This document shows positions 1 through 64,000 of a stretch of DNA of 64,000 nucleotides, one piece after another (positions within the stretch are counted from its first letter, which is position 1; the number at the start of each line of letters is the position of its first letter). Under the pieces are notes generated by a model. That model was not told the DNA's origin, did not search any database, and saw nothing but the letters and a program-made list of their open reading frames with translations. The stretch lies in contig CAYRYU010000010.1 in the NCBI GenBank assembly GCA_964428355.1, positions 39,334-103,333 of the forward strand. Reading direction: 5' to 3'. Origin of the DNA: an uncultured bacterium. Lineage in GTDB: Bacteria; Muiribacteriota; Ozemobacteria; Ozemobacterales; Ozemobacteraceae. The position numbers were made by a program, and so were the translations under genes.

Positions 1-74
1 GCCATGGAGGGTTGCGTGCGGGGGCGCCCAGCCCCGGTCTCGCCAGGAGGCCGAATTCAGGTTGGGTTACGATT

Positions 75-575
75 CTATTCGGGTGCAGCGGTTTCCTGGG
101 TTTCCAGCTTCGAAATGGCCCTGTTCAGGGCTTCCTGCTCGAGGAACAGGCCGGACATCTCCTCCTGAAGGTCAGCCGCCTCCTGCTTTTGTGCGGCGGA
201 AACGGTTTCGGGGTTCGCCTTCGCCAATTCCTCGGTCTGGACCCTGAGCTCTGCCACCCTTGAATCGACCTGGGAAAGGCGGGTGCGGAGTTCCTCGACA
301 GGCCTCAGCAGCAGGGAGCCCACGAGTGCCTCGATTTTTTCCTCACGCGCCCGGATTTCCGGACCGAATGTCTGTTCTATCCTCTCAGCGTCCTCCTGCG
401 CGGCTTTCAGGGTCTCATCGGCCTTCCTGTTCAGTGCGTCCAGCTTCCTCAGCATCTCATCGGAGGAATCTGAGGCATTTCCAGGAGTGTCACCCGAAAC
501 CGGCCCGAAGGGGAATCCGATGAAAAGGAGGAGGAGAAGTCCCAGTGCAGGGCAATTCTTAACCATCGTTTCCAT
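75..575 (-). CDS. Secreted coiled-coil protein (hypothetical); start moved to internal Met
   Basis: ORF 75..614(-). The internal start METMVKNCPALGLLLLLFIGFPFGPVSG is preceded by GGGAGG 6 nt upstream and encodes a signal-peptide-like N-terminus. The rest is Glu/Ala/Leu/Arg-rich heptad-like sequence (coiled coil, OmpH/Skp-like composition). Confidence 0.5.
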   Translation of the reverse strand: METMVKNCPALGLLLLLFIGFPFGPVSGDTPGNASDSSDEMLRKLDALNRKADETLKAAQEDAERIEQTFGPEIRAREEKIEALVGSLLLRPVEELRTRLSQVDSRVAELRVQTEELAKANPETVSAAQKQEAADLQEEMSGLFLEQEALNRAISKLETQETAAPE

Positions 576-770
576 TTCAAACCTCCCTTCCCCGGAAATT
601 ATAGCATTCTTCAAAATCCCTCGCAGATCTTGGGGCAGTCTGAAGTGCGATTGCCCTGGGGATGGACTCGAGATGGAAAGAAAACCGCGTTTGGGGTATC
701 CTTTCGGTGGACGTTTCCGGGATCCCGGGTCCGCCCGGAGCCTGGAGGCAATTTCCCAGGGAGGCTAACG

Positions 771-2045
771 ATGGCCAAGGCGAAAGTTGCGATCCTCAAA
801 ACCTCACCCGCACGTGTCCTTTCAGACTATCACGAACTGATGAACCTCGCGGGGTACCGCGAGGTGATTTCCCCCGACGCCGAAACAGGACTCAAGATCA
901 ACATCTCCTGGCATTTCTTCTACCCTGGTGCATCGACCACTCCCTGGCAGCTCGAGGGTGTCATCCGGGCCATGAAAGGGGACGGGTACGACCCGAAGAA
1001 AATCCATGCCTGCCACAATCGGACGGTGGTGATCGATGCCCACCTGGGGGAGCGGCAGAACAAGCAGGTCAACGTCGTTGAGGCCCATGGGCTGAAGAAT
1101 GTGCACCTGTACGAAGGCGGGGAAGAATGGATCGACGTTCGGGAAGCGGTGGGTGACCTGACGAAGGAGTTTCTCTGCCTCAACGAGGTCTACCCGAACG
1201 GTTTCATGATTCCACGCAGGTTCAAGGGGGAAAACATCGTTCACCTTCCGACGGTAAAGACCCATATCTTCACCACCATGACCGGGGCGATGAAGAATGC
1301 CTTCGGGGGGCTTCTGAACGAACACCGCCACTGGACCCATCCCGTCATCCACGAAACGCTCGTGGATCTGCTGATGATCCAGAAGAAGATCCATCGGGGA
1401 GTCTTCGCGGTCATGGATGGAACCTTTGCCGGGGACGGCCCGGGGCCCCGGTGCATGATCCCCCATGTGAAGAACGTCCTTCTTGCCTCATCCGACCAGG
1501 TGGCGATCGACGCGGTTGCGGCCAAGTTGATGGGCTTTGATCCCCTGCGCGATGTGAAGTTCATCCGGTTGGCGCATGAAAAGGGCCTCGGATGCGGTGA
1601 TCCGAGGGATATCGAGATCGTTGGCGACCGCGAAGCCGCCGAACAGAACTGGAACTTCGAGGGGCCGTTCAAGCACATGACTTTCGCTTCAAGATATCAA
1701 CACAAGATCTACTGGGGGCCCCTGAAAGGACCGCTGGAATGGTCACTGAAGACCTGGCTCGCTCCCTGGTCATACGTCGCCTCGGTGGTCTACCACGATC
1801 TCTTCTGGTACCCGATCTACGCGAAGAACCATCTGAAGCGGATGATGAAAAGCCCATGGGGAAGGCTCTTCGCCAACTGGGAGAAGGTCTCTCCCCTGGC
1901 CGATGGAAATGGCTTCCCAGAGCTTGGCGAGGCTGATCCAAAATCCCTCAGGATCGATTACCGGCATTTCCTGGAAGGATTGCGGTTGGTGGGAATGGCA
2001 GTGGCGGAATCCCCGGAGTTCAAGCCAAAACAAAAATCCCGCTAG
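771..2045 (+). CDS. DUF362 domain-containing protein
   Basis: ORF 630..2045. Likely start ATG 771 (MAKAKVAILKTSP) with AGGGAGG 6 nt upstream. MAKAKVAILK..., the HLPTVKTHIFTTMTGAMKN segment and the Gly-rich DGTFAGDGPGP region are typical of DUF362 family proteins. Confidence 0.55.
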   Translation: MAKAKVAILKTSPARVLSDYHELMNLAGYREVISPDAETGLKINISWHFFYPGASTTPWQLEGVIRAMKGDGYDPKKIHACHNRTVVIDAHLGERQNKQVNVVEAHGLKNVHLYEGGEEWIDVREAVGDLTKEFLCLNEVYPNGFMIPRRFKGENIVHLPTVKTHIFTTMTGAMKNAFGGLLNEHRHWTHPVIHETLVDLLMIQKKIHRGVFAVMDGTFAGDGPGPRCMIPHVKNVLLASSDQVAIDAVAAKLMGFDPLRDVKFIRLAHEKGLGCGDPRDIEIVGDREAAEQNWNFEGPFKHMTFASRYQHKIYWGPLKGPLEWSLKTWLAPWSYVASVVYHDLFWYPIYAKNHLKRMMKSPWGRLFANWEKVSPLADGNGFPELGEADPKSLRIDYRHFLEGLRLVGMAVAESPEFKPKQKSR

Positions 2046-2197
2046 AAGGGGGCGTTTGCGATGCGCCATCCGGGCTGCAAACGCCCACTTCCCGCATCGT
2101 GCGGGTCGGGTCCCCGAAACACTCGCCCGGGGGGCGCAGCCGGCGGAGGCCGCAGGGGAGGGGACCTGCCGGGGGTTTCCGGGGAGTTTCTGGTGGG

Positions 2198-2812
2198 TCA
2201 GACTTCCTGCAGGAGCAGGTGTTTGCAGTGGCGGATGACTCCCGCCCAGTTGTCCAGGGGGGCGGGCCGGTCGAGCAGGACCTCCTCGATCGCCATCGCT
2301 GCCTGAACGGCAAAGAGATTTGCCGGGACCTTTCCCACAGTCATCCCCATTCCGGGGACAACAATACTTTCGATGTGGTCTGATACCTTCTCGCCGTTCT
2401 CGAAACTTCCGAATTTCCAGAGATGAAGGATTCCCCTCATGGCAAGGTAGGGGTTCACGGTATCCCTTGGGAGAGGCATGGGAATCCGCATGACCGGTGC
2501 GGAAATCAACCAGGGGATTCCCGGATTGTTGGTGGGAATGATATCAGCCTGGCCGATCAGCATTTCGCCATGATAACGCCGTTTGATCAGGGCCTGGAGC
2601 CGCTTGGGGAGATCCTCGCCGAAATGTTCGGCATAGCTCAGGTCGACCCCTTCGTCCATCATCCCGAAGCAATTCCCGGGGCTGACGATGGCGTCCCTTT
2701 GCAGGGAGGTGAATTCCCCCCGCAGGACTTCGACATTGTCGAATTTTCCAAGGTATCTTCGCCAGATTTCGGAAGTTTCGAAACGCTGGGATAGAAACGA
2801 GAGCTTCAGCAT
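2198..2812 (-). CDS. Macro-like (Macro_2-type) domain protein, putative ADP-ribose-binding/processing
   Basis: ORF 2198..2890(-). Start MLKLSF at 2812 is supported by GGAGAGG upstream. Motif AIVSPGNCFGMMDEGVDLSYAEHFG resembles the macro-domain A-I-V-N-x-x-N-x-x-G-x-M-G-x-G-V signature. Confidence 0.4.
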   Translation of the reverse strand: MLKLSFLSQRFETSEIWRRYLGKFDNVEVLRGEFTSLQRDAIVSPGNCFGMMDEGVDLSYAEHFGEDLPKRLQALIKRRYHGEMLIGQADIIPTNNPGIPWLISAPVMRIPMPLPRDTVNPYLAMRGILHLWKFGSFENGEKVSDHIESIVVPGMGMTVGKVPANLFAVQAAMAIEEVLLDRPAPLDNWAGVIRHCKHLLLQEV

Positions 2813-3057
2813 GGTCCAAACCTCTCCGGAAAAAGGATCCGCAGTTCCTGTCACTATCCGGGAAGGGGAAAATCCACCTCCCGGGGGCATTGGAACAATG
2901 TATCATGGCCCCAGCCCCGTGACAAGAAAACTTTAGCTCAGGGATGGAAGCGCTCGGGATGGGGGACCCGGTCACTCATCGATCGTGGATACCTCCCCCT
3001 GACGCAGGTGGTTGAAATGTGCTAGATTGATGCAATCAAGGAGGAACCGGAAAGCGA

Positions 3058-4194
3058 ATGGCATACTTCAGGATCGAACCTATCGAGTCGGGGTATCTCC
3101 AGATGGTCGTAGAAGGATCGGTCACCAGGAACGACCAGGACATCTTCAAGGCAATGTCCTCTCTTTCGAAGAAGCGGAGCCCAGTGATACTCAACCTCTC
3201 CGATTTGAGAAGCGGATGCCAGGAGTTCTTCGGTTTCATCCAGGAGCTTTCGCTTCGGACCCCGATCAAGGTGGTTTCCGGAAACCAGGAGGTTGTCCAG
3301 AGTTGCGTCCAGAACGGGATAAGCTCATTCGCAACCTTGAAAAATGCAGTCGTTTCGCAAGCGGGAGACGAAACCCTCAAGAAGATCTCCCTTGCGCTCA
3401 GGGACTTTCCGATCCTGAACGTGGAAGCCTACCAACTGGCGGTCTATATTTCGACCCAGGACGCCAATTTCCCTGACCTGGAGGTCAAGGTCCGCAGGAA
3501 TCCCAATCTGGCCGGTCAAATACTGAGGCTGGCGAATACCGCTTTCTTCCTCCGGTCGGGAAAAGCCGAAACCCTTCACCAGGCTTTCATCGTCCTCGGC
3601 TTTGCGAACCTCCGCCAGATTTTCTTGTACAATTTTTATAATAGTGTCAGTTCGCTTTTCAAGGCGCAAAAGGAAGTCATCGACCATGGCAGAAGGTGCG
3701 CACTGGTGGCCGATTTTATTGCCCGGTCGGCTGGGAGCAAGCCGGAAGAATGCGCCCGGGTTAGGATAGGTGCGCTTCTTCACGACATCGGCAAGCAGGT
3801 GCTCTCGTTCCTTTTCCCCGGCCAGTATGAAAAGGTCACCCCACTGGCCCGCCAGAAGAAGATCGACACGGCGGATTCCGAACGCCTGCTTTTCGGAGTC
3901 GACCATCAGGCCGTTGGGAGCATGGTCTGCCACAGGTGGAATTTCCCCACCTACCTTTCCGACATCATCGGGGACCACCATTTCCTGTCCGTTTCCAGGT
4001 GGAACGATCTCACCCTTCCCGTGTTCGTGGCCAACAACTTCGTCAACGATCTCGATCAGGAGCCATATCAGAGCTATTTCCAGAAGCTCGAATCCTACTT
4101 CGCCCTGAAGAAGAAGACCCTCCCTTGGAAAAATGTCCCCCTGGAACTGAAGCACCACCTGGAATCGCAACCCGACGTTTTTTCAGCCTCCTGA
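3058..4194 (+). CDS. HDOD domain signalling protein with N-terminal STAS-like domain
   Basis: 378 aa. The C-terminal half (RNPNLAGQILRLANTAFF..., HDIGKQVL, GVDHQAVGSMVCHRWNFP) matches HDOD (HD-related output domain). The N-terminal about 120 aa resemble an anti-sigma-antagonist fold. Confidence 0.6.
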   Translation: MAYFRIEPIESGYLQMVVEGSVTRNDQDIFKAMSSLSKKRSPVILNLSDLRSGCQEFFGFIQELSLRTPIKVVSGNQEVVQSCVQNGISSFATLKNAVVSQAGDETLKKISLALRDFPILNVEAYQLAVYISTQDANFPDLEVKVRRNPNLAGQILRLANTAFFLRSGKAETLHQAFIVLGFANLRQIFLYNFYNSVSSLFKAQKEVIDHGRRCALVADFIARSAGSKPEECARVRIGALLHDIGKQVLSFLFPGQYEKVTPLARQKKIDTADSERLLFGVDHQAVGSMVCHRWNFPTYLSDIIGDHHFLSVSRWNDLTLPVFVANNFVNDLDQEPYQSYFQKLESYFALKKKTLPWKNVPLELKHHLESQPDVFSAS

Positions 4195-4247
4195 AGGGGT
4201 TGGACCTCCCCCGGCTCGGGAAAAGGCGGGCCGGATCCGGGTCCGGA

Positions 4248-4535
4248 TCACAGGCCTTCCACGATGAACGCTTTCGTCCTTGCAGCCCTGCTTCGGAGCT
4301 CCCGGGCCTTCGAATACTCGGGGGAGTTCCACCAGCGGCGTGCCTCCTCCACGCTTCCGAATTCGATCATCACGAGGCGGTTGGGGTTGATGTCCCCCTC
4401 CAGTATCTCGGCTCTTCCGCCTCGAACCAGGGGCTTTCCGCCGTATAGCCTAATGGTGGGCGCCCCTGCAGCCTTGTACTCTTCATAAACCTCACGATCA
4501 AGGACTTCGATATCCAGAATGACGTACGCGGACAT
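4248..4535 (-). CDS. DUF1330 domain protein
   Basis: The ORF track gives 4248..4769(-), but that upstream part overlaps the next gene. The true start MSAYVILDIEV at 4535 has GGGAGG 4 nt upstream. This gives 95 aa with the YEEYKAAGAP...GSVEEARRWWNSPEY motif of the DUF1330 family. Confidence 0.6.
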   Translation of the reverse strand: MSAYVILDIEVLDREVYEEYKAAGAPTIRLYGGKPLVRGGRAEILEGDINPNRLVMIEFGSVEEARRWWNSPEYSKARELRSRAARTKAFIVEGL

Positions 4536-4555
4536 GGTTCCTCCCTTCGGTTCCT

Positions 4556-5350
4556 TCAGGCCTTCATAAGCTCGACTGTAATCTCGGTTCCGGGCCCCAA
4601 CCCGAGAATCCGATGCGCGTTTCCCATGACCACTGCCACCTCTACGAAACCATGGCTTCCGATCAGGCAGACGACTGCCCCCGGAGGATGATCCCCGTAG
4701 GTTTTTGCGGCCGGAAGCCGTCTTCCTCCGATAATCCCGATCCATTCGTTCCCGGCAACGAATCCGCAAGGGACGTTCGAGATGAGGTTGCCGAAATGAT
4801 CCGCGTACCGGATCCTGCCCCGGCAGGTGTTGCCTTCGATTCGAAGGGGTTCCTCCTCCAGAAATACGAGGGATTCTGTGGGAACGGGTCTCCCGAGGTG
4901 CTCCAACCTGGTTCCGCGCGCCAGATGTGCCGCGACCGGGGCAAGGATGTCTCGTCCGTGGAAGGTGTTTGACGGAGCGGGGGTTCCCCAGAAACGGGAC
5001 TCCGAAAGCTCGGCAGCCGCCAATGCCGGAGAACCACGGATCACATCGGAGAAGATGCCGTTGTCCGGACCGACGAGGAACCCCTCGCGGATACGGATCG
5101 CTATGCAGCGGCGACTTCCGCCCACTCCAGGGTCAACGACCGCACAGTGAACCGTTTCCCGTGGAAAGAAGGGAACCGCCAGCGCAAGGGAAAGGGACCC
5201 CTTGCGGATATCCTGGGGGGGAATTCCGTGGGAGATGTCGACGGTTCGGATCCTGGGATCGATCCGGGCAATCACGCCCTTCAAGATCCCCACATACGGA
5301 TCATCCGACCCGAAATCCGTAAGGAGCGTAACGAGTCTTCGCCCGGCCAA
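4556..5350 (-). CDS. SAM hydroxide adenosyltransferase family protein (DUF62)
   Basis: 264 aa. N-terminal LTDFGSDDPYVGILKGVI, followed by VVDPGVGG and a C-terminal beta-barrel region, is the DUF62 chlorinase/fluorinase-like SAM-cleaving fold. Its start abuts the stop of the upstream gene at 5353. Confidence 0.7.
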   Translation of the reverse strand: MAGRRLVTLLTDFGSDDPYVGILKGVIARIDPRIRTVDISHGIPPQDIRKGSLSLALAVPFFPRETVHCAVVDPGVGGSRRCIAIRIREGFLVGPDNGIFSDVIRGSPALAAAELSESRFWGTPAPSNTFHGRDILAPVAAHLARGTRLEHLGRPVPTESLVFLEEEPLRIEGNTCRGRIRYADHFGNLISNVPCGFVAGNEWIGIIGGRRLPAAKTYGDHPPGAVVCLIGSHGFVEVAVVMGNAHRILGLGPGTEITVELMKA

Positions 5351-5352
5351 TT

Positions 5353-8300
5353 TCAGTCCCCCCTTTCATTGATCCATGCGGTTGGGGTCGAAAGCCCTTG
5401 CCGGTTTCCGCTTCCGAGGTCGCTGATCTGCGAAAAGAAGCGGTCGGTGAAGTTGTTTGACCCCTCGAGCAGGAAATCCTGGAGGTCCTTTGCGGCCTGG
5501 TCCTTCATCGGGTGGCTGAGATTCTGGAAAACAAGGAACCTCTGGGTCAGAAAGCCTTTGTTCCAAAGGAGGTTCGGGCCGAACTCCTCGATGGTGCGTG
5601 CCAGCATCACGGGCCCGACCTTGCCCGCCAGATCCAGGGTGGCCAGCTTCCGGAGCTCCTCGCATTGGAAGAGAAACAGGGGTTTCCCCAGCGCCTCCAG
5701 CAGAATGTTCGCGCTCTTGGATGACGAGCCCCCCATTTCGACGGCGAGGTTGAAGCTCTGGACGAGGATCGGCTCGACCGTGAAGTTCGGGGCTCGGGCG
5801 GTCCGAAAAGCTTCCGCCAGCAACCCCGCGGCAAGGTCAGGGTTTCCGCGCCGGAAGGCGAGGCGTGCCTCGAGCAGTCTCTTCTCGAGCGGAAGCTGGT
5901 TTTCGATGTCGTCAAGAAACGGTCTGGCCCTGTCATCTCCCAGATCGGCGAATGCCTGCGCAAGAAGGGCAATCTCGACAGGATGGGTGGATGAAGCCCC
6001 ATCCTCGGGAAGGAAGCGGCGGACACCCTGGAGGTCACCGCCCAGAACGGCTTTCAAAGCCTGGATGTGTGGCGTCAGCGCGGGATCCTGGCTGTCGGGA
6101 AGCTGCTCGGGGTCCATTCCGCAGAAGAGCTGGATGAAAGGCTGAAGGCCCGTTTCATCGGGATCCAGGATTCCGTCCACCAGAGGTGGTTTGGACATCC
6201 CGAGCTGCCGGGCGGTGTTCCCGATGGTTTGGATGCCAACCGAATCAGGATTTCCCAGTGTCCTGGCGAAACCGTACTCGAGGATCATGTGATCGTCGGT
6301 GTTCAGGGTTTCGATCATTCTGGCCGGTTCACCCATCGTCCGAAGGAAGGAGGAGTTTGCCAGGTAGTTTCCGTATAGCCCCTCGGGTCCCCGGGCATGC
6401 CACGCTTTCCACATCGCTTCTTTGAACAGGGGAAGCTCCAGACGCTCCCCGACCTTGATCAGCGAATGCCGGATCGGATCGATCGAGCAGGTCAAGAGCA
6501 GATCGCAAGCGCTGGTCTGCCAGACCTCGACGTGCGGGAATACCGAGGAGACGGTGGCGAAGATGATCCCTATCGTTTCGGAATCGACCTCGTATGCCTG
6601 GACCCATTGGGAAAAAACTCCTCCCGGCCTGAGCCTGCCGATGACGGCCTGGTAGAATTCCCGTGTAAAAAGCGTGGAGACGCCTGCCCGGAAAGGGTTT
6701 GACGGTTCGGAAACAATCAGGTCGTATTTCCCGGGAGTGGTGAGAAGCACTTCGCGGGCATCTCCGAAGACGAGGTTGACCTTGGGATTCCGCAGGACCT
6801 CGCAGTTGATCTGGGAACACCGGGAAGCCACCTCCACGGTCCGCTCCTCCAGCTCGACTATGTCGACCTTTTCCATTCCAGGCACAGCTCCCAACCAGCC
6901 CCCGGTCGATCCGGTTCCCAGCCCGATCACGAAAGCCCGGCGGGGGTCGGGGTGCAGGATTGCTCCGACGATCCCGAGCATGATCTGCGTGCCGGCATCG
7001 CCCAGGGCGTTTCCGTCGATCTTCCCGTTGATGACGAAGGCAAGGCCGTTGGCGCAAGTCAGTCCCACGCAACTCTCCTTCCCATCGGCCTCCCAGATGA
7101 CGGATCGTTTTCGGAAGTTCACCCAGTTGCGGATCTGTGAAACCGTTTTCCCCGCAAGTTTTTCGCGGCCCGTTCCAATCTGGCTGTGGCGCCAAACCAC
7201 AGTGGGACCTTCGGCCGCAAGAAAGATCCCGACCAGGGCCAGGACTGCGATGGTTCCTGAGAGTCCCCGAACGGTTCTGCGCCCAGGGGATTCCGATATC
7301 GCCGTGAACAGGGAAAGCCCAGCGAGGCCCAGGACGGCCAGCTTCCAGCAGCCCGTCGCGGATGCCAGGGCGATGAGGCCAAACCCCCCCGCCAGCGATC
7401 CTGCAACCGCTCCGAGGGTGTTCGCGGCATACACGATTCCGACCTGTTGCGCGATCCCTTCTTTTCCGCGGCCCACTATTCCAAGCAGAAGAGGGAACTG
7501 GATCCCTGAAACGAAGGCTGCGGGAAGGATTACGATCGAAATGACCGCGTTCCAGCCGAGAATCTTTCCGAAAAATCCAAGTCCGTCCAATGGCTCCAGC
7601 AGACCTAGCAGGATGGCGACTCCATCCCCAAGCCAGAACGGGAAGGCAAGAGCCGCGGCCTCGAGCGCGCAGGTCAAGGAAAACCCGCGCCAGGTAGGTA
7701 TTCGCTCCTCGCTCCGAAAGGAGTATGCGAAACCTCCGAGGCCGATCCCCAACAGCGCTGAAGCCAGGACCATCCCGAAGGCGAAGACCGAACCTCCCAG
7801 CAAAGGCGCGAGCATTCTGTACCAGACAGTCTCCATCAGGAAGAAGGCGAACCCCGTCACGAATGCCGCGAAAACTGCGCTCCAGATCGAGGTTTCTTCC
7901 TTTTGGGAAGCACCCTGGTCCGGTTTCCCGGAAGGAAGCCCGGAGGCTTCCGCGGCTTGAGATGGGCTCACGGGAGTTTCGACGCCGGTTCCCCCGGCAG
8001 CTCGGGCGCAGAGTCCCACGAAGAGGTTGAACCCGGCCGCAAGGAACAGGGATCTCCTCAGACCGAACGTTTCCAGCAGCCAGAATGTGGTCAGTGAAGC
8101 TCCCAGGACCGCTCCAAGGGTGTTCGAACCATAGATGACGGCCGATCCCGTCCTCCCGCTGTCTTTGGAGGACTGCCCCGCTTTGAGCGCGGCAGGGAGG
8201 GTGCCTCCCATCAAAAATGTGGGGACTCCGAGAACGAGCGCTGAAAGCAGGCCACGCACCGCCGCACCTCCCGCAGACCCGAGGGTCGCGGTTCCCCCCA

Positions 8301-8601
8301 GCCAGAGGTAGACCGCCCGGACGCCCTCGAGGAGGAAGGGGGAAAGCATCGCTGAGGCGGCTATTCCCAGCTCGAGGTTTCCGTAGAGCCTGAGAGGGCT
8401 GGGACTGCGTTCGCCCAACCTTCCGAGAAACAGGCTCCCCAGTCCGAGGCCGGCCATGAAGATGGCGACCACGGCCGAGCATGCCGCGGTCGATGTCCCG
8501 AAAACGAGACGGAGCTCCTGGAACCAAACGACCTGGTAGATCAGGCCGCACATTCCGCTGAGGAACAGAAAGATGGAGGTCAGGACGAGGCCCGGTCTCA
8601 T
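5353..8601 (-). CDS. Fused MFS-type membrane domain / spermidine-synthase-like (PABS) protein with C-terminal helical-repeat region
   Basis: 1082 aa. About 500 aa of polytopic membrane segments (Gly/Ala/Leu-rich helices). A class-I methyltransferase/PABS-like core follows (VFVIGLGTGSTGGWL ... DIVELEERTVEVAS ... DLIVSEPSNPFRAGVSTLFTREFY ... GGVFSQW). Then about 350 aa of Leu/Ala-rich repeats. Confidence 0.7.
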   Translation of the reverse strand: MRPGLVLTSIFLFLSGMCGLIYQVVWFQELRLVFGTSTAACSAVVAIFMAGLGLGSLFLGRLGERSPSPLRLYGNLELGIAASAMLSPFLLEGVRAVYLWLGGTATLGSAGGAAVRGLLSALVLGVPTFLMGGTLPAALKAGQSSKDSGRTGSAVIYGSNTLGAVLGASLTTFWLLETFGLRRSLFLAAGFNLFVGLCARAAGGTGVETPVSPSQAAEASGLPSGKPDQGASQKEETSIWSAVFAAFVTGFAFFLMETVWYRMLAPLLGGSVFAFGMVLASALLGIGLGGFAYSFRSEERIPTWRGFSLTCALEAAALAFPFWLGDGVAILLGLLEPLDGLGFFGKILGWNAVISIVILPAAFVSGIQFPLLLGIVGRGKEGIAQQVGIVYAANTLGAVAGSLAGGFGLIALASATGCWKLAVLGLAGLSLFTAISESPGRRTVRGLSGTIAVLALVGIFLAAEGPTVVWRHSQIGTGREKLAGKTVSQIRNWVNFRKRSVIWEADGKESCVGLTCANGLAFVINGKIDGNALGDAGTQIMLGIVGAILHPDPRRAFVIGLGTGSTGGWLGAVPGMEKVDIVELEERTVEVASRCSQINCEVLRNPKVNLVFGDAREVLLTTPGKYDLIVSEPSNPFRAGVSTLFTREFYQAVIGRLRPGGVFSQWVQAYEVDSETIGIIFATVSSVFPHVEVWQTSACDLLLTCSIDPIRHSLIKVGERLELPLFKEAMWKAWHARGPEGLYGNYLANSSFLRTMGEPARMIETLNTDDHMILEYGFARTLGNPDSVGIQTIGNTARQLGMSKPPLVDGILDPDETGLQPFIQLFCGMDPEQLPDSQDPALTPHIQALKAVLGGDLQGVRRFLPEDGASSTHPVEIALLAQAFADLGDDRARPFLDDIENQLPLEKRLLEARLAFRRGNPDLAAGLLAEAFRTARAPNFTVEPILVQSFNLAVEMGGSSSKSANILLEALGKPLFLFQCEELRKLATLDLAGKVGPVMLARTIEEFGPNLLWNKGFLTQRFLVFQNLSHPMKDQAAKDLQDFLLEGSNNFTDRFFSQISDLGSGNRQGLSTPTAWINERGD

Positions 8602-8711
8602 CGATTTCTCCCCAAATCCGCATTCGGTTCAGGGGCGATTATATCATCCGGAAATCCTGGGCGGGAATTCATTTGCGTCCTGGTTGGCGGGGAGATAGAA
8701 TTCATTCGGAT

Positions 8712-11291
8712 ATGGACGAGAGCGAAAGAACACGTATCGTCGACGCCCCTGAATCGACGTTGAAGATTTCTCCGGGGGGCGGGAAAGGCGACGCGGAGAA
8801 GACCATTCTCGTTGGCGGGCAGGGCCCGGGCCCGAGTGTGAGCCCTGGAGCTCCCGGAACCGCACCCCTCCTCAAAGGATGGGACCTCGTCAGAAGGTTT
8901 CCCGCGACCGGCGGGGAGGCGGATGTTTTCCTCGTCAGGCGTGAAGGCCAACTGAGGATCCTCAAGCTCTACCGGTTGGGGATCAAGCCGAAAATGGAGG
9001 TCCTGGAGCGGCTTTCCCGTCTTTCCGGGGCACACCCGGATTTCTTCGTCCAGATTCTCGAACAGGGTCACCATCCCGATTCGAACCGGTTTTTCGAAGT
9101 GCAGGAGTATTTCCCGCTCGGAACCCTCCGGGAGTTGGCGGGCCAGCGGAAGCTGGCCGTGGATGAGGTCAAGCGGGTCATCGAGAAGCTCTCGAGAGCC
9201 CTGTTCGCGCTTCATGAGTCCGGAATCCTTCATCTTGACCTGAAACCCGCGAACATCCTCATCAGGAGCATTGAACCTCTCGACGTGGTCCTGACCGATT
9301 TTGGAATCGCCTCCATCCTGGACGAGGAATTCTCCAAGAAGATGACGGACATCAAGGGAACCAGCCTCTACCAGTCCCCGGAAAGCCTCTCCGGGATCGT
9401 GGGAGCGAAATCCGACTGGTGGTCCCTCGGAATCATCCTTCTGGAACTTTTGCAGGGGAAGCACCCCTTCGACGGCCTCCAACGCCAGGTGATCTATTAC
9501 CGCCTCACCACAGCGGGGATCCCGATCCCGACCTCTCTCGATCGTCGCTGGATCAACATCCTGAAAGGTTTCCTTACCAGGAACCCGGATATCCGATGGG
9601 GGACCTCGGAAGTCCGGCAGTGGCTCGAAGGAAGCGAAGTCCGAACCTTCTTCGACGACGAGATTCCGACGGGAGACGTCGAAGCCTTGACCGCGGGTTT
9701 TGACGCCCGGTTCAGGAAGCTCGAGGTTCCCTTTTCATTCCTGGGAAAGCGGTTTTTCAGTTTCGAGGAGCTCCTGAGAGCGTTCGCCGCCACCCCGGAA
9801 GGTTGGGTCCAGGCGAAGGTGCATATCGCCCGCGGTCAGATCGCCCGTTGGCTTGAGGATAACGGTGACCAGGAACGGGCGGACAAACTTTCGGGCCTTG
9901 TCGACTCGGAAAATGATCCCGACCGGATGTTGTTCAAGACCCTCTACACCTTTTTCCCGGAGCTCCCGCTCGTCTGGTATGGAAGAATCGTCGACCGCAG
10001 GGCGATTCTGGAGCTTTTCGCCAGGGTCTGCGAGTCCGAGGTCACCCCAGAGGAACAGAAGCTCCTGGACATCCTTTTCACTGGCGATCTCCTCAAGGAC
10101 CACCAGGCGCTGGCGGGGCAGACCCCTCCCGATCTGGAGGACCTCAACCGGTTTCTCCAGTCGATGGTCAGGACGGAACTGCGGAACTTCCCGACAGTGG
10201 AACGTGCGCGGATCCTGCTTTTCGTGCTGCAGAGCAGCTTTCTGCCCGAGAAGGCGTTTCCGTATCTCCAGAACGCCCTCTCGGGGGATCGCGAATTCCA
10301 GATGATCCTCCAGTCCGCGGGAGCCAAGGGATTTTCGGATTTCGCGCAAAAATCCGGCATCTGGAAGAAAGGAGACGATGTAGTCTGGAAGCTTGTTTCC
10401 GAATTGTATTCCCGCTCGAGTCCGGTCGCCACGCAAGCCCTCGATGTTCTTCCCACAGAGAGCGCGGCTCTCGCGACCGCGGTGGGAAAGGACCGGTCCC
10501 TGAGCGATCTGATCATGTCGATCGTCCTGCAGACAGCCATGGATTCAGACATGTTCGACCGGTGGCGGAATCTCCTGAAGAACCATCGGTGGCTCGACGC
10601 TCTCGCCCGAGCCGCTTACGGGGTTCCCGACGAGACCACCTCCGAGAACTTCCTCGAAAACAAGCTGGTGGCGAAGTCCCTTCTCGGGAGATGGGACAGG
10701 CTGCGTGAATACGTCCTTCCCCAGTTTTTCTATTCGCTCAAGGAGGGACGGATACTGCCTCCGGCGCAGATCCAGGTTGTGAGGCGCCTCCTTCCCCAGC
10801 CTTGGGTCCTTCCCCCCAAATTCGGGTCCTTGAGGGTCTGGGAGGACCTCCATGATCACGTTCAGGAGCTACCTCCCAATGGGTTGAGGATTTCCTGCTT
10901 CGACGATCTCGTTGCTGTCAAGAGACAGTTTGTACAGTCCGTAAGTCTCTGGTACCAGTCGCAGATCGGGACTCTCGGGGCCTTCCTGTGCTGCATGCTC
11001 CTGTACCACTACGAGAGGTTCGACTTCTTCGTCATCCTCGCGGGCTTGTGTTTCCTGATATCGACTTTCTGGCCCTGGGCCAGGGAGATCGACTGGCTTG
11101 CCAGGTTCCGTGGTTCGAAGCCCTTCGAGGCCGCGATCGATGACGCGATGGTCACGTCGAGCAAGTCTCCGAAACCCTTCAATCACCTCAACCGGGTCGG
11201 CTTCTTCATGCTCGTGTTGAGGCTTTCCTTCCTCCATCCCGATTTTCTCTACTTCGTTTCGGAAGCGTGGAAAATGTATTCGAAGACGTGA
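8712..11291 (+). CDS. Hanks-type Ser/Thr protein kinase (non-RD) with about 450-aa uncharacterised C-terminal module and terminal TM segments
   Basis: The ORF track starts at TTG 8673; I choose ATG 8712 (MDESERT). Kinase motifs present: LRILKLY (beta3 Lys), HLDLKPANIL (catalytic loop, Arg of HRD replaced by Leu), DFGIAS and SPESL. The Gly loop is degenerate (ATGGEADVF). The C-terminal module is shared with the 12855 and 16803 genes. It ends in the hydrophobic stretch GAFLCCMLLYHY...FVILAGLCFLISTFWPW. Confidence 0.8.
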   Translation: MDESERTRIVDAPESTLKISPGGGKGDAEKTILVGGQGPGPSVSPGAPGTAPLLKGWDLVRRFPATGGEADVFLVRREGQLRILKLYRLGIKPKMEVLERLSRLSGAHPDFFVQILEQGHHPDSNRFFEVQEYFPLGTLRELAGQRKLAVDEVKRVIEKLSRALFALHESGILHLDLKPANILIRSIEPLDVVLTDFGIASILDEEFSKKMTDIKGTSLYQSPESLSGIVGAKSDWWSLGIILLELLQGKHPFDGLQRQVIYYRLTTAGIPIPTSLDRRWINILKGFLTRNPDIRWGTSEVRQWLEGSEVRTFFDDEIPTGDVEALTAGFDARFRKLEVPFSFLGKRFFSFEELLRAFAATPEGWVQAKVHIARGQIARWLEDNGDQERADKLSGLVDSENDPDRMLFKTLYTFFPELPLVWYGRIVDRRAILELFARVCESEVTPEEQKLLDILFTGDLLKDHQALAGQTPPDLEDLNRFLQSMVRTELRNFPTVERARILLFVLQSSFLPEKAFPYLQNALSGDREFQMILQSAGAKGFSDFAQKSGIWKKGDDVVWKLVSELYSRSSPVATQALDVLPTESAALATAVGKDRSLSDLIMSIVLQTAMDSDMFDRWRNLLKNHRWLDALARAAYGVPDETTSENFLENKLVAKSLLGRWDRLREYVLPQFFYSLKEGRILPPAQIQVVRRLLPQPWVLPPKFGSLRVWEDLHDHVQELPPNGLRISCFDDLVAVKRQFVQSVSLWYQSQIGTLGAFLCCMLLYHYERFDFFVILAGLCFLISTFWPWAREIDWLARFRGSKPFEAAIDDAMVTSSKSPKPFNHLNRVGFFMLVLRLSFLHPDFLYFVSEAWKMYSKT

Positions 11292-11330
11292 GACCCGCCC
11301 TCGGCCGGTTGGCGTGCCTGATCCCCGGGG

Positions 11331-12077
11331 TCAGGTGGCGGAAACCTGCACCAGCATGAAACCGATGTTGTCTTTGCTCGTTTTCAGGGCTTCACGAAAC
11401 AGCAGCTCAGCCGTTTCCTCCGACTTGGGGAGTCCGAACCCCTCTTCCATCCGCTCCACCGGCACGGCACCCCAGAGCCCGTCGGAACATATAAGAAAAC
11501 GGTCTCCGGGCCGGGGTTGCAAGGGTCTGACGAAAACCTTCATCGGCTCGGAGTCTCCCCCGACCACGGCGGAGGTCACGATGTTCTGGGGAAGGTTGGC
11601 CGCAGGGATTCCTCCAGCCGAGGCTTCCTCCACCAGTGAATGGTCCTTCGTAAGCCTGTTGAGATACCCGCCCGTGACCTTGTAGACCCGGCAGTCACCC
11701 ACATTGAATACGAAGCTGTTCGGGCCGGCGAGGAAAAGCCCGGAAAGGGTGGTTCCAAGGCGGATATGTTTCGCTTCTGCGATCCGGTCGAGCCGGGCTT
11801 TCGCCTTCATGAGCAGGGGTTCGAACTGGGCAGGGGAGGTCAGGCTGCCGAACCCGTCCTTCAGGACCCCGAGGACCTCGCCGCTTGCCTCCTCCCCTGC
11901 CTCCTCCCCTCCCATCCCGTCGGCAACGACAAACCAGAGGGGGGAGCCTTCGAACTCCGTTCCTACAACCTTGTCCAGCGAGGTTTGGGAGATCACCTTG
12001 TCGAAGACCAGGAGAGAATCCTCGTTGTTCTTGCGGATCGTTCCGACATTCGTCAAAAAAAACGTCTTTACCTTCAC
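11331..12077 (-). CDS. PP2C-family Ser/Thr protein phosphatase
   Basis: GTG start at 12077 with AGGAGG 5 nt upstream. Motifs VADGMGGEEAGEEAS and ICSDGLWG are the metal-binding signatures of PPM/PP2C phosphatases (Stp/PrpC-like). Confidence 0.8.
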   Translation of the reverse strand: MKVKTFFLTNVGTIRKNNEDSLLVFDKVISQTSLDKVVGTEFEGSPLWFVVADGMGGEEAGEEASGEVLGVLKDGFGSLTSPAQFEPLLMKAKARLDRIAEAKHIRLGTTLSGLFLAGPNSFVFNVGDCRVYKVTGGYLNRLTKDHSLVEEASAGGIPAANLPQNIVTSAVVGGDSEPMKVFVRPLQPRPGDRFLICSDGLWGAVPVERMEEGFGLPKSEETAELLFREALKTSKDNIGFMLVQVSAT

Positions 12078-12104
12078 GATTCCTCCTTCCGGTTGCTCCC
12101 TGCC

Positions 12105-12815
12105 TCAGGACTCCTCCAAGATCTCGATCGTGACCTGGGCGGAAAGGCTCAAAACGTCACCGGGTTTGATGGCCTCCTTTGAAAGGGGGGCGAGGCGGCG
12201 GCCGTTGACGAAAGTCCCGTTGCCGCTTTCCAGGTCCTCCACGAACCAGGTTCCGGCGTCCCACGTGATCTTAAGATGCCTCCTGGAAACGATCTGGAAC
12301 TGGCCAAAAAGCTCCTGCCCAACGGCGTGACGTCCGAGGATGTCATCGGGCTGGATCTCGAACATCCGGTCGCCGAACTTGCAGGTGAGCTTCCGGGGCT
12401 GCTCTCTGACGGTCCTGCCGGAATCGGTGGATCCATCCGCAGGTTCACCTTGGGCGGGAGAAGAGGACGGTTTTCCCTTCTTCCCTTTCTTCTCCGACTG
12501 CGCCTCCACGGCTTTCGCCCTGGGCTGGATTCGCGGAGGCATCTGGCCCACCGCGATCCCGCTGATATCTGCCATGCAGAGGGCGCAGAAAAACTCCTCT
12601 GGCAGATTCGAATGTCCGCAGGACGGGCAGATTTTTATCGGACTCACGGATTCGGAATCCCTCTGAATTTCCGGGGGGGGCGCCCCCTGTCTTGAGGGAA
12701 TTCTATCGCGCACCGAAGGAATTTTCCAGTCAACCATCCTGGACAATTGCATCATGACACAGGTCACTCGTCGGCTCTTGACTTCGCCTTCGAATTCGGG
12801 CATTTTTCGTTCCAT
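12105..12815 (-). CDS. FHA domain protein with N-terminal C4 zinc-ribbon
   Basis: C-terminal GRHAVGQELFGQFQIVSRRHLKITWDAGTWFVEDLESGNGTFVNGRRL is a canonical FHA domain. Upstream lies the zinc-ribbon motif CPSCGHSNLPEEFFCALC, then a Lys/Ser/Pro-rich linker. The true start is probably internal: a GTG preceded by AGAGGGA just before the zinc-ribbon is plausible. It lies 27 bp upstream of the PP2C gene. Confidence 0.7.
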   Translation of the reverse strand: MERKMPEFEGEVKSRRVTCVMMQLSRMVDWKIPSVRDRIPSRQGAPPPEIQRDSESVSPIKICPSCGHSNLPEEFFCALCMADISGIAVGQMPPRIQPRAKAVEAQSEKKGKKGKPSSSPAQGEPADGSTDSGRTVREQPRKLTCKFGDRMFEIQPDDILGRHAVGQELFGQFQIVSRRHLKITWDAGTWFVEDLESGNGTFVNGRRLAPLSKEAIKPGDVLSLSAQVTIEILEES

Positions 12816-12854
12816 GGCCTTCCTGGAATTGTCTCCGTTCCTCAGGAGGTTCCG

Positions 12855-15116
12855 ATGGATTCTGGTTCCCGATCCACCCTTCCGCCCGGGCCGTCTGGAA
12901 CGGGGTTGGAGCGTCGGCTTTCCCCGCCCTTCGTCTTCCTGCGCATGGAGTTCGACACGCTCGAAGGCCTCCTAAAGGAGTTGACCACTTCCCCCGACAA
13001 ATGGAGCAGGGGGAAGGTCCTGATGAACCAGGGCCGGATCCGCGACTGGCTTCGGGAAGCCGGCGACGAGGAAAGAGCCCGGGTCGTCGATGGGGTGGCA
13101 GGTGGAGCGGGGGAAGGAGACCGCAAGCTCTTTCGGCTCATCCATTCGCTGAGCCCGTCCGCTCCCTTTTCCTGGCGTGGAAAACCCTTTTCCCGCGGGA
13201 TGCTGATGGATCTCCTGCGCCGCGGTTCGAGGGCGCAAGCCGGCGAAGATGATCAAGCGCTTCTGGAGCAGGTCTTCGGTGAGGGGATGTTCCGGGAGTA
13301 TCTGTCCCTGAAGAGCTCACTACCCGATGACATTGGGCCGCTGGTTGGATCCGCCCAGGCCATGAGAGCGTCCGAGATCGGTGGGATGCCCATTGCCGAG
13401 CTTTGCAGGCTTGTGCTGGCGATCGGAAACGGGATCCTGGGCCCGGCCGAACCTTTTCGCATACTTCGATCCGCTCTCACTGGGGATCCCGACGCCGCCT
13501 GGATCGTAGGCCTGGTGGGGAAGAACGGATTTTCCGCCTTCGCCGCAAAGAACGGGCTTTGGAGTGGAACGGACGACCCGGCGTGGCGGCTGCTGCCCGA
13601 CCTGGTCATGCCTGCAACGGTCGATCAGAAACTGGTAGGTCTCCTTTGTGAGGCGGGAGAAGCCCCGGTGAAGGCCCTGAGGGAGCTACCCGGATTCGAC
13701 CGTCTTCTTCGCGGGATCCTTCTTCGCACCCTCGGGGAGGCGGAGATAGCCCGGGATGATTTCCAGCTTCTCCCATCCTCTCCATGGTTCGACGACCTCC
13801 TCCGGGCCGCTTTCCAGGTTCCCGAGGGGAAGGGGGTCCGGGAATTCCTCATCGCCTACGTTTGCAGGAAAGAGATTCACCGGGACTGGGAAATCCTTGA
13901 CCCCTATCTCCTCCCTCCGTTCTTCAACGACTTCCGGAATGGAAAACCCGTAACGGAGAAGCAGGTCGAGATGATACGGGAAGTTCTCAAGAACCCCGGG
14001 ATCCTCATTCCCACCACGGCGGTGGTTTCCTCCTGGAAAGGGCTTCAGAGCTTTCTCGAGGGGGAATCGGATTCGGCGACGGTTGTTGAATGCTTTGAAG
14101 ACCTTGCGATCATCAAGAAGGCCTACGCCCGGAAAAGGGAAAGATACTTCCAGGTGATGGCCGCCTCCGTTGGATTGGGTGTCGCGTCCATCTCGGCGAT
14201 GCTTTTGGGCCCAACTTATCCTCCAATCGTGATCTCGGGTCTTTTGTTTGCTTCTGGGGTCCTGATTCCGGGACTGGTCTGGATCCCCTATTTCCGGAGG
14301 CTTTGGGAGCGGTTCCGGCCCAAAGGGGGGACCGAGGCCGGGAATGCCTTCGACCCTCCTCACTCCTCTCCCTGGAACATCTTCACGGTCACGGGTATGG
14401 CCTTCTGCATTTCGGGCTTCGTTCTATACGGTGTATTTCTCGGATTCCTGCTCACGATGACTCACGACTCCTCCGTTTTCCTGCTCAGGACAGGTTGTGA
14501 GCTCCGGCTCATCGTGCCGGGCATGGATCCGGTTCTTCATTCCTTCCAGCAGCGAAACCCTGAAGCCCTGAGGTATCTTCTCCACCGGTTCGGGGAAAAC
14601 TCCGCTCTTGCCGGTGAGGAGCGCAAAAGGCAGCTTCTCTCGGAGGCAATTGCGGGAAAGTGGAAACCGGGAATCGAGATCCTTCTTTCCTCGACCAATC
14701 TTTCCCAGAAACGGAATGGCGACTGGAGGATTCTTTTCGGTGCCATCCGGTCCAAGGATGTCGAGATCGTCAGGGAGGTCATGAGATGGGGAATCGATCT
14801 CAAGCTCGTCAGTCCGGTCGAAGATAGCGCACTCCACGAGGCGGTCATGCAGGGGGCTCCCGAGATGGTTCGGTTCCTGCTCGGGAAAGGCCTCGAGGTG
14901 AATGCGGTTAACGTTGAGGGCCAGACCCCCCTTCATTATTGCCTTCCCCTTGCGGGTCGGAACCCCTCCCAGGCGGTCGAGGTTGCCCGGATTCTCCTTG
15001 CTGCGGGCGCTGACAAAAGACTCCGGGACCGTAGGGGGCAGACGCTCCTCGGCTGGATCGAGCTGACCCAGCGGAGAGATAACGGAGGAATACTTTTGAA
15101 AGTCCTGGAAGAATGA
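12855..15116 (+). CDS. Ankyrin-repeat protein carrying the same uncharacterised module as the two kinases, with central TM helices
   Basis: The ORF track starts at TTG 12747. ATG 12855 (MDSGSRS) has AGGAGG 7 nt upstream. The N-terminal roughly 430 aa align with the kinase C-terminal modules: WSRGKVLMNQGRIRDWLREAG, GFSAFAAKNGLWSGTDDPAW, LLPPFFNDFRNGKPV. There are two or three predicted TM helices (GLGVASISAMLLGPTYPPIVISGLLFASGVLIPGLVWIPYF; FTVTGMAFCISGFVLYGVFLGFLL). The C-terminus has at least 3 ankyrin repeats (ALHEAVMQGAPEMVRFLLGKGLEVNAVNVEGQTPLHYC...ILLAAGAD). Confidence 0.7.
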   Translation: MDSGSRSTLPPGPSGTGLERRLSPPFVFLRMEFDTLEGLLKELTTSPDKWSRGKVLMNQGRIRDWLREAGDEERARVVDGVAGGAGEGDRKLFRLIHSLSPSAPFSWRGKPFSRGMLMDLLRRGSRAQAGEDDQALLEQVFGEGMFREYLSLKSSLPDDIGPLVGSAQAMRASEIGGMPIAELCRLVLAIGNGILGPAEPFRILRSALTGDPDAAWIVGLVGKNGFSAFAAKNGLWSGTDDPAWRLLPDLVMPATVDQKLVGLLCEAGEAPVKALRELPGFDRLLRGILLRTLGEAEIARDDFQLLPSSPWFDDLLRAAFQVPEGKGVREFLIAYVCRKEIHRDWEILDPYLLPPFFNDFRNGKPVTEKQVEMIREVLKNPGILIPTTAVVSSWKGLQSFLEGESDSATVVECFEDLAIIKKAYARKRERYFQVMAASVGLGVASISAMLLGPTYPPIVISGLLFASGVLIPGLVWIPYFRRLWERFRPKGGTEAGNAFDPPHSSPWNIFTVTGMAFCISGFVLYGVFLGFLLTMTHDSSVFLLRTGCELRLIVPGMDPVLHSFQQRNPEALRYLLHRFGENSALAGEERKRQLLSEAIAGKWKPGIEILLSSTNLSQKRNGDWRILFGAIRSKDVEIVREVMRWGIDLKLVSPVEDSALHEAVMQGAPEMVRFLLGKGLEVNAVNVEGQTPLHYCLPLAGRNPSQAVEVARILLAAGADKRLRDRRGQTLLGWIELTQRRDNGGILLKVLEE

Positions 15117-15186
15117 CTTCGAAAGGGGCGCCGGGGACGGTTGCAATCGCGGTCGAAATTCCTTATCGTGTCATGGGAGGGTGGTA

Positions 15187-16806
15187 ATGAGCACTGCCAT
15201 AGTTTTCGTTCCCGCCGCCAGCTCTTTCTTCCCCGGTGCCGCGGCAGCGATGACCGGGGGGGTGGGCTTTCCCATCCTGCTTGGCGCTGCCCTCGGCCTG
15301 TTGATTTTGAGCCGCGTCATGGAAGAGGCAGGGAAGGCGGAGTGTTCTTGCGGCAGGCAGAACAGGGACTCCCTGAACGCCATGTTCCGCCAGGTCGAGG
15401 CTTCCGTTCAGAAGGTCGTTTCCGAGGTTCTCGAGCGGGCGGGCCGTACTCCGCTGAGCAATCGCAGCCGCGAAGCCCTCCAGCGCGAGATCGAGCTGAT
15501 CCGTGGGACAATGATTCCCAAGTGCCTTTCCGATCTTCGGGACGGTGTTCTCGGCGAACGCGAGGTCAGGGCGGTCGTTGATAAGCTCGAAGGGCTCGAC
15601 CTGCTCCTGGTCCAGCACCGCAGCGGGTTCACCCAGTCAAGGTCACGCGCCGATTTCCTGTCCGGGAAAATCGCAAGTCTCCTCCCCGATCTGACCTCGC
15701 GTTACTCGGGATCGGGGAAAGAGGATGCGCTGAAGGCCAGATTCGAGGAAATCCGGGGCATTCCGGAAGAGGATATCGAGGAAAGGATCGGTCTTCTCGA
15801 AGAGTTCCTTGGCCGGATCGAATGTATCTCCGACGGGAAGGTCCTGAGGAAGGTGGTGGACAGGCTTCTCGCCGGAACGCGGATTCCCGGTGTCGCCGCG
15901 ACCGGCCCGGGACCGGCCCCCATTCTCCCCCCTGACGAAGGCCTCGACCGGATGACACGGCTGAAGACCCTTCTCAACGACCTTGCCTTCTACCACCAGA
16001 AGCTTGGGGCCGAGTTCCCCGAACTGCTCGATGACCAGATGCAGAAGCTGGTTTCCGAGGCAAGCGGTTCCGACCATCTCCAGCGGGTTTCCGCGGTCCG
16101 GGACCAGGTGAAGCTGGTCTACCAGAAAGCCCATTCCCGGATGGTCCTTTCATCCTTCTTCAAGGACCGCCTGATCGCCCTTCGCGCAACCCTTTCCCCC
16201 GACAATCCCCTCACCGGGAGACTTGGAAGGGCGATCGAGGAAGCCGTGGTCGAGCGCGGGCTTTTCCAGGAGCTTTCCGAAGCGGTGGAAAAGCATCACC
16301 TCGGGGAGTTCGATGAGGAGATGAAGCTGGGCATCAGGGAAAAGGTTTCTTCCGCTCTCGATCGTCTTAATTACGTGGTGATCGATGATGACGAGCGGAA
16401 GGAGATTGTAGACCGCCTCTCCGAATCGAGGATGGCCCTTCTCAACACCAAATACGATGATTACAAACTGCTTCTTCGCATGGGGAAGGATGATGCCCTT
16501 TCGATCCGGTTGGTCAGGGTCGTTCAGAATCTGAAGGAACGGGAGAACATCTCCGAGTTCCAGAAACAGAAGGATACTGACCTCAAGAACGAGTGGTGTC
16601 ACAACGTCGATCTGCTTCGCGAGCACCTCGAGGCAATGGGAATCATCGTCAACCAGAAACTCCGCCTCGAGGACGATGTCCAGTATCTTACCATCGAGCA
16701 GCTTGAACAGCAGAAGGTCGATACCTCCCGGTTGAGAAAAACCACCCCCGATGCGGTCAAGAAGGGCCAGGCGCGACAAAGGAAGCGCGGGGAAAAGAGC
16801 GGATGA
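15187..16806 (+). CDS. Uncharacterised protein with N-terminal hydrophobic anchor and long alpha-helical region
   Basis: ATG 15187 with GGGAGG 6 nt upstream; the ORF track lists GTG 15181. N-terminus MSTAIVFVPAASSFFPGAAAAMTGGVGFPILLGAALGLLILS is a TM/signal segment. The remaining roughly 480 aa are Glu/Leu/Arg/Lys-rich with no motif I recognise. Its stop overlaps the start of the kinase at 16803 (ATGA). Confidence 0.55.
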   Translation: MSTAIVFVPAASSFFPGAAAAMTGGVGFPILLGAALGLLILSRVMEEAGKAECSCGRQNRDSLNAMFRQVEASVQKVVSEVLERAGRTPLSNRSREALQREIELIRGTMIPKCLSDLRDGVLGEREVRAVVDKLEGLDLLLVQHRSGFTQSRSRADFLSGKIASLLPDLTSRYSGSGKEDALKARFEEIRGIPEEDIEERIGLLEEFLGRIECISDGKVLRKVVDRLLAGTRIPGVAATGPGPAPILPPDEGLDRMTRLKTLLNDLAFYHQKLGAEFPELLDDQMQKLVSEASGSDHLQRVSAVRDQVKLVYQKAHSRMVLSSFFKDRLIALRATLSPDNPLTGRLGRAIEEAVVERGLFQELSEAVEKHHLGEFDEEMKLGIREKVSSALDRLNYVVIDDDERKEIVDRLSESRMALLNTKYDDYKLLLRMGKDDALSIRLVRVVQNLKERENISEFQKQKDTDLKNEWCHNVDLLREHLEAMGIIVNQKLRLEDDVQYLTIEQLEQQKVDTSRLRKTTPDAVKKGQARQRKRGEKSG

Positions 16807-19394
16807 CCCCAGTGGATGACAACGAAAAGACCCGGATACTCGTTGATCCTGCCGCGCCGAGGTCAGGCGACGAGGACCTTCCCGATGAAAGCCACCCCAC
16901 CGGGCCGGGAACCGGGGCCACGGGTGGTTCCGGCACCGGTGGGACCTTCCGGGGCTGGAGTATTGTCCGGAATTTTCCCGCCCAGGGTGGGGAAGCCGAT
17001 ATTTCCCTCATCGAGAAGGCGGGGGAGCAGCGGATCCTCAAGCTCTACAGGTACGGTATCACACCGAAAAAGGAAGTGTTCGAGGCTGTAGCGTCGCTCG
17101 GGGTCAAGCACCCCGCAGGCTTCGTCAGGCTTTTCGAGTTCGGTCTCGACCCCGGAACCAACTGCTTTTTCGAGATCGACGAGTTCGTTTCCGGGGGAAC
17201 GCTCGCGGACCATCTGGTCTCCGGGCGCCTCTCCGAGGACGAGATCGAAGCCCTCTGCCGGCAACTGGTTCCCTCCCTCGAAGCGCTTCACGAGCATGGA
17301 ATTCTGCACCTCGACCTGAAACCCGGAAACCTGCTCGTCCGGAACAGGGACCCCCTCGAAGTCGTCCTCTCGGATTTCGGCCTTTCCTCGATCTATGACG
17401 CGGCTCTTTCCCAGAAATTCACCCAGACCAAGGGGACCAGCTTGTACCAATCTCCGGAAAGTGTTACTGGAGCGGTGAACCCGAAATCGGACTGGTGGTC
17501 GTTCGGGATCATGGTCATGGAACTTCTGATGGGCAGGAACCCCTTCGATGGCTTGCAGGCACAGGTGATCTTGTACCAGCTGACCACCCAGGGGGTGGAG
17601 ATTCCCCAAACGGTCTCCGGCCGATGGCGGAACCTCCTCATGGGCTTGCTGACCCGGAATCCAGAAAAACGCTGGGGCGGGGAACAGGTCCGCGCCTGGT
17701 TGGGCGGAGCGACGGTCGAAACCGGGTATCAGGAGGAGATGTCGCAAGCCAGGGAAAAGCCGTCCGCGTCAACCTTTTCAGCTTCCTCGCAGTACCGGCG
17801 TCTGGGAGTGCCCTTTACGTTCCGCGGTGTCGCCTTTAACGCCCTCGAAGACCTGGCTGGGGCGATGATCGCCTCGAGGGATGCATGGGAGGACGGGAAA
17901 GCCGATGTGGCGCGGGGAAAGCTCGCCGAGTGGCTCGAGCAGAACGGCGATAGCGATCGCGCGCGGCAGGTCCGGGGGTTGATGGATGAATCCCCAGATC
18001 CGGATCAGCTTCTGTTCAGGTTTGCGATCTATTTTCGTGCCGATCTTCCTTTCGTCTGGAGGGGCGTCCCCCTGGACGATGAGCAGTTCCGGGGGCTTCT
18101 GAAAAGTTACTCCCGGGACCTCGATCCTGGAGACAAATTCCTCGTGGAAGGGGTTTTTTCCGGGGAGCTCTTCCAGGAGTATGTGAAACTGACCGGAGGC
18201 ACCCTCGGAAAGGTCGACCCGTTTCTCAGGATCGCCAAGGGCATGAAAGGGACCGACCTCGAGAAGGAGCCCGTTTCGGCGCGGGTGGAGATTCTCCGGC
18301 GGGCGATAGACGGGGACTTCGCCGGAAGCAGGGCACTTTCCACACTGAAGGTTGCCCTCGGCGGTGCAGGGCATGCAGCCGAAGAAATCTTCCTGATGAT
18401 CCAGAAGAAGGGGTTCAACACATTCGCCCAGAAAGCTGCCTTGTGGCAGCCAGGGGACCAGGACCTCTGGAACATGGTCATGAAGGTCTTCCTGAAGAGC
18501 GATCATCTCAGGAACCTGAACTTCGCGACCTTCTTCCAACACTCCGAATCGGTTCTCGCCGCTGCCAGGAAAGACCCCACGATCAGGGATTTCATCGTCC
18601 GCGTTTTTGGAAGGGCCAACATCGATCTTGGCCTGGTAAAGCAGATCCAGGATTTTTCCGAAATCCAGCCCTGGGTCGAACCTTTGATCCGTTCGGTCTA
18701 CAATCTTCCATCCGGCGAGAAACTCAAGATCTGTCTTGGCAACCTCATGGTGGCCGCCCCCCTCAACGCCAGGTGGGACGAGATATCGGGCCGATACATC
18801 ATCCCGCCTTTCCTGAACGACCTCCGGAACGGCAAGGTCATCTCGCAGGGAAACCTGAAACTTGCCCGACAGGTGATCGACCAACCTGATCTCCTTCCCC
18901 TCAAGTCGCCCGATTTTTCCAACTGGGCCGAGTTCGTGAGTCTCATTCAAACCCCAGCCGAGATCAACCCCGAGTCGATCGAGTATCTCGATTTCCTTCG
19001 CCGGGAAAGGGACCGCCTTTCCATGGGCCAGCGCAGGACATGCTTCGAAAGCATCGTTCGATGGGTGATCTACCTCCTTGCTGGTTTTTTCCTGCTCTCC
19101 CTGACCTCTCCCCCCCGTCGATACAGTGGCGATGCACGCGAGAGAAGTTGCTACGCCAATATGCGGACGATTCTCGGGGCGGTCGAGATGTACAACATGG
19201 ATCATTCCCAGATGATGAGCGGTGTCGAGGATCCCGATACGTTGAACACGCTCCTGAGGTCGAACTACCTTCGTAATCAGATCACGAGGCCTGTTCCCGG
19301 GTGCCGATACTCCAATGACGGCGATCTGACCGGCTTGGGGGCGGTAACCTGCGAGATTCACGGGACCGTGGATGACCGTAGCACCAACCGCTGA
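16803..19394 (+). CDS. Hanks-type Ser/Thr protein kinase (non-RD) paralog with shared C-terminal module, TM helix and extracytoplasmic tail
   Basis: Motifs: AQGGEADISLI...QRILKLYRYG, HLDLKPGNLLV, DFGLSS, SPESV. The C-terminal module is homologous to the 8712 and 12855 proteins: GFNTFAQKAALWQPGDQD, IIPPFLNDLRNGKV. A TM segment (WVIYLLAGFFLLSLTSPP) follows. The 90-aa tail beginning RERSCYANMRTILGAVEMYNMDH resembles the post-helix segment of GspG/DUF1559-type pseudopilins. Confidence 0.8.
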   Translation: MTPVDDNEKTRILVDPAAPRSGDEDLPDESHPTGPGTGATGGSGTGGTFRGWSIVRNFPAQGGEADISLIEKAGEQRILKLYRYGITPKKEVFEAVASLGVKHPAGFVRLFEFGLDPGTNCFFEIDEFVSGGTLADHLVSGRLSEDEIEALCRQLVPSLEALHEHGILHLDLKPGNLLVRNRDPLEVVLSDFGLSSIYDAALSQKFTQTKGTSLYQSPESVTGAVNPKSDWWSFGIMVMELLMGRNPFDGLQAQVILYQLTTQGVEIPQTVSGRWRNLLMGLLTRNPEKRWGGEQVRAWLGGATVETGYQEEMSQAREKPSASTFSASSQYRRLGVPFTFRGVAFNALEDLAGAMIASRDAWEDGKADVARGKLAEWLEQNGDSDRARQVRGLMDESPDPDQLLFRFAIYFRADLPFVWRGVPLDDEQFRGLLKSYSRDLDPGDKFLVEGVFSGELFQEYVKLTGGTLGKVDPFLRIAKGMKGTDLEKEPVSARVEILRRAIDGDFAGSRALSTLKVALGGAGHAAEEIFLMIQKKGFNTFAQKAALWQPGDQDLWNMVMKVFLKSDHLRNLNFATFFQHSESVLAAARKDPTIRDFIVRVFGRANIDLGLVKQIQDFSEIQPWVEPLIRSVYNLPSGEKLKICLGNLMVAAPLNARWDEISGRYIIPPFLNDLRNGKVISQGNLKLARQVIDQPDLLPLKSPDFSNWAEFVSLIQTPAEINPESIEYLDFLRRERDRLSMGQRRTCFESIVRWVIYLLAGFFLLSLTSPPRRYSGDARERSCYANMRTILGAVEMYNMDHSQMMSGVEDPDTLNTLLRSNYLRNQITRPVPGCRYSNDGDLTGLGAVTCEIHGTVDDRSTNR

Positions 19395-19437
19395 CCGGTT
19401 TCCACCATGGATTTCCCATCGGGAAACCACACCCTGA

Positions 19438-19465
19438 TTGACATACGGGGAAATTCTGGTATATT
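19438..19465 (+). promoter_or_regulatory. Sigma-70-type promoter (TTGACA-N16-TATATT) for the lipoprotein gene
   Basis: Read directly from sequence: ttgaca 19438-19443, a 16-nt spacer, tatatt 19460-19465. AGGAGG RBS at 19494-19499 and ATG at 19505. Near-consensus AT-rich hexamers are conspicuous in this GC-rich context. Confidence 0.45.
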
Positions 19466-19504
19466 CCCCTTTCGATTCAAAAAAAATCTTTCCCAGGAGG
19501 GATC

Positions 19505-20848
19505 ATGAAAAAGCTGTTTTGCCTCGTCCTTTGCGTTGCGGTTCTGGGAGGAATGATCGTAATGAGCGGTTGTGGCGGCGGAAGCGGCGGAGGAATCCTC
19601 GGTGCCGTTGCCGGTGTCCTGATCATCGCGGCTGTTGCTTCTTCCGGTGGCGCGGGCGCGGCCGTCTTTGCGGCATCGGTTCGTGAGCGGCCCCAGTCGG
19701 CCATCCTCTCGGCCTATCAGACCACGAGATACGTCGCCCGGATCAAGATCGACGGGGACGTCGCCACCATCACCAACGCCGTGAACTACGTCGATGCCAA
19801 TACACTCCAGGTCAATAACGTCCAGGTCTCCACCACGCAGGGCTCCCACCAGGTTCTCGTCGAGTTCCTTCCCGCCAGTAACACCTCTTCATCCGATCCT
19901 TATTTCAAGGGGTATTTCACCGCAGACTTCGGGCTGGCGGCCTCCATCGCGTCTCCCACAATCGGAGCAACGCAGACCGCCCAGGCCCTGGCCTACGAAT
20001 ACTGGCGCAACAAATCGGGGGCAACCGGGAAGACGATCAACGAATTCCTTGCACAGAATCCCGATCTGGCAACTTTGACCGCCCAGGTCATCAACGACCT
20101 CCAACCTGCTCTTGGGACGCCCACCGCCACTTTCCAGTGGTCGACCACCACCACCCAGACCGCTTCCGCGGTCGCCAATGCCACCGTCGTCCCCGGCGGC
20201 ACCGAACAGAAATGGGATTGCTACACCTACGCTCCGGAGAACATGACCGGCGTTTTCAACACCATCAACTTCGCCTGGAACGGGAACACCGGAACCATAA
20301 ACTATTCCGATACCATGCCGGGCGGGAATACGAACTCCGGTCAGGGGAACGCGACCCGCTCTGGGACAACCTTCACCGGATCCGTCAACGAGACCCACAA
20401 TTCCAGCCAGGGAATCCTCCTCTGGAAGGGAACTTCCACGATGGCGGGGAGATATGATTCCGATTCACAGATCACCATGAATGCCACCTCGACGTCGGCC
20501 AACGATTCCCCCCAACAGGGAACCTGGGGCTATCAATCCAAGATGCTCCTCCAGACCGGAACCGCGGCCAACGTCTCCGGAACGTGGTCATGCAACGCTC
20601 CGGTATTCACGATGACCCTTCAGCAGGCTGGAACGACGGTTACCGGCCAGACGACGATCCCCGGGGGCGTCACCGTCCTCGGGTCCGTTTCGAACAACAT
20701 TCTGACCTTGACCACCTCCTCAACCCAGCAGCCCGATTATCACGAGACCTGGAAGTTCCTCGTCGTGGGAACACAGCTTATGGGGCATTACATCGTTCAG
20801 GGAACCAATCCCCCGCAGATGGGGGCCTTGAGGCTCAATCAACCCTGA
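19505..20848 (+). CDS. Lipoprotein, Thr/Ser/Asn/Gly-rich secreted protein
   Basis: Signal peptide MKKLFCLVLCVAVLGGMIVMSGC with a lipobox-like VMSGC. A Gly-rich linker follows, then a Thr/Asn/Ser/Gly-rich beta-type sequence. Strong RBS and promoter upstream, terminator downstream. Confidence 0.65.
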   Translation: MKKLFCLVLCVAVLGGMIVMSGCGGGSGGGILGAVAGVLIIAAVASSGGAGAAVFAASVRERPQSAILSAYQTTRYVARIKIDGDVATITNAVNYVDANTLQVNNVQVSTTQGSHQVLVEFLPASNTSSSDPYFKGYFTADFGLAASIASPTIGATQTAQALAYEYWRNKSGATGKTINEFLAQNPDLATLTAQVINDLQPALGTPTATFQWSTTTTQTASAVANATVVPGGTEQKWDCYTYAPENMTGVFNTINFAWNGNTGTINYSDTMPGGNTNSGQGNATRSGTTFTGSVNETHNSSQGILLWKGTSTMAGRYDSDSQITMNATSTSANDSPQQGTWGYQSKMLLQTGTAANVSGTWSCNAPVFTMTLQQAGTTVTGQTTIPGGVTVLGSVSNNILTLTTSSTQQPDYHETWKFLVVGTQLMGHYIVQGTNPPQMGALRLNQP

Positions 20849-20873
20849 ATCCTGCCGGACAATCGAACCATTC

Positions 20874-20900
20874 CCCGCGCCCCCGGGCGCGGGTTTTTTT
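20874..20900 (+). terminator. Rho-independent terminator
   Basis: cccgcgccc(20874-20882) / gggcgcggg(20885-20893) perfect 9-bp GC stem, followed by ttttttt (20894-20900). Sits 26 nt after the lipoprotein stop. Confidence 0.7.
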
Positions 20901-20981
20901 CGTTTCCCTTTGTCGGATTCTGGGGTAGAATTCTGAGGAAATCCAGGTATGTACAACAAGAATCCATGATTGGGGAATGGC

Positions 20982-23744
20982 ATGAAAGAGCTTATCATCA
21001 CCGCCCGTTCCATGTCCGCAGAACAGGCCGCTCCGATGGTCGGGGGAAAGGGGGCCAACCTTCTCCGCCTCGTCGAGGCCCAGGCCGACGTCCCGCCCTT
21101 CATCATCCTGACCAGCCGGTGCTTCGACGAATTCGTCGGCTCGTTCGGGGGGGAGTTCCAGGACATGCTCTCGAAGATCGACTGTACAAGTCCCTCGACG
21201 ATCGCCGCGACCGGCCAGGCTTTACGGGATTGCATGTGCCGGCACCCCCTTCCTCCCGCGATCGCGGAAGAAATGTACGCCAGACTGGCTGAAGCCATTC
21301 CCCCAGATTCCTTCCTGGCGGTAAGGTCAAGTGCCCTCGGAGAGGATTCGAAGGAATTCTCCTATGCCGGGATGCTCGACACCCTCCTTTTCCAGCGCTC
21401 GCACACCGAGATTTCCCGGTCCGTGGTCCAGTGCTGGGCCTCCATCTACTCGGATAGGGCGATCGCGTACCGGCACATGAGGAACATCGCACAGTCTGGA
21501 ATCTCGATGGCCGTCGTCGTCCAGAAGATGATCGACGGAGTCGCATCTGGCGTGACCTTCACGGTCAATCCCACCACCAGGTATGAGGACGAAATCCTCA
21601 TCAGCGCAGTCTGGGGACTCGGGGAAGGGCTGGTCTCCGGAGGGGTCGACGCGGACCAGTTCGTTTGCCTTCGCAAGGACGGTTATCCGATCGATTTCCG
21701 GCGCATCACCGAGAAGCCCGAACTGATCAAATTCGACGCGGCGCGCGGAGCGGGAACCATCCAGGAAGCTCTTGGGGCGGATCAGGCCGCGAAACCCTGC
21801 CTGACCGATCCACAAGTCTGCGAGATCGCTTCGGTCTGTCACCGGATCGAGACCAGGTACCGCGGGGTTCCTCAGGACATCGAATGGACGATCGACCGGG
21901 ACGACGGCAAGCTCAAGATCCTACAGGCCAGACCGATCACGACCATCGACCGGCCCTGGCCGTCCGAACGGAAGTACATGACCCTCTGGGACAACTCCAA
22001 CATCGTCGAGAGCTACTCAGGCGTCACCTCCCCGTTGACCTTCTCTTTCGCCATCCACGCCTATCATATGGTCTACGTGCAGTTCTGTCAGGTTCTCGGC
22101 GTCCCCGAGGCCGACATCCAGAAGAACGATTTCGCTTTCGCCAACATGCTCGGCCTGATGAACGGCCGGATCTACTACAACCTCAAGAACTGGTACAAGT
22201 TGGTTTCCGTGTTGCCGGGGTATTCCTACAATGCCCGGTTCATGGAAGGAATGATGGGGGTGAAGGCCACCTTCGAGGAGCAGGTCGAGAAGCCGCCCGA
22301 GGACTTCTTTTCGAAATACTTCGTCGCGCTTCCGAAAGTGATCAAGGTGGGTTTCAACCTCGCCTGGAAGTTCTACAACACCGATGCCGAAGTGAAGCGG
22401 TTCATGGAGATCTACAAAAACCAGTACGAAAAGTACAAGGATTTCGATTTCGATTCCGCCCCTGCCCACAAGATCGTCGAGATATACAACGAGCTCGAGA
22501 ACACGGTCCTTCGGAACTGGAAGGCCCCGATAATCAACGATTTCATGGCCATGATTTTTTACGGGGTCCTTCGCTCTCTCCTGAAGAGCTGGGATCTCGG
22601 CGATGATCCCTCGCTTCCCAACGACCTTTGTTCAGGCCAGGGGAACGTGGAAAGCACCCTTCCGATGCGGTCGCTCCAGAAGATGGCCCGGTTCATCTGC
22701 CAGACCCCGTCCCTGAAGGAAACCTTCCGGACCCGTGACCCTGTTGCCCTCAAGGGAATGTTCGCACGTCGTCCCGCCGGGAACGAACCCCCCGAGTTCA
22801 CGGAGATGTGCAACAAGGTGATGGACTATCTCGATGAGTACGGTTATCGGGCGATGAACGAGCTCAAGCTCGAGGAGCCTTCCCTGAGCGAGAAACCCGA
22901 GTTCCTGTTCAGCATCCTGAAAAACTACGCCGCGGGCTCCCTTCCTCCCGAAGAGGATTCCGGGCAGGCCGAGGCCGAGAAGCGGAAAGCCGCGGAGCGG
23001 AAGGTGGCGGAAAAGCTTGGGCATCAGACCTGTTACGGTTTTTTCCGGAAGATCGACGTGCTGAACTTCGTCACCAGGTATGCCAAGAAGGCGATGGCAG
23101 TGCGTGAATACCAACGTTTCGCGCGGACCAAGATGTACGGCCTGGTTCGGAAGATGTACATCGGGATCGGACGGAGGTTCGTTGAGCGTGGGGTCCTGGA
23201 CCGCCATGAGGACGTCTTCTACCTCACCACCGAGGAGGTCATTTCCTTCGTCGTTGGAACGGCGCGAAGCCAGAAACTCCGTGAGATCGCAGCGCTCCGA
23301 AAGGGCGAATTCGACGGTTACCGTGCCCAGGACGAGCTTCCCGACCGTATCGAGACACATGGGATCGTCTATACCAACGACCTGCGGAAGAGCGCAATCC
23401 AGATGAAGCAATCCGATGATCCCAACGTCCTTACCGGTCTGGGGGGATGCTCGGGAGTGGTCAAGGGGAAGGTGAAGGTTATCCTCAATCCCAGCGATGA
23501 CATGAGCCTGAATGGTGAAATCCTGGTCGCGGCAAGGACCGACCCCGGCTGGGTTCCCTTGTTTCCTTCGGCCGCCGGTCTGATCATCGAGCGGGGCAGC
23601 ATGCTTTCCCATTCCGTCATCGTAGCCCGGGAACTCGGTCTCCCCGCGATCGTGGGGGTAACCGGCGCGACGAAACGCCTCAAAACCGGCGACCTGGTCG
23701 AAATGGATGGAACCAGCGGAATTATCCGGATCCTGTCGCAGTAA
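20982..23744 (+). CDS. PEP-utilising enzyme family protein (PPDK_N ATP-grasp + C-terminal phospho-His swivel domain; rifampin-phosphotransferase/PpsA-like)
   Basis: The ORF track starts at TTG 20970; ATG 20982 gives MKELIIT. N-terminus MVGGKGANLLRL is the PEP/pyruvate-binding ATP-grasp signature. C-terminus GGCSGVVKG...AARTDPGWVPLF...ERGSMLSHSVIVARELGLPAIVGV is the mobile His domain with the catalytic His in SHS. A roughly 450-aa central region is of unknown specificity. Confidence 0.75.
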   Translation: MKELIITARSMSAEQAAPMVGGKGANLLRLVEAQADVPPFIILTSRCFDEFVGSFGGEFQDMLSKIDCTSPSTIAATGQALRDCMCRHPLPPAIAEEMYARLAEAIPPDSFLAVRSSALGEDSKEFSYAGMLDTLLFQRSHTEISRSVVQCWASIYSDRAIAYRHMRNIAQSGISMAVVVQKMIDGVASGVTFTVNPTTRYEDEILISAVWGLGEGLVSGGVDADQFVCLRKDGYPIDFRRITEKPELIKFDAARGAGTIQEALGADQAAKPCLTDPQVCEIASVCHRIETRYRGVPQDIEWTIDRDDGKLKILQARPITTIDRPWPSERKYMTLWDNSNIVESYSGVTSPLTFSFAIHAYHMVYVQFCQVLGVPEADIQKNDFAFANMLGLMNGRIYYNLKNWYKLVSVLPGYSYNARFMEGMMGVKATFEEQVEKPPEDFFSKYFVALPKVIKVGFNLAWKFYNTDAEVKRFMEIYKNQYEKYKDFDFDSAPAHKIVEIYNELENTVLRNWKAPIINDFMAMIFYGVLRSLLKSWDLGDDPSLPNDLCSGQGNVESTLPMRSLQKMARFICQTPSLKETFRTRDPVALKGMFARRPAGNEPPEFTEMCNKVMDYLDEYGYRAMNELKLEEPSLSEKPEFLFSILKNYAAGSLPPEEDSGQAEAEKRKAAERKVAEKLGHQTCYGFFRKIDVLNFVTRYAKKAMAVREYQRFARTKMYGLVRKMYIGIGRRFVERGVLDRHEDVFYLTTEEVISFVVGTARSQKLREIAALRKGEFDGYRAQDELPDRIETHGIVYTNDLRKSAIQMKQSDDPNVLTGLGGCSGVVKGKVKVILNPSDDMSLNGEILVAARTDPGWVPLFPSAAGLIIERGSMLSHSVIVARELGLPAIVGVTGATKRLKTGDLVEMDGTSGIIRILSQ

Positions 23745-23758
23745 GGCAAGGAGATGTC

Positions 23759-26086
23759 ATGAGCGAGTCGGGCTCAACTACGGGTATCTACCAGAAAGTG
23801 GCGGAATTCCTCGTCCCGCGCCGGAACCTGCTGTTCGGGGTCACGGTCGTTCTTTGCCTCGCCAGCCTGATTTTCGCCGGCAATATCGCGATCGACAACA
23901 GCCTGGAGGTCTGGTTCCTGGAATCGGATCCCACACTGGTGGCATATCGTGAATTCAAGAAGATCTACGGGAACGATGAGATCATCCTGGCGATGGTCGA
24001 TTGTTCCAAGGGTGGCATTTTTCAGAAAGAGACTCTCAATGCCCTTCTCAAAGCCTCGAAAGAGATCGAGGAGGACAAGAAGAACATCAGGCGCGTTCTG
24101 AGCGTCGCTCTTTCTCCCTATATCGGGTTGCAGGGGGAAAACGAGCTGATAGTCGAGGATCTGATGACCGGGGAGGCCACCGACGATAAGTCCGTCGAAA
24201 CGATCCGGGCCCGGTTCATGGAGGATCCCTTCAAGGTAAAGCTCCTGACCGACAAACTCCAGGGGCAGGCGATATTGCTCATCGAACCCGTCGCGGGCAA
24301 CGATATGGACGTTCGCAGGCCCCTGATCATCCAGGCTGTCCGGGACAAACTGCAGGGGTTCTCGTTCCGCCTTGCAGGAATGGGCGTCATGTACGACGAG
24401 CTGAACCGGCTGAGTCTGCGGGATGGAATGGTTTTTTCCGGCCTCTCCTACGTCATCATCGCCCTCGTCATCTTCATCCTGTACCGTTCCTGGGGTTTCC
24501 TTCTCGTGGTCATCTGCGTGATGGTTCTCGGAGGAACCAGTTTCATCGGCGTTTACGGCCTCTTCCACCAGAACTTCAACATGGTCACGATCGTTCTTCC
24601 CACGTTGATGATGATCCTGGCGATCTCCGACGTGGCGTACGTTTACAATCATTACTGCGTGAACATCGGAAAGGTGAAGGAAGACAAGGAGAAGGCCCTG
24701 ATCGATATCTACGGACATTGCCTTTCCCCCTGCCTTTTCACCTCGGTCACCAACGCCGTGGGGTTCCTGTCCATCGTATCGAGTCCCATGCTCGTTCTAC
24801 GGGGCTTCGGCTGGTTTGCCGCCCTCGCCGCGATGATCGAGTATTTCATTTCGATGCTGTCCGCTCTTTTCGTACTCGGCTTCCTCAACCCAGATTCGGT
24901 CGGGGAGCTCGCCCGGCCCTTCGCGGGTCTGGTCGAATCCGTCGTTAGGGCAGTTCCCCGTTACCACAAGGCAATTCTCGTGATCCTGCTGGCCTCCACC
25001 GCTTTCGGATTCTACGGAATCTTCGGCCTTCTGGAAGTCGATACCTACTCGATGGGTTTCCTGCACGAATCCAATCCGGTCCGCGTCGACAGCGACAACG
25101 TTGAAAAGGTTTACGGCAACTACCTTCCCCTCGAGGTCCGGTTGCTTGCCAGCGGGGAACTCGGGATCCAGGACCCCGAGTTCATTTCGCGTCTTTCCCG
25201 GACGCACGACGATCTGGAAGCCCTTCCGGGCGTCCAGCGGGCGGCATCCATCGTCGATGTCCTCAAGAAGATCAACCAGGTGATGTCCCAGGGCGGCGCT
25301 TCCTCCTCCTACGTCGTTCCCGATTCGGCCAACGGGATCTCCCAGGCGATCATGTTCTATGGTTCCGATCCCGACAACGACCTGGAATACATGACCAATC
25401 CCCCTTCCTTCACCGAAGCCAGGCTGACCGTAAGGGTGCCGATGGTCAGCGCTTCCGGTCTGCGAGGATATGAAATGAAGGTCAAGGAGGTTCTCGACCG
25501 CAACTTCGCCTCGATGCCCGTTCAGATCATTTTCGGCGGGTATGTCCCCCTCTACTCCAGAATAATCAACTACATCACCTCGAGCCAGGTTTCCAGCTTC
25601 GGGCTCGCGCTGATATTCATATTCGGGCCGATGGCCCTCATCTTCAAGCGGTTCAGCGCCCTCTGGCTGGGTGTGATCCCCAATGTCTTCCCGATCATCA
25701 TGACGCTCGGGATGATGGGATGGCTCGGAATCCGCCTCGACATCGCCTCCGTCACCATCGCGTCAATCGCCCTGGGTGTGGCGGTGGACGATACGATCCA
25801 CGAGCTTTTCCTGTTTTTCGACCCCGCCAGGAAAAACCTCGATCCGGTCGAGTCGATAAGCGAATGCATCATCGAAGCCGGACCCGCCGTGGTCTCCACT
25901 TCCATCATCTATGCCCTCGGATTCTCCGCCCTCATCCTTGCAAGCATCAAGTCCGTCATGCTGTTCGGGGGATTGCTGGCATTGACCCTGGTTTTCGGAA
26001 TGTTCTGCGAGATAACGATCCTTCCTGCCATCATCTGCTACTTTCGCGGTCACCTCATCCGGGCACGGGAAACCAGCTGGATGTGA
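23759..26086 (+). CDS. MMPL/RND-superfamily exporter (HpnN/MmpL-like)
   Basis: 775 aa. Two 6-TM bundles each preceded by a soluble loop. Recognisable RND/MMPL segments: NDEIILAMVDC, DVAYVYNHY, and VAVDDTIHELFLFFDP in the second bundle. AAGGAG RBS upstream. Confidence 0.75.
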   Translation: MSESGSTTGIYQKVAEFLVPRRNLLFGVTVVLCLASLIFAGNIAIDNSLEVWFLESDPTLVAYREFKKIYGNDEIILAMVDCSKGGIFQKETLNALLKASKEIEEDKKNIRRVLSVALSPYIGLQGENELIVEDLMTGEATDDKSVETIRARFMEDPFKVKLLTDKLQGQAILLIEPVAGNDMDVRRPLIIQAVRDKLQGFSFRLAGMGVMYDELNRLSLRDGMVFSGLSYVIIALVIFILYRSWGFLLVVICVMVLGGTSFIGVYGLFHQNFNMVTIVLPTLMMILAISDVAYVYNHYCVNIGKVKEDKEKALIDIYGHCLSPCLFTSVTNAVGFLSIVSSPMLVLRGFGWFAALAAMIEYFISMLSALFVLGFLNPDSVGELARPFAGLVESVVRAVPRYHKAILVILLASTAFGFYGIFGLLEVDTYSMGFLHESNPVRVDSDNVEKVYGNYLPLEVRLLASGELGIQDPEFISRLSRTHDDLEALPGVQRAASIVDVLKKINQVMSQGGASSSYVVPDSANGISQAIMFYGSDPDNDLEYMTNPPSFTEARLTVRVPMVSASGLRGYEMKVKEVLDRNFASMPVQIIFGGYVPLYSRIINYITSSQVSSFGLALIFIFGPMALIFKRFSALWLGVIPNVFPIIMTLGMMGWLGIRLDIASVTIASIALGVAVDDTIHELFLFFDPARKNLDPVESISECIIEAGPAVVSTSIIYALGFSALILASIKSVMLFGGLLALTLVFGMFCEITILPAIICYFRGHLIRARETSWM

Positions 26087-26152
26087 CTTTCCCGGATCCG
26101 CCCGGTACCGATATCCGGGGACGGGAAACAATCTGAGTAGGGGAGAAGAAGA

Positions 26153-27256
26153 ATGTCCAACAAACCTTCTGTCGTTTATGCAAACGTCTGGGAAGACCCT
26201 GAACTGAACAGACTTTCGCTTTTTGTCAAACCCGGCGATTCCGTCCTGTCTATAACTTCGGGAGGCTGCAACTCTCTTTGCCTTCTTCTCGACGATCCCG
26301 CCCGCGTCGTCTCGATCGATCTCAACCCAGCCCAGCTCGCGATGCTCGAGTTCAAGCGCGCCGCGATCATGGAACTCGACTACGAGGATTTTCTCGAGGC
26401 GCTCGGGGTCCCGTTCCTCCACGAGACTCCCCGTCACCCGCCCGAATACAGGGTGGAGCTGTACCGCCGGATCAAGCGGCACATGCCGCCCTATGCCGTC
26501 CAGTTCTGGGACGAGAACCAGGACATCATCCGAAAAGGGATCTTCCTGTGTGGCAAGGTGGAGGCGTTTTTCGCCCTCTATCGACGGATCCTGGGATTCC
26601 TCTACGATTTCGGGGACATCGAAAAGCTTTGCCATTGTTCCAATCTCGAAGAGCAGAAGAAGATGTACAAAAATCTCCGGAAGCGGCGCTGGCGGTTCCT
26701 GAACAGCGTCCTTCTGAACAAGTTCGTTCTGAGCCTGGTCAAAGGGGCCCACTCATTCGCCCAGGTCGAGGATCCAGATCTTGCGGGCAATCTGAGCAGG
26801 AAGATCGACAAGGCGATGACCACCTTCTTCAACCCAGAAAACTTCTTCCTCTGCGTAATGCTGCTTGGAGGCCACCATTCCCGCAAGCACATGTCCCCCT
26901 ACCTGTTGGAGGAAAACTACCCCCGGTTGAAGCGGAACATCGGCCGCCTCGAGATCTTCGAGGGGACCGTCGGCGATGTCCTCAGGAAAAACGGGAAGGG
27001 AACGTTCGACAAGTTCAATCTTTCCAACATCTTCGAATGGATGACGAACGAAATTTTCAACGGCGTTATCAGGGAGGTCCTGGATCTCGCGCGACCGGGG
27101 TCCCGTCTGTGTTACCGGTATACCCTCGCCAAGCCCAGGCTGCTCAATTCCGAGAACAGTGCCCGGTTGGTTTCGGAGCCCGACCTGGCCCTGAAGCTGT
27201 TCAACCAGGATCGCTCATTCATCTACGAGAGCTTCCATGTATTCCATCTTGCCTGA
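26153..27256 (+). CDS. DUF3419 family protein (BtaA-like, putative SAM-dependent 3-amino-3-carboxypropyl transferase)
   Basis: N-terminus VVYANVWEDPELNRLSLFVKPGDSVLSITSGGCNSLCLLLDDPARVVSIDLNPAQLAMLEFK matches the conserved start of DUF3419/BtaA-like proteins (YxxxWEDP...L.I.SxGDN). Confidence 0.6.
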   Translation: MSNKPSVVYANVWEDPELNRLSLFVKPGDSVLSITSGGCNSLCLLLDDPARVVSIDLNPAQLAMLEFKRAAIMELDYEDFLEALGVPFLHETPRHPPEYRVELYRRIKRHMPPYAVQFWDENQDIIRKGIFLCGKVEAFFALYRRILGFLYDFGDIEKLCHCSNLEEQKKMYKNLRKRRWRFLNSVLLNKFVLSLVKGAHSFAQVEDPDLAGNLSRKIDKAMTTFFNPENFFLCVMLLGGHHSRKHMSPYLLEENYPRLKRNIGRLEIFEGTVGDVLRKNGKGTFDKFNLSNIFEWMTNEIFNGVIREVLDLARPGSRLCYRYTLAKPRLLNSENSARLVSEPDLALKLFNQDRSFIYESFHVFHLA

Positions 27257-28634
27257 ACCGGTGTTCCCGGCCCCCTGGGCCTTTGACCGAGGGAAAAAAT
27301 CGGCCATTGCCGCATTGATCGCCGGGTTCCTTTTCCTGGTTTCCGCATTTCCATCATCTTCCGGGTTCACTTTGTCCGACGAGGATTCCCGGATGTTGAG
27401 CCTCATCCAGAAAAGGACCCTGTCCTACTTCTGGGATTTCGGACACCCCGTTTCCGGTCTCTCCCCCGAACGGAACACCACTCCGGATACCGTTACCTCG
27501 GGCGGCTCCGGATTCGGCCTCATGGCCTTGCTCGTCGGGGTCCGGCGCGGGTGGCTGACCCGGGAAGCCGTTCTCGAGCGCTGCCTGAAGATCGCGGATT
27601 TTTTGGCGAAAGCCGAGCGGTTTCATGGCGCCTGGCCGCACTGGCTCGACGGAAGGACCGGGGCCGCGATTCCGTTCAGCAAGTATGACGATGGGGGCGA
27701 CATCGTCGAGACCTCCTACCTCATCCAGGGGCTGTTGACGGTCAGGGCTTTCTTCAATTCTGATGACCCCGCCGAGGGAAGGCTCAGGGAGAGGATCGAC
27801 AGACTCTGGCGCGAAGTCGAATGGGACTGGTACACTCGCGGGGAAAACGTCATTTATTGGCACTGGTCCCCCAACTACGGATGGAAAATGAACCTTCCCA
27901 TTCGGGGATACAACGAATGTCTGATAACCTACGTTCTTGCCGCCTCCTCCCCGACTCACCCGATCGGGTCCGCGGTTTACCATGGCGGCTGGGCAACGGG
28001 GCCGGTGTTTCTGAACGGAAAGACCTATTTCGGGAAGGTGCGATTGCCGCTCGGCCCCGGCTTCGGGGGTCCGCTTTTCTTCACGCACTATTCGTTTCTC
28101 GGGCTCGACCCGAGGGGGCTCAAGGACAGATACGCGAACTACTGGCAGCAGAACACGGGCCACGCGATGATCAACTACCTGTATTGCGCCCGCAACCCTG
28201 TTCCGGACCTGGGGTATTCATCCGATTGCTGGGGGCTCACCTCCTGCGACAATCCCTGGGGTTACGATGCCCACAGTCCTTCCAACGATCTTGGTGTGAT
28301 CGCCCCCACAGCGGCTCTTTCCTCGATCGTCTACACGCCGACGCAGTCTTTGAGAGCCGCGAGATACTTCCTGAATGTCCTGGGGCAAGACCTCTTCGGG
28401 CCGTTCGGTTTTTACGACGCATTCTGTCCTCGTGAAGGATGGGTCGCGACCTCCACCCTTGCCATCGACCAGGGTCCGATCATCATCATGGTCGAGAATT
28501 TCAGATCCGGCATGCTTTGGAGACTATTCATGGGGGTTCCGGAGGTCCGCTCCGGGCTCCGGAGGCTTGGGTTCACCTTTCCCGGGGGCTCCCGGCACGG
28601 TAATTCCACTGGCAACCAAGGAGAAGGACAATGA
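27237..28634 (+). CDS. Glucoamylase-family / GH144-like glycoside hydrolase (putative endo-beta-1,2-glucanase)
   Basis: N-terminal TM/signal segment, then LSYFWDFGHPVSGLSPERNTTPDTVTSGGSGFGLMALLVG, HGAWPHWLDGRTG and TSYLIQGLLTVRAFF. This is the (alpha/alpha)6 'glucoamylase family protein' pattern seen in GH144. It overlaps the downstream GH3 gene by 4 bp. Confidence 0.55.
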   Translation: MYSILPEPVFPAPWAFDRGKKSAIAALIAGFLFLVSAFPSSSGFTLSDEDSRMLSLIQKRTLSYFWDFGHPVSGLSPERNTTPDTVTSGGSGFGLMALLVGVRRGWLTREAVLERCLKIADFLAKAERFHGAWPHWLDGRTGAAIPFSKYDDGGDIVETSYLIQGLLTVRAFFNSDDPAEGRLRERIDRLWREVEWDWYTRGENVIYWHWSPNYGWKMNLPIRGYNECLITYVLAASSPTHPIGSAVYHGGWATGPVFLNGKTYFGKVRLPLGPGFGGPLFFTHYSFLGLDPRGLKDRYANYWQQNTGHAMINYLYCARNPVPDLGYSSDCWGLTSCDNPWGYDAHSPSNDLGVIAPTAALSSIVYTPTQSLRAARYFLNVLGQDLFGPFGFYDAFCPREGWVATSTLAIDQGPIIIMVENFRSGMLWRLFMGVPEVRSGLRRLGFTFPGGSRHGNSTGNQGEGQ

Positions 28635-30856
28635 TTCGACGAGGTTTTTTCCAGACCGTTCTGTGCGTGGCGGTTGTCATGGGTGCATTTTCCCCCTTCG
28701 ACGTTGCCGGTTCCGATACCAAAGCTTTCGTCGAATCGCTCCTCAAAAAGATGACCATCGAGGAGAAGATCGGCCAGATGACACTATTCACCAGCACCTG
28801 GGACCAGACGGGCCCGATGGTGAACGCCGATTACCTCGAGCACGTGAAAACGGGAAGATGTGGGGCGATTTTCAACGCCTTTACCGCTTCCTACACACAG
28901 TATCTCCAGAACATTGCGATGGGCCAGACAAGGCTCAAGATCCCGCTCCTTTTCGGTTACGACGTGATTCACGGCCATCGGACCATCTTCCCGATCCCTC
29001 TCGCGGAATCCTGTTCCTGGGATCTCGAAGCGATCGAGCGGTCTGCCCGCGTGGCCGCCATCGAAGCCTCCGCCGAGGGAATCCACTGGACGTTCGCCCC
29101 CATGGTCGATATCGCCCGGGACCCGCGCTGGGGGCGGGTGTCCGAGGGAGCGGGGGAAGATGTGCATCTCGGTTGCCTCATCGCGGCAGCGCGGGTTCGC
29201 GGTTTTCAGGGGAAAGACCTTTCCGCGCCCGATTCCGTGATCGCCTGCGCGAAGCATTTCGCGGCATACGGTGCGGCCCAGGCAGGGCGTGATTACCATA
29301 CCGTCGATGTTTCCAGGCGAACCATCGAGGAGACCTATCTTCCTCCATTCCAGGCTTGTGTCCGCGAGGGGGTCCGGACCTTCATGACCGCGTTCAACGA
29401 GATTTCCGGAGTCCCTTGCACCGCCAACCGGTGGTTGATCGAAAGCGTCCTGAGGGAGCGTTGGGAGTTCCCCGGATTCGTTGTAACGGACTACACATCG
29501 ATGAATGAGATGGTTCCACACGGGATTGCCGCCGACGAGTACGAAGCCGGGAAGCTTTCGGCCCTCGCAGGTGTCGATATGGACATGCAGGGCGCGGTCT
29601 ACCTGAACCACCTCGCCGCGATGGTCCGGAAGGGGGATATCCCCATCGCCAGTATCGATGCCGCCGTCCGGCGGATCCTCACGGTCAAGGCCGAGCTGGG
29701 ACTGTTCGAAAACCCCTACAAGGGCTGCGATCAGGCTCGTGAAGCCAGGGTCGTCTTTTGCCCCGAGCATCTGGAGGAAAGCCGGAGGATGGCCCGCAAG
29801 TCCTTCGTTCTGCTCAAGAACGAGGGAGGAGTGCTCCCCTTCCGGAAGGATCTTCGCTCGATCGCCGTGATCGGCCCCCTGGCGGAAGCCACTACCGATC
29901 TTCTGGGGAACTGGCATGGCGCGGGGAACGGCAACCAGGTCACGCCCCTCCTCAAGGCCGTCCGCGATTCCGTGGGACCAAAGACCGAGGTTCTGTTCGC
30001 CAAGGGAGCGGAAGTGAGCGGGACCGATCGCTCGGGTTTCCGGGCCGCCCTGGAAATCGCCCGTGAAGCCGACGTGGTTCTGCTTGCCCTGGGTGAAACC
30101 GAGGGGATGAGCGGCGAAGCCTCCTCCCGTTCGGAAATCGACCTTCCCGGTGTCCAGAATGAGCTCGCGGAGCTGGTTGCCCGTTGCGGAAAACCGACCG
30201 CGGCGGTCCTGTTCAACGGGAGACCCCTTGCCATCCGGAGACTAGATGCGGCGGTTCCGGCAATCCTCGAAGCCTGGTTTCCCGGGTCGATGGGCGGGAA
30301 GGCAGTTTGCGACGTGATTTTCGGGGAATTCGAGCCCTCGGGAAAGCTGACCATGACCTTCCCCCGGTCCGTGGGGCAGATTCCCCTGCACTACGACATG
30401 AAGAACACGGGGCGCCCGGAGTCGGAGGGGAAATACACCAGCAAATACCTCGACATCGCCAATTCCCCCTTGTACCCGTTCGGATACGGCCTGACCTACA
30501 CGACCTTCAAATACTCTGACCTCAGGCTGAATTCGAAGACGATGAAGGATCTGGGGGTGATCGTCGCCACCGTCTGCGTCACGAACGTCGGAAGCCGCGA
30601 CGGGGACGAGGTCGTCCAGCTATACATCCGGGACCTGGTCGGGAGCGTCACCCGGCCGGTCAAGCAGCTCAAGGGTTTCAGGAGGATCCGGGTCCCGAGA
30701 GGGGAAACCCGCACGGTGACATTCGTGATCTCTCCTTCCGACCTGGCCTTCCTTCGTGCAGACATGACCTGGGGAACCGAGCCCGGCACCTTCGGGGTCA
30801 TGGTCGGCGGCGATTCGGAGCATGTCCTGAAGGATTCCTTCCAACTCCTCGATTGA
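28631..30856 (+). CDS. bglX: GH3 family beta-glucosidase (BglX-like), secreted
   Basis: Signal peptide. GH3 signatures: KIGQMTLF, GYDVIHGHRTIFPIPLAES, KHFAAYGAAQAGRDY, and the catalytic-nucleophile region GFVVTDYTSM. C-terminal fibronectin-like domain present. 741 aa. Confidence 0.85.
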   Translation: MIRRGFFQTVLCVAVVMGAFSPFDVAGSDTKAFVESLLKKMTIEEKIGQMTLFTSTWDQTGPMVNADYLEHVKTGRCGAIFNAFTASYTQYLQNIAMGQTRLKIPLLFGYDVIHGHRTIFPIPLAESCSWDLEAIERSARVAAIEASAEGIHWTFAPMVDIARDPRWGRVSEGAGEDVHLGCLIAAARVRGFQGKDLSAPDSVIACAKHFAAYGAAQAGRDYHTVDVSRRTIEETYLPPFQACVREGVRTFMTAFNEISGVPCTANRWLIESVLRERWEFPGFVVTDYTSMNEMVPHGIAADEYEAGKLSALAGVDMDMQGAVYLNHLAAMVRKGDIPIASIDAAVRRILTVKAELGLFENPYKGCDQAREARVVFCPEHLEESRRMARKSFVLLKNEGGVLPFRKDLRSIAVIGPLAEATTDLLGNWHGAGNGNQVTPLLKAVRDSVGPKTEVLFAKGAEVSGTDRSGFRAALEIAREADVVLLALGETEGMSGEASSRSEIDLPGVQNELAELVARCGKPTAAVLFNGRPLAIRRLDAAVPAILEAWFPGSMGGKAVCDVIFGEFEPSGKLTMTFPRSVGQIPLHYDMKNTGRPESEGKYTSKYLDIANSPLYPFGYGLTYTTFKYSDLRLNSKTMKDLGVIVATVCVTNVGSRDGDEVVQLYIRDLVGSVTRPVKQLKGFRRIRVPRGETRTVTFVISPSDLAFLRADMTWGTEPGTFGVMVGGDSEHVLKDSFQLLD

Positions 30857-30858
30857 AG

Positions 30859-30922
30859 CCCCGTTCCTGGAACGCCCCGTTCCGTGAACGCCCCGTTCCG
30901 GGAACGCCCCGTTCAGGGGACC
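30859..30922. repeat. Tandem array of 16-bp units, each an internal palindrome CGTTCCnGGAACG (3 full + 1 degenerate copy)
   Basis: Read directly from sequence: ccccgttcctggaacg / ccccgttccgtgaacg / ccccgttccgggaacg / ccccgttcaggggacc. GTTCC and GGAAC are reverse complements. The array fills the 56-bp gap between the convergent GH3 and GGDEF genes and runs into the last codons of the GGDEF gene. Confidence 0.6.
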
Positions 30923-31896
30923 GCTTTCATTCCCCCGTTCGGGTGGCATTTTGCCTTGAAAAGCCCGGTCTGTGCGCGCCAGATGAATTCCGGGAGCTTC
31001 TCCCCTGCATGGGTGGACGTCAGGCCGATCGAGACCGAGGTTTTCACCTCCTTGAGGGTGAAGTTCCTGGAAGAGATGTTCTTCCGGAAACGGTTGATGA
31101 CGATCTTCGCGCCTTCGAGAGGGGTGTGCGGCATGCAGACGATGAACTCGTCGACCCCGAAACACCCGATCAGATCGACACCCCGCAGGATGGTCTTCAG
31201 TTCGTCGGCAACCTCGCACCGGAGCTTTCGGGCGGTGGCCAGCCCGTGGAGGTTCGCGACCTGCTTGAAATTGTCGATATCGTAGATCGAAAGGGCCAGA
31301 GGGAACTTGTACCGTTCAGCCTTCCGGAACTCCTCCTGGAGTTTCATCTGGAAGAAATCATTGCACAGCAGCCCGGTTTCCTCGTCGTAACGCCGGAGCT
31401 GGTTCACTATCCCCAGAAGGCGCTCCTTGTTCATTGCAGCTCCTATGATGTTCGCGCAGGCATGGAAGAAGCACTCCTGAAACCGCGGCAGGGGATAATA
31501 CTCATTGAAGTGGATCAGCAGGACTCCGACTGCCTGACTGTCAACCGATACCCTAACCGCTACGGCCATCCCGTAAGGTTGTCCCAGGAGAAGTTCCTCG
31601 TATTCACCTGCTTCTCTGGGGGTTACAACCACCATTTCCTTCGCGTAGAAGACCTTCCCGAAGACCCCCGTTCCCACGGGGCGACGGAATGTGCGGGAAG
31701 TCTGTCCCGAAAGATTCCAGCCATTCTTGATTTCCAGGTAATCCGTTTCGGGGTTCTTCACCAGGAGTGCCGATGAAAGTGCTTCCGGGAGAACCTTCAT
31801 CCCCTGCATGACCCGGAAAACCGTTCTCGTGGAATCGCACTGGGCCACCACGGAACAAAGATGTTTCGCGATCGCGTCAAAAAGCGCATTTTGCAT
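30913..31896 (-). CDS. GAF-like + GGDEF domain protein with degenerate active-site motif (GVDEF)
   Basis: C-terminal half: FFQMKLQEEFRKAERYKFPLALSIYDIDNFKQVANLHGLATARKLRCEVADELKTIL...DLIGCFGVDEFIVCMP. This is the GGDEF fold, but the second Gly of GG[DE]EF is replaced (FGVDEF). The N-terminal roughly 150 aa are a GAF-like sensory region. Confidence 0.7.
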   Translation of the reverse strand: MQNALFDAIAKHLCSVVAQCDSTRTVFRVMQGMKVLPEALSSALLVKNPETDYLEIKNGWNLSGQTSRTFRRPVGTGVFGKVFYAKEMVVVTPREAGEYEELLLGQPYGMAVAVRVSVDSQAVGVLLIHFNEYYPLPRFQECFFHACANIIGAAMNKERLLGIVNQLRRYDEETGLLCNDFFQMKLQEEFRKAERYKFPLALSIYDIDNFKQVANLHGLATARKLRCEVADELKTILRGVDLIGCFGVDEFIVCMPHTPLEGAKIVINRFRKNISSRNFTLKEVKTSVSIGLTSTHAGEKLPEFIWRAQTGLFKAKCHPNGGMKAVP

Positions 31897-32031
31897 CCCC
31901 TATGAACCTCCCCTACAACTTTTCTCCATAGTTTATCACGAATCAGGAAGGGGGGGCGAGAAGGGCGCGGCCTCACCGCCCGGAACTTTCGATTACCGGA
32001 CTGAGCAGTTCTCGCCCCAATGGTGCCGGGG

Positions 32032-35000
32032 TCAGAGACCCCTGCGGACCTTCTCGATCTGGTAGTAGATGACCGGGACCGCGACCCGGGTGAGGCACGT
32101 CGATGCAAGTTCGCCGAAAACGATGGCGATGGCCAGCCCCTGGAAGATAGGATCGGAAAGCATCACGGTGGCCCCGATCAGCGTCGACAGAGAGGTCAGC
32201 ACCATCGGCCGGAACCGGATCACCGCCGCGTTGATGACCGCGTCCTCAAGGCTCTGGCCGCGTTTTTCCAGTTCGATGATGAAGTCCACCAGAAGGAGCG
32301 AGTTGCGGACTATGATGCCCGCGCCGCTGATGAAGCCGATCATCGAGGTTGCCGTGAAGAACGCTCCCAATGCCGCATGGCCGGGCAGGACGCCGACGAG
32401 GCTGAAGGGGACCGGAAGCATTATTCCGATGGGGGTGAGGAAGTCCTGATACCATCCGACCATCAGTACGTAGATCAGGAGCATAACCGCAGCAAAGGCG
32501 AGCCCAAGGTCGCGGAAGACCTCATACGTGATCTGCCATTCTCCGTCGAACTTTACCGCGAATCCACTCGTGGTTTCGAAGGGGATGCGGGTGTGCCACT
32601 GGGTAATGGAACCCCCGTCCGGGCCCCGGAGTGCGGCCAGGCGGCCAGTGAGATCGAGGATGGGGTAGACGGGACTTTCCTCGACTCCAGCCACGTCAGC
32701 GGTCACGTAGGTCACTGGCTGCAGGTTCTTGTGATACCTGCTCTTGTCCTTGACACGGCGGCGGGGCGTAACCACCTCGCCCAGGGTCACGCTTCGCCCG
32801 CTTGCGGGGGAGGTCACCCGCAGTGAAAGGATGGCGTCGTCCCCGGAACGGCTGTGGCGGGGAAGGCGAACCAGAAGGGCAACATCCTCCCGCTCTCGCG
32901 GAAGGTCCATCAGACCGACCGATGCCCCCGTAACCCCAAGACGGATGGCCTGGGCGATGTGCTCCGGGCTCAAACCAAGCAGGGCGGCCTTGGTCTGGTC
33001 GACCTCGAAGATGGTCTGGGGCTGGTCCTCCTCGGTGTAGGAGTCGACATCGACGACCCCCGGGGTGTTCTGCATGATCGTCTGGACCTGACTGGCCAGC
33101 GCTATGCGCCCTTCCTCCGTGGGACCGAACACTTCCACCACCAGGGTCTGAAGGACGGGTGGTCCGGGAGGTACTTCCGCGATCTTGGCGTTGGCTCCGA
33201 ACCGCCGGGCGATCTCCTGGACCGGCTGGCGAACCGAGAGTGCGATCTCGTGACTCTGACGGGTCCGCTTTGCCTTCGGGGCGAGGTTGACCTGCAGATC
33301 CGCCATGTGGGCACTGCGACGCAGGAAGTAATGGCGCACCAGCCCGTTGAAATTGAAGGGGCCTGAGATCCCGGAGTGGAGCTCGATGTCGGTCACTTCG
33401 GGCACTGTCTTGAGGTAGTCCGAGATGGCCATGGCCGCTGCGGTCGTTGTCTCAAGCGTTGAACCTTCCGGAAGATCGAGAACGACCTGGAACTCGCTCT
33501 TGTTGTCGAAAGGCAGCATCTTTACCTTGACGAAACGCAGGGGTACCAGAAGGATTGCGCCAACCACCAAAATGGCCGCCACCAGGATGAACACCAGACG
33601 GGTGCGGGGAACCCGGACGAGGGGGGTGATGATGAGCCGGTAAAATCGCTCGAAGAGCGAATCGGGGATCTTGTCGTCCTTCAGGTCCTCCTCGGAAAGC
33701 TCGGGAAACTTGATGAACCTGATTCCCGCCCATGGCGTCACTACGTAGGCAACGAGTAATGACAACATGCCGGCCGCAGCAGTTCCAATCGGGATGGGCT
33801 CCATGTAGGGCCCCATCATTCCGCTGACCAGGGCCATGGGCATGACTGCCAGCACGATTGCGATGTTGGCCAGGATCGTGGGATCGCCGATCTCGTTGAC
33901 CGCTTCCATAGCTATCTCGGCGCGTGGACGTCCACGGTTCTTGGGCATCCCGATGTGGCGGAGCAGGTTTTCGAGGACCACTACCGCGTCGTCGGTTAGA
34001 AGGCCGACCGAGAAGATCAGGGCGAACAGGGTGATGCGGTTCATGGTGAACCCGAGGGAATAGAAGGTGAAAAGAGTCAATGCAAGGGTCACCGGAATGC
34101 TGATCGAACTCACCAGTGCAACCCGTGCGCTGAGCGTGAGAAAGAGGATAATCATGACCAGCACAACTGCCTGGATCATGCTCGTGAAGAGGTCGTCCGC
34201 CTTTTCCTGGGCGGTCGAGCCGTAGTCCCGCGTCGTGGTGACGGTCACTTCGTCTGGAATGACCGTCTTTCGCAGCACTTCAAGCTTGCGCCGGATTTCC
34301 CCCCCCAGAGCGATGGCGTTGGTTCCCCTGCGCTTGGCCACGCTCAATGTTACCGCGGGGGCGGGACCTCCCTGAAGGGCCTTGACCGGCACATCGCCCA
34401 TCACGGTCCGAGCCGCGGGTCCGAAGTCGATGAAAACATGGGAGTCGGGCTCGTCGGTTCCGTCGCGCACCGTCGCCACGTCCGCCACCTTGATGGGTTT
34501 TCGGTCACGAACGGCGACCACCAGTTGCTCAACATCCTGACGTTGGCGCAGGAAGCCGCCTGCCAGAAGGGCGACCCGTCGGTTGGACCGGTCATACTCC
34601 CCCGCGCCGAACCGGGCATTCGCCCCTTTCAGCGCCTGAAGCAACTCGAAAGGGGAAACTCCGAATCCGGCCAGGCGGACCGGGTCGATTTCCACGACCA
34701 TTGCACGGGGCATCCCCCCGGTCAGGGTGGTGACCGAGACATCGGGAATGGCTTTGAGGTGGTCCATGACCTGGGCGGCGACCCTCCGGAGGTCGTCGTG
34801 GCCGTAGACACGGCTCCAGAAAGTCAGGGAGAGGAATGGAACGTCGTCGATGGTGCGGTTCTTGACCACCGGCCCAACCACGCCGGGCGGGATGCGGTCC
34901 TTGTGGTGTTCGAGTTTCTCGTTGATCTTCACCAGGGAGCGTTCGAGATCCTCGCCCACCTTGAACCGGACGATGACCATTGCCTGCTCCTCGGAGCTGG

Positions 35001-35262
35001 TGCTGTAGATGTATTCGACGCCGGGGATTTCCCAGAGCAGCTTTTCAAGCGGTCGGATGACGCGGTTCTCGACCTGCTCCGCGCCCGCCCCGGGCATGCC
35101 CACGAAGATGTCAACCATAGGAACAACGATCTGGGGTTCCTCTTCCCTGGGGATGGCCGAGAAGGCGAAATATCCCAACAGCAGGGAGGCGGCGATGAAG
35201 AGGGGCGTGAGCTTGGAGTTGACCCACTTTCCGACGAAGCGACCGCTGAGGTTCAGTTCCAT
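32032..35262 (-). CDS. Efflux RND transporter permease subunit (AcrB/CzcA family)
   Basis: 1076 aa, 12 TM segments with two large periplasmic loops. N-terminus MELNLSGRFVGKWVNSKLTPLFIAASLLLG is typical of the family. Confidence 0.85.
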   Translation of the reverse strand: MELNLSGRFVGKWVNSKLTPLFIAASLLLGYFAFSAIPREEEPQIVVPMVDIFVGMPGAGAEQVENRVIRPLEKLLWEIPGVEYIYSTSSEEQAMVIVRFKVGEDLERSLVKINEKLEHHKDRIPPGVVGPVVKNRTIDDVPFLSLTFWSRVYGHDDLRRVAAQVMDHLKAIPDVSVTTLTGGMPRAMVVEIDPVRLAGFGVSPFELLQALKGANARFGAGEYDRSNRRVALLAGGFLRQRQDVEQLVVAVRDRKPIKVADVATVRDGTDEPDSHVFIDFGPAARTVMGDVPVKALQGGPAPAVTLSVAKRRGTNAIALGGEIRRKLEVLRKTVIPDEVTVTTTRDYGSTAQEKADDLFTSMIQAVVLVMIILFLTLSARVALVSSISIPVTLALTLFTFYSLGFTMNRITLFALIFSVGLLTDDAVVVLENLLRHIGMPKNRGRPRAEIAMEAVNEIGDPTILANIAIVLAVMPMALVSGMMGPYMEPIPIGTAAAGMLSLLVAYVVTPWAGIRFIKFPELSEEDLKDDKIPDSLFERFYRLIITPLVRVPRTRLVFILVAAILVVGAILLVPLRFVKVKMLPFDNKSEFQVVLDLPEGSTLETTTAAAMAISDYLKTVPEVTDIELHSGISGPFNFNGLVRHYFLRRSAHMADLQVNLAPKAKRTRQSHEIALSVRQPVQEIARRFGANAKIAEVPPGPPVLQTLVVEVFGPTEEGRIALASQVQTIMQNTPGVVDVDSYTEEDQPQTIFEVDQTKAALLGLSPEHIAQAIRLGVTGASVGLMDLPREREDVALLVRLPRHSRSGDDAILSLRVTSPASGRSVTLGEVVTPRRRVKDKSRYHKNLQPVTYVTADVAGVEESPVYPILDLTGRLAALRGPDGGSITQWHTRIPFETTSGFAVKFDGEWQITYEVFRDLGLAFAAVMLLIYVLMVGWYQDFLTPIGIMLPVPFSLVGVLPGHAALGAFFTATSMIGFISGAGIIVRNSLLLVDFIIELEKRGQSLEDAVINAAVIRFRPMVLTSLSTLIGATVMLSDPIFQGLAIAIVFGELASTCLTRVAVPVIYYQIEKVRRGL

Positions 35263-35277
35263 TTGTCTTTGCCTCCG

Positions 35278-36468
35278 TCAGTATGAGGGGGGGGCGATAG
35301 ACTCTCCTGCGGAAGCCGCAGCAGAGGGGGCCGTGAGAAGGACCAAGTCTCCCGGTTGCAGCCCTGACAGGATCTCCACCCTGTCGTCCAGGACCCTGCC
35401 GGTCTTCACCAGACGGTATACCGGCTTTCCGTCGACCTGGATGAATACGCCGTCCAGTTGTCCACGCGGCTCGATCGCGCTGCGTGGGACCATCAGGAGC
35501 GGCTCTTCACCCCGGACCACGATTCCACGGGCGAACATCCCTGATCGCAGGCGCGGATCGGCCGGCAGGGCTATTTTGACCAGGAAGGTGTGGGAAAGGG
35601 GGTCCGCTCCAGGAACAATCTCGGTGACCGTTCCGGTGAAAACCGCATCCGCAACCGCGTCGACACGGACGGTGACTGAGGCCCCTTCCGTAATGAAGGA
35701 AAGCAGACGTTCGGGAACGATTGCTTCGAACCGGATCATCCCGATGTCCTCGATGACGATCAGAGGAACACCTGGGGCAGCCAACATTCCTGGCTCGATA
35801 CGGCGCGCGGTCACCCGACCCGCAAAGGGGGCCTTCACCTCCGCAAGTTCCTTGATGGTGGAAACCTTGTTTATTCCCGCCCTGGCTTGTTCCGTCTTGG
35901 CTGCAACCTGCGAACGCTTCGCCTGCAACGACAGGATCTGGGATTCGGCCTGCGACACCCGGCTGCGCGCCTGGGTCTGGGCCGCCATCGCCTGGTCGAA
36001 TTCCTGCTGGGAAACCGATTTCTTCTGAAACAGGTTCTCGATGCGCTTGAAGGTGCTCTCAGCCAGGGTTGCCTGCGCCTTGGCTTCATCGAGGGCGGAA
36101 CGGGCGGTGGAAAGGTGGCCCTCGATTTCCGCTCCGGCCGCTCCAGCTTCGCTTAGAGCCGCCCTGGCTCCGGCAAGGTCGCTTCCTATGTCCTTGGCAT
36201 CGATCCGGACAAGGATTTCCCCTGCCTTGACGAAATCCCCCTCGCGCTTGAGCACTTCGAGAACGTTGCCCATGACCTTGCTGGATAGCGTTGTCGTGAT
36301 ATGCGGTTGAAGATTCCCCACTACCTCTTCGGTCAGCGGAACGGGTTGCAAAGAGGTCAGCCACGTTTCATCCTGGCCGGCGAGTGAGGGGAAGACTGCG
36401 GTGATGAGAAAGGCCGCTAGCAGTAAAATTCTCCGAGGGGTTCTTCCAGATACTGATCGATGGGGCAT
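35278..36468 (-). CDS. Efflux RND transporter periplasmic adaptor subunit (MFP/HlyD family)
   Basis: Start moved to MPHRSV (36468), which has AGGAGG 6 nt upstream. Signal/anchor segment, a long coiled-coil hairpin (QAMAAQTQARSRVSQAESQILSLQAKRSQVAAKTEQARAG), then a beta-barrel/lipoyl region. Lies directly upstream of the RND permease. Confidence 0.8.
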   Translation of the reverse strand: MPHRSVSGRTPRRILLLAAFLITAVFPSLAGQDETWLTSLQPVPLTEEVVGNLQPHITTTLSSKVMGNVLEVLKREGDFVKAGEILVRIDAKDIGSDLAGARAALSEAGAAGAEIEGHLSTARSALDEAKAQATLAESTFKRIENLFQKKSVSQQEFDQAMAAQTQARSRVSQAESQILSLQAKRSQVAAKTEQARAGINKVSTIKELAEVKAPFAGRVTARRIEPGMLAAPGVPLIVIEDIGMIRFEAIVPERLLSFITEGASVTVRVDAVADAVFTGTVTEIVPGADPLSHTFLVKIALPADPRLRSGMFARGIVVRGEEPLLMVPRSAIEPRGQLDGVFIQVDGKPVYRLVKTGRVLDDRVEILSGLQPGDLVLLTAPSAAASAGESIAPPSY

Positions 36469-36591
36469 GGGTTCCTCCTGAAAGATGGGAAATTGACATC
36501 CCAATGTACTATTTTATGGACAAAGGGACAAAGGGGAAAATCCCTCTTCCGGATCGCAGCCAAGGACCCCAGATACCCCAGGCGTCTTGCG

Positions 36592-37032
36592 CTAATCAGC
36601 CTGTGTTATCCCGACCTCCTTGCGGATTCGCGCAAGCAGATCTCGGGAGAGGCTGAAGGTGGTTTCGGGGCACCCCTTCATCGCGATCTTCACCATTGGA
36701 AGAAACAGGTTGAAACCGTCATCTGGGGAGATTTCCATTTCCTCCCAGGGAAGGAAGATCGGATCGTGGCCAGCGCTGAACAGGGAGGGCATCGCAAGCG
36801 TAAGACCGGTTTCATCCGCTCCGATCGTCAGAACGTTATTGTATCTGGTCCAGCCCCCCATCCTCATGCTGCGGAATCTCCATGTTTTCGGGGGAGGAAA
36901 AGGTTTTCCGGGGTATTTCGATGCCAATGTGCTCCACCCCCCGATCCAGGCGACGAAGCGGAGGATCACGCTCAGGGCAAGGAAAACGGTTATCAGGGCA
37001 AAAAGAAGATAAAGAATTGCGTGGGAATCCAT
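36592..37032 (-). CDS. Small membrane protein (hypothetical)
   Basis: 146 aa with N-terminal TM helix MDSHAILYLLFALITVFLALSVILRFVAW. No motif I recognise. Confidence 0.4.
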   Translation of the reverse strand: MDSHAILYLLFALITVFLALSVILRFVAWIGGWSTLASKYPGKPFPPPKTWRFRSMRMGGWTRYNNVLTIGADETGLTLAMPSLFSAGHDPIFLPWEEMEISPDDGFNLFLPMVKIAMKGCPETTFSLSRDLLARIRKEVGITQAD

Positions 37033-37166
37033 CTTCCAACTCCTTTGCGAACAATCCTCCTGAAGGGTTCTGCGATCCCATCGGGACCGTGGATTTCCCT
37101 AAAAGGGAAAAGGGAGGCTCGCAAGTCCCCAGGATCTTGGGAGCCCCCCGAAACACGACGGCCGGA

Positions 37167-37841
37167 TCAGAATTCCTGATCGAATGAATCGGCCGCTTTT
37201 CCCCGTGGCGCGTTCGAAGGTAGGATCGGAACCGAGGGCTGATTGCCATAACCACCGGGTTGTGGCTGGTACGCAGGGACGAGGGAGTTCATATGGTTAA
37301 CCAACTGATCCCTGATCTGGGCTCCCCGAAGTTGGCTGTCCACGCCCAAACCAGCTCCCCGGGCACGATAGAGCATCTGCATCATCTTCTCGTCAGCCCC
37401 CGGAGGAAGCTGCGTCGAGATATAGGCTTCTTGCCCAAGAGGGGTCAGATACACCTGATCGGGGGAACCGGGTAGGAAAGCTCCCGGGGTCATCGGGACC
37501 GGACTTATCGCCCCAGGGGGATTCACCAGGGTCGACGGGACGTCGGTCATCTGGCGCCGATGCGCCGCCATCGCCAGATCCCAGGTGTAAACGTCAGGCT
37601 CGAGGACCACGGGAAGGTTGGTCCGGGGAATCCCATGGACGAACTTCCTTTTCTCGAATTGGAACGCGTCCGTTTCGTTCCTTTTGTAGAGGGACTCCTT
37701 GATCATGTGTTCCGAGTAATGGAGCGTTTCCAGGGTCCGGCGGGTTGGACCATCGGTTACGGCCCTGGCCGGAACGATCGCCCAGATGAAAGTGAAGAAC
37801 ATCAGCAGTGCCAGGCAACCAACAACGATTCGTGATCTCAT
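37167..37841 (-). CDS. Secreted hypothetical protein with Pro/Gln-rich C-terminus
   Basis: Start moved to MRSRIVVGCLALLMFFTFIWAIVPARA (37841), which has GGAGGG 5 nt upstream; this gives a signal peptide. No known domain recognised. Confidence 0.45.
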   Translation of the reverse strand: MRSRIVVGCLALLMFFTFIWAIVPARAVTDGPTRRTLETLHYSEHMIKESLYKRNETDAFQFEKRKFVHGIPRTNLPVVLEPDVYTWDLAMAAHRRQMTDVPSTLVNPPGAISPVPMTPGAFLPGSPDQVYLTPLGQEAYISTQLPPGADEKMMQMLYRARGAGLGVDSQLRGAQIRDQLVNHMNSLVPAYQPQPGGYGNQPSVPILPSNAPRGKAADSFDQEF

Positions 37842-37974
37842 TGCACCCTCCAAATCAGCCTTGAACAAGTGGCGATTTGGCAAGGAAATGTGTCGCCGTT
37901 TTCCTGGTTTGTCAAGGGAAAATCGAAAAACCGGAAAGTCGAGTTTCCACAAGGCCCGCTGAGCTTCCCTTCCA

Positions 37975-38008
37975 AAATGAAAAACCGGGTCGCCATATGG
38001 CGGCCCGG
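37975..38008 (-). terminator. Rho-independent terminator of the hsp20 operon (minus strand)
   Basis: Hairpin ccgggtcgcca-ta-tggcggcccgg (37985-38008; 11-bp stem with 1 mismatch). On the minus strand it is followed by TTTTTCATTTT (the plus-strand A-run 37975-37984). Sits about 28 nt downstream of the hsp20 stop at 38036. Confidence 0.5.
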
Positions 38009-38035
38009 ATGAGGAGGGGAGGGAGAGTGACAGGT

Positions 38036-38434
38036 TCAGGAGACGGAAACTTCGATCTGTCGGGGTTTCATGGCTTCAGAGCGGGGAAGGGACAGGGTCA
38101 GGACCCCGTTCTTCAGGTCGGCCGTGATCTTCTCCCGGTCGACGGTGTCGGTGATCTCGAACTGCCGGAAGAAACTCACGGGTTCGAACTCCTTCACCTG
38201 ATAGCCCTTTTGAGGGGTGCTTTCAACCTTTCCTTCGATCGTGAGAAGATCATCTTCGACCGTGATCTTGAGCCCGGACTTCTCGACTCCGGGGAGATCG
38301 GCAACCAGAGACAGTCCATCGGCGGTCTCAAAAATATCGACGTCCGGGGAAGCGAACCGCTCACGGGTTCGCGTCACTTCCCGCTGAACCGCGGGGGCCT
38401 CGGTCTTGATCGTGGGAACGTTGTTCTCTGACAT
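38036..38434 (-). CDS. Hsp20/alpha-crystallin family small heat-shock protein
   Basis: The ACD core is ...DIFETADGLSLVADLPGVEKSGLKITVEDDLLTIEGK..., with C-terminal KNGVLTLSLPR. The ORF track gives 38036..38440; MSENN at 38434 has better SD spacing. Confidence 0.85.
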   Translation of the reverse strand: MSENNVPTIKTEAPAVQREVTRTRERFASPDVDIFETADGLSLVADLPGVEKSGLKITVEDDLLTIEGKVESTPQKGYQVKEFEPVSFFRQFEITDTVDREKITADLKNGVLTLSLPRSEAMKPRQIEVSVS

Positions 38435-38527
38435 GTTCATACCTCCTGTCGTTCAGGGTTGAAGATTGGGGGGCGCAATAGTCGCCGCTTGTCCGGACGG
38501 CGGATTTGCCCTTGCCAGTCCGCTTGC

Positions 38528-38974
38528 TCAGTTGACCTTCACCTGGATCTGGTGGGGTTTTGACTCCTCGGCTTTCGCGAGTTTGATGGTCAGGATCCCG
38601 TTCTTGTATTCGGCCGAAACCTTCTCAGGGTTGATTTCCAACGGGAGTTCGAAGGTCCGGGAGAATTTTCCTTCCCCCCTTTCGCACCTATGGAAGCTTT
38701 CAGCCGGGATTCCGGATGGGGACTTTTCTCCACTGATGGAAAGCTGGTTTTTCAGCGCGTTGACTTTTAGACTGGAAGACTCGATCCCCGGGACAACCGC
38801 TTCGATGAAGAGGTTCTCCTCATCGGCCCACGTGTTCACCAGTGGATAGATCCTGGAGGAGAGCCCGGGAAGGAAAGCCAGGGGGGCTCGTTTCCCGAAC
38901 CCGAACTCCCTCGAAACCTGGGAGAGCTGGTTCTGAAGGTTTTCCATCTCTTTCAGGAAGTTCCAGACGTTCAT
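38528..38974 (-). CDS. Hsp20/alpha-crystallin family small heat-shock protein (second, tandem)
   Basis: IYPLVNTWADEENLFIEAVVPGIESSSLKVNALKNQLSISGEK ... KNGILTIKLAK. AGGAGG 6 nt upstream of the ATG at 38974. Confidence 0.8.
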   Translation of the reverse strand: MNVWNFLKEMENLQNQLSQVSREFGFGKRAPLAFLPGLSSRIYPLVNTWADEENLFIEAVVPGIESSSLKVNALKNQLSISGEKSPSGIPAESFHRCERGEGKFSRTFELPLEINPEKVSAEYKNGILTIKLAKAEESKPHQIQVKVN

Positions 38975-39018
38975 ATTTTTCCTCCTTGTGGCTTGGAAAT
39001 TTGGTTCATCGATAGAAA

Positions 39019-39035
39019 AGCAACATCCGTGCCAA
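39019..39035 (-). promoter_or_regulatory. Sigma-54 (RpoN) -24/-12 promoter upstream of the tandem hsp20 genes
   Basis: Minus-strand read of 39035-39019 is TTGGCACGGATGTTGCT, i.e. TGGCAC-N5-TTGC, a perfect match to the sigma-54 consensus. It lies about 50 nt upstream of the hsp20 ATG at 38974. Confidence 0.6.
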
Positions 39036-39073
39036 TTCGCAAAAGCGGCTTGGAATCAAAGCTTTTGGGGAAA

Positions 39074-39117
39074 ACGTTGCATCGGGACGAAAACTGCTAC
39101 GTTGCCGCAACGTTGCA
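39074..39117. promoter_or_regulatory. Three ACGTTGC half-sites including a perfect 15-bp palindrome ACGTTGCCGCAACGT; candidate enhancer-binding-protein UAS
   Basis: Read directly from sequence: acgttgc at 39074-39080. The palindrome acgttgccgcaacgt lies at 39099-39113, and a third overlapping half-site acgttgca at 39110-39117. These sit about 40-80 bp upstream of the -24 element, where bacterial enhancer-binding proteins bind. Confidence 0.35.
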
Positions 39118-39165
39118 ATCACCGCGAAAACGACGGTCGCTCGGGCCTCATCTTTTCGCGAGGGA

Positions 39166-40059
39166 TCACTCGAGGAACAGTTCCGGGGTGATGACCGAAT
39201 TTCCCTGGTACGGATGGGGCGCCTGGAATGAGTGGATCATCCTGAAACGGCACCGGGAGGGGACTCCCACATCACGCATGATCAGCATTCCCGGGTCATA
39301 CCATCGGCCGGTCTCCCGAAACTGCCGGAATCGCCAGGCAACGATATCGGTCACGTCGATCGTGACCTCGGCGGATCCGGATGCGGGAAGAGTCGCCGTA
39401 GAATGGGGTTCATACGAGAAATCCCCCCCGGTCGTTTCCCATGGCATCTCTCTCGTTGCCATGAACCAGGTGCATCCCCGATCGTATGACTGATGGCGTC
39501 CCCACTTTCCGTTCCCTTCCTCGAACCGTCGGGCCAGAGGGTATACGACGATAGGAACCGGTTCCCCGCAATCCGGTCCTGGGGCGAGGCGCAGGACGAG
39601 TGTCGCCCTTTCGGGGATGAACTCCGTGATCGGGATTCCGGAATCGCGGAAGGCTTTGGGAATATCGAAGCAGATCAGGTAACGAAGGCCGTTCGAGGAA
39701 TAATAGGAACCGACCGGGCCGGAAGGGTCGGCTCCGGAATTCTGCTCCGCGGCCTGGGAAGGATGTCTGTCGTTGGGGCTCCGGATGAAGGCGTCGATGC
39801 CCTCCCTGACAACCACCTGACCTTGATGGGATCGCTCCGGAATTGTCGGCCAGGAAATTCCGCGGAGACAGTTCCAGCAGGTCCTGTCCATTTCGCTTAC
39901 GGGCGCGGAACAGAAAGAACAAGAGGCTCCCCAGGCAGTCGCGATTCCCAGGTAAAGGAGGAGAACGACGACGATGGGAGCAGCGGAAATCCAGGTTCCG
40001 GGTCGTGAGAACCCGCTCTCCGGCTGAGAAAGGGTTTTCGGGAATCCCGGGGTGTTCAA
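39166..40059 (-). CDS. Membrane-anchored protein with DNRLRE-like beta-sandwich domain
   Basis: TTG start; the stop of the upstream HEAT gene overlaps it (TTGA). N-terminal TM helix PIVVVLLLYLGIATAWG. ATLVLRLAPGPDCGEPVPIVVYPL...GNGKW and SAEVTIDVTDIVAWRF resemble the conserved strands of DNRLRE-type carbohydrate-associated domains. Confidence 0.4.
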   Translation of the reverse strand: MNTPGFPKTLSQPESGFSRPGTWISAAPIVVVLLLYLGIATAWGASCSFCSAPVSEMDRTCWNCLRGISWPTIPERSHQGQVVVREGIDAFIRSPNDRHPSQAAEQNSGADPSGPVGSYYSSNGLRYLICFDIPKAFRDSGIPITEFIPERATLVLRLAPGPDCGEPVPIVVYPLARRFEEGNGKWGRHQSYDRGCTWFMATREMPWETTGGDFSYEPHSTATLPASGSAEVTIDVTDIVAWRFRQFRETGRWYDPGMLIMRDVGVPSRCRFRMIHSFQAPHPYQGNSVITPELFLE

Positions 40060-42929
40060 GGGTTTTGCCGGGACTCGGTCTGGATCTTCTCCAGCATCTT
40101 CTCGGCATACATGCCTTGCTGGCTCTTCGGGTCCACGAGGGAGAGGATTCCGGAAAACACCTCCGATGCCTCCCTGTAGGCCCGTCGCCGGAAAAAGACC
40201 ATCCCCAGATTGAGTTTGAGCGTGATGTCGCGGGGTTCAACCGAAGTGGCCATCATGTAAGCCTTGGTTGCGTCTATCAGTTTTCCGGTCTTGTAGTAGA
40301 TGTTACCCAGCGCCGAGTAGACATAGGGCGCTTTGGAATTGATCTTCAGTGCCGCCTTGAGTTCCCTTTCCGCTTCCGCCATCGCGCCGAGCCGCATTTG
40401 CCGCATCCCCTCGTCGAAGTGCTTCTTGAACTCCTCCTGGCGCCTTCTGGCGGTCGTCAGGGTGTCCTCCATCTTGCGGAAATCCTCCGGGGTCATTATC
40501 TGCCGGAGGCTCATCAACGCTTCCCGGCTGATGAAAGGATCGGGGTCGCGCAATATTTCGAGAAGCGGAGCCTTGGCTTCCCCGGCCTTGAGGGCGCCCA
40601 GGGCCTTGACCGCGGCGCGGCGCTCATCCCAGGGGTGTTTCGCTTTCGTCAGCTCGATCAGGACTGGAATGATGGCAGGGTTTTTCAAGGCGGCGAAAGA
40701 CTCGATGAAAGCCGCCCGCGATTCGGGGTCGGATTCACGGTCGAACCGCTCCTTGAGGACCTTGTAGCTGTCGATGTGGCCGATTTCCCCCAGGGCGCGA
40801 ATGACCGGGATCTTGAGATCGAGAGTTTCCTCGTCGAGGATCCGGAGGAGGTCGGGGACGGCACGCCTGACGCGCATCTTTCCCAAAATTCCAATCACGA
40901 AATGCTTGAGGGTCCAGGATTCCCGGCCGAGGGCCATGATCAGGCCCGGAACCGCCTTGTCGTCCCCGATCGTCCCGAGGGCTTTGGCGGCGGCAATCGC
41001 CAGGTCTTCGTCGTCGTCGTCCAGGGATTCGAGCAGCATATCAACTGCGGCGGGGGAACCCAGGATTCCGAGCGCTTCAGCTGCCGCGATCCTGGCGGGC
41101 CAGTGTTCGTCCTTGAGATGTGGGATCAGGACCTCCACGTCCTCCGGGCCCCCTACCTGGGAGACCGCGAGGATCGCCTGCCGCCTGATCTCGTTGGATT
41201 TGCTTTCCAGGAGCGGTCTGATTGCCTTGATCGCGAGGGGCTTGAACCCCTCCAGGGTCCGCCGGATCCAGAAACTGTAGTGTTCATCATGCTTCCCAAG
41301 CGCCTGGCACAGGCGGGGAACCACGAGTTCGCCGGGCATGTTCCGGAAGGTGCTGACCACGCTTTCCAGAAGCCGCCGCTTGTCGGTCTTGAAAAGGGCG
41401 AACAGGTCGTCGAGGATGGCGGGGCCATAGTTGGCAAGAGCTTTCTGCGCGGCATTCCGGATCGCTTCGGAGGGATCCTCGAGCGCGCGGAAAAGGAGGG
41501 GCAGAGAAATGTTCGAGCCGATCCTTCCCAGGGCCTGGAGGACCCAGTAGCGAACCTCGTAATCGGCTTCGGTCGCGAGGTTGGTCAGCTCGATGAGCGC
41601 ATTCTCGCCGAAGGTTCCCAGGATCTCGGCCGTGGTCTTCCGGATGTTCCATGAGCGGTCCTTCAGGAGTTTGACGAGCTGTTGGAATATCCCGGCAGGG
41701 CGAATGTCACCAATTGCCCGGAGTGCCCAGTAACGGACATCCTCCTCCCCCGAGTTGAGGGCCTGGAGAAGCGGCTGAACCGCCTGGGGCCCGAACCTCA
41801 TTACCGCCCGGCATGCTTCCCGCCTGACGACCCAGGATGGGTCGATGAATCGCTCGATCAGGAGTGGAATCGAATCGGGGTTCTGGAAGCTGCCCAGGGA
41901 CTGGACCGCGGCCATCCGGATCTCGGAATCGGGATCGGACATGAACTTCCTGATCTCTCCATGTGCGCTTTCCTCGTGCATCTGCCCGAGGATCTTGATC
42001 GCCCAGAACCGTCGTTCCTTGTCCTGGCCTTCGAGGGCCGTGGTAAGGGGATGGATCGCTTCCGCACCCATTTCCGAGAGTGCCCGCGCCGCCAACGCCC
42101 GGCCCATCCAGTATTCGCTGGAAAGGGATTCCATCAGGAAGGGGATCGAATGGTTGCCGAAATCCTTCAGGATGTCGTAGATCAGGTCACGAACCTGCTC
42201 CGATGGCTGGGAAAGCGCTTCGAACAGCTGGCCGACGACGTTGGGATCGCCGATTTCCCTGATTGCCCGCAAAGCGGCGATACGGACCCCGGTTTCGGGA
42301 TCTGAGAGCTTGCCCACGAGATCCTTGGTGTAGGCTTTGTCACGGAGATGGCCCAGGCAAAGGATCGCCCAGAACCGGGTGTTGTTGTCAGGGTCGTCGA
42401 TTGCGGCCCGCAGGGCTTCCGCCGCCACCTTCCCCATCCGGTTGACGGCCATGGCCGATCGGGAGCGGATCTTCCAGGATTTGTCGCCGAACTGGCGGAT
42501 GAGAAGTGCAAGGCTCAGCTTGGGAGCTTTCGCGAGCGATTTCGCGGCCATAACCGCGACTCCGTCCTTGGGATCCCTCATGAGGTCGAAAAGACAACGG
42601 ACGGCTTCCTCGTTTTCGAGGCCCGAAAGCGCATAGGCGACACGGAGCCGGACGTCGGCCGATCTGTCACGGGAAAGAGGGATCAACATTTCGGAAAGAT
42701 TCGTCGGCCGGATCACGGAAATCGCTTCGATGGTGGCGCACCGGACCTCTTTCGACCGGTCGTTCAGCACTTCCTTCAAGGGATCCACCGCGAGCGGGGT
42801 CTTCAGCTTTCCGAGCGACTTGACCGCTTTGAGCCTCTTGGTGATCAGGGTGGATTTCAGATCGGTGACCAGATCCTCGAGCTCGCGCTGCACCTGGCAT
42901 TCCCCCTTTATTCTGAATGATTCAGCCAT
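40056..42929 (-). CDS. HEAT (PBS-lyase-type) repeat protein with C-terminal TPR repeats
   Basis: Start at MAESFRIK (42929). More than 20 repeats of the DxxVRxxAxxALGxIG pattern (e.g. DPDNNTRFWAILCLGHL, DPETGVRIAALRAIREIGDP, DSEIRMAAVQSLGSF). C-terminal TPR-like KAALKINSKAPYVYSALGNIYYKTGKLIDATKAYMMA. Confidence 0.7.
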   Translation of the reverse strand: MAESFRIKGECQVQRELEDLVTDLKSTLITKRLKAVKSLGKLKTPLAVDPLKEVLNDRSKEVRCATIEAISVIRPTNLSEMLIPLSRDRSADVRLRVAYALSGLENEEAVRCLFDLMRDPKDGVAVMAAKSLAKAPKLSLALLIRQFGDKSWKIRSRSAMAVNRMGKVAAEALRAAIDDPDNNTRFWAILCLGHLRDKAYTKDLVGKLSDPETGVRIAALRAIREIGDPNVVGQLFEALSQPSEQVRDLIYDILKDFGNHSIPFLMESLSSEYWMGRALAARALSEMGAEAIHPLTTALEGQDKERRFWAIKILGQMHEESAHGEIRKFMSDPDSEIRMAAVQSLGSFQNPDSIPLLIERFIDPSWVVRREACRAVMRFGPQAVQPLLQALNSGEEDVRYWALRAIGDIRPAGIFQQLVKLLKDRSWNIRKTTAEILGTFGENALIELTNLATEADYEVRYWVLQALGRIGSNISLPLLFRALEDPSEAIRNAAQKALANYGPAILDDLFALFKTDKRRLLESVVSTFRNMPGELVVPRLCQALGKHDEHYSFWIRRTLEGFKPLAIKAIRPLLESKSNEIRRQAILAVSQVGGPEDVEVLIPHLKDEHWPARIAAAEALGILGSPAAVDMLLESLDDDDEDLAIAAAKALGTIGDDKAVPGLIMALGRESWTLKHFVIGILGKMRVRRAVPDLLRILDEETLDLKIPVIRALGEIGHIDSYKVLKERFDRESDPESRAAFIESFAALKNPAIIPVLIELTKAKHPWDERRAAVKALGALKAGEAKAPLLEILRDPDPFISREALMSLRQIMTPEDFRKMEDTLTTARRRQEEFKKHFDEGMRQMRLGAMAEAERELKAALKINSKAPYVYSALGNIYYKTGKLIDATKAYMMATSVEPRDITLKLNLGMVFFRRRAYREASEVFSGILSLVDPKSQQGMYAEKMLEKIQTESRQNP

Positions 42930-43078
42930 CTCGATCGCACCTCTTGTCGAAGTGAAAGTATAGCACATATCCCGAGAGGGGGCACCGCCTTTCCGGTGGG
43001 ACCTCCCGGGTTCCGCAATGCTTGACCGTTTTCTTCCCGACAGCTAGAATCACCCCATCGATTAACGGGAGGTTTGTC

Positions 43079-43915
43079 ATGAAACTCATCCGCGCCGTCG
43101 TCCTCGCCCTTTGCCTGATGGCCCCCGCCCTTTCCCTTGCACTTCCACCCGAACCGGTCGTGGTTCCAGGCAATCCGCCTATCACCTCCGAATCGGTGAA
43201 TGCCCACATCCGCCTGATCGAGTTCGTGCTGGGGGTTCGCCTGACAACGGTCCAGAAGGATACCTTCCTTGGAATTCTCAAGGAGGATTGCGCGGAGATG
43301 GACGAGAACGAGCGGAAGAATTTCCTGGGAGCCCAGGACCTGCTGTCGAAGCTTGGAACGCTCGACCCCGACAAACTCAGAACCATAAGGGACGAGATGA
43401 TCGCGGATTACGAGGAAGGTGCGAAAGACGGTGATGATGCCGCCGCCCAGCTCTTCCTCTCCATCAAGAACGACGGGACGAAGGTGCTTGCACAGGCTGG
43501 ATCCTTCACAATGACGCTCCAGGCCATCGAGGCCTTTGACGAGTATCTTGCCTTCTCCCGCGATCCTGGAATACCGGCCGTTCTCGATGACAAGGCAAGG
43601 GAACAGGTCCGGCAGGGGATCACGGAAGGCTTCTCCGGTTTCGCCACGGAAACCTCGGAGGCTCTCTCCGGATTCGACCAGAGATGGCACCTGATCAAGG
43701 CTGCCTGGGCAAAAGCCGCTCCCGAGAAGAAGCAGGAATGGACCAAGGCTTTCGTGCAGCCATGGGGAACCGCCTCCTCCGCCCCCGTCTTCGATGCAAA
43801 GGGAATTCCCGCTTTCGTCAATCTCCCGCTCTGGACAGAGATCTCCAGCTTCTCCATGGATCTGGAGGAGTCCTTTGACGGATGGACCGCGACCCCGAGC
43901 GGTCTTGTCTGGTAG
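43079..43915 (+). CDS. Secreted hypothetical protein
   Basis: Start MKLIRAVVLALCLMAPALSLA (43079) with GGGAGG 7 nt upstream and a clear signal peptide. Otherwise helical, Asp/Glu/Lys-rich, no known motif. Confidence 0.5.
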   Translation: MKLIRAVVLALCLMAPALSLALPPEPVVVPGNPPITSESVNAHIRLIEFVLGVRLTTVQKDTFLGILKEDCAEMDENERKNFLGAQDLLSKLGTLDPDKLRTIRDEMIADYEEGAKDGDDAAAQLFLSIKNDGTKVLAQAGSFTMTLQAIEAFDEYLAFSRDPGIPAVLDDKAREQVRQGITEGFSGFATETSEALSGFDQRWHLIKAAWAKAAPEKKQEWTKAFVQPWGTASSAPVFDAKGIPAFVNLPLWTEISSFSMDLEESFDGWTATPSGLVW

Positions 43916-43925
43916 GAGGAAGGCC

Positions 43926-44510
43926 ATGGGCAGATTGTACGAACACAAGACCTACATCCTTCGCGAGATCTTCAATCCCCTTGCGATGGAGGAATCCTAC
44001 GAGATCCTCGAAGGAAACGGGACCGGGGTCCTGGGAACCGCCAACGAGACCGCGTGCCTGGGCGCGAAGATCGAGAAGTTCTTCCTCGACCGCGCGCTCA
44101 TTTCCCTGAGGGTCGCGGCCGCCTCCCTCGATGGAAAGGAAGGGTTCGAACTGACTCATTCAGGGCGGTCTTTGCGATATGACCTGACCGCGCGTGACAA
44201 GGACGGGAAACCTTTCGCCAGATTCCGGCAGGTCCTTTGCTCCCTTTTTCCAGAGTTCGAGGTTTTCGGTCCCGGTGACAACCGGATCGGCCGGATCATC
44301 GGGACATTCAACAAGCGGCATTTCGACTTTTCGGATGAATCGGGGAAGGTCATTGCCGTGATCGAGCATATCCACGGCGGTTTCCTCAAGGAGACCTTCA
44401 GTACCGCTGACGAGTTCAAGATCGAGATCACCTCCCCGGAGCCCGAGAAGGTTGCTCCGATGGCATTGGCAGCGGCTCTCAGCATCGACCTCGTCTTCCA
44501 CGAAACCTGA
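43926..44510 (+). CDS. LURP-one-related / tubby-C-terminal-like (DUF567) family protein
   Basis: ATG 43926 with AGGAGG 7 nt upstream. The C-terminal half (GKVIAVIEHIHGGFLKETFSTADEFKIEITSPEPEKVAPMALAAALSIDLVFHE) matches the LOR/DUF567 conserved end (...DxYxIxVxPxxDxxLxxALxxxIDxxxHE). Confidence 0.45.
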   Translation: MGRLYEHKTYILREIFNPLAMEESYEILEGNGTGVLGTANETACLGAKIEKFFLDRALISLRVAAASLDGKEGFELTHSGRSLRYDLTARDKDGKPFARFRQVLCSLFPEFEVFGPGDNRIGRIIGTFNKRHFDFSDESGKVIAVIEHIHGGFLKETFSTADEFKIEITSPEPEKVAPMALAAALSIDLVFHET

Positions 44511-44514
44511 GAGG

Positions 44515-46020
44515 TCATCCAGGAACCAGTTTCGAGATCATGCCCGAACGGTTCCAGTCGATCTCCCAGCGCTTCGTGGTCAGGGAATCCAGAAAGCGCC
44601 GGTCGTGACTCACCACGAGAAGCCCGCCCGGAAACCCGGAAAGTGTCATTTCCAGCAACTCGATGGCGGGCAGGTCCAGGTGGTTTGTCGGCTCGTCGAG
44701 GACGAGGAGATAGGGGTCCCGGGCCATTCCCAGAGCCAGGAGGATCTTCCGGAGTTCACCCGGGCTTGGGTCATCCCCCGCCAGGAGCCGCTCTGGTTCT
44801 GAACCCAGGCACCCGATGATCGCCATTGTCCGGCCTTTTTTCATCCGGTCCAGGGACCGGAGTTCAGAGATGATCCGAGCGACTTCGCCCGGGTCGATTT
44901 CCTGGGGAATCACCACGACGCGTTCCGCTGCGATGTTGAGTCGTTCGAGCAGGAATCGGACGAGCGAACTTTTTCCCGAACCGTTCGGTCCGGACAGCGC
45001 TATCCGGTCGCAAGGGCCGATCCATAGGTCGGGATACTCGAGAACCCTGTTTCCGCCCAAAGAAAGCGAGCCCGCCCCGACCTTCAACAGGAAATCCCTG
45101 GTCGAGCGCTCTCCGGGAAGATCGAACCTTAGTTCCCTGGATTTCTCCACCTTCGCCTGGTCGAACCGCTCCTGAACCTTCTCCAGCCGGCCTTGCAGTT
45201 GACTTGCAAGCCTGCCGGCCCTGCCGTCCTTTCCCGTAACGCGCGCAAGGTCGATTTTCGCGCGTCCATCGGAGTCGTGACGGTCGAGATGCCGTTTTGA
45301 ACGCTCCTTGTCCGCGTGCCTTGCCTTCTCCTGCCTTTGATGGGCAGTCCGGGCCAGTCTCTGAACCTCCCTGCGGGCTGTTTCCCTCTCCCGCAACTTC
45401 TGGGCATCGTTGGAGCGGATGGTTTCCGACGCTGCGGAGTAGCCACCCGGAACGAGGATGGGGCCCGAGGGGCGCAGGAACAGACACTGGGTGCACAGAT
45501 CGTCCAGAAGTTTCCGGTCATGGCTGACGAGGAGTCCGATTCCCTGGAAATGTGCCAGTGCTGGACGGACGAAAGACTGGGCGTGTTCATCGAGGTAGTT
45601 GGTGGGCTCGTCGACAAGAAGAACCGCCGGTTCGTGCCAGAGCGCCGCCGCGACCTGGGCGCGCTTCCGCTCCCCATGGCTGAGCGCTTGCCAACGGGAA
45701 CCCCAATCCTCTCCGATCCCGAGAATACTGCGCAGTCTCGATGCCGTTGCTTCGGGTGCGGCAAGGAAATCATCCCAACCGGGCGGGGGGAAGTCGGTTC
45801 TCTGGGGAATGTACTCAACAAGCCCGGAACTTTGGATAGAACCCTTGGAAGGAAGGAGATCCCCCCAGGCGAGCCGGAGAATCGTGGATTTTCCGGCTCC
45901 GTTTGCTCCGAGGATTCCCGTCCATCCTCCGGTGAAATGGAATGAAAGATCGTGAAGAAGATACCCCGGCATATCGGGATATCCGAAAGAAACCTTGTTG
46001 AACCTGACCGACATGTCCAC
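44515..46020 (-). CDS. ABC-F family ATPase (two tandem ABC domains, no TMD)
   Basis: Two Walker A motifs (GANGAGKSTIL; GPNGSGKSSLV). Two ABC signatures (LSHGERKRAQVA; SPGELRKILLA), with Walker B LLVDEPTNYLD / LVLDEPTNHLD. An Arg/Glu-rich inter-domain linker, typical of ABC-F translation factors. 501 aa. Confidence 0.85.
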   Translation of the reverse strand: MDMSVRFNKVSFGYPDMPGYLLHDLSFHFTGGWTGILGANGAGKSTILRLAWGDLLPSKGSIQSSGLVEYIPQRTDFPPPGWDDFLAAPEATASRLRSILGIGEDWGSRWQALSHGERKRAQVAAALWHEPAVLLVDEPTNYLDEHAQSFVRPALAHFQGIGLLVSHDRKLLDDLCTQCLFLRPSGPILVPGGYSAASETIRSNDAQKLRERETARREVQRLARTAHQRQEKARHADKERSKRHLDRHDSDGRAKIDLARVTGKDGRAGRLASQLQGRLEKVQERFDQAKVEKSRELRFDLPGERSTRDFLLKVGAGSLSLGGNRVLEYPDLWIGPCDRIALSGPNGSGKSSLVRFLLERLNIAAERVVVIPQEIDPGEVARIISELRSLDRMKKGRTMAIIGCLGSEPERLLAGDDPSPGELRKILLALGMARDPYLLVLDEPTNHLDLPAIELLEMTLSGFPGGLLVVSHDRRFLDSLTTKRWEIDWNRSGMISKLVPG

Positions 46021-46522
46021 ATCTCCTTTCGTGGACTCCTGAAGGAATGGGCGTTTCCTTTATCGTATGGCCGCCGGGGGTGCGGGGGCTTTCAAAGCGA
46101 ATGACGGCTGCGGCTTTCCAGAGAGTTCTGGAACGAGGTGAACGAAAAGGAACGCCCGCGCAAGCCTTGGATACAGGCCGGCGGAAAATTGCGTTCCGGT
46201 TTCAGCTCTTCAACCCCGTGCTCCTTCCGCGCCCCACGTCAGGGGAGCTTGTCCTGAATTCTACTGGAGAAACACCCGCCCCGCAACTCCACCCAAGGGA
46301 TTTTTTGTGGAGGGAAGCGCTGGGGGAAAAGGGATGCAATCTGGGCAGGGCACTTTTTTGTCACAGGATCTGGAGATATTTCGTAAGGATTTGATGACAA
46401 GGATGTGAACATGTGGTTAACTGAATCCCCTCATGCGCCTTCCAACACGAATAGAGATGCGCCATTGAAGTGAAAGCCGTATTTCTGCTTTTCCGGCAAG
46501 ACCTGGGCGAGGTCGCAACGGA

Positions 46523-47050
46523 ATGACCTCGCGAGAAAACCTGGACGACTTTTCGTCACTGGTAAAAATCCACCTCGGAAGCGTCATTCGATATGTGAAG
46601 TTCCTCCTCCGGGAATCCGAGGAGGCCAAAGACATTGCCCAGGAGGTTTTTCTAAAGGCCTGGCAGCAGTTCGACCCCCAGAGAAGGAGTTCTTTCCGAA
46701 ACTGGATCCTCAAGATCACGCGAAACCTGGTGATTGACCGCCACAGGCGGCGGAAACCGATGGTCAGCTATTCGGGAATCCAGATGGAGAACGCGGTTTC
46801 CCCTGCGGCGAACCCCGGGAGCGGCATCGCCCCCGAAAGCGATTTCTGCCCGGAAGGGCTTCCAGCATACGCGAAATTGCCTGTGTACATGAGGGAGATC
46901 GTTTTCATGAGGTTTGTAGAACGGATTTCCTATGAGGAGATGAGCAAGATTACGGGGAAGTCGGAAGAGGCTCTGCGGAAAATCATCTCCAGGGCTGTCT
47001 CGACAATCCGGAAGGAGGTGGCGGATGGAACGATGCAACAAGGTGAATGA
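46523..47050 (+). CDS. ECF-type RNA polymerase sigma factor (sigma-70 family group IV)
   Basis: Region 2 (FRNWILKITRNLVIDRHRRRK) and region 4 HTH (ISYEEMSKITGKSEEALRKIISRA). 175 aa. Confidence 0.8.
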   Translation: MTSRENLDDFSSLVKIHLGSVIRYVKFLLRESEEAKDIAQEVFLKAWQQFDPQRRSSFRNWILKITRNLVIDRHRRRKPMVSYSGIQMENAVSPAANPGSGIAPESDFCPEGLPAYAKLPVYMREIVFMRFVERISYEEMSKITGKSEEALRKIISRAVSTIRKEVADGTMQQGE

Positions 47051-48080
47051 ATGGCTCGAGCAGGATCCGCCCCCAGACATGGAAAAGATCCCAGGGTTTC
47101 TTGCCGAGCACATGAAGGGTTGCCCAGAATGCAACCAGACCGTTGGGTTCATCCGGGGTCTGACCCGGGACAGGGATCTCCCGTCACTCTCCCCCTCCGA
47201 AACAGCCGAGTTCGTGGACCAGTTCAGGATGAAAGCCCGTGAGAGCGACCCCGCCCTGTGTCCGGACCGCCTTTCGGATTGGGCCCGCGCGTTCTGGCCA
47301 CGATTTCACTGGGTTTTGGCTGGTGCCATCTGCTTTTTTCTTCTTGCCATAGGTTTCTCCAGGATTTTCAGACCGGCTTCTCCGCCCGTTTCTGGGGAGT
47401 CACCTCCATTTGCCGTTCTCCGTGGGAAGGCAGTCCTTCTTTCCTCCTCCGGAAGCCTGGAAAGCGTTGGTTCAGGGTCGGAACAGGGGATCTTCAAGGA
47501 AACCGGAATGAGCTTCGATTCCCCTGCAGATCCCGTCGAGCTGCGGTACCGGAGCGGAGGAGAAGTCCTGCTTTCCGGCCAGGGCAGGATGAAGGTTGCC
47601 GATCGGGAGCTCACCGTCGAGGCGGGGAAGTTCCTGGCCAGGTTCCGAAATCTGGGCGGAGTCATGAAGATTCGGGTTCCCTTTGCCGTCATCGGCATAC
47701 GGGGAACCGAGATCCGGTTCGATATCCACCTTCCTGAAGCCCGCCTCCTCCTTGTGGAAGGGGCCGCGGACCTGATACCCGACAAGGGGGCCGGGAAGTC
47801 ATGCTCCTTGGAAAAAGGTAGGGAAATCTCCCTTTCCGATGGGGAATGGAAAACACTCCCGCCCGAATTCCATCCTGTTCCGACTCCTGAGCCCACGCCG
47901 AATCCGGCATCCGATGATCGTCAGATTTCCCTTGCTACGGGCTCAGCCTTGCCCGATGATCGACGCCAGGCCCCGGTCGAGCTCCCTTCGGCATCGGAAG
48001 CTGGTGTCGCGACCGGAACCATGACCGATGTCGGGGAAAACCCGGATCTGGTCGGGGGAGAGGGCTTTCAACACGACTGA
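47025..48080 (+). CDS. ZAS-type anti-sigma factor with TM helix and FecR-like periplasmic domain
   Basis: Overlaps the sigma gene by 26 bp. HMKGCPEC is the HxxxCxxC zinc anti-sigma motif. One TM helix (FHWVLAGAICFFLLAIGF). The periplasmic region with VIGIRGTEIRFD resembles the FecR fold. The C-terminus is Pro/Glu-rich. Confidence 0.65.
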   Translation: MERCNKVNEWLEQDPPPDMEKIPGFLAEHMKGCPECNQTVGFIRGLTRDRDLPSLSPSETAEFVDQFRMKARESDPALCPDRLSDWARAFWPRFHWVLAGAICFFLLAIGFSRIFRPASPPVSGESPPFAVLRGKAVLLSSSGSLESVGSGSEQGIFKETGMSFDSPADPVELRYRSGGEVLLSGQGRMKVADRELTVEAGKFLARFRNLGGVMKIRVPFAVIGIRGTEIRFDIHLPEARLLLVEGAADLIPDKGAGKSCSLEKGREISLSDGEWKTLPPEFHPVPTPEPTPNPASDDRQISLATGSALPDDRRQAPVELPSASEAGVATGTMTDVGENPDLVGGEGFQHD

Positions 48081-48119
48081 TTTTGCACGGAAAACCGACC
48101 CGACCGGGGAGAAAGGCCA

Positions 48120-50321
48120 GTGACTGGAAGGTGCAGTAAGCCGCCTTTTGACTCCGAAAAAAGGAGAACGGATTCCCTGCGTGGCCGGCAGGGCTTCCTT
48201 CTCGCCCTGGTCTTTGGAACGATGGCGGTGCTGGCAATCTTCTTCATGGTCATGAGCTTTCTTTCGAGCGGTCAAACCCATGCGGCGACCCACTTCGTCG
48301 ATTCGGCGCGCGCTTTGTCCATCGCAATGGCGGGTGCTGAGTGGGCGATTTCCGAGTATGCGAGCGGATCCTACCACGAGGATGACGAACTGGGCCGAAT
48401 CCTCTTCGGAAGCGCACTCGATCCGGGCGAGGTTGTCCTTTCACCTCCCAAAGAGCTGGAAGACTATGTTTCCGGCACTCTGAACGGGAAACTCGACGTG
48501 AAGGTGAGGGTTTACGATATCGCTCCCTTGCCGATTCCCGAGGGGTTGAAGGGCTTCAACCAGGACCCCGTCGAAAAATCCGGGAGGATGGAGTTTTCCT
48601 CGGTGGGAACGGTTGGAAAGGCAAGCCGGAAGGTACTGATCAGGAAGGGGTTCAAGGTCGCAATGATCGTTCACCCCGTCCTGTCCAAATTCACGCTTTT
48701 CGTCAGGGAAAAGCTCAGCGGGCAGGATGTGAACGTTCTTGAGCGGAAAACCGGGAGCGCCGGATTCGAAAACGGGTCTCCCATCGTTCTCAACAATCAG
48801 GGGTCTGGAAGATCGTTTTCCGTTGTCCAGCCAGACCAAACGTTCGATCTTTCAACCGTCACGGGGGAAAAAGTGAAGGCTGGAAGGGTCGTCGACGGGT
48901 TTGAAGATCTAGTCAGGAGCTCCGGCTGGGTGTTCCTCAACTCTTCCAACAGGTCCGCACCCTGGACCCTGAACCTTTCAGGAAGCGGTGAAACCGGCGA
49001 GTTCGATGACCGGCTCCTTCTCCGTGTGGGACTCTACCGTAACGAGGGCCTCGAGAAGCTGCTCGCCCCAAAGGAAAAACTCGATTACACCGGGGAAAGG
49101 ATAGTGCGGTTGCTCGAGAGGTTCCAGGGGATGAAATCCGATTACGAGACACGTGCCCCCGATGGGATCGTCCGGAAGAAACCATGCAATATCCTGTATT
49201 TGCGGGGGCTCTTTCCCGGCGATCCCCCGAAAGCCTCATTGATCAGGCCTTTCGGCACGGGAACCCGGTTTTCCCCAACCCTGATGTTCGGGCCGGTCGA
49301 GATGCAATACCTGATACTTCGGGGTCTGGACGTCCATTTCCGGAATGCCGGGCCGGATGGGGGGAAACTCTTTTCCAATGTCCTCATTCCGGGTTTCCGG
49401 AATGAGATTGATTTCGCCCGGGCCTACGAACCGCGGTATCCGGACGATCCCGATATGGGGGCATTTGCCCGTCTCACGAACATCCCCGACCGTACCGATG
49501 CCGCCCCGGAGTTTCCCAGGTATTCCCGGGTCATGACCACGGTCGCCACAAGCCCTTTCATCGACGCCCTCGACTACATTTTCCTCGAGTCCCGTGAACG
49601 TGGAACACTGTTGAAGCCGGAATCGGTTGAATACCCCGTTCCGGTTCCCGGTATCATCGACAGGAAGGGCCAGGAGAAGATCCTGCCGTGGATCGCAAGG
49701 AACGACTCGCTTCGCGACTCCTTGATCGAAGCCCGGGGAGCTTTCGGAATGGGCAAGACACCGTTGTTCGAGGGGAACCTGTCTGATATCAAGGGCTGCA
49801 AGGAGTTCCAGTCGAAGATAACGGCCGTCTTCCCCTCCTTCAGTGAATTGGAAGCTTCTTTCCTGGAGGAAAAGGAAACCTCTTTCCAGTTGCGCCTACC
49901 CGGGATCGTATATGTGGGGGCAGACAACCTCAACATCGAGCCCCGCGACAAGGATCTCGTGATCACGAGCCCAGGAATCATTGTCAGCGGGGGCGATATC
50001 CACATCAAGGCTGCAGTGAAATCGAGCCATCCCGTCACGCTGGTCTCCCTTCGAAGCATATTCGTGGAAACGACTGAACAAATCGACGCCCATCTGGTTT
50101 GCCTGATGGGGACATTCACCGCACCGATCGGGTTCGACGTAAGGGGCGGGCTTGCCGCTTGCTCGATCGATACGTCGAAAATCGGGAACAAAGAAGCCAA
50201 GACCATCACCTTCGTACCCGAGCATGATCCCTATTCCGACCCCGACAAATGGCGGATGAAAACGGCCTACAGGTTCTATCTTTCGCAAGAGGAGGAATGC
50301 TGTGTTGAAGGCGGGAAATAG
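48120..50321 (+). CDS. Large (733 aa) membrane-anchored pilin-like protein, putative GspK-like minor pseudopilin/tip protein
   Basis: GTG start with GGGGAGAAAGG upstream. N-terminus RGRQGFLLALVFGTMAVLAIFFMVMSF resembles a prepilin-type hydrophobic helix lacking Glu+5, as in GspK-type pseudopilins. The rest has no recognisable motif. It overlaps the next pseudopilin gene. Confidence 0.45.
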   Translation: MTGRCSKPPFDSEKRRTDSLRGRQGFLLALVFGTMAVLAIFFMVMSFLSSGQTHAATHFVDSARALSIAMAGAEWAISEYASGSYHEDDELGRILFGSALDPGEVVLSPPKELEDYVSGTLNGKLDVKVRVYDIAPLPIPEGLKGFNQDPVEKSGRMEFSSVGTVGKASRKVLIRKGFKVAMIVHPVLSKFTLFVREKLSGQDVNVLERKTGSAGFENGSPIVLNNQGSGRSFSVVQPDQTFDLSTVTGEKVKAGRVVDGFEDLVRSSGWVFLNSSNRSAPWTLNLSGSGETGEFDDRLLLRVGLYRNEGLEKLLAPKEKLDYTGERIVRLLERFQGMKSDYETRAPDGIVRKKPCNILYLRGLFPGDPPKASLIRPFGTGTRFSPTLMFGPVEMQYLILRGLDVHFRNAGPDGGKLFSNVLIPGFRNEIDFARAYEPRYPDDPDMGAFARLTNIPDRTDAAPEFPRYSRVMTTVATSPFIDALDYIFLESRERGTLLKPESVEYPVPVPGIIDRKGQEKILPWIARNDSLRDSLIEARGAFGMGKTPLFEGNLSDIKGCKEFQSKITAVFPSFSELEASFLEEKETSFQLRLPGIVYVGADNLNIEPRDKDLVITSPGIIVSGGDIHIKAAVKSSHPVTLVSLRSIFVETTEQIDAHLVCLMGTFTAPIGFDVRGGLAACSIDTSKIGNKEAKTITFVPEHDPYSDPDKWRMKTAYRFYLSQEEECCVEGGK

Positions 50322-50721
50322 TCCCAGGCCTGCGGTCGGTTGCAAAGCCGGTGTGACCCTCGTCGAGGTGACCATCGCTCTCGCCATCATCGGGATCATC
50401 GCGGGAGTGATGTACCGGATAATCGACAGGCAAACCAGCCAGATGGGCAGCGATGATGCCTCTTCCCGATACTACATGGATCTCGGGTCCTTCGCCGAGA
50501 CCCTGAACTCGGATCTTTCCATGGCCCGAGTCGTCCATCCGGAATCCGGCGGCGTCAGTCTCCTCGTCAACCCCGATGGGAATCCCGGTTCGATCACGTA
50601 TTCCCTGAAGGGAAACACCATCGAGCGAAAGTTCCGTGAATCGGTGAGGGTTTTCGAGTTCACGAACCCGAAGCCCAGGCCCGGTTCCCTCATTTTTCGG
50701 ATCGAGGAGGTGAACCCATGA
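50302..50721 (+). CDS. Prepilin-type N-terminal cleavage/methylation domain protein (pseudopilin)
   Basis: GTG start with AGGAGG 7 nt upstream. KAGVTLVEVTIALAIIGIIAGV matches the G-[FV]-T-L-[IV]-E prepilin signature plus a hydrophobic helix. 139 aa. Confidence 0.65.
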   Translation: MLKAGNSPRPAVGCKAGVTLVEVTIALAIIGIIAGVMYRIIDRQTSQMGSDDASSRYYMDLGSFAETLNSDLSMARVVHPESGGVSLLVNPDGNPGSITYSLKGNTIERKFRESVRVFEFTNPKPRPGSLIFRIEEVNP

Positions 50722-51467
50722 GTCGTGGATCTTCCCCGAGTTTTCGAGGCCCGTTTTGTAGCTCGGTCTTCACTTTCACTGGCACCCTTGCGATTTTCAC
50801 ATCGATGCTCGTCCTATTCATGTTAACGGTCTGCGAAGCGAAATCCTTCAAGGCCGTCGTCGGATACGAAGGCGAGGTGATCGAGATCCCCCTTTCCCCG
50901 GGACGGATTGCTTCCCAGGCCGGGGAAATGCCCCTGCCGACATCGCCTGAGATGAACGTTGCCTTTCCCATGTCCCGGGACATTCCGACCGTCGTTCCGG
51001 GAAAGAATCCTCCCGCCGCGCCCTCTGTGCGCGAGCCGGTGGAAGATTCGGTCCCTCAAATGGACGGGGGGTTCCCCCTTGATAACGGCATTCCGACTGC
51101 CCGGAGCCTTCAAACGGCGCTCGATCTGGTGGGAAGGGTCATAGTTGCCGGGGTAAATTTCGAGTTCGATAGCGCGGACCTGACCGCCGATTCAGTCCCT
51201 TCACTGAAAGCGGTGCTGGAATACCTGAAGGATAATCCGGGAGTCAAGATCACCATCGAGGGGCACTGCGACACTTCCGGAGATACCTCTCTCAATCCGG
51301 TTCTCTCCCAGAACCGCGCGAACTCCGTGAAGAACTGGCTGGTTCAGCAGGGGGCTGACGGTTCCAGACTGTCTTCGGTCGGAATGAGTGATTCCAGGCC
51401 GATCGCGGACAATTCGACCCCCGAAGGCCAGGCAAAGAACCGCCGGGTGGAGTTGGTGAAGGAATGA
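50718..51467 (+). CDS. OmpA-family protein (C-terminal OmpA-like peptidoglycan-binding domain)
   Basis: GAGGAGG 7 nt upstream. N-terminal TM segment. C-terminus NFEFDSADLT...KITIEGHCDTSG...LSQNRANSVKNWLV...NRRVELV is the OmpA_C domain. Confidence 0.75.
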   Translation: MSRGSSPSFRGPFCSSVFTFTGTLAIFTSMLVLFMLTVCEAKSFKAVVGYEGEVIEIPLSPGRIASQAGEMPLPTSPEMNVAFPMSRDIPTVVPGKNPPAAPSVREPVEDSVPQMDGGFPLDNGIPTARSLQTALDLVGRVIVAGVNFEFDSADLTADSVPSLKAVLEYLKDNPGVKITIEGHCDTSGDTSLNPVLSQNRANSVKNWLVQQGADGSRLSSVGMSDSRPIADNSTPEGQAKNRRVELVKE

Positions 51468-51922
51468 GGGAAAGCCTCGCGGACCCCCGGGACGACGTGG
51501 CCCGGATCAGGAATATCCGGGGCTTCACCATCGTGGAAATCGTCATCGCCATGTTCGTCCTGGCGGTTTTCCTCCTTCCGCTCATGCAACACTTCATCAG
51601 TGCCCGCAGGGTTTCCCTTGCCGCACGGGATACCGTCATCGTGAACTCCTTCCAGACCGCGTGCGTTGGAGAACTCCGCCGGATCGAATACAATGACCTC
51701 GCTTCCGGGAAAGGTGCGACCCTTTCAGAAATCCTCAAAAGGTACAGCGGTGGTAAGACGGTTGGAAACCTCGATATCCAGACGTCGGTCGAAATCAACA
51801 GGTGTGTCCGGGCAAGGATGCTTACGATCGATGTGAGCTCGGAATTCAGGTTCCCAGGAACGAACGAAACCCAGGGAAAGCGAAAGATTGGCTTGCGCGG
51901 GTTCGCGTTTCCCAAGCCATGA
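51464..51922 (+). CDS. Prepilin-type N-terminal domain protein (pseudopilin)
   Basis: Leader MRESLADPRDDVARIRNIRG, then FTIVEIVIAMFVLAVFLLPL (G-F-T-I-V-E). 152 aa; overlaps its neighbours by 4 bp. Confidence 0.65.
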   Translation: MRESLADPRDDVARIRNIRGFTIVEIVIAMFVLAVFLLPLMQHFISARRVSLAARDTVIVNSFQTACVGELRRIEYNDLASGKGATLSEILKRYSGGKTVGNLDIQTSVEINRCVRARMLTIDVSSEFRFPGTNETQGKRKIGLRGFAFPKP

Positions 51923-52464
51923 GTCTGGAAGTGAGACCGTTCTCCTCAGAAAAGCGTGGAATGTCCCTCCTGGAACTTTGTCTTTTCACCCTGGTCGGGG
52001 GTCTTGTCCTTGGGTTCGTGGTCTTCTTCTTCTGGAGAACCCGCCGGATTCACGAGCAACAGACCCTGGAACTGACCTACCAGAACTCCTTCACCAGGCT
52101 TTGCGACAGGATGGAGAAAGACCTGACCGGCTGCAGGAGTTGGGAGATCAAGGCGGTTGCGGGAGCCAGCGATTCTCTTGTCGTAGACCGGATCGAAGGT
52201 CCGATCGTCTACGATATCAGGTTCGAGGCCGGGGAAATAGTCAGGGCTCAGGGCGGTGAGGTCTCCTCATTCGAGTTCAGGGGTGAGCGGGAGGGGCTCC
52301 TGAAGTATCTCGAGTTCATCGGTTCCCGGGGAGCAAGAACCCTGGGCCTGAGGATCGGACTGAAAACCAGCCCCGCCATCGACTTTTCCCATGACTTCAC
52401 CGTCCGGATCAGTGCCGACAAGGTTCCGGGCTTCTTCGAAAACCCCCAACTCAAGGAACGATGA
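51919..52464 (+). CDS. Prepilin-like protein (pseudopilin, degenerate signature)
   Basis: The ORF track gives 51802..52464; ATG 51919 overlaps the previous stop (ATGA). Leader MSLEVRPFSSEKRG, then MSLLELCLFTLVGGLVLGFVVFFFW (G-M-S-L-L-E plus a hydrophobic helix). Confidence 0.5.
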   Translation: MSLEVRPFSSEKRGMSLLELCLFTLVGGLVLGFVVFFFWRTRRIHEQQTLELTYQNSFTRLCDRMEKDLTGCRSWEIKAVAGASDSLVVDRIEGPIVYDIRFEAGEIVRAQGGEVSSFEFRGEREGLLKYLEFIGSRGARTLGLRIGLKTSPAIDFSHDFTVRISADKVPGFFENPQLKER

Positions 52465-52575
52465 TGAGGAATCACGGCTTTTCGATGTCCTGGGACTTTC
52501 CTGCCGGATTCGGTTGTCACAAAAAGTCCGTTTTTTCGTAGTTTGGTGTGGATCAGGAAAAAGGAGATGAACTAT

Positions 52576-53466
52576 ATGAAGACACGCGTCCTTGGTGTCC
52601 TCTTGTTGTCCGTGGTCGCGATCACGGTCTTACTGGGACCGACGGGTTCCGCCCAGGTTGCCCCTGGCTCTTCGGGCGCAGAACCCGATGGAACTGAAGG
52701 ATTCGGGGTGGCAGTGGGTTCCGCCCCCGCCTCTCCCGAGGGCCAGGATCCGTTGACCCCCAAACTGGAAGGGGTGGTCGAGGTCGATACCTACCTGAAT
52801 ATCCGCACCGGCCCCTGGGGAAAGATCATCGGTGGGTTGAACAACGGCGCGAAGGTCAAGATCATCAGCAAGGAAGGCGACTGGTTCAAGATCCTGAACG
52901 GCACAGAGATCAGCTACATCCACTCGTACTACGTCTCTGCACCGGGGTATCCGTCACACCAGGGAGTAGAGCCCCCGATACTCGGTTCGGATGAATCTCC
53001 CGCCCCGGTCACGGGCGACCCGGGCTCGAGCCCAACCGTCGACAACGGAACGTTCGGAGCCGAGCCCTGTTCCCCGATGCCCGATTCGGTCAGCTCGGAC
53101 TTCGGGCCCCGGGATATCGACTACGGCAGCAGATACCACGAAGGAATCGACCTTCCCATTTCCAACGGGACGCGGGTCAATGCCCTGGGAAACGGGGTTG
53201 TCACCGACGCCGGGTACAGTGAGGGTGGTGGGAACTATGTCTATATCCGGTATGACAACGGGTATACCTCCTTTTACTGTCACCTCGAAAGCGTGAGCGT
53301 CTCCAATGGCCAGAGGGTGGCCATCGGCCAGGACGTCGCCCTTTCGGACAACACCGGGACCCAGACCTCGGGGGCACACCTGCACATGGGAATCATGGAT
53401 TCGAGCGGGGAATACGTCAATCCCCGCGATGTTCCCGGCCTCGAATTTCCACCCCTCGTGGAGTAA
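52576..53466 (+). CDS. SH3b-domain + M23-family metallopeptidase (LytM-like), secreted
   Basis: Start MKTRVLGVLLLSVVA (52576), with AAGGAG 10 nt upstream, gives a signal peptide. SH3b-like YLNIRTGPWGKIIGGLNNGAKVKII. M23 motifs: HEGIDL, GNYVYIRYDNGYTSFYCHL, and NTGTQTSGAHLHMGI (HxH). Confidence 0.8.
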   Translation: MKTRVLGVLLLSVVAITVLLGPTGSAQVAPGSSGAEPDGTEGFGVAVGSAPASPEGQDPLTPKLEGVVEVDTYLNIRTGPWGKIIGGLNNGAKVKIISKEGDWFKILNGTEISYIHSYYVSAPGYPSHQGVEPPILGSDESPAPVTGDPGSSPTVDNGTFGAEPCSPMPDSVSSDFGPRDIDYGSRYHEGIDLPISNGTRVNALGNGVVTDAGYSEGGGNYVYIRYDNGYTSFYCHLESVSVSNGQRVAIGQDVALSDNTGTQTSGAHLHMGIMDSSGEYVNPRDVPGLEFPPLVE

Positions 53467-53477
53467 GGAAGAAGAAT

Positions 53478-54506
53478 ATGATCAAGAAGACTCTTTCGTT
53501 CGTGCTTGTCGTTTTCTCTGTCTGTTCCATCGGCATTGCTTCGGAAAAGGGAGCCGGGAATGCCTCCGTCGTTCTGGTGAACCGGCTTCAGTATGACGCC
53601 GGCCTCGCCTCTTCCGCCGTCTACCCCACGGACGTCTGCTCGATCCCCTTTGGAACGGACGATGCCAATGTCGGTGGCGATTCCCAGGATTCGAAACGCC
53701 AGGCAGGCGGTGCGCCCACGGCATATGTTCCTCTTGCTGACGGCTCGTTCTGGGTCCTCGACACGATCAACCAGAAGGTGAAGCACTTCGGTGCGGATGG
53801 AAAGCTCATCTCCTGCTTCCCCTTCCCGGAAAGCGGGCCGAAGAAATTCATCTTCATGAAGGACCTTGCGGTGATACCATCCGGCGGGATGTACTTGTAC
53901 AATTCCACCCAGGGAATTGTGGTTCGAGTGGATGACAAGGGTGTTTCGCAGGTCCGGATCGAAGGGCTGCCCGATTCCAGGGAGATCGGGGTAGACAGCA
54001 AGGGCAACCTGTTGGTGTCGAACCCGCGAATGAGGAGCCTGATGCGCTTCAGCCCAGCGGGGGAACTGTTGGAAAAGTTCTCGGGAAAGGATCTCCTCAC
54101 GCCGATGGTGGATTCCGCCGACCAACCCCTGGGAATGAAGTTCAACGAGCAGGAAGCGGAGCTGTTCCGGGCTGAGAAAGCTTCTCCGACAGTGATCGTC
54201 CCGATCGCGAAGTTTCCCCTCCGGGCTCCGAAGGAGAGGAAAGCCCATTTCGTTGCTGCCAACGTGCTCGGTTCGGATGCCAAGAAGAACGTTTACATCG
54301 AGCTGATCGCCTGCGACAAGAGCGGTGTGATCCATCAGCATGGCGTTCTTCGCCTTTCCCAGGATGGAAAAACCCTCGCCCAGGCCGATCTGATTGCCTT
54401 TCCATTCCTCTATCCAAGGAAGAAGATGGTAACCCCTGATGGCAGGATTTTCGGCTTCCGATCCGACAACAAATCCTGGATCCCGATTTCGTATTCGCTT
54501 CCCTGA
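53478..54506 (+). CDS. Secreted hypothetical protein (possible beta-propeller)
   Basis: Signal peptide MIKKTLSFVLVVFSVCSIGIAS. Repeated G-x-hydrophobic strand-like segments. No confident family assignment. Confidence 0.45.
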   Translation: MIKKTLSFVLVVFSVCSIGIASEKGAGNASVVLVNRLQYDAGLASSAVYPTDVCSIPFGTDDANVGGDSQDSKRQAGGAPTAYVPLADGSFWVLDTINQKVKHFGADGKLISCFPFPESGPKKFIFMKDLAVIPSGGMYLYNSTQGIVVRVDDKGVSQVRIEGLPDSREIGVDSKGNLLVSNPRMRSLMRFSPAGELLEKFSGKDLLTPMVDSADQPLGMKFNEQEAELFRAEKASPTVIVPIAKFPLRAPKERKAHFVAANVLGSDAKKNVYIELIACDKSGVIHQHGVLRLSQDGKTLAQADLIAFPFLYPRKKMVTPDGRIFGFRSDNKSWIPISYSLP

Positions 54507-54671
54507 GGCTCAACTCCCGGACTCATGGATTTCGAAAATCACGGACTGGCCCGTTATACCGATCTCCCGGTGGATGGACACCTACGTCCTGACGTTCAAT
54601 TGAATTCCCACCGGGCAGTGGTACTCGATGAAATTCGCCATCAAAAGGCTTGTGAATACCTGGCATTCATT

Positions 54672-54704
54672 GGGAAAAGGCCACCGGCCTCTCGGTCGGT
54701 GGCC
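54672..54704 (-). terminator. Possible minus-strand rho-independent terminator
   Basis: ggccaccg(54679-54686) / cggtggcc(54697-54704), an 8-bp GC stem with a 10-nt loop. On the minus strand it is followed by TTTTCCC. It lies about 150 nt from the RNA ligase stop, so the assignment is weak. Confidence 0.25.
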
Positions 54705-54853
54705 CCAGTATCTGCCATCTCCGAAAACCCGATTTAGGATGCATATGTTTTGACGGGTACGAAACAAGTGCGGTTTGGAAAGGAAAGGTGGGAGGATACA
54801 AAGGGTTCACCAGGATTGTCTGAGGGAGAGACTACCCGGGCAAGAAAAAGGGT

Positions 54854-55552
54854 TCAGGAGCCTTCGGTTACGAAATGAAGTCGATTCCGCTCGAAGGGTT
54901 TGTTTCGCCAGTGCTCTTCAATGCTTTGGACAAATTGAGCGGAGACGACCTTCGCCCGCTCGATCAACCAATCTCCGGACTCCCTTCGAAGGTAGATGCC
55001 TTCCATCGGGCCCTCTGCAAAACCGGAATGCCCAATCAATGACGGGAGGGAATGAGCGAGGAAAACGCCTTGAGCTAGCTTGGGAACCGACCTGAGGCCA
55101 AGCTTTTCAAGGAGTTGATCTCTCCTTCTCGTTCCCCAAAATCTCCCCTCGACCCTGTCATAGACGTCGAAGCCAAGGAACCAGTCCGGGAGGAGGTCAT
55201 AGCGGATGGCATGGCGAGCCAAACACCATTCCCCAAACAACATCAGGTTCGCGCCTAGGTTCTCGACAAGGCCCTCATTTCTTGCCCGTAACCAGTTCCA
55301 GAGGCCAGAAAACTGCCTTTCCCCGGGTGGGGTAAGGTAAGTCCCTCGATTTTGAGCCTTCAGGCTGCCGTCCACCCCCACCGAAAAGCCGAGGTTCGCC
55401 CCGTCGATTTTTTCCTCAACGACAACTTCCTGGCTGAGAAATCTCTCCACCTCAGATGGGGACAGAACCTTGTCGGCCCGGGGAGGTACCCTCCCAAGCC
55501 ACAAAAGGTGGGGGGTATGAGGAAACTTGAAAAACTCTACAGACCGGCTCAT
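54854..55552 (-). CDS. RNA ligase family protein (nucleotidyltransferase KxDG motif)
   Basis: FPHTPHLLWL followed by EKIDGANLGFS (motif I, Lys-x-Asp-Gly) and later GEWCLARH / EGIYLRRE conserved blocks of the small RNA-ligase family. Local GC is visibly lower than the flanks. Confidence 0.6.
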   Translation of the reverse strand: MSRSVEFFKFPHTPHLLWLGRVPPRADKVLSPSEVERFLSQEVVVEEKIDGANLGFSVGVDGSLKAQNRGTYLTPPGERQFSGLWNWLRARNEGLVENLGANLMLFGEWCLARHAIRYDLLPDWFLGFDVYDRVEGRFWGTRRRDQLLEKLGLRSVPKLAQGVFLAHSLPSLIGHSGFAEGPMEGIYLRRESGDWLIERAKVVSAQFVQSIEEHWRNKPFERNRLHFVTEGS

Positions 55553-55749
55553 GGACGTCTCTGGTGATGGGCAAGAAATGAAAGGAACCCATCCAAATCA
55601 AGTGTATCCGAGGTTTCCCAAAGAGGCAAGATCTATCAATGAGTTTGGAAGCCAAGGGTCGCAACGGCATACCATCACCGGAAACTGGAGGTTTCTCCTC
55701 ACATTGACTATGGTGTATAATCCCCCTGGATTTTCCAGGAGACTCCAAG

Positions 55750-56952
55750 ATGGATCCCAACCAGGTCGGACACCGCCAGAGGCTGAGAGACCGGTTTCTT
55801 TCCGGCGCAGGCCAGGCATGTACTGACCCGGAGCTCCTCGAAATCCTCCTTGGTTATGCCCTCCCCCGACGGGATGTTGCTCCCCTTGCCCGAGGTCTAC
55901 TTGAAAAGTTCCGGACCCTGAGGGGGGTCCTGACCGCTGATTTTGGGGCATTGGTGGCCGAGAAGGGCATGACTTCAGCAACCGCCACTCTCCTGAGACT
56001 GATCGGCAGCCTCACCGGCCCGTCTCAACCTCCCGTCAAGGGGAAGATAGGGCATCCCAAAGCTCTGCAACGCACCGTCAAAGATTCGGACCCTCCAACC
56101 CCGGTTCAGCTGACCCTGAAGCCATCTGAGGGTCAGGTGTCCCACCTCGGGCCGACAGCACCGCAGAAGGAGGAATCTCTCCCTCCCAAGCCGTCCTCCA
56201 AGAAGCCTCCCGAGTCTCACCTTTTTGGCAAGTCAGTTCTGGAAGAGGCCATCAAGTTGGCACCCCTGGCCCCGCTCACCGAAGAATTGAATGTGCTCCG
56301 AGAGTTCTTCCAGGGAAACCTTCATTTTAGCGCCCAACTGACGCGCCAACGTTACTCCTCTTACATCCTCAAGCGACTTTTCCCGTCTGGACATCCTGAT
56401 AAGCCCTTGCTCCAGTTCGCGCACCTTTTTTCGGGTTCCCGGGAATGGAGAGAAGTGGCTTTTCATCGATTTCTCAGGGCGGAACCCCTCCTGACACAGA
56501 TCATCCTCGAGTTGGTCCTTCCATCGGTTGGACGGGGAAAGATCTTAAGACAGGCCTTGCGCGAATATCTCCACAGGAAGTTTCCCGATTCCCGAGCCAT
56601 TGATGATTGTCTGCAAGCCGCAATCGATGCGGGGAAGTCGGGCGGCATCTGGACAGCGGATCGGCGGGAGGTCTCCTTCTCCTTTCGAGAGCCTCTCCCT
56701 CGCTCTTTCGCATTCATCCTGCATGACGAATTCCCCACTCCGGGGATGTATGACATTCCGAGTATTTTGGTCACTCCCCGATTCTCGGCCATGTTGTGGA
56801 ACCCTGACCGGTTGCTTCCGATGTGCTATGCACTTCGGAATCGGGGGATTTTGGCCAAGGTTTCCGAGATCGATACCGTTCGTCAGGTCAGTACCCGGTT
56901 TACCCCTACCCAGCTCATCGACTATCTGGAAAAACCACGGGAAATGGAATGA
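55750..56952 (+). CDS. RadC-N-terminal (UPF0758 HhH) domain fused to uncharacterised C-terminal domain; no JAB/MPN domain
   Basis: N-terminal 85 aa (RQRLRDRFLSGAGQACTDPELLEILLGYALPRRDVAPLARGLLEKFRTLRGVLTADFGALVAEKGMTSATATLLRLIGS) match the RadC/UPF0758 N-terminal helix-hairpin-helix region. A Pro-rich linker follows, then about 230 aa lacking the HxHPSG JAB motif. AGGAGA RBS. The stop overlaps the next gene's start (ATGA). Confidence 0.55.
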   Translation: MDPNQVGHRQRLRDRFLSGAGQACTDPELLEILLGYALPRRDVAPLARGLLEKFRTLRGVLTADFGALVAEKGMTSATATLLRLIGSLTGPSQPPVKGKIGHPKALQRTVKDSDPPTPVQLTLKPSEGQVSHLGPTAPQKEESLPPKPSSKKPPESHLFGKSVLEEAIKLAPLAPLTEELNVLREFFQGNLHFSAQLTRQRYSSYILKRLFPSGHPDKPLLQFAHLFSGSREWREVAFHRFLRAEPLLTQIILELVLPSVGRGKILRQALREYLHRKFPDSRAIDDCLQAAIDAGKSGGIWTADRREVSFSFREPLPRSFAFILHDEFPTPGMYDIPSILVTPRFSAMLWNPDRLLPMCYALRNRGILAKVSEIDTVRQVSTRFTPTQLIDYLEKPREME

Positions 56953-57482
56953 AAACGACTCAGATCATCGAAACCCTCCGTGAAAAGCTCAATGTTTCCG
57001 GCGGGAGGCATTTGTACGGCGTTCTGGGAACCTACCCTTCCCTTGCCGCCTTTGGAGAAAAACTTCATCAAGCCCGGACGGTCGAACGGAAGCGATTTCC
57101 CGAACCGATCGATGTGAATCGGGGAATTCTCGACTCCCTTCCCGATGAGGAGTTTTGCACCCTGGCCGGCAACGAAGCTCGGATGCCGGAACCCACGGCC
57201 GCCCAGGTGGATCGCGCATTCGAGGCATTCCTTAGGAAATCTCTGGGCAACCATGGGTTGGTGGTATTGCACCACCTCGAGCTGGTGTTCGCCTATGATC
57301 TCGAATTCTCCCCTCTGAGGACCCTGGCCACGGATAGGCATCGGATCATCCTCCTGCTCCCGGGTCATCGCCGTGGGGCGCGCATCGTTCTGTATCCTGA
57401 CCAGAATGACCGCGAATGCAGCCTCCCCGTAAACCTGATCGCAAACAACCACCTGTTTGAAATTACCGATGGAGATGCCTGA
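56949..57482 (+). CDS. Small uncharacterised protein, translationally coupled (BrxB-position gene)
   Basis: 178 aa, MKTTQIIETLREKLNVSGG... No motif I can assign. It sits between the RadC-N fusion gene and the BrxC-like ATPase. Confidence 0.45.
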   Translation: MKTTQIIETLREKLNVSGGRHLYGVLGTYPSLAAFGEKLHQARTVERKRFPEPIDVNRGILDSLPDEEFCTLAGNEARMPEPTAAQVDRAFEAFLRKSLGNHGLVVLHHLELVFAYDLEFSPLRTLATDRHRIILLLPGHRRGARIVLYPDQNDRECSLPVNLIANNHLFEITDGDA

Positions 57483-57484
57483 AG

Positions 57485-60400
57485 ATGGGCAAGAATGACG
57501 ACCTTTTCACCCAGAGGAAACCCCTTGCGGATATCTGCAAGGTCCCTGAGACCATCATTTCGGTATATGCCTTGGAAAAACACGTCTGGGAGGATGGCAA
57601 CTCCCCGAAGGCCCGGCAGAACCGCAAGCCGGAGCTCCAATCCCTGGAGGAATTCCAATTCGACCCGGTCCGGCCGTTCCTGACGGATATCTTCCGCAAC
57701 ATGGCAGCCCCCTGGAAGAAAGACCGCCGGGATGCCACAGTTGGCCAGGGATACTGGATCCAGGCGGAGTTCGGCTCGGGAAAATCCCATCTCCTCTGCG
57801 TGCTTTCAGCTCTTGCTCTCGGTGACCCGAAAGCCTGGGAAATCGTCAGGGAAAAGGAAAAGGCGGTAGGAAAAGGCAAGCGCGACAGCCTTTTCCGATT
57901 CTGGGAAGAAGGCCTGCAAGCCAAAAGCAGCGGTGGAAGCAAAGGAATCTTCGTCATCGTCAAGACCCTGGTTGGCTCTGGTGGTGGGACGGTCGGCTTG
58001 TCCCAGCAGGGCCGCCGCCTCTCAGAGTACATCATTGACGCAGCAAAAGAGCAACTTCAGGCGGAACTGGGGAAAAACCTCTCGCTATATCCCACCGAGC
58101 TACTGGCCGATCGTTTCTTCCAGGAGGATCTCGACCGCTATCGTAAGGACCTCAAGAAGTTCCTCCGCGACCCGCAATTCTTTGACGAGGATGCCTTCCA
58201 GGACGTCGATGAGTTCCTGCACCAGATCCGCCAGAACAAGTCTCCCGACTACAAGCGGAGCTGCGGGAACAAGCTATGGCGGTTCTATACGGAATTTCTG
58301 AAAGTCCAGCCCCATATTGCCGCGGAGACCGAGGATATCCTCAAGCATCTCGTGGAAACCATCCTGAATGAGGGCTATTCCGGAGTGCTATTGGTCCTCG
58401 ACGAGGTTTCCCTGTTCATGAAGGACCGTTCCGACGAACAGCGAAATGACGATGAGAAAACGTTGGTCGTTTTGGCCAATCGGCTGGCTAAAATCTACAA
58501 CCTGCCGATCTGGACGGTCTGCTCCGCCCAGCAGGCCATCGAGAGCAAGATGGGCCACAAGAACATCTTCGCCGATGATCGACTGAAGCTCGTGAAGCTC
58601 CTCGAAAAGGACACGGATTACTATCAGATCGTCCTATCCCGAGTCCGTGAGATAACGGCCCCAGGGGAGATCGGGCCGTATTTCATCCACTACAGCAAGG
58701 GGTTTTCCTGGCCCAAGGCAATCGGCGAAGAGGAATTCAAGCGGTTTTTCCCCTTCCACAAGCCTGCTCTCGAGGTCCTCCGGGACATCACTCATGAATT
58801 GACGACCGCGCGCTCCGCCATCCATTTCATGCACCAGACCCTCAAACACCAGATCAAGGTCAGGGGAAATGAGCTTATTCGGCTATGGGAATTATTCGAC
58901 GAAGCCGTCCGTTATGAAGAGGACCCCAGTGGCGCACATGCCGGGTTGGTCAGCATCAAAACCAAGAAGGACATGGAATACCGATCCTATGAGGCATGCA
59001 GGCGGCAGATCGATTCGATGACTCGTGGCCACCTAAAGGTCTATCGTGACCGGGCGGTCAAGGTCGTCCAGACCCTGTTTTTGTGCCATGTAGGGCATGC
59101 ATTTCTCCAGGGTCTGACCCCCGAGGAACTGGCCACCGCAGTCCTGATCGAGTTGAAACCTGATTCGACCATCGAAGAAAACGTCCAACATTATGAAACC
59201 CTGGCGGAAAATCTCCGCAAGGAGTTACGGCAGGTCATCGAGACCATTGATGATGAGAACCGTTGCCGCTACCGATTCGAACCGATCGTCACCGGGATAG
59301 ATCCGAGACAGGAGTTCGCCAAGGCCAGGGATGAAGCTGAAGCCAACGAGCTGATGCTCCGCCAGGCATGGGACCATCTCTTGTCCCTCGATCATTGGGA
59401 GATCCGGACGCGGCAGATGACCCTTGATTTGACCCATGGCTATGAACCCCTTTTCCAGGGGTATGCGCCCCCCATCGATCGGCCCTCCTTGGGCCAGGAG
59501 CCTTCACTGGACGTGATCTGGCTGGGACGTCAGGTTACCGGGAAGGTTCGGATGACCGATCTGAGTCACTTGGGTAGCGACAGCCAACTCCTGCCCCCCA
59601 TCGAAACCGATGCGACCGACCATGACTTTGCGGTCTACATCAGTACCCGACCGGTTTCCGACCTCCACGTGAATAAGCTGCTTAAGGGACGAAAAGACCC
59701 CCGCCTGATCATCTGGTCCCCCGCTGAACTAAACGCCGATGAGCGGGACCGCCTTCTCAACTTTGCCGCCTATCGACGCCTGGTGGAACAATTCGGTGGG
59801 AAGGACTCTGAAGATTCGGTGACGGTCATCAACTGGGTCTCGACAAACCTGGAAACCGAAATGGGGCGCATCGGAAAGATAGTGCCCGATTGTTACGCCC
59901 GGGGCCGGATGGATGCCGAAGACAATTCCCGCATGGAGTTCCACGTCGCCGGGGCCCTGGCGGCAATCCTCACTCCCGTTGTCGAACGGGTTCTGACGAC
60001 GGGGTATGTCTCCCATGATCTGGTGTTTGAGCCCCCCTTCGTGTTCCGCAAGGAAGAGGCCGTCAAGGTGATCAACGGTATTGTGAAGACCGGGGAGATC
60101 CCGAAGAACACCAAGCCAAATCAGAACATCAGCGCCGCCCAGAATTTCGGGTTCGGTCTGAAGATCATGAAGAAGAAAGCCGAGCGTGTTCTCGATATCG
60201 ACGACAATCCCTACGTGCAAGATATTCTGCAGTTCGTCGAGGACAAGCTGACCGATGCCAACCAGACCATGAAGTTTGATACGTTGTACAAAAATTTCAT
60301 GGGAAGGGGTGGACCCAAGGATTACGGCTTGACGAGACGAATGGTACAATTGTTCGTTCTGTGCCTTGTCCGGATCGGAAAGCTGAGGATCCTCGCCGGC

Positions 60401-61834
60401 GGGAAGGCGGGGCTGACAAACCCCCTCATCGATCAGGGGTCGATTGGGGGTATCGATTTCTCGGCGAAAATCCTCGATGGGCTTGCGGAAGTGCAGAAGA
60501 TCGCCCGCCCGCAGAATTGGGATGTGTTCCGCCCCTTTGCCGAGATCCTCCTCGGAAGGCCCATTCCCCTTTCTGCCGACGAGGCCGCCGTCGCCGCGGC
60601 CACTCGGGACGTAGCCACCCTCTTTCGCGCCGAAGCGGAAGGGGTGGGCCGTCTTCAAGAACGGGCCCGGGAGGTGTTCTCGGCTCTCGGAGTCCAGAAT
60701 CCCTACGGCCCGGATCTCGAAAAGATCGGCAAGTTACTGGGCTCCGACCTTGGCCAGGATCCCATCGCGGGAATCTTGTTCGGATTCCGTGAAAACCTTG
60801 GCTACACGGCCTTCGATGACAATGTCGCGCGTCCAGAGGATGTCGATGATCTGGCGACCCGGTGGCGGGCATACCGGGATCTGGCGGTTTTCTTGCGCTA
60901 CGACCGGGAGATCGTGACCGCCCAAGCCTTCGCGGCTCATCCTGTTCCGAAGGGAAAGGAAACCGAGCATCTACGGGAGCAGCAACGATGGCTTGGGAAA
61001 CGCCTGGCCGAAATCAAACCCTTCATCGACTCAGAGGTGAAGCTGAAAACCGAGCTATTGGGTACGGACGCCACCGGAAAATCCGAATCCGGCACCTTGT
61101 CCGCAACTCGACAGGCTTTCGGGGACGTGTATCTGCCCGTCCACGATCTGGTTGTTACCCGATGTGACAAGGCCCGTGAAGACATCGGGGCCCTCGGAGA
61201 AAGCGACGATTTCAAAGTAATCGCCGCTCTGGACCGCATTCCCGCCGCCGGACAGGCAATGGCGGATACGCTTCGTCAGGAACTGGGGAAGGTGACGGCA
61301 TCCGTGCCTCGATGTTTGGAAGGTTCGCGGGTCGCCGTCGAGGAACAACTGCGGCGTCACCCCGGGCACGACTGCGGCATCACTCTCGCAAACCAAGCCG
61401 AACTCCTGGAATGTGCCACCAATTCCGTCGAACAGGCCCGACAACGGGTCCAACAGGTTCTCGGGGTGAAACTCGACGTGTTGCAAAACCCGAAGATTCG
61501 CGAGCGTCTGCAACAGGGGGCAAATGATCCTTCCATCGCCGCCATCCTCAAAGCGGAGGACCGGCAGGCATTGGAGGAGGCCATCCGGGGATTGTTGGCG
61601 GAGGGAGTCGATCTTGGGAAGCTGGTGAACCGGTTCCTGAAGAAGATCGTCCTCCGGCCGGTGAAACTGGCGGATTTCCATCCCTCTCTTCACACGCTGG
61701 AGCGAAACCAGATCCCCATCATCGTCGAGGAGTTTCGCCTGTATCTCGAATCGGAGATGAAAAAGGCGGAAGGGGGCGACCCGCAACACGGCTCCGGGGG
61801 GGAGGACGTGCTCCCCATCCTGAAGGTCGAGTGA
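57485..61834 (+). CDS. BrxC/PglY-like P-loop ATPase (DUF499-type) of a BREX-like system
   Basis: 1449 aa. Walker A in context GYWIQAEFGSGKSHLLCVLSALAL at about aa 90-110, the GxxGxGKSH hallmark of BrxC/PglY. Walker B-like VLLVLDEVSLFM. Large helical C-terminal region. Followed 7 bp later by a PglZ gene. Confidence 0.75.
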   Translation: MGKNDDLFTQRKPLADICKVPETIISVYALEKHVWEDGNSPKARQNRKPELQSLEEFQFDPVRPFLTDIFRNMAAPWKKDRRDATVGQGYWIQAEFGSGKSHLLCVLSALALGDPKAWEIVREKEKAVGKGKRDSLFRFWEEGLQAKSSGGSKGIFVIVKTLVGSGGGTVGLSQQGRRLSEYIIDAAKEQLQAELGKNLSLYPTELLADRFFQEDLDRYRKDLKKFLRDPQFFDEDAFQDVDEFLHQIRQNKSPDYKRSCGNKLWRFYTEFLKVQPHIAAETEDILKHLVETILNEGYSGVLLVLDEVSLFMKDRSDEQRNDDEKTLVVLANRLAKIYNLPIWTVCSAQQAIESKMGHKNIFADDRLKLVKLLEKDTDYYQIVLSRVREITAPGEIGPYFIHYSKGFSWPKAIGEEEFKRFFPFHKPALEVLRDITHELTTARSAIHFMHQTLKHQIKVRGNELIRLWELFDEAVRYEEDPSGAHAGLVSIKTKKDMEYRSYEACRRQIDSMTRGHLKVYRDRAVKVVQTLFLCHVGHAFLQGLTPEELATAVLIELKPDSTIEENVQHYETLAENLRKELRQVIETIDDENRCRYRFEPIVTGIDPRQEFAKARDEAEANELMLRQAWDHLLSLDHWEIRTRQMTLDLTHGYEPLFQGYAPPIDRPSLGQEPSLDVIWLGRQVTGKVRMTDLSHLGSDSQLLPPIETDATDHDFAVYISTRPVSDLHVNKLLKGRKDPRLIIWSPAELNADERDRLLNFAAYRRLVEQFGGKDSEDSVTVINWVSTNLETEMGRIGKIVPDCYARGRMDAEDNSRMEFHVAGALAAILTPVVERVLTTGYVSHDLVFEPPFVFRKEEAVKVINGIVKTGEIPKNTKPNQNISAAQNFGFGLKIMKKKAERVLDIDDNPYVQDILQFVEDKLTDANQTMKFDTLYKNFMGRGGPKDYGLTRRMVQLFVLCLVRIGKLRILAGGKAGLTNPLIDQGSIGGIDFSAKILDGLAEVQKIARPQNWDVFRPFAEILLGRPIPLSADEAAVAAATRDVATLFRAEAEGVGRLQERAREVFSALGVQNPYGPDLEKIGKLLGSDLGQDPIAGILFGFRENLGYTAFDDNVARPEDVDDLATRWRAYRDLAVFLRYDREIVTAQAFAAHPVPKGKETEHLREQQRWLGKRLAEIKPFIDSEVKLKTELLGTDATGKSESGTLSATRQAFGDVYLPVHDLVVTRCDKAREDIGALGESDDFKVIAALDRIPAAGQAMADTLRQELGKVTASVPRCLEGSRVAVEEQLRRHPGHDCGITLANQAELLECATNSVEQARQRVQQVLGVKLDVLQNPKIRERLQQGANDPSIAAILKAEDRQALEEAIRGLLAEGVDLGKLVNRFLKKIVLRPVKLADFHPSLHTLERNQIPIIVEEFRLYLESEMKKAEGGDPQHGSGGEDVLPILKVE

Positions 61835-61841
61835 GGGCGGG

Positions 61842-64000
61842 ATGTCGTTGATTCACGAATGGCTGAAACCGAGGCTGGAAGCCGCTTCTGGCCAGGACCG
61901 GATCCTGATCCGGGACCCGTTCCGGCTCCTTTCCGATTCCGACGGATTCCTGCACCAATTCGCAAAAACCCACGGGTTTACCGTGCTGGTGGCCTCCACG
62001 AATCTGGTGTTCCGTGACCTGTATGAAAAAGCCCGACAGGACGAAGGCGGGAGTCGTCTCCTGATCGTGGACCGTGCGACGCCGCGACAGCGGTCCCAGG
62101 GCGGACGCGTGGCCGCGGTCGCGCCGTTCTATCCCGACCTTCTGGCCGAAACATCCCCCGAAGCCCGGATCGAAATCGGATTGCGCGGGTTTCTCCAGGA
62201 GTGGACTCACGATCCGCTTTGGCCCGCCAGGGTCGAGGATCCCCGTTTTTCCCGGCTGATCACAGCGCACTTGAAGGGTGTCCTGGTTGCCCACAGGAAC
62301 CTGAGGATGGCCTACCCTGATCGCTTCACAGATCGCGATCTCGAAGTCATTATCGCATATGCAGCCATGGGAGTACCCGAATCCGCATTCAGGCATCAGG
62401 ACGCCGAAGAATATTGGAAAATCGCTCTTCTTGGCCCCCGGGCGTTCGAGGAGCTCGAGAGCATTGCTCCTACCATCACCCGGCCGATCAGGGAGAAACT
62501 TCGCCAGGCTGCTCCTCCGTTCTGCCACTTCGCCACCCATGATCCGGAACTCGTGCTGAGGGCTTTCTATCTGGGAGTCATTCTCTCCCAACATGTCGAG
62601 AACTGGTCCCCCCTTCTGGCCAACATCGACCCGGACCTTTCCCCGCTTGCCCATCTTTCATCGCAAGCTCTGATGGACGCGGCGGACAAACTCCAAAATC
62701 TTGATCCGAAACGTGTCCGAATTGAAATCGCCCAAGTCGAGAACTCCCTGACCGCTGCCCACCTCGAATTCCTCGTGTTTTCCCAATGGAATTGGCATGA
62801 CCCGAAACGATGGGCTGATGCCTTCAGGCGCGAACGCTCCTCGGGATTGTTGCGAAGTCTCATCCTGTTACTGGCACTGGATGACTCTCTTGGAACCAAT
62901 CCCGCCGCGGGGTCTCATAAAGAGTTACACCAACTGTTGACCGACCCGGTTGGGGCGGGGTTACCCGCAGGGGAACTCCCGGACGCGGCGGAAGGGGCGA
63001 TCCGGGAGGCCTACCTGCTGGCCCTTTCCGTTCAGGCCCTCCGTCGTGATCTGGTATTGGGAAACAAAAATCTGGGAATGCTCAAGCCCGCCCAGCTGTC
63101 CCTGGCGCCCTTTCTGAAACTGTGGAAGGAGCAGAGGGTCAGCGGTCTCGAATATCGTGTTTCCCTTCTCGAGCGCAAGGTGCATCATGGAAGGATGCTT
63201 CCCAGAGCCGAGGCCGACCTTCCTCCCCGTTGCCGGGCCGCCCTGGAGTCGATCCGGTCCCGCCTGGGGGCATTGGAAACCGACGTTGGAAGCCAGTTGC
63301 AAAGCCTCGATGCCCGGTTCCAGGACCTGGTCGGGCGAGACTACCCGGGTTGGGTGTCCGGAAAAGGGGAGATCACCACCACCAGCTCTTTTCTGGAGCG
63401 GATCCTGAAGCCCCATTGGGATCCCCAGAGGGAAAAAGCCGTCCTGTTCATTTTCGACGGGATGCGGATCGACATCTGGCAGGAACTGGTCTGGCCCGCG
63501 TTGGAGGATCGCCTGGAGGCTCTCGTCGATCAGGTCGGGTCATCGCTCCTCCCTTCCGAGACCCACATTTCACGGAAAGCCATCAGCGCGGGAACCACTC
63601 CTGATGGGTTCGATTCCCATGCCGCCGAGAGCACGCTCCTGGAGTCCGCGCTGGCCCAGAAGTTCCAGTGGAGGGGGGCTGTCGATACCGTCGCCCCCGA
63701 CTCAGCCGGAACCGGAGAGACCGTTCGGTATCGGGCAGGCAACCTCGATGTCTACATTCTCGATCTGTGCGACAAGGAACTCCACAAGATCGGGGTGAAG
63801 ACCCTGGCCGACAGAAGGCAGGTGCCTGAGCGCCCGTTGGTGTTCATCTATCAGCAGTTGATCAAGAACATCATCGACCACGAAGTGATGACGATCGTCC
63901 GGGCGCTCACCCCGGGGACGAAGGTCTTCGTCACGGCAGACCACGGCTTCAGCCGAGTCGGTCGGGAGAAGTTGTGGCTGGATGCCGAATGGCTGAATGC
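61842..64000 (+). CDS. pglZ: PglZ-domain protein (alkaline-phosphatase superfamily, BREX BrxZ/PglZ), 3' end beyond window
   Basis: Not in the ORF track because no stop lies inside the window. I read the frame from ATG 61842 (MSLIHEWLKPRLEA) through 64000 without a stop. PglZ motifs occur in frame: VLFIFDGMRIDIWQEL (about 63441), LPSETHISRKAISAGTTP, and VFVTADHGFSRVG near the end. Confidence 0.75.
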   Translation, partial: MSLIHEWLKPRLEAASGQDRILIRDPFRLLSDSDGFLHQFAKTHGFTVLVASTNLVFRDLYEKARQDEGGSRLLIVDRATPRQRSQGGRVAAVAPFYPDLLAETSPEARIEIGLRGFLQEWTHDPLWPARVEDPRFSRLITAHLKGVLVAHRNLRMAYPDRFTDRDLEVIIAYAAMGVPESAFRHQDAEEYWKIALLGPRAFEELESIAPTITRPIREKLRQAAPPFCHFATHDPELVLRAFYLGVILSQHVENWSPLLANIDPDLSPLAHLSSQALMDAADKLQNLDPKRVRIEIAQVENSLTAAHLEFLVFSQWNWHDPKRWADAFRRERSSGLLRSLILLLALDDSLGTNPAAGSHKELHQLLTDPVGAGLPAGELPDAAEGAIREAYLLALSVQALRRDLVLGNKNLGMLKPAQLSLAPFLKLWKEQRVSGLEYRVSLLERKVHHGRMLPRAEADLPPRCRAALESIRSRLGALETDVGSQLQSLDARFQDLVGRDYPGWVSGKGEITTTSSFLERILKPHWDPQREKAVLFIFDGMRIDIWQELVWPALEDRLEALVDQVGSSLLPSETHISRKAISAGTTPDGFDSHAAESTLLESALAQKFQWRGAVDTVAPDSAGTGETVRYRAGNLDVYILDLCDKELHKIGVKTLADRRQVPERPLVFIYQQLIKNIIDHEVMTIVRALTPGTKVFVTADHGFSRVGREKLWLDAEWLN

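Follow-up and report, generated by a model that had tools for sequence, protein, structure and literature searches.

We analysed a 64,000-nucleotide stretch of DNA from an uncultured, Riflebacteria-like bacterium (the window), in which three genes, A, B and C, share a homologous region of ~420 aa with hydrophobic anchors downstream. Genes for a phosphatase, an FHA-domain protein and a further protein, D, lie among them. The features of the locus are as follows:

8712–11291, + strand: gene A, 859 aa, predicted Hanks-type Ser/Thr kinase (Pkinase match), then module, then membrane anchor
9678–10952, + strand: module copy in A, aa 323–747 (hmmsearch envelope; BLASTP to B)
10959–11249, + strand: anchor of A, TM hairpin at ~aa 751–790 and a weaker third segment at aa 829–846 (Kyte-Doolittle)
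11331–12077, − strand: PP2C-type phosphatase, 248 aa, marginal PP2C_2 match (28.1 bits, cut-off 24)
12105–12815, − strand: FHA-domain protein, 236 aa (FHA, 54.4 bits, cut-off 20.7)
12855–15116, + strand: gene B, 753 aa, module lacking a kinase, then TM segments, then ankyrin repeats
12855–14150, + strand: module copy in B, aa 1–432 (BLASTP, alignment, hmmsearch)
14145–14468, + strand: three hydrophobic segments of B, aa 431–455, 456–480 and 507–538 (Kyte-Doolittle)
15187–16806, + strand: gene D, 539 aa, N-terminal hydrophobic segments and a long region with no family match
16803–19394, + strand: gene C, 863 aa, predicted Ser/Thr kinase, then module, then a single TM helix, then a pilin-like ectodomain
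17760–19028, + strand: module copy in C, aa 320–742 (BLASTP, alignment, profile searches)
19038–19373, + strand: tail of C, TM helix at aa 746–771 and a Cys-rich ectodomain, pilin/pseudopilin-like

BLASTP aligned A with C over 708 aa covering kinase and module (37% identity; E 2.7e-160), A with B over 470 aa (27% identity; E 1.4e-60; A 335–800, B 20–481) and B with C over 462 aa (27% identity; E 4.5e-46; B 14–462, C 326–776). The three-way alignment contains 59 invariant columns over ~420 residues. An earlier note on this DNA had proposed the homology from short motifs, all of which were found in the translations, and the E values for the module (1e-46 to 1e-60) are well past the 1e-3 that it had set as its threshold for refutation. 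The shared region is therefore real, but its length had been put at ~450 aa, a figure reached only when the anchor is included. When searched with a profile of 24 members, the window translated in six frames gave three copies and no more, and the gene calls agree with those made independently on Logan contigs of this locus. Judged by these alignments, the shared region is a genuine protein domain that is homologous in A, B and C, and we refer to it here as the module.

As had also been noticed, one to three hydrophobic helices follow each copy: a hairpin and a weaker third segment in A, three segments in B and one in C. The first two segments of B form a hairpin, with six K/R residues before TM1 and five after TM2, and the anchors of A and B can be aligned. 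The module stands between the kinase domain and the membrane anchor in A and C and at the N-terminus in the kinase-less B. From the kinase at one end, the TM segments at the other and the distribution of K/R residues, we infer that it is cytoplasmic.

A and C are predicted Hanks-type (eukaryote-like) Ser/Thr kinases with the catalytic residues present. Both scored far above the Pkinase cut-off of 31.7 bits (PF00069; A 108.2, C 115.4), and the N-lobe is divergent, as the match begins only at profile position ~70. The β3 Lys (RILKLY), TDFG or SDFG and an APE-like YQSPES are readable in the translations. The catalytic loop (HLDLKPAN in A, HLDLKPGN in C) is of the non-RD type, with Leu replacing Arg, and the Gly-rich loop is atypical (GGEADV/I). 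Ankyrin repeats were matched in B at aa 627–725 (Ank_2, 49.4 bits against 27.3; Ank, 41.2 against 21.1). The FHA and PP2C genes are adjacent between A and B; the FHA protein has a zinc-ribbon-like CxxC...CxxC stretch at its N-terminus, and the phosphatase also falls just under the cut-off of Pfam PP2C (19.5 vs 20.3 bits). These assignments of two kinases, ankyrin repeats and FHA/PP2C neighbours, each with a Pfam match above a curated cut-off, bear out the earlier description, as do the hydrophobic segments of A, B and C for a membrane-anchored module in that setting. Gene D lies between B and C, with a four-base overlap between its stop and the start codon of C. D had no Pfam, NCBIfam or PADLOC match. 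A PDB-sequence match of D to Rpn5 (E 0.004) was short and low-complexity-like and was set aside.

The module is an uncatalogued all-α domain of ~420 residues when compared with Pfam, NCBIfam, PADLOC and the PDB, in keeping with the earlier view that it was no named domain. Pfam gave no match to the module in A, B or C even at E up to 10, nor to the module in 56 full-length relatives. NCBIfam and PADLOC matches were confined to the kinase or ankyrin parts, and three different profiles found no match to the module among PDB sequences. An AlphaFold2 model of the copy in A was all-helical and confident (pLDDT 91.8), and fold searches, including Foldseek, found no convincing PDB match spanning most of the module. 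OrfY of Thermoproteus tenax (PDB 4cso) matched only one fifth of it, 80 residues, and is a lead only; it was missed by Foldseek and by the three sequence profiles against the PDB at E ≤ 10, and a literature search found no paper on it. A search for work on protein kinases or FHA proteins in Riflebacteria likewise returned nothing relevant. We also considered a repeat protein and rejected it, since hhalign comparison of the four quarters of the module with each other gave probabilities of ≤2%.

Relatives were recovered solely by an exhaustive HMMER scan, in which 301 of 1.84 billion representatives matched at E ≤ 1e-3. A word-indexed protein search returned protein A alone with the three-sequence alignment and nothing with the 24-sequence alignment. 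Among GTDB representative genomes, a pattern from the three-sequence alignment gave 144 matches with none confirmed, and the degenerate pattern WLE.NGD-16aa-PD..hF gave none. The whole module is present in about 24 of the 301 relatives. More than 100 match only its first ~110–150 aa (profile positions ~15–165), and these matches nearly always begin at aa ~300–350, directly after a kinase. The module is thus composite, consisting of a widespread N-terminal sub-domain of ~110–150 aa and a lineage-restricted remainder of ~270 residues. The N-terminal, or post-kinase, sub-domain folds as a β-hairpin, five helices and a second hairpin. It occurs in many lineages, including Firmicutes, Archaea and candidate phyla, at times in tandem copies, and is followed by TPR, ankyrin, PEGA or TM-bundle partners; the remainder is confined to a small clade known from metagenomes only. 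Pfam assigned no family to 39 of these N-terminal sub-domains, with scattered single matches and a best E of 0.01.

At the ≥70% level, 35 columns of the 24-sequence alignment are conserved; the only polar ones are E29 and D81, and the rest are W, L, F, G, P or A. The module is therefore probably not an enzyme. The same alignment has no Ser/Thr column at that level, so nothing in it suggests a conserved phosphorylation site that the FHA protein could recognise. The residue at the Thr of the consensus 'TLEEL' differs among the window copies, which have S, T and A.

Across eight loci, module genes usually stand in adjacent pairs. At least two adjoin in the window and in loci L010, L007, L009 and L006, and probably in L011; a single copy was found in two of the eight (L003, only 5.5 kb long, and L004). 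Kinase-less copies (B and a 554-aa protein in L006) always adjoin a kinase-bearing one. The metagenomic locus L010 has the order A-like, PP2C, FHA, D-like, C-like, with identities of 48% for A (full length), 49% for PP2C, 35% for the FHA part of the FHA protein, 33% for D and 39% for C. Its D homologue has 510 aa and lies in the same position (E 1e-92). Since A is nearer to its L010 counterpart than to C, the A/C duplication is older than the split between the window and L010, and both copies have been retained side by side. FHA and PP2C genes adjoin the kinases only in these two of the eight loci. B is missing from the syntenic L010, so the ankyrin adaptor is not core. In two relatives, P0036 and P0049, kinase, module, two TM segments and ankyrin repeats are joined in a single polypeptide. 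A rough neighbour-joining tree, which carries no support values, groups B with A-type modules and apart from P0036 and P0049; the fusion of ankyrin repeats to the module therefore seems to have arisen twice independently.

Membrane kinases accompanied by a PP2C phosphatase and an FHA protein are known from other bacteria. The actinobacterial PknA/PknB–PstP–FhaA/FhaB cluster comprises two adjacent membrane-anchored Hanks-type kinases, a PP2C phosphatase (PstP) and FHA proteins. Our locus resembles it in the paired membrane kinases, the single PP2C, the FHA protein and the order of cytoplasmic kinase, juxtamembrane region and TM anchor. In PknB, however, the juxtamembrane linker is short and mostly unstructured and PASTA repeats lie outside the cell, whereas A and C have a 420-aa folded helical domain and no PASTA, and the window adds the kinase-less ankyrin paralogue B and protein D. 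The NCBIfam model PknB_PASTA_kin matched just the kinase part, at 94 bits where the cut-off is 450. No RodA or PbpA gene was found among the ORFs scanned. In the threonine-phosphorylation pathway of type VI secretion systems (T6SS), a membrane Ser/Thr kinase (PpkA) acts with a PP2C phosphatase (PppA) and an FHA reader (Fha1), and PpkA has a periplasmic VWA-type domain. The locus shares this triad of membrane kinase, PP2C and FHA. Pfam matched neither PASTA nor VWA in A or C, and a Pfam scan of the larger window ORFs turned up no T6SS structural gene. The Agrobacterium case of the PpkA–PppA–Fha1 pathway is treated in PMC3953482. What is new at this locus is the domain family, as the kinase/FHA/PP2C signalling logic is already well known.

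We tentatively favour, at a little under an even chance, a juxtamembrane role for the module on the cytoplasmic side, as a scaffold or regulatory platform on which the ankyrin adaptor and the paralogous kinases come together at the membrane. The earlier note had left the choice at a signalling or scaffolding module; we lean towards the scaffold since conservation falls on structural, not catalytic, positions and module genes repeatedly occur as neighbouring pairs. Under this proposal, the module would keep the kinase domain close to the membrane on its inner side, and like-with-like contacts between modules would associate kinases A and C with adaptor B. The ankyrin repeats of B might bring in clients, although its third hydrophobic segment is compatible with repeats on either side of the membrane. 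The kinases would phosphorylate Thr residues inside the complex, with the zinc-ribbon/FHA protein as a putative reader of phospho-Thr and the PP2C as its eraser. D, translationally coupled to C, may be a further membrane partner.

A less likely but still plausible reading is that the module senses a cytoplasmic ligand or the state of the membrane and regulates its own kinase in cis, the paralogues being independent and adjacent through tandem duplication. The low identity between paralogous modules (27–37%) counts against the scaffold in that it fits independent sensors equally well as hetero-oligomers, and the single-copy loci point the same way. Since hardly any of A or B extends beyond the membrane, a signal would have to reach them from the cytoplasm or within the membrane, and the varied C-terminal partners and tandem copies of the N-terminal sub-domain are like those of sensor or adaptor domains. 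Conserved residues that could form a polar pocket are absent, however, copies lacking a kinase would have nothing to regulate in cis, and genes of the A and C types have stayed adjacent since before the window/L010 split.

The juxtamembrane regions of PknB-type bacterial Ser/Thr kinases serve as autophosphorylation and FHA-docking sites. By analogy, and with FHA and PP2C genes embedded among the module genes in both the window and L010, the kinases could phosphorylate the module itself and the FHA protein could dock there. We consider this improbable: the 24 sequences have no Ser/Thr column conserved at 70% or more, the 'TLEEL' position varies, the region is modelled with confidence as a helical fold and not as a disordered linker, and FHA and PP2C are missing from six of the eight loci. 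The suggestion that the module is a receiver for phospho-signalling is thus unsupported. Least probable, and rejected, is a kinase-based anti-phage defence cassette with the module as sensor or effector, because the PADLOC matches of A and C (mad6, PD-T4-6 and MkoA; E 1e-22 to 1e-42) and the below-cut-off NCBIfam ones (MADS6, PglW; 75 bits vs a cut-off of 460) are limited to the generic kinase domain (residues ~95–325), B, D and FHA have no defence-specific match and PP2C a weak one only (PDC-M21C, E 2.7e-4), the neighbours are housekeeping or metabolic genes, and no partner genes of these defence systems were found among the ORFs scanned.

The anchor of C, alone among the three, bears a marginal resemblance to type IV pilins and T2SS pseudopilins (GspG, ComGC). 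Its hydrophobic helix is like the N-terminal part of pilin α1, continues as in pilins with 'AREK.C..N.R.I..A.E.Y..D' and leads into a small Cys-containing globular domain. Unlike in pilins, the helix is internal (aa 746–771 of 863), preceded by ~745 residues of kinase and module and no short leader. None of the relatives inspected has the Gly(−1) of a class III signal peptide, the kind that the prepilin peptidase cleaves; Q or P stands before 'LTL'. C thus appears to end in an uncleavable pilin-like anchor, with a conserved ectodomain that starts at its hydrophobic helix. The ectodomain carries the motif CYANMR..LGAVEMYNMD. A profile of the tail found C in the window at E 3.5e-44, and the tail is kept in 9 among the 150 family members listed; one relative, P0007, retains 'LTLSEWLIICMIVGVLAAIAVPNF'. 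The best PDB sequence match of the tail profile was GspG at a marginal E of 0.011, followed by geopilin and PilE1 (E 0.3–1.4). Precomputed ComGC_C matches in relatives were weak or faint, and Pfam gave no match on isolated pilin-like tails. It is conceivable, if quite unlikely, that C-type kinases insert this helix and ectodomain into the inner-membrane pilin/pseudopilin pool or a type IV pilus/T2SS assembly platform and report on its state by Thr phosphorylation, with the module, as a novel fold, serving as a cytoplasmic hetero-oligomerisation platform that couples the pilin-anchored C to hairpin-anchored A, B and D and to FHA/PP2C. If so, kinases with module and pilin-like anchor would be a new class of bacterial Ser/Thr kinases and might link pilus or secretion machinery to Thr phosphorylation.

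Bacterial Hanks-type kinases are defined largely by their attached domains, because these set the signal that is sensed and the targets that are phosphorylated. As the kinase/FHA/PP2C logic is known and the family is rare and restricted to metagenomes, the immediate impact is modest. Nevertheless, the analysis identifies on bacterial kinases a large domain with a confidently modelled fold and no match among catalogued families or solved structures, whose post-kinase sub-domain is a candidate for deposition as a new family. Together, the recurrent paralogue pairs, kinase-less copies and seemingly independent ankyrin fusions provide testable hypotheses on how kinase complexes may be built close to the membrane.

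The region at 8.7-19.4 kb of the window contains six genes, read as open reading frames and matching independent gene calls on two Logan contigs of the same locus. Three of these genes (A, B and C) encode a common module of ~420 aa upstream of hydrophobic anchors.

Genes of the region (positions in the window; domain matches from Pfam)
8712-11291, plus strand: gene A, 859 aa; Pkinase, 108 bits (cut-off 31.7)
11331-12077, minus strand: PP2C phosphatase, 248 aa; PP2C_2, 28 bits (cut-off 24)
12105-12815, minus strand: FHA protein, 236 aa; FHA, 54 bits
12855-15116, plus strand: gene B, 753 aa; ankyrin repeats at aa 627-725
15187-16806, plus strand: gene D, 539 aa; N-terminal hydrophobic segments
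16803-19394, plus strand: gene C, 863 aa; Pkinase, 115 bits (cut-off 31.7)

The stop codon of D and the start codon of C overlap by four bases, and B, D and C therefore look like a single operon. As read from the translations, kinases A and C keep the beta3 Lys and the HLDLKPxN, DFG and SPE motifs, which suggests that both are probably active, non-RD kinases; their glycine loop, GGEAD(V/I), is unusual. No family match was found for protein D. The N-terminal 130 aa of the FHA protein carry a zinc-ribbon-like CPSC...CALC motif with a weak match to Pfam DZR, and its 103-aa counterpart at another metagenomic locus (L010) has no such N-terminal part. Since only 39 bp separate the divergent FHA gene and gene B, the start of one or the other may have been called wrongly.

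The post-kinase regions of A and C aligned with the N-terminal 460-480 aa of B by BLASTP (E = 1.4e-60 and 4.5e-46, respectively), and A aligned with C over 708 aa (E = 2.7e-160). These values are far below the 1e-3 limit set by the earlier note, which had proposed that the three regions are homologous on the basis of motif strings that are all present in A, B and C. The alignment of the three modules has 59 invariant columns, and a family profile run against the six-frame translation found exactly three copies in the window. Hydrophobic helices follow each copy, as the earlier note had described. In B, the anchor is a hairpin with 6 and 5 Lys/Arg on its flanks plus a third segment of 32 aa, and this charge distribution fits a cytoplasmic module; A has an equivalent arrangement that can be aligned with that of B, and C has a single TM helix. 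The view that the module resembles no named domain also held. Zero matches were obtained in Pfam-A (E up to 10, isolated halves included), in NCBIfam, in PADLOC, where the kinase and Ank parts alone matched, and among PDB sequences searched with profiles of 3, 24 and 39 sequences. When 56 full-length relatives were compared with Pfam one by one, Pkinase, Ank, TPR, PEGA and similar families were found, none of them on the module, and 39 isolated N-terminal sub-domains likewise placed no family there.

AlphaFold models of the module reached a pLDDT of 76.6 with the three window copies only, and a pLDDT of 91.8 and pTM of 0.80 with 24 family members. The model starts with a beta-hairpin (residues 18-25), five helices and a second hairpin at an invariant LP..W.G motif, and continues with about twenty more helices and two short strand pairings. 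No internal repeat was found with hhalign. As far as the tools used can see, the predicted fold of the whole module has no solved counterpart. The Thermoproteus tenax protein OrfY (PDB 4cso) stays a lead, as it was not recovered by any module sequence profile and a literature search found no paper on it.

A module-only profile was scanned exhaustively with HMMER against 1.84 billion cluster representatives, giving 301 matches with E ≤ 1e-3, of which 108 reach ≤ 1e-10 and 20 reach ≤ 1e-30. Family relatives were not recovered by a word-indexed protein search, nor by two pattern scans of 185,579 GTDB species representatives, and the family clusters are tiny (1-3 members each). The whole module occurs in about 24 representatives, nearly always starting right behind the kinase domain (around residue 270-365) and with one to four hydrophobic segments behind it. 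Over 100 other proteins match profile positions ~15-165 only, directly behind the kinase, and continue as TPR, Ank, PEGA or polytopic membrane regions. A small number lack the kinase or carry tandem copies (P0035, P0057). The N-terminal sub-domain (~110-150 aa) is an independent 'post-kinase' unit. Its named carriers belong to Erysipelotrichia, Tissierellales and Methanospirillum MAGs, and their annotations say no more than protein kinase, TPR protein or hypothetical. The unit thus occurs in MAG proteins of Firmicutes and Methanospirillum; further examples outside the window are P0062 and P0027.

The window gene order is repeated at L010, which comes from an unrelated sample. Its A-like kinase is 48% identical to A over the full length, its PP2C 49%, its FHA protein 35%, its D-like protein, in the same position, 33% (E = 1e-92) and its C-like kinase 39%; B is absent. 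As A resembles its L010 counterpart more than it resembles C, the duplication that gave A and C is an old one, with both copies retained side by side. D always lies immediately upstream of the C-type kinase (window and L010) and is probably its dedicated partner. Two adjacent module genes are found in each of four other loci (L010, L007, L009 and L006), and in L011 the contig breaks off within a second kinase. Kinase-less copies adjoin kinase-bearing ones, as with B and with a 554-aa protein of L006 that corresponds to C residues 317-857. In two relatives (P0036 and P0049), a single polypeptide combines kinase and module with two TM segments and with ankyrin repeats. A rough NJ tree of the modules, which has no support values, places B with the A-type clade, far from these two, suggesting two origins of the ankyrin fusion.

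The anchor of C differs from those of A and B and makes up the last ~115 residues of the protein.

19038-19373, plus strand: C tail, TM helix and Cys-rich ectodomain

The ectodomain has an invariant motif, CYANMR..LGA.EMYNMD, and additional Cys, His and Gly residues that are conserved. Such tails occur in 9 of 150 family members among the matches listed and in two further proteins of the fetched loci, and in the same rough tree of modules the pilin-tailed proteins make up one clade. The best match of a tail profile among PDB sequences was the pseudopilin GspG, at a marginal E of 0.011, with an alignment that spans the hydrophobic helix and extends into '...ALDMYKLDNS'; the next matches were geopilin and PilE1 (E = 0.3-1.4). 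Precomputed ComGC_C matches in relatives are weak or faint. The relative P0007 keeps 'LTLSEWLIICMIVGVLAAIAVPNF', which is close to a canonical pilin alpha1-N and has the Glu but no Gly(-1). Since the helix of C is internal and has no Gly(-1) cleavage site, the fusion partner of C-type kinases appears to be a pilin-like anchor that cannot be cleaved. Next to P0007 at L006 (6175-12173) are a Kelch beta-propeller protein of 1349 aa and small genes, among them one that weakly matches the pseudopilin GspH, so that pilin-tailed kinases may be connected with pseudopilin genes. Another pilin-tailed kinase-module gene, P0005 (L004 9161-11614), comes from the samples that also gave the window. It is flanked by the ribosomal gene groups rpoA-rplQ and rplM-rpsI, has two unannotated proteins (313 and 841 aa) beside it, and may be another paralogue from the same or a related genome.

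Several other genes were recorded in the window. The gene immediately upstream of kinase A, in divergent orientation (5353-8601, minus strand), encodes a 1082-aa protein with a spermidine-synthase-like domain in the middle only (aa 540-694). At 19505-20848, a 447-aa ORF without family match has a lipoprotein-like signal (…MSGCGGGS) and then a Gly/Ala-rich hydrophobic stretch. The best named relatives of a PEP-synthase-like protein (20970-23744) are from Candidatus Riflebacteria/Ozemobacteraceae MAGs (63-70% identity), and the window is accordingly assigned to a Riflebacteria-like bacterium. A 970-aa protein (40056-42968, minus strand) is nearly all HEAT repeats (HEAT_2, 387 bits) with C-terminal TPRs, and a 1449-aa protein (57485-61834, plus strand) has a marginal DUF6079 match only. 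No tRNA gene was found within the 64 kb.

We infer that the module is most likely a juxtamembrane platform on the cytoplasmic side with a scaffolding or regulatory role, which would place the kinase domain at the membrane and mediate association of the paralogues A, C and B, perhaps with D. The main rival is that the module is a cis-acting cytoplasmic sensor domain and the paralogues act independently. Low identity between the paralogues and the loci with a single module copy (L004 and the 5.5-kb L003 only) favour such a sensor, but kinase-less copies and the conserved adjacency of module genes argue against it. The earlier note had suggested that the module is possibly a receiver of phospho-signalling. 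However, no Ser/Thr is conserved among the 35 columns conserved at ≥70% in the 24-sequence alignment, leaving a phospho-acceptor without a conserved residue, and the module is a folded domain rather than a linker. Of these columns only E29 and D81 are polar, with W, L, F, G, P or A in all others, a pattern typical of structural or interaction domains and not of enzymes. A defence system was rejected, as the PADLOC matches behind it were limited to the generic kinase domain.

In the scaffold model, B would offer its ankyrin surface to clients, and phospho-Thr marks from the complex would be read by the zinc-ribbon/FHA protein and erased by PP2C. A membrane Hanks kinase (or kinases) with a PP2C and an FHA reader is also found in PknA/PknB-PstP-FhaA/B and in the PpkA-PppA-Fha1 pathway. 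By gene content the locus belongs to neither, as the window ORFs scanned yielded no PASTA, VWA, RodA/PbpA or T6SS genes. The kinase/PP2C/FHA logic is known, and what is new is the attached module and, in C, also the anchor. The analysis demonstrates the homology, architecture and synteny of the module genes, while the contacts between the proteins and the course of phosphorylation are inferred. The module represents a real and rare domain family that is not catalogued and has a confident model, and its N-terminal sub-domain would merit a family entry of its own.

Follow-up and report, generated by a model that had tools for sequence, protein, structure and literature searches.

Classical intrinsic bidirectional terminators are flanked by A- and U-tracts, VNTR loci expand and contract by slipped-strand mispairing, and REPs occur as hundreds of dispersed copies of 20-40 nt that are associated with RAYT transposases. 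Arrays of met-boxes, sopC repeats or iterons lie in promoters, origins or partition loci beside the gene for their binding protein, and their repeats follow one another directly or in helical phase. At bidirectional terminators of E. coli, the nascent stem-loop positions RNA polymerase collisions (10.1101/2022.10.23.513370). REP hairpins have been shown in E. coli to act as terminator and stabiliser, and their presence between convergent genes is correlated with higher expression of both (10.64898/2026.03.23.713779). Termination by U-less hairpins is disputed; in mycobacteria, the most thoroughly studied example of a lineage with few canonical terminators, RNA polymerase did not terminate at such hairpins in vitro even when NusA and NusG were supplied (PMC3993855).

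The locus described here is an array of 16-bp palindromes between two convergent genes in a 64-kb window (the whole stretch of DNA that was analysed). Like the U-less (‘I-shaped’) gene-end stem-loops and bidirectional terminators, the array is GC-rich, lies a few nucleotides past a stop codon and folds on both strands; unlike U-less stem-loops, it builds its stem from tandem palindromic 16-mers rather than from a unique inverted repeat, and unlike a classical intrinsic bidirectional terminator it lacks flanking A- and U-tracts. Its copies are arranged as in an intergenic VNTR or minisatellite, in which a unit of 10-100 bp is repeated head to tail at high identity (here a period of 16 bp, with 91% matches and no indels), but the unit itself is palindromic, in contrast to that of a typical VNTR. 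It shares with the REP and BIME elements of Enterobacteria and Pseudomonas the clustering of GC-rich extragenic palindromes between convergent genes (10.64898/2026.03.23.713779), whereas it differs from them in occupying a single locus in 64 kb, in its 16-nt unit and in its strictly direct tandem copies. Short, regularly spaced, dyad-symmetric repeats are also found in the MetJ met-boxes and sopC. Unlike these and iterons, however, the array has a 16-bp period and no such genes nearby, and it sits between two stop codons rather than in a promoter, origin or partition locus. Nor does it have the layout of a CRISPR, whose repeats of 24-48 bp alternate with unique spacers of similar length; the 16-bp units here are contiguous.

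The preliminary description reported 16-bp-period repeats at 30859-30922, and the sequence reads exactly so. TRF agrees, returning a period-16 array at 30858-30918 with 3.8 copies, 91% matches, 0% indels and a score of 101; by this measure it is by far the strongest tandem repeat of the window, where the second-best score is 50. At a lag of 16 the array matches itself at 41 of 45 bases, as compared with a best value of 28/45 for the rest of the window over lags of 7-40, and a maximum of 30/45 in 40 dinucleotide-preserving shuffles. The array is real and far beyond chance. An assembly artefact is unlikely because, at ~61 bp, the array is well below typical short-read length, and it is not the artefact of one assembler because the Logan assembly SRR12133404 of the same locus is identical over 221 bases. 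Copy number at the locus is known from one strain, for which both assemblies are identical.

The palindrome CGTTCC-N-GGAACG, 13 bp long, is perfect in unit 1 (30859-30874, CCCCGTTCCTGGAACG; palindrome at 30862-30874) and in unit 3 (30891-30906, CCCCGTTCCGGGAACG; palindrome at 30894-30906). Unit 2 (30875-30890, CCCCGTTCCGTGAACG) carries it with one mismatch, G to T at 30885, and unit 4 (30907-30922, CCCCGTTCAGGGGACC) is degenerate, so that the palindrome with a variable centre base that had been ascribed to every copy is borne out, with this gradation among the units. Mapped by reading the sequence, all three departures of unit 4 from the consensus unit fall in stop codon or coding bases of the downstream GGDEF gene. 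The array can also be read in an alternative register, GGAACG-CCC-CGTTCC. A fifth, partial match to the 5' half of the unit (CCCCGTTCGGG) lies at 30933-30943, 26 nt beyond unit 4; on the - strand this stretch of the GGDEF gene codes for Pro-Asn-Gly-Gly. The resemblance may be due to chance, or the repeat may have grown from this sequence as its seed.

Pfam confirmed that the flanking genes are a convergent GH3 and GGDEF pair, as had been proposed. The GH3 beta-glucosidase gene (28631-30856, + strand, 741 aa; Glyco_hydro_3 2.5e-63, Glyco_hydro_3_C 1.2e-51, Fn3-like 8.8e-25) is the last of a co-directional cluster and ends with a TGA at 30854-30856; its product has the same length as a 77%-identical homologue (P0007). 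On the other side, the gene for a GGDEF-domain protein (30913-31896, - strand, 327 aa; GGDEF 6.6e-21) ends at 30913-30915 (tca). The stop-to-stop gap of 56 bp (30857-30912) is wholly filled by the array, and unit 4, as previously noted of the last copy, extends over the GGDEF stop codon and the last two codons (Val-Pro). This stop codon is native, because the C-terminus of the GGDEF protein aligns end to end with those of four homologues of 327-329 aa, and the coding sequence thus sets the boundary of the array.

The neighbouring genes encode, besides GH3 and GGDEF, a glycoamylase, DUF3419 and MMPL proteins, an AcrB/HlyD efflux pair and Hsp20. Pfam revealed no rep, par or regulator genes among the neighbours of the array, and no DNA-binding domain in any of the 15 nearby proteins that were scanned; four of these matched no Pfam family at all. 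Both flanks are gene 3' ends, and the nearest promoter or gene start is more than ~1 kb from the array.

The palindromic nature of the unit makes adjacent copies mutually complementary. Folding of both strands, as the preliminary description had proposed, gave one composite hairpin of 18 bp at 30862-30906, present on both strands as the MFE fold and as an inverted repeat. Its outer stem of 13 bp pairs 30862-30874 (unit 1) with 30894-30906 (unit 3) and holds one G-U pair on the + strand, which is an A-C mismatch on the - strand. An internal loop of 3x3 nt (CCC/CCC) separates it from an inner stem of 5 bp (30878-30882 with 30886-30890), which closes a 3-nt loop at 30883-30885; the tip is thus formed by unit 2. 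The MFE of the 56-nt gap is -27.1 kcal/mol on the + strand and -25.8 kcal/mol on the - strand, and in a context of 106 nt the respective z-scores against shuffles were -3.2 and -3.1. The hairpin is centred in the gap, starting 5 nt past the GH3 stop and ending 6 nt short of the GGDEF stop. The earlier judgement that the hairpins are too short for terminators therefore holds for single units but not for the array, whose units pair into an 18-bp stem.

What the hairpin lacks is a U-tract. The sequence following the stem is CCCCGTTCAGG on the + strand and GGGGCTTCAAT on the - strand, and of the two features of an intrinsic terminator the GC-rich hairpin is present while the 7-9-nt U-rich tract is not. 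A consensus terminator scan did not call the array site; canonical terminators are in any case not enriched in the window (20 found, 17.3 expected).

The three full units differ at 3 positions, yet are still mutually complementary. The centre base of unit 1, a T, lies opposite the centre G of unit 3 and gives the tolerated G-U pair of the + strand, and the G-to-T change of unit 2 falls within the apical triloop. In the predicted fold, the differences between units thus sit where the composite hairpin tolerates them. The fold itself is not independent evidence of selection, because tandem palindromes must fold into a long hairpin.

We compared the array with the other convergent junctions of the window, a greedy ORF map giving seven with the array junction included, and the MFE was computed for every 50-nt window of the + strand across the 64 kb. 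Such windows inside genes had a mean MFE of -12.3 kcal/mol (sd 4.2), and only 0.17% of them reached -25 or lower. A strong U-less hairpin lies close to a stop at four of the seven convergent junctions, and at three of these it is non-repetitive. Junction 2046-2197 has two hairpins, of -28.0 and -27.7 kcal/mol (windows 2043-2092 and 2125-2174; p 0.003), junction 4195-4248 has one of -27.2 (window 4198-4247; p 0.02), and at junction 11292-11330 a hairpin of -25.8 (window 11293-11342; p 0.005) fills the 39-bp gap. The corresponding values at the array are -27.1 and p 0.003, all p-values being empirical and relative to length-matched stretches of gene interior. Three of the strong junction hairpins start within 5 nt of a stop, and the one of -27.7 lies ~24 nt from the stop that it faces. 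No T-run was found at any of the strong junction hairpins, and inspection by eye revealed no obvious motif common to the array and the others. The array thus has each property of this class of U-less junction: -25 kcal/mol or lower in 50 nt, proximity to a stop, a convergent gap and no T-run.

At the three remaining convergent junctions no hairpin was significantly strong: two gave -20.4 and -16.3 (weak), and the third, 61835-62566, reached -26.4 at 62078 in a long gap of 732 bp that has no ORF of at least 90 aa (p 0.09). In the nearest relatives (L045 and L046), three convergent junctions with room for a hairpin carry a comparable one, of -23.3, -24.1 and -27.7, and a fourth (L045 11940-12112) reaches only -18.2. 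Strong U-less hairpins look like the usual gene-end signal of this lineage. Because other junctions carry equivalent U-less hairpins, the array would be the version of the genome-typical 3'-end hairpin at this locus; it is one instance of a general architecture of the lineage, and its sole peculiarity is that its stem is made from tandem copies.

The same scan turned up other folded regions. A stretch of 512 bp without an ORF of at least 90 aa (54342-54853) has a hairpin of -26.8 at 54661; neither this stretch nor 61835-62566 had an Rfam or tRNA match. The most stable 50-nt fold of the window, of -35.6 kcal/mol, lies at 16896-16945, ~90 nt inside ORF 16803-19394 and just past a 4-nt overlap between genes; a wrongly called gene start is one possible explanation, an internal attenuator another.

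Homologues of the flanking genes were used to look for the array in relatives. Homologues of the GGDEF protein are few, at most 48% identical and located in unrelated contexts. Judging from the named GH3 homologues, with 75%, 69% and 66% identity, the organism is probably Riflebacteria or Candidatus Ozemobacteraceae-like. The two closest GH3 loci (77% and 75%) keep the glycoamylase-GH3 pair, which is followed after 28-44 bp by a co-directional gene for an MGDG-synthase-like glycosyltransferase; at the 69% locus an unrelated convergent gene follows. Synteny with L045 and L046 (26153-30856 of the window) is limited to the glycoamylase-GH3 pair, at 75-77% identity: DUF3419 and MMPL genes lie upstream in the window and GGDEF and AcrB genes downstream, as compared with inositol phosphatase and PFK genes upstream and the MGDG-synthase-like gene downstream in L045 and L046. 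No trace of the unit was found at the 77%, 75% and 69% GH3 loci, from which the GH3|GGDEF junction is absent. The comparison of orthologous gaps suggested in the preliminary description consequently found no orthologous gap to compare, and the array appears, from these loci, to be specific to the lineage of the window.

Searches for the unit elsewhere were similarly negative. At up to one mismatch the window contains no other copy, save two near matches inside genes, and at up to two mismatches there are 10 matches outside the array where 6.9 are expected, which is within chance. Outside collections were scanned with patterns of 1.25 to 1.3 units, that for genome contigs being GAACGCCCCGTTCNNNGAACG. 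In 185,579 species genomes, a search that did not recover the window's own genome, there were 39 single matches and none in an array; these are scattered over unrelated taxa, consistent with chance, and several are apparently in coding sequence. Metagenome contigs yielded 59 single matches and one array, downstream of gatB in Bradyrhizobium, while viral contigs yielded six single matches and no array, and the region had no blastn match in plasmids and phages. The search for further copies that had been recommended thus gave no second copy in 64 kb and no array outside Bradyrhizobium. Rfam returned nothing credible for the region at E up to 1 or for the whole window at gathering scores; sX13 (E 0.89) fell well short of its gathering score. 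The window contains no tRNA or tmRNA. Papers retrieved for the palindrome dealt only with eukaryotic STAT sites, primers and CCNGG restriction sites. Two further assignments were discarded: an ECF-sigma promoter (GGAAC ... CGTT) would require a spacing of 16-17 nt, the spacing here being 4 or 20 nt, with nothing downstream to transcribe, and the core of an integron attC, GTTRRRY, is not matched by GTTCCNG.

Among the single matches, fourteen contigs from soil metagenomes (L054, L055, L059-L062, L068, L075, L082, L086, L090, L093, L103 and L105) agree almost perfectly over ~90 nt surrounding the pattern match. In nearly every case this stretch is at most ~100 nt from a contig end, a placement expected of the terminus of a repeated mobile element at which assemblies break.

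The Bradyrhizobium locus provides an analogue in which copy number can be followed. Contigs L065, L076 and L101, whose GatB proteins are 89-96% identical to proteins named Bradyrhizobium, have, ~1 kb downstream of gatB, the unit CCC(T/C)CGTTCCCGGAAC(G) repeated in tandem at a period of 15-16. There are three full units in L076 (3160-3215) and L101 (395-450) and two in L065 (2733-2790), whereas six related contigs (L116:6436-6475, and also L117-L121; GatB 96% identical to that of L076) have one full unit and a partial one, ~1.5 copies, at the same site. The flanks align well. The near-identity of this unit to that of the window is a consequence of the search pattern, but the variation in copy number is not. 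Because related contigs have ~1.5, 2 and 3 copies, the analogue shows that arrays of this palindromic 16-mer expand and contract as slipped-strand mispairing predicts, and the array of the window may by analogy behave likewise. Upstream of the Bradyrhizobium array there is a conserved non-coding block (L076:2950-3160 and L065:2500-2735), with ~60 nt nearly identical between otherwise diverged contigs and with indel lengths that are not multiples of three; it had no Rfam match and may be an undescribed small RNA or leader.

We consider it somewhat probable that the array is a palindromic repeat generated by slippage that forms a bidirectional 3'-end hairpin of the GH3 and GGDEF transcripts. This reading builds on the array and its composite fold, their fit to the gap, the hairpins at other junctions and the absence of the unit from the other sequences searched. 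The origin of the array is most likely slippage: a 16-bp palindromic unit would have been duplicated in tandem by replication slippage, in a lineage-specific, VNTR-like manner, and the array would occupy the position at which a GC-rich stem-loop usually separates convergent genes in this genome. In either transcript, unit 1 would then pair with unit 3, and unit 2 would cap them, to give the single 18-bp hairpin. An effect on transcription or mRNA stability we infer by analogy with the E. coli elements: the hairpin may pause or stop RNA polymerases converging from the GH3 and GGDEF genes, and may shield the 3' ends of both mRNAs from exonucleases. The missing U-tract makes intrinsic termination in the strict sense doubtful (PMC3993855). 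For the same reason termination, if any, would need polymerase collision, Rho or another factor. The ‘bidirectional attenuator’ of the preliminary description is the best supported of its readings, albeit as a putative one, given the 18-bp hairpin centred in the gap and the comparable hairpins at other junctions.

The main rival is that the array is a neutral product of slippage, in which a palindrome near the GGDEF stop was duplicated, the gap tolerates the copies and the hairpin arose as a side effect. Within 64 kb no other locus has the unit, its array is absent from the genome, metagenome (Bradyrhizobium apart), viral, plasmid and phage collections searched, and the GH3|GGDEF junction is not conserved in the nearest relatives, all as this account would have it; moreover, the Bradyrhizobium analogue varies in copy number, and the fold is automatic once a palindrome repeats. 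Nevertheless, the array fills the gap exactly and its stem matches the non-repetitive junction hairpins in strength and position, a match that suggests that a hairpin is wanted at the gap, and 3 positions differ among the three full units without loss of their mutual complementarity. We therefore regard neutrality as unlikely, though as an account to be taken seriously. The preliminary description also raised the possibility of an array for a dimeric DNA-binding protein, that is, a platform of three to four operator-like sites that might serve as a roadblock or insulator or as a nucleoid or segregation site. The 13-bp palindromes are indeed regularly spaced, two of them are perfect, and their centre base varies between units, which is typical of non-contacted spacers; a very similar unit is arrayed in Bradyrhizobium. 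However, with gene 3' ends on both sides there is no promoter to regulate, and because the 16-bp period is ~1.5 helical turns, successive sites would be out of phase and face opposite sides of the helix. Unit 2 has a mutation in a half-site, the palindrome is not enriched elsewhere in the window (10 against 6.9 expected), the neighbouring proteins that could be classified have no Pfam DNA-binding domain, and papers retrieved for the motif concerned only eukaryotic STAT sites and primers. The Bradyrhizobium unit is the same because the search pattern selected for it, and copy number at that locus is variable. A binding platform is accordingly not supported and we think it improbable. A wider form of the idea, that CGTTCC-N-GGAACG units with a CCC(C) spacer are sites of a widespread uncharacterised dimeric protein, such as a roadblock, insulator or nucleoid-associated factor, is a remote prospect; if true, the Riflebacteria-like and Bradyrhizobium arrays would stem from a trans-acting system common to both, not from slippage of a hairpin in each separately.

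The suggestion of a REP or iteron-like element fares no better, and membership of a dispersed, mobile family of palindromes akin to REP, BIME or MITE elements is very improbable. The array is a GC-rich extragenic palindrome between convergent genes, a favoured location of REPs (10.64898/2026.03.23.713779), and the part of the genome inspected is only ~64 kb. Against this, there is no other copy in these 64 kb at up to one mismatch, the two near matches inside genes apart, and the other junction hairpins have no obvious motif in common with it. Outside Bradyrhizobium, the genome, metagenome and viral scans gave single matches and no array, and plasmids and phages gave no match. The copies are 16 bp and head to tail, unlike REPs, which span 20-40 nt and frequently switch orientation from copy to copy. 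Reading of the sequence beyond the units revealed no flanking inverted repeat or target-site duplication. According to the preliminary description, the binding-array and REP readings would be undermined if the unit occurred nowhere else and the region were poorly conserved, or variable as slippage would make it, among relatives; the unit was indeed found nowhere else in the sequences searched and the region is not conserved in relatives, but variation of the slippage type was seen only in the Bradyrhizobium analogue. At the 3' end of the GGDEF transcript the - strand might form a G-quadruplex, or the + strand an i-motif, but this is scarcely credible. The - strand does read GGGG-N12-GGGG-N12-GGGG-N12-GGGG, with three self-complementary 12-nt loops, but loops of canonical quadruplexes are shorter, and G4-aware folding in ViennaRNA still returned the hairpin (-32.0 kcal/mol for a 75-nt segment). 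A quadruplex of 4 layers with 36 nt of loops would have ~-11.7 kcal/mol, as compared with -25.8 for the 56-nt hairpin.

In conclusion, what we favour here, a 3'-end hairpin made by slippage, combines an ordinary intergenic tandem repeat with a U-less gene-end hairpin, both of known kinds, and beyond annotation and the points that follow the array matters little. If its copy number is variable, it could be used as a strain marker, and it would possibly be a tunable insulator between the beta-glucosidase operon and the diguanylate cyclase gene. The array illustrates one way in which a gene-end stem-loop can be made, from a tandem short palindrome rather than from a unique inverted repeat. It adds to the evidence that strong U-less hairpins mark the ends of convergent genes in a Riflebacteria/Ozemobacteraceae-like lineage, which is useful for the prediction of operons and 3' ends in a phylum of which the collections searched contain few members.

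Follow-up and report, generated by a model that had tools for sequence, protein, structure and literature searches.

A predicted sigma-54 control region with tandem ACGT-centred upstream units ahead of a two-gene hsp20 operon in an uncultivated bacterial lineage

In this work, we examined the 191-bp intergenic region (39165-38975, minus-strand reading) that precedes a pair of small-heat-shock genes within a 64-kb stretch of DNA from an uncultured bacterium, hereafter called the window (58.5% G+C; tRNA and Rfam searches of it returned no match). We consider it highly probable that this region serves the two-gene operon as a complete sigma-54 control region. It holds a perfect -24/-12 promoter element and, farther upstream, tandem ACGT-centred 10-bp units; these sequence elements are rare by chance, and orthologous loci conserve their sequence, position and helical phase.

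The hsp20 operon and its promoter

Both open reading frames downstream of the region belong to the Hsp20 family of Pfam (PF00011), which agrees with the tandem hsp20 pair of the original prediction. The first gene, hsp20-1 (38528-38974, minus strand), encodes an alpha-crystallin/Hsp20 protein of 148 aa (E = 5.9e-19), and the second, hsp20-2 (38036-38434, minus strand), a protein of 132 aa on record (E = 9.6e-20), which an in-frame ATG at 38440 would extend to 134 aa; the Pfam scores are 68.5 and 71.0 bits, compared with a gathering cut-off of 20.8. The two proteins share 33% identity. Records of the exact Hsp20-1 protein are confined to an NCBI contig of 117 kb and two short Logan contigs from runs SRR12133403/4. 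An internal promoter or structure in the 87-nt spacer between the genes was considered and rejected, as the spacer folds like its shuffles and the spacers of orthologues measure only 18-31 nt. Downstream of the second gene, where a hairpin and T-tract terminator had been placed at 37975-38008, such a structure is indeed present on the minus strand (37974-38008): a GC-rich stem of 9 bp, containing one mismatch and capped by a 4-nt loop (CCGGG-C-CGCC/AUAU/GGCG-A-CCCGG, 38008-37985), is followed immediately by the U-tract UUUUUCAUUUU (37984-37974), the arrangement of an intrinsic (Rho-independent) terminator. It begins 28 nt past the hsp20-2 stop codon and has a centroid energy of -17.5 kcal/mol (z = -2.5). 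A simple terminator scan missed this hairpin because its stem has one internal mismatch.

Ahead of the operon, the minus-strand 17-mer TTGGCACGGATGTTGCT (39035-39019) agrees with the sigma-54 consensus YTGGCACG-N4-TTGCW at all 12 specified positions. Its core, TGGCACGGATGTTGC, spans 39034-39020, its GG (39033-39032) and GC (39021-39020) doublets are exactly 10 nt apart, and its -12 C (39020) is situated 46 nt ahead of the hsp20-1 ATG (38974), so that the coordinates first given for a TGGCAC-N5-TTGC site about 50 nt before this ATG (39035-39019) were correct. The element is intergenic, correctly oriented, close ahead of the gene start and, as described below, kept in orthologues. Even when one mismatch is permitted, TGGCAC-N5-TTGC matches nowhere else in the 64-kb window, while exact TGGCACG-N4-TTGC would be expected by chance 0.02 times per window and was matched in 2 of 100 dinucleotide-preserving shuffles. 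A relaxed GG-N10-GC scan of the window returned the same 17-mer with 12/12 positions and two runners-up with 10/12; the latter, at 44226 (plus strand) and 28162 (minus strand), were rejected as sigma-54 promoters, each being inside a gene of the opposite strand. From the -12 element, transcription would be predicted to start at about 39008 (+/-2), giving a 5′ leader of 38975-39008 (minus strand) with the Shine-Dalgarno sequence AAGGAGG at 38987-38981.

To place these elements in an evolutionary context, we relied first on protein homology alone, which retrieved four further distinct hsp20-pair loci with 61% (L005/6/7), 56% (L012), 52% (L008/9) and 47% (L003) identity. The last of these, from a Candidatus Riflebacteria MAG, is the nearest match in the species-representative genome collection (47% identity for Hsp20-1), which makes the taxonomic placement an approximate one. 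In all four, the first and second Hsp20 proteins are 148 and 132 aa long, as in the window, and in each a TGGCA[CT]G-N4-TTGC element places its -12 C 47-53 nt ahead of the ATG. The original claim of sigma-54 control over the operon is therefore supported, in that a perfect -24/-12 element, equally distant from the start codon, is retained in four orthologous pairs. When loci found by a pattern scan of metagenomes (see below) are included, this distance is 47-58 nt in L003, L005, L008, L012, L016, L027, L042 and L045, and 71-78 nt in L051, L033 and L055. The promoter is kept at every orthologous locus whose first Hsp20 has 148 aa, and the two-gene pair itself is kept in L003, L005, L008, L012 and L014, among others. 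Across both strands of 171 kb of hsp20-bearing loci, the sole sigma-54 match with a Shine-Dalgarno sequence and a start codon after it is that of hsp20.

More distant hsp20 pairs (46-48% identity; L010/11, L013 and L014), whose first protein has 151-152 aa, provide the counterpart. They share the orthologous two-gene operon with the window, but none of them has any -24/-12 element; instead, all have in common CTTGACAAG...GTGACTAAC (TTGACA, about 16 nt, TAACTT), and in L010, L011 and L013 the hsp20 locus adjoins dnaJ and a MerR-family gene. Control in this sister clade appears to be of the HspR/HAIR or sigma-70 type, unlike the sigma-54 type of the window. Since the distant orthologues lack the element and have a TTGACA-type promoter in its place, the sigma-54 promoter is a conserved, clade-specific feature, and the promoter type has been swapped between the clades. 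Orthologous hsp20 pairs of sister clades have in this way exchanged a sigma-54 promoter and a TTGACA-type one, the latter beside dnaJ and a MerR-family gene. In the window itself, neither CIRCE (TTAGCACTC-N9-GAGTGCTAA) nor HAIR (CTTGAGT-N7-ACTCAAG) had a match with up to three mismatches, and no convincing sigma-32 promoter (CTTGAAA-N13-17-CCCCAT) was found upstream of hsp20, the best candidate agreeing at 9/13 positions and lying at -265.

These data also bear on whether the motif is used at all. Were it non-functional, the hsp20 genes would have to be read through from the HEAT-repeat and 297-aa genes upstream, or be served by an unrecognised housekeeping promoter. The upstream genes do share their strand with the hsp20 pair, the HEAT-repeat gene is the syntenic upstream neighbour in L042 and L045 and, farther off, in L005, and the promoter types of this lineage are uncharacterised. 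However, about ten distinct lineages, which cover a wide range of GC content and include loci with a divergent upstream gene, all keep a perfect -24/-12 element at a fixed distance; its chance expectation is as low as stated above, and no sigma-70-like promoter was found in 37700-39400. We thus regard a non-functional motif as most improbable, while some read-through transcription from the co-directional upstream genes may take place.

RNA thermometers are found in the leaders of many bacterial small-heat-shock genes, and the leader in the window can pair UUUCC with the Shine-Dalgarno region. Temperature control might on this basis be mainly post-transcriptional, with the promoter providing only basal expression. 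Against this, the leader folds with just -6.6 kcal/mol (z = -0.65), five orthologous leaders fold no better than their shuffles, an alignment of nine leaders contains no consensus base pair, and Rfam, as mentioned, had no match in the window. Neither conserved secondary structure in general nor a conserved hairpin occluding the Shine-Dalgarno sequence (of the ROSE, fourU or short masking kind) was found in the leaders by folding against shuffles and by the search for consensus pairs. As the leaders have no structure beyond that of shuffles and no consensus pair, an RNA thermometer is not supported, and we give this explanation very little credence compared with control at the sigma-54 promoter.

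Tandem units upstream of the promoter

The original prediction further described clustered ACGTTGC half-sites upstream of the promoter, with a perfect 15-bp palindrome among them as the UAS. The cluster is real: the window contains seven copies of GCAACGT, four of them within 39074-39116, the palindrome ACGTTGCCGCAACGT is located exactly at 39099-39113, and GCAACGT-N4-GCAACGT has a chance expectation of 0.01 per window. We find that this stretch of the minus strand is best described as 10-bp units. Unit 1, GCAACGTTGC (39107-39116), is a perfect palindrome of 10 bp whose centre lies at about -103.5 relative to the predicted start; unit 2, GCAACGTAGC (39096-39105), is centred at about -92.5. Together they form a 21-bp tandem containing the 15-bp palindrome, which consists of the right half of unit 1 and the left half of unit 2. 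Unit 3, GCAACGTTTT (39071-39080, centre about -67.5), is weaker, matches with its left half alone and occupies a position that is not conserved. The window has repeated or dyad-symmetric sites of the sort found some 80-150 bp upstream of a -24/-12 element (centres at -103.5, -92.5 and -67.5).

To compare loci, unit centres were measured with each locus anchored at its -12 C, a unit being approximately G-N-R-ACGT-Y-N-C. ACGT-centred repeats are present upstream of the promoter in all four loci retrieved by homology. Their centres are at -104.5 and -94.5 in L005, which has three weaker CAAACGA-type copies in addition, at -117.5, -105.5 and -94.5 in L012, and at -115.5, -103.5 and -93.5 in L003. 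In L008 the units are more degenerate and about 33 bp farther upstream (about -137.5 and -128.5, with one further unit upstream), a shift of about three helical turns. Equivalents of unit 1 at -103.5 to -106.5 and of unit 2 at -93.5 to -95.5 recur in L003, L005, L012, L016, L027, L042 and L045, whereas third or extra units take variable positions (-115.5 in L003, -117.5 in L012, -72.5 in L016). The core shared among loci can be written as GCRACGTYGC-(N0-2)-GCRACGTYRCAG. Sequence, position and helical phase are thus all conserved among the orthologous promoters. Because the spacing of the ACGT cores is 10, 11 or 12 bp among orthologues, what has been conserved is a tandem array of 10-mers spaced by roughly one helical turn. 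The original proposal holds in substance, in that the palindrome does mark a putative UAS, but the palindrome is merely the junction of two units and is not itself what is conserved. The comparison supports a UAS made of two or three 10-bp units (approximately GCRACGTYGC), 10-12 bp apart, which would be located near -105/-94 or whole helical turns away.

An unbiased motif test of five upstream regions retrieved by homology (-170 to -29; 2000 dinucleotide shuffles) led to the same units. The top recurring 5-mer was AACGT; ACGT was observed 11 times compared with 3.07 expected, and pairs of ACGT 10-12 bp apart were present in three of the five regions, neither result being reached in any of the 2000 shuffles. 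Outside the promoter and the units, the non-coding DNA of the upstream regions cannot be aligned. A short T-run recurs at about -38 to -36. In 157 kb of non-redundant DNA, the tandem-unit pattern matches hsp20 upstream regions exclusively. A conserved IHF site between UAS and promoter was also considered; a one-mismatch match, AATCAAAGCTTTT (39054-39066, plus strand), is present in the window only and in none of 11 other loci, and the candidate was rejected.

We then scanned metagenomes with the pattern GNRACGT-N3-5-GNRACGT-N50-80-TGGCAYG-N4-TTGC, obtaining 50 loci, eight of which are hsp20 orthologues (L016, L027, L033, L042, L045, L051, L055 and L062; 34-61% identity). These eight loci are not independent proof of the motif, because they were selected by it; the scan is informative on the enrichment of target genes and on the length of the gap, neither of which the pattern imposes. 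Although a 31-nt range was permitted, the gap between UAS and promoter is 66-67 nt in five of the eight and 76 nt in the other three, with 64 nt in the window and 65 nt in L003. A gap of 76 nt is exactly one helical turn longer than one of 66-67 nt. The gap lengths show conserved position and, in the 76-nt cases, conserved helical phase, as would be expected of an enhancer acting through DNA looping. No other recurrent target with units of the hsp20 type emerged from the scan. Other recurrent families in it differ in unit sequence and in GC content; a sigma-54/ACGT-repeat arrangement also precedes recA, ssb and a DUF1570 gene in Planctomycete-like soil contigs.

A different reading of the palindrome at 39099-39113 is that it is no protein-binding site and instead terminates or attenuates transcription of the 297-aa gene upstream (39166-40059). 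A terminator scan of the minus strand did flag GTTGCGGCAACGTAGC followed by AGTTTTCGTC, and the region as RNA can form a hairpin of -16.9 kcal/mol. Yet the U-run lies inside the stem instead of trailing it, the z-score is just -1.7, and the scan yielded two terminator-like sites where 2.5 were expected from shuffles. The spacing of the units varies between 10 and 12 bp, a variation under which tandem sites survive but a single hairpin does not. In L012 and L008, moreover, the gene upstream is divergent and requires no terminator, yet the ACGT units are still there. With the U-run within the stem and the units persisting beside divergent genes, the palindrome is not the terminator of the upstream gene, a role we would accord it only a slight chance of having.

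Proposed mechanism and the protein bound upstream

From these elements a mechanism can be proposed. Sigma-54 RNA polymerase would form a closed complex on the -24/-12 element (39035-39019), unable to open alone. Most likely, an enhancer-binding protein (bEBP) whose gene is located elsewhere in the genome would bind the tandem ACGT-centred units at about -104 and -93, with the weaker third unit at about -68. The two main units are one helical turn apart and share a face of the DNA, an arrangement that could fit either a single dimer touching one major groove after the next or neighbouring dimers from which the active hexamer would nucleate; additional weaker units may assist the bEBP bound at the main ones. 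Once bound, the bEBP would oligomerise, contact the polymerase through DNA looping and spend ATP to open the promoter. Transcription starting near 39008 would then proceed through hsp20-1 and hsp20-2 and stop at the hairpin/U-tract terminator (38008-37974).

The trans-acting components of this scheme were sought by searching all six frames for GAFTGA/ESELFGH and RpoN-box motifs, and large open reading frames with Pfam. Neither a bEBP gene (sigma-54 interaction domain) nor an rpoN gene or RpoN-box was found in the 64-kb window, in the 10 kb past its 5′ end (L065) or on either side of hsp20 loci of the same type. The original prediction had placed the cognate bEBP outside the window; motif and Pfam searches alike uphold this, and extend it by 10 kb beyond the 5′ end. 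We nevertheless infer that rpoN is present in the organism, for which conservation of the promoter is the best available evidence, and that a bEBP is the protein binding the units. The inducing signal would presumably be heat or proteotoxic stress, as suggested only by the products being Hsp20 chaperones.

Alternatively, the sigma-54 promoter may be real while the units are bound by something other than a bEBP, such as a repressor or anti-activator, a ribbon-helix-helix-type protein or a nucleoid protein; a bEBP would in that case operate from a different site or while free in solution. With 10 bp each and a 4-bp palindromic core, the tandem units are, to our knowledge, shorter than the classical bEBP dyads of 15-18 bp. 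MetJ operators (AGACGTCT met-boxes) resemble such tandem units more than classical bEBP dyads do, and no bEBP is linked to any hsp20 locus of the same type. On the other hand, the units are placed and behave like a classical enhancer, at -94/-105 or whole helical turns farther and in phase with the promoter, and they are too distant upstream for a repressor bound there to obstruct the polymerase. Tandem short repeats and multi-site enhancers are, in addition, known for bEBPs, for example the tandem 8-bp sites of Myxococcus Nla28 and the three sites of NorR. On balance, we judge a binder of another class improbable, and continue to favour a bEBP.

A bolder proposal would be that the hsp20 pair is the dedicated, perhaps even the sole, target of a bEBP that senses protein-folding stress, and that the tandem ACGT-core decamers represent a new DNA-binding specificity among bEBPs. 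We put this forward as speculation and think it rather unlikely to hold in full. If it were true, Riflebacteria-like lineages would have a sigma-54-based heat-shock circuit that replaces sigma-32, HrcA or HspR circuits, and the ACGT-decamer specificity might be related to the one implied before recA, ssb and DUF1570 in Planctomycete-like soil contigs.

Comparison with known systems

Classical bEBP enhancers include those of NtrC at glnAp2, NifA (TGT-N10-ACA), NorR (three GT-N7-AC sites), PspF (its UAS) and Nla28 (8-bp sites). Like the region studied here, they consist of multiple sites 80-150 bp upstream of a -24/-12 element, on one face of the helix, where they aid assembly of the hexameric ATPase. 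The window differs from them in that its unit centres are just 10-12 bp apart and in that no conserved IHF site separates UAS and promoter. Further, we know of no bEBP motif that matches the unit, approximately GCRACGTYGC with its ACGT core.

A role for sigma-54 at small-heat-shock genes has precedents. In E. coli, ibpB is a ChIP-confirmed sigma-54 target (PMC2831329), and its sigma-54 promoter goes back to Kuczynska-Wisnik et al. 2001, as cited in PMC2831329. The ibpAB genes are, as in the window, a tandem Hsp20-family pair in whose transcription sigma-54 polymerase is involved; however, their main promoter is a sigma-32 promoter upstream of ibpA, and the weak sigma-54 site TGGTAAATGGTTTGC serves ibpB only (PMC2831329). 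That paper mentions no dedicated activator or UAS for ibpB, whereas the window has a perfect sigma-54 promoter and a conserved UAS before the whole operon, and no sigma-32-type promoter.

Outside the Proteobacteria, a 2025 survey reports predicted sigma-54 promoters before GroEL/ES, DnaK/J, GrpE and IbpA-family (COG0071) genes in Planctomycetota and Bacteroidota (PMC12316311), regulons that resemble the window in placing IbpA-family genes under such promoters. In Rhodopirellula baltica, the tandem hsp20 pair RB10279/RB10283 is heat-induced (PMC2754498); the tandem arrangement is shared with the window, while the heat induction is that of Rhodopirellula. The survey's predictions are genome-wide and concern promoters only, no UAS or activator being described in the text seen (PMC12316311). 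By comparison, the arrangement reported here was found with the hsp20 pair only, and in a different, uncultivated lineage. In the literature searched, we did not find a described bEBP-hsp20 system with such a UAS or with a dedicated activator.

Sigma-54 control of small-heat-shock genes is thus already established, and the gain from our analysis is incremental. It consists of a cis-regulatory model, comprising promoter type, enhancer units, phasing and terminator, for a stress operon in an uncultivated lineage whose regulation is uncharted, and it implies that these organisms possess sigma-54 and would use it in chaperone expression. A tandem GCRACGTYGC about 66 or 76 nt upstream of a -24 element could, moreover, serve as a motif for finding the regulon and its cognate activator. 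Set against the systems above, what is new here is the lineage, the perfect promoter placed before the whole operon and the newly defined enhancer motif.

Surroundings of the hsp20 operon

Between the upstream activating sequence (UAS) and the promoter of the hsp20 operon, we found an IHF-like site (AATCAAAGCTTTT; window 39054-39066, plus strand) with one mismatch to WATCAANNNNTTR; the window alone has this site. Most orthologues share a short run of T residues close to the upstream side of the -24 element, at about -38 to -36 as counted from the -12 C (window ~39044-39046), and four of the five hsp20 upstream regions have GTTTTC/GAAAAC in common. Just upstream of the operon, the minus strand encodes a 297-aa protein that matches no Pfam family (39166-40059) and a 970-aa HEAT/TPR-repeat protein (40056-42968). 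The repeat protein is conserved as a neighbour of hsp20: in two metagenome loci, L042 and L045 (within the upstream 3.5 kb of L045), the genes of close homologues end directly in front of the UAS, and another lies 6 kb upstream of hsp20 at the orthologous locus L005 (1047-3914). A homologue of the 297-aa protein, recognisable but frame-disrupted, is situated directly upstream of hsp20 in a further metagenome locus, L051.

A sister clade of the hsp20 pair (L010, L013 and L014; 46-48% identity) lacks the sigma-54 element. In its place, the upstream regions carry a conserved promoter-like block, CTTGACAAG-N9-10-(G/A)TGACTA(AC), at ~9900-10000 in L010, ~2120-2190 in L013 and ~560-640 in L014. At L010/L011 and L013 this block comes right behind dnaJ and a gene of MerR_2 (HspR-like) type, with groES-groEL and a third hsp20 also nearby in L010. 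The promoter type of the hsp20 pair has evidently been swapped between clades.

Activators near hsp20 or ACGT-type sites

In the Terriglobia MAG JAIQEW01 (L004; 3314-6330 and 7945-9567), a sigma-54 activator gene is followed directly, in the same orientation, by an hsp20 gene (31% identical), and 1.6 kb beyond hsp20 comes groEL. The activator is a 765-aa protein of PAS-PAS-GAF-AAA+-HTH_8 architecture. The 195-bp spacer of this locus shows no strict match to the -24/-12 element, only a weak AGGGGT-N5-TTGC. At the metagenome locus L046 (~5700-7343), a gene for an enhancer-binding protein (bEBP; ESELFGHEKGAFTGA) is immediately followed by an ACGT-type UAS of two units (GTGACGTTCAGAAACGT), a sigma-54 promoter and then a gene of 401-405 aa with no family assigned. 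Because activator and ACGT-type UAS are physically linked there, L046 is a possible test case for the type of DNA-binding domain that recognises units of this sort.

Other predicted sigma-54 targets and kinase genes of the window

Three separate metagenome contigs (L024, L047 and L054) encode, behind a TGGCATG-N4-TTGC promoter, a DUF6600 protein of 750 aa whose long tail is rich in Ser/Arg, and the near-palindrome GGGACGTTCGCCGGAACGTCCCC lies upstream of the gene in all three; the DUF6600 gene is another conserved, predicted sigma-54 target.

A large family of metagenome contigs (L017, L018, L026, L028, L031, L032, L040, L048, L053, L056, L057, L058, L060, L061, L063 and L064), with a GC content of 0.60-0.67, has perfect TGGCACG-N4-TTGC promoters and, ~50-75 nt upstream of them, the inverted repeat CGTTACG-AAA-CGTAACG (G[CT]GACGTTACGAAACGTAACGCG). 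The genes downstream encode RecA (PF00154, E=2e-132), SSB (PF00436) or a DUF1570 protein of 312-314 aa with a HEFAHE motif; in L061, the recA start is 35 nt from the -12 C. This set looks like a sigma-54-dependent regulon of the DNA-damage type, an arrangement for which we found no description in the searchable literature. The hosts are possibly Planctomycete-like bacteria, a guess based on DUF1570. In L063, the gene for a bEBP of FHA-GAF-AAA+-HTH_8 architecture precedes recA by ~4 kb in the same orientation.

Elsewhere in the window, the plus strand (8673-19394) encodes two large Ser/Thr protein kinases (872 and 863 aa), between which lie the genes for a 789-aa ankyrin-repeat protein and a protein of 541 aa that matches no Pfam family. 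Ser/Thr protein kinases are typically partnered by FHA-type bEBPs, the type encoded in L063.

What the first reader, a model, noticed from the sequence alone, without database searches (positions are those of the whole stretch)
55750..64000. Atypical BREX-like defence locus: BrxC/PglY-type ATPase followed directly by PglZ, preceded by a RadC-N(HhH) fusion gene and a small coupled gene; no PglX or BrxP in the expected places
Seen in sequence: four co-directional, tightly packed genes (stop/start overlaps or gaps of 7 bp or less). The third carries the BrxC/PglY P-loop (AEFGSGKSH). The fourth carries PglZ motifs (FIFDGMRID...LPSETHIS...TADHGF). Established knowledge: in BREX types 1, 5 and 6 a PglX methyltransferase lies between brxC and pglZ. 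Type 4 is brxP-brxC-pglZ-brxL, and type 2 carries the PglW kinase. Here the two upstream genes show neither BrxP (PAPS-reductase) nor recognisable BrxA/BrxB motifs, and no methyltransferase occurs before pglZ. The window ends inside pglZ, so the downstream complement (brxL, pglX, or novel genes) is unknown. Inference: a variant or undescribed BREX-family arrangement, possibly a methylation-independent one.
Basis: partly seen in the sequence, partly recalled or inferred. Interest (0 to 1): 0.8.

Follow-up and report, generated by a model that had tools for sequence, protein, structure and literature searches.

The report
Unclassified BREX phage-defence variant, cut short
The window ends with the first four genes of a rare BREX-type anti-phage system whose relatives combine parts from two different BREX types, a combination that the published classification I could read does not list.

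Summary
Four intact, co-directional, tightly coupled genes lie at 55750-64000, and the quoted motifs are present.

The two upstream genes are remote BREX genes:
- g3 and g4 are very divergent BrxC and PglZ, far below every curated BREX type cut-off.

About 85 related loci share the set brxA'-brxB'-(MTase)-brxC-pglZ-(MTase)-brxL.
- The methyltransferase is the type-3 class (PglXI/BrxXI).
- BrxL is the type-1 class, with a Lon C-terminal domain.
- Of the loci that lack an upstream methyltransferase, as the window does, 27 of 29 have it directly after pglZ.
- 27 of 29 loci with enough downstream DNA carry brxL.

A methylation-independent system is therefore unlikely. The missing genes most probably lie just beyond position 64000, which I could not retrieve.

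The 2026 BREX survey calls BrxL absent from type 3 and treats PglXI as type-3/BR-specific. I rate this a new variant of a known kind, of moderate interest.

The parts
55750..56952 (+). g1: brxA-like gene encoding an HhH-BrxA fusion (400 aa)
   Evidence: Layout: RadC-type HhH domain at aa 8-88, disordered Pro-rich linker at aa 92-154, tripartite HTH/wHTH BrxA-fold domain at aa 160-395.
- Pfam UPF0758_N at 28.9 bits; 117 of 120 homologues carry it.
- 21 of 120 homologues hit Pfam BrxA, best E 2.5e-7.
- AlphaFold2 model pLDDT 84, with blocks mostly above 90 in the C-terminal domain.
- Foldseek: SspB and BrxA, probability 1.00.
56949..57482 (+). g2: brxB/brxF-like gene (177 aa), an inactive STAND/AAA+-like protein without a Walker A motif
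   Evidence: - ATGA overlap with g1.
- NCBIfam BREX_3_BrxF at 20 bits, below the cut-off of 50. 92 of 120 homologues hit it, best E 2e-5; 2 of 120 hit Pfam BrxB.
- AlphaFold2 model pLDDT 83.6, pTM 0.81.
- No GxxxxGK[ST] motif in alignment A2.
57485..61834 (+). g3: divergent brxC/pglY-type AAA+ ATPase (1449 aa)
   Evidence: - Walker A G97-S101 lies at nt 57773-57787; Walker B D306-E307 lies at nt 58400-58405.
- Pfam DUF6079/BrxC-PglY_N at 24.2 bits (cut-off 23); PADLOC BrxC at 2e-9; NCBIfam BREX_BrxC at 30.8 bits against a cut-off of 400.
- Walker A and B residues are invariant in 23 sequences.
- The family profile finds only Acinetobacter BrxC chains in the PDB, at a marginal E of 0.02.
- 23% identity over about 1340 alignment columns to the BrxC-like protein of a Halorarius BREX-like plasmid locus, E 6e-60.
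61842..64000 (+). g4: pglZ, the first 719 of 969 codons; cut by the window end, with the stop predicted near 64751
   Evidence: - Catalytic motifs: D539 at nt 63456-63458, T574 at nt 63561-63563, D700-H701 at nt 63939-63944.
- Pfam PglZ at 29.2 bits (cut-off 25).
- The full-length identical protein P0001 is 969 aa.
- D539, T574, D700, H701 and H803 are invariant in 29 homologues.
- The family profile hits the PorX PglZ domains in the PDB at E 1e-14.
- NCBIfam BREX-3 PglZ scores only 31 bits against a cut-off of 250.
55714..55742 (+). possible extended -10 element (TGTATAAT, 55714-55721) and Shine-Dalgarno (AGGAG, 55738-55742) ahead of the g1 ATG
   Evidence: Read directly from the sequence. 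The consensus promoter scan found nothing here, so this is inference only.

Best explanation
The locus is the 5' two-thirds of a six-gene BREX-superfamily defence operon from a rare, deeply divergent lineage.

Shown:
- The window encodes, in order, an HhH-BrxA fusion, a BrxB/BrxF-type inactive STAND protein, a BrxC-type AAA+ ATPase with intact Walker A and B motifs, and a PglZ with the conserved metal-binding/nucleophile residues.

Shown in relatives, inferred for this genome:
- A PglXI/BrxXI-class N6-adenine methyltransferase comes directly after pglZ. It has motif I, a four-cysteine TRD insert and DPPY.
- A type-1-class BrxL follows (MCM-like AAA+ plus Lon C-terminal domain).

Inferred mechanism, by analogy with type-1 BREX and with MANTIS:
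- BrxC, helped by BrxB' and BrxA', loads the PglXI-class methyltransferase onto short asymmetric sites in host DNA and hemimethylates them.
- Incoming DNA with unmethylated sites is recognised by the same complex.
- It is then blocked or nicked by PglZ, with BrxL acting as a DNA-encircling ATPase that stops replication.
- The HhH domain on BrxA probably adds sequence-independent DNA binding.
For: - Gene identities.
- Conserved gene set in 80+ independent contigs: 18 loci read g1-g2-M-C-Z-L and 15 read g1-g2-C-Z-M-L, plus truncated versions of both.
- With the window's order, 27 of 29 loci have the methyltransferase right after pglZ; 27 of 29 loci with at least 9 kb downstream carry brxL; 49 of 52 have g2.
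- Methyltransferase class: PADLOC PglXI 1e-66 to 1e-79; hhalign probability 100%, E 3e-62, to a canonical type-3 PglXI against 6% to a type-1 PglX. The conserved motif I, C179/C182/C200/C203 and DPPY413-416 match the BrxXI hallmarks described in PMC12839542.
- BrxL: TIGR02688 at 473 bits, above the cut-off of 329, with a Lon_C domain; about 35% identity over the full length to a type-1 BrxL in 66 loci.
- Mechanistic analogies: BrxB-PglZ-BrxC complex structure 9zll; roles of the type-1 components (PMC12839542); AAA+-dependent loading of a BR-type-2 N6-adenine methyltransferase (MtsC) in MANTIS (bioRxiv 10.64898/2026.09.23.753747).
Against: - The window stops inside pglZ, and I could not retrieve the rest of the 117 kb source contig. 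The methyltransferase and brxL are not seen in this genome.
- BrxC and PglZ similarity to characterised BREX proteins is very weak (about 30 bits against cut-offs of 250-400), so functional transfer is long-range.
- No member of this lineage has been tested. Methylation, the target motif and phage exclusion are all inferred.
- Two of 29 relatives replace BrxL with BrxD x2 plus a DEAD-box helicase, so the effector end is variable.
Confidence: 0.72

Rival explanations
1. It is simply a diverged type-3 BREX in which the BrxHII helicase was replaced by BrxL and the genes were reordered.
For: - The methyltransferase is PglXI-class.
- g2's only sequence hits are to BrxF.
- The best BREX-specific PglZ model is BREX-3.
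Against: - The defining BrxHII is absent: a canonical BrxHII query gives only one 78-aa marginal hit in 87 loci.
- The order brxA'-brxF'-brxC-pglZ differs from the type-3 order brxF-brxC-pglXI-brxHII-pglZ-brxA seen in the Roseomonas reference.
- PglZ is 969 aa with a conserved C-terminal region. The reference type-3 PglZ is 664 aa, and PMC12839542 says type-3 PglZ lacks C-terminal domains.
- The BrxC profile against type-3 BrxC gives only 20% probability; the PglZ profile aligns better to type 1.
- The survey states that BrxL is entirely absent from type 3.
Confidence: 0.13
2. It is a type-1 BREX relative (A-B-C-X-Z-L roster) that swapped PglX for an unrelated methyltransferase.
For: - Same six functional roles.
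- In order B, the gene order is nearly the same as in type 1.
- BrxL is the type-1 class with a Lon C-terminal domain.
- The PglZ profile aligns over 323 columns to a type-1 PglZ at 96% probability.
Against: - There is no PglX in any of the 87 loci.
- BrxA, BrxB, BrxC and PglZ all fail the type-1 models by a wide margin.
- The BrxC profile matches type-1 BrxC over only 72 columns.
- The g2 profile does not match type-1 BrxB by sequence (1.7% probability).
Confidence: 0.08
3. In this particular genome the system is methylation-independent or decayed, with no methyltransferase downstream.
For: - Nothing downstream of 64000 could be seen.
- 2 of 29 relatives with the window's order showed no methyltransferase after pglZ, possibly because the contigs are cut.
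Against: - 27 of 29 relatives with this order have the methyltransferase immediately after pglZ.
- All four window genes are intact and retain their catalytic motifs.
- The full-length PglZ (969 aa) is on record.
Confidence: 0.05
4. [quoted passage not shown]
For: - BR systems also pair a PglXI-like methyltransferase with an ORC/Cdc6-type ATPase.
- BR type 3 has PglZ plus an inactive STAND protein.
Against: - The ATPase matches DUF6079/BrxC, and no DUF499 hit was returned at E <= 0.1.
- PglZ is a long multidomain protein rather than standalone.
- No Swi2/Snf2 helicase, HKD or PD-(D/E)XK nuclease fusion, or HerA gene appeared among the called genes and Pfam hits of the loci inspected; I ran no dedicated search for these across all loci.
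Confidence: 0.02

Closest known systems
Type-3 BREX (brxF-brxC-pglXI-brxHII-pglZ-brxA), e.g. Roseomonas mucosa plasmid NZ_CP025192.1
   Same: - PglXI/BrxXI-class methyltransferase with a four-cysteine TRD insert between motif I and DPPY.
- A small BrxF-like inactive STAND protein.
- A tripartite BrxA-like DNA binder.
- BrxC of the DUF6079 kind and a PglZ.
   Different: - No BrxHII helicase; BrxL takes its place.
- Different gene order.
- BrxA carries an N-terminal HhH domain and sits first rather than last.
- PglZ is about 300 aa longer, with a conserved C-terminal region.
- BrxC is about 200 aa longer.
- BrxC, PglZ and BrxF score far below the NCBIfam cut-offs (30.8 bits against the generic BREX_BrxC cut-off of 400; 31 and 20 bits against the BREX-3 PglZ and BrxF cut-offs of 250 and 50).
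Type-1 BREX (brxA-brxB-brxC-pglX-pglZ-brxL), e.g. Bacillus mycoides p357, Acinetobacter BREX structures 9zll/9zn5
   Same: - The six-role roster A, B, C, methyltransferase, Z, L.
- BrxL with a Lon C-terminal domain, about 35% identical.
- PglZ with long N-terminal and C-terminal extensions.
   Different: - The methyltransferase is not PglX (0 of 87 loci) and belongs to a different class (PF01555).
- The methyltransferase lies either before brxC or after pglZ, never between them.
- A, B, C and Z are not detectable by BLAST and fail the type-1 models.
Unclassified BREX-like locus on Halorarius halobius plasmid NZ_CP101162.1 (14184-25420)
   Same: - Same brxA-brxB'-brxC-pglZ order with a PglXI-class methyltransferase.
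- It is the closest annotated relative of every core protein: hhalign BrxC E 1e-48, methyltransferase E 6e-86, BrxA 97%, BrxB' 88%, PglZ 98%.
   Different: - BrxA lacks the HhH domain.
- PglZ is short (726 aa).
- An Mre11-like phosphoesterase follows pglZ instead of BrxL.
- Identity is only 22-27%.
MANTIS / BR type-2 (Gao_RL)
   Same: An ORC/Cdc6-clade AAA+ ATPase works with an N6-adenine methyltransferase (MtsC). PMC12839542 reports that BR methyltransferases are homologous to type-3 BrxXI. This system gives the only biochemical model for how an ATPase could load such an enzyme for hemimethylation.
   Different: - The ATPase is DUF499, not DUF6079.
- The effector is a helicase-HKD nuclease.
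- There is no PglZ, BrxL, BrxA or BrxB.

Membership tests
BREX superfamily | BrxC/PglY-type ORC/Cdc6-clade AAA+ ATPase encoded next to pglZ | tested here: met
   - g3: Pfam DUF6079/BrxC-PglY_N at 24.2 bits (cut-off 23); PADLOC BrxC at 2e-9.
- Walker A and B residues are invariant.
- The only PDB sequence hits of the family profile are BrxC chains, and they are weak.
-.
BREX superfamily | PglZ (alkaline-phosphatase/NPP fold) with metal-binding and nucleophile residues | tested here: met
   - Pfam PglZ at 29.2 bits (cut-off 25).
- D539, T574, D700, H701 and H803 are invariant.
- The profile hits the PorX PglZ domains at E 1e-14.
-.
BREX superfamily | A DNA-modification gene (methyltransferase or PAPS reductase) in the operon | not testable with these tools
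   - The window ends inside pglZ, and there is no methyltransferase in the 55 kb upstream.
- In relatives the feature is met: a PglXI-class methyltransferase is found in 71 of 87 loci, and in 27 of 29 loci with the window's order.
Type-1 BREX | PglX (BrxX) methyltransferase between brxC and pglZ | tested here: not met
   - Only 7 nt separate the brxC stop from the pglZ start.
- A type-1 PglX query hits 0 of 87 related loci and not the window.
Type-1 BREX | BrxA (DUF1819) and BrxB (DUF1788) upstream of brxC | tested here: inconclusive
- The window proteins themselves do not reach the Pfam models.
- Only 21 of 120 family members hit BrxA and 2 of 120 hit BrxB.
Type-1 BREX | Curated type-1 PglZ / BrxC models reach their cut-offs | tested here: not met
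   - BREX_PglZ_1_B: 14.6 bits against a cut-off of 400.
- BREX_BrxC: 30.8 bits against a cut-off of 400.
-.
Type-3 BREX | BrxHII (Swi2/Snf2, RapA-like) helicase as a core gene | tested here: not met
   - A canonical BrxHII query gives one 78-aa marginal hit in 87 related loci.
- Loci with enough downstream DNA carry brxL instead.
- In the window itself the feature is not visible, because the contig is cut.
Type-3 BREX | PglXI/BrxXI methyltransferase with a TRD insert bearing a four-cysteine Zn finger | not testable with these tools
   - Not present in the window.
- Met in relatives.
Type-3 BREX | BrxF and the BREX-3 PglZ model reach their cut-offs; PglZ lacks a C-terminal domain | tested here: not met
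   - BrxF: 20 bits against a cut-off of 50.
- BREX_PglZ_3: 31 bits against a cut-off of 250.
- PglZ is 969 aa with a conserved C-terminal 140 aa, against 664 aa in the reference.
Type-4 BREX | BrxP PAPS reductase (often fused to DUF4007) upstream of brxC; no methyltransferase | tested here: not met
   - No PAPS_reduct hit in g1 or g2.
- Relatives carry a methyltransferase.
Type-2 BREX (Pgl) | PglW kinase-nuclease, PglX, BrxD, BrxHI | tested here: not met
   - None of these lies in the window locus.
- Some relatives carry a standalone Ser/Thr kinase between brxC and pglZ, or BrxD plus a DEAD-box helicase. The window does not.
BR (DUF499) systems / MANTIS | DUF499 ATPase plus a Swi2/Snf2 helicase (with or without a nuclease); standalone PglZ in BR type 3 | tested here: not met
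   - No DUF499 hit for g3 at E <= 0.1.
- PglZ is multidomain (969 aa).
- There is no helicase in the core set.

The most novel reading that the evidence does not exclude
This family, together with the Halorarius-type relatives, may be a separate major BREX lineage: in effect a seventh type. Its features would be:
- a type-3-class PglXI methyltransferase working with a type-1-class BrxL;
- BrxA fused to a RadC-type HhH domain;
- a methyltransferase gene that can sit on either side of the brxC-pglZ pair;
- optional Ser/Thr kinase, DUF7662 or BrxD-helicase modules.

It would have escaped current annotation because its BrxC and PglZ fall below every curated model threshold tested here.
Probability: 0.55. 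Interest if true: 0.6.

Novelty: new variant of a known kind. Interest (0 to 1): 0.52.

Why it matters
- BREX mechanism is still unresolved, and natural recombinants between types are informative. This lineage shows that BrxL and the PglXI-class methyltransferase, thought to belong to separate types, can work in one operon. It also shows that the methyltransferase position relative to brxC-pglZ is free.
- It gives a second context, besides MANTIS, in which to test whether ORC/Cdc6-type ATPases load PglXI-class methyltransferases.
- It suggests that model-based defence annotation with these libraries would miss a BREX branch. NCBIfam scores are about a tenth of the cut-offs, and PADLOC hits cover a few percent of each model.
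- The branch is found mainly in uncultured sediment, sludge and bioreactor organisms. Names attached to homologues include Phycisphaerae, Dehalococcoides, Desulfatiglans, Fervidobacterium and Methanothrix.

Tried and rejected
Extending the window failed.
- Exact look-ups of g3, the full PglZ (P0001) and g1 gave nothing, or only a 2.7 kb Logan contig.
- The cluster look-up gave no accession or organism.
- The genome-contig scan found only one 54%-identical MAG contig, which ends at pglZ.
- The metagenome scan found no contig above 50% identity.

Sequence-only searches that led nowhere.
- g1 and g2 profiles against the PDB found only an HhH hit, or nothing. The relationship needed structure prediction.
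- g3 by phmmer against the PDB found nothing relevant.
- tblastn of the full PglZ against 72,556 plasmids gave no match.
- BLAST with canonical type-1 and type-3 BrxA, BrxB/F and BrxC against all loci gave no hits.

Literature.
- A search for 'type 7 / type VII BREX' found no such description.
- A search for unclassified or BREX-like systems found only the 2026 survey and MANTIS.
- The survey's supplement does not mention RadC/UPF0758 or DUF7662; 'HhH' matched only secondary-structure strings, so that term could not be checked. Its gene-neighbourhood file is not held as text.
- Goldfarb 2015 is not held.

Ideas considered and dropped.
- A mobile-element or tRNA-linked island: there are no tRNAs in the window and no GC shift.
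- A sigma-70 promoter found by consensus scan: none was found.

Full report
**Observation.** The region holds four intact + strand genes.
- g1: 55750-56952, 400 aa.
- g2: 56949-57482, 177 aa.
- g3: 57485-61834, 1449 aa.
- g4: starts at 61842 and is still open at 64000 (719 codons).

The junctions are an ATGA overlap, a 2-nt gap and a 7-nt gap. The quoted motifs are all present: AEFGSGKSH in g3, and FIFDGMRID, LPSETHIS and TADHGF in g4. Pfam confirms three assignments: the RadC-type HhH domain at the g1 N-terminus (UPF0758_N, 28.9 bits), PglZ in g4 (29.2 bits), and, barely, DUF6079/BrxC-PglY_N in g3 (24.2 bits). PADLOC gives BrxC at 2e-9 and PglZ at 9e-6.

**Surroundings.** The 8 kb upstream encodes pilin-like N-methyl proteins, an OmpA protein, an M23 peptidase and, divergently at 54854-55552, an RNA ligase. 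Further upstream lie Ser/Thr kinases, HEAT and ankyrin repeat proteins, an AcrB pump and a GH3 hydrolase. This is ordinary chromosome. There is no tRNA and no compositional break. tblastn finds no PglXI-like or PglX-like methyltransferase and no brxL anywhere in the window.

**What lies beyond the window end.** I could not retrieve this genome's own sequence downstream.
- The full-length PglZ (P0001, 969 aa, 100% identical) sits on a 117 kb NCBI contig that the look-up tools do not hold.
- g1 is otherwise found only on a 2.7 kb Logan contig.

I therefore used relatives. Homologues of PglZ at 40-53% identity led to long contigs. A metagenome scan with a PglZ alignment found 257 relatives, of which 80 loci were fetched.

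A tblastn map of all loci shows one conserved co-directional gene set: g1 - g2 - [MTase] - brxC - pglZ - [MTase] - brxL.
- 18 loci read g1-g2-M-C-Z-L, and 15 read g1-g2-C-Z-M-L. The rest are truncated versions of these, and a few carry two methyltransferases.
- Of loci that, like the window, have no methyltransferase before brxC, 27 of 29 have it right after pglZ.
- 27 of 29 loci with at least 9 kb downstream have brxL.
- 49 of 52 loci with room upstream have g2.

**The two upstream genes.**

g1 homologues:
- 117 of 120 carry the HhH domain, and 21 of 120 hit Pfam BrxA (best E 2.5e-7).
- The AlphaFold2 model has pLDDT 84. It shows the HhH domain, a disordered linker at residues 92-154 and a confident C-terminal domain made of HTH, wHTH and wHTH modules.

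g2 homologues:
- They are well conserved and lack a Walker A motif.
- 92 of 120 hit NCBIfam BREX-3 BrxF weakly, and 2 of 120 hit Pfam BrxB.
- The model has pLDDT 83.6.

So g1 is an HhH-BrxA fusion and g2 is a BrxB/BrxF-type inactive STAND protein. This fits the 2026 survey's claim that BrxA-like and BrxB-like proteins are universal in BREX (PMC12839542).

**The downstream genes in relatives.**
- The methyltransferase (794-929 aa, Pfam N6_N4_Mtase) scores 1e-66 to 1e-79 on the PADLOC PglXI model.
- It is homologous to a canonical type-3 PglXI (hhalign probability 100%, E 3e-62) and not to a type-1 PglX (6%).
- It has conserved motif I, then C179/C182/C200/C203, then DPPY at 413-416. These are the BrxXI hallmarks described in PMC12839542.
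- BrxL passes TIGR02688 (473 bits against a cut-off of 329), has a Lon C-terminal domain, and is about 35% identical to a type-1 BrxL.

**How far BrxC and PglZ are from known types.**
- NCBIfam scores: BREX_BrxC 30.8 bits (cut-off 400), BREX-3 PglZ 31 (250), BREX-2 PglZ 29 (200), BREX-4 PglZ 16 (140), BREX-1 PglZ 15 (400).
- The family PglZ profile finds PorX in the PDB but no BREX PglZ chain.
- The BrxC profile finds only Acinetobacter BrxC, at E 0.02.
- tblastn of the PglZ against all PLSDB plasmids finds nothing.
- Against canonical references (type 1: Bacillus mycoides p357; type 3: Roseomonas mucosa plasmid), the family profiles give the following:
  - BrxC: 77% over 72 columns to type 1, and 20% to type 3.
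  - PglZ: 96% over 323 columns to type 1, and 92% over 157 columns to type 3.
- The closest annotated relative is an unclassified locus on a Halorarius halobius plasmid. It reads MTase-BrxA-173 aa-BrxC-like-PglZ-Mre11-like phosphoesterase. It matches every core protein better than either canonical type does, and it also fails the curated BREX models.
- A profile search of 1.84 billion representative proteins finds only 989 matches at E <= 1e-3 and 157 at E <= 1e-30, with roughly 25 full-length clusters above 700 bits. The family is rare and well separated.

**Comparison with the literature.** The 2026 survey (PMC12839542) resolves four major BREX clades plus three DUF499-centred BR systems and a HerA-based BRC system.
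- It states that BrxL is specific to types 1 and 4 and entirely absent from types 2 and 3.
- It treats BrxXI as specific to type 3, with homologues in BR systems.
- It says that unassigned hits were discarded.
- Neither it nor any other paper I could search describes a BrxC-PglZ system with PglXI plus BrxL, or an HhH-BrxA fusion.

I cannot exclude that members were lumped into type 3 or type 1 in that survey's gene-neighbourhood files, which are not held as text.

**Mechanism (inferred).** The inference rests on three sources:
- type-1 BREX, where BrxA, B, C, X and Z are needed for methylation, PglZ is a metal-dependent nickase bound to BrxB, and BrxL is a DNA-loading AAA+ ring;
- the 9zll complex;
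- MANTIS, where an ORC/Cdc6-clade ATPase loads an N6-adenine methyltransferase (MtsC) for hemimethylation of asymmetric 6-bp sites. The survey reports that BR methyltransferases are homologous to type-3 BrxXI.

I propose a methylation-dependent exclusion system. BrxC, with BrxB' and HhH-BrxA, loads the methyltransferase on host sites. Unmethylated incoming DNA is engaged by the same complex and is then restricted through PglZ and BrxL. No step has been tested in this lineage.

**Verdict.** The locus is real and belongs to the BREX superfamily. It fails the defining features of types 1, 2, 3 and 4 and of the BR/BRC systems. I class it as a new variant of a known kind, of moderate interest. The main caveat is that the 3' third of the operon is inferred from relatives at about 50% identity.

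Noticed in passing
window 54854-55552 (-); L006 17359-18066: An RNA ligase gene (Pfam RNA_ligase, 1.8e-32) lies divergently just upstream of g1. A 44%-identical homologue sits inside a related locus, between embedded AAA_21-type genes and brxL. It appears in only 2 of the loci examined, so the association may be a coincidence.
   Followed up: partly
L013, L014, L015, L028, L031, L033, L056, L061, L063, L076 (e.g. L014 8839-9969): A standalone Ser/Thr protein kinase (about 377 aa, Pkinase 7e-40) is inserted between brxC and pglZ in at least 10 relatives. This recalls the PglW kinase of type-2 BREX. It is absent from the window.
   Followed up: partly
about 15 loci, e.g. L014 3692-4471, L043 4732-5655: A recurrent 260-310 aa DUF7662 protein is encoded immediately upstream of brxC, after g2 or after the methyltransferase. 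Its function is unknown, and it is absent from the window.
   Followed up: partly
L011 12334-18987 (L017 also lacks brxL): In L011, brxL is replaced by two BrxD-type ATPases (PF10923) plus a DEAD-box helicase, then an AbiEi-like gene. This is the BrxD/BrxHI-type module of types 2 and 6, so the effector end of the lineage is modular. L017 also lacks brxL within 10 kb downstream, but I did not annotate its genes.
   Followed up: partly
L089 = Halorarius halobius plasmid NZ_CP101162.1, record 14184-25420: An annotated but unclassified archaeal BREX-like operon reads PglXI-class MTase - BrxA - 173 aa BrxB-like - 1301 aa BrxC-like - 726 aa PglZ - Mre11-like phosphoesterase. It is the nearest annotated relative of the window's system, and it also fails all NCBIfam BREX type models.
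   Followed up: partly
L002 15413-15919 and 18156-19493; L003 3901-5654; L006 15516-17362; L032 13101-14489; L051 11979-13921; L063 15767-17401; L079 9165-11029: Other defence genes are embedded within or next to the operons. They include PDC-S02/DUF8426, ThsB-TIR plus SLATT, AAA_21 plus DUF4276, AAA_15/21 plus HNH, Schlafen/AlbA_2, AbiEi-like and SIR2-HEPN. BREX loci commonly act as hotspots for such genes.
   Followed up: no
L004/L005 423-5641; L013, L045, L053, L064, L083: Several relatives carry two PglXI-class methyltransferase genes, either in tandem or one on each side of brxC-pglZ. This may mean two specificities or a recent swap.
   Followed up: no
L002 2808-3776: A WYL/BrxR-type regulator precedes the operon in one relative. 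The window has no such gene between the RNA ligase and g1.
   Followed up: no
window 8673-11291, 12747-15116, 16803-19394, 40056-42968, 50302-51922: The flanking chromosome encodes several Ser/Thr kinases, ankyrin and HEAT repeat proteins, and pilin-like N-methyl proteins. This gene mix may point to a Planctomycetota- or Verrucomicrobiota-like host, but that rests on my own recollection of those genomes; the organism was not identified.
   Followed up: no
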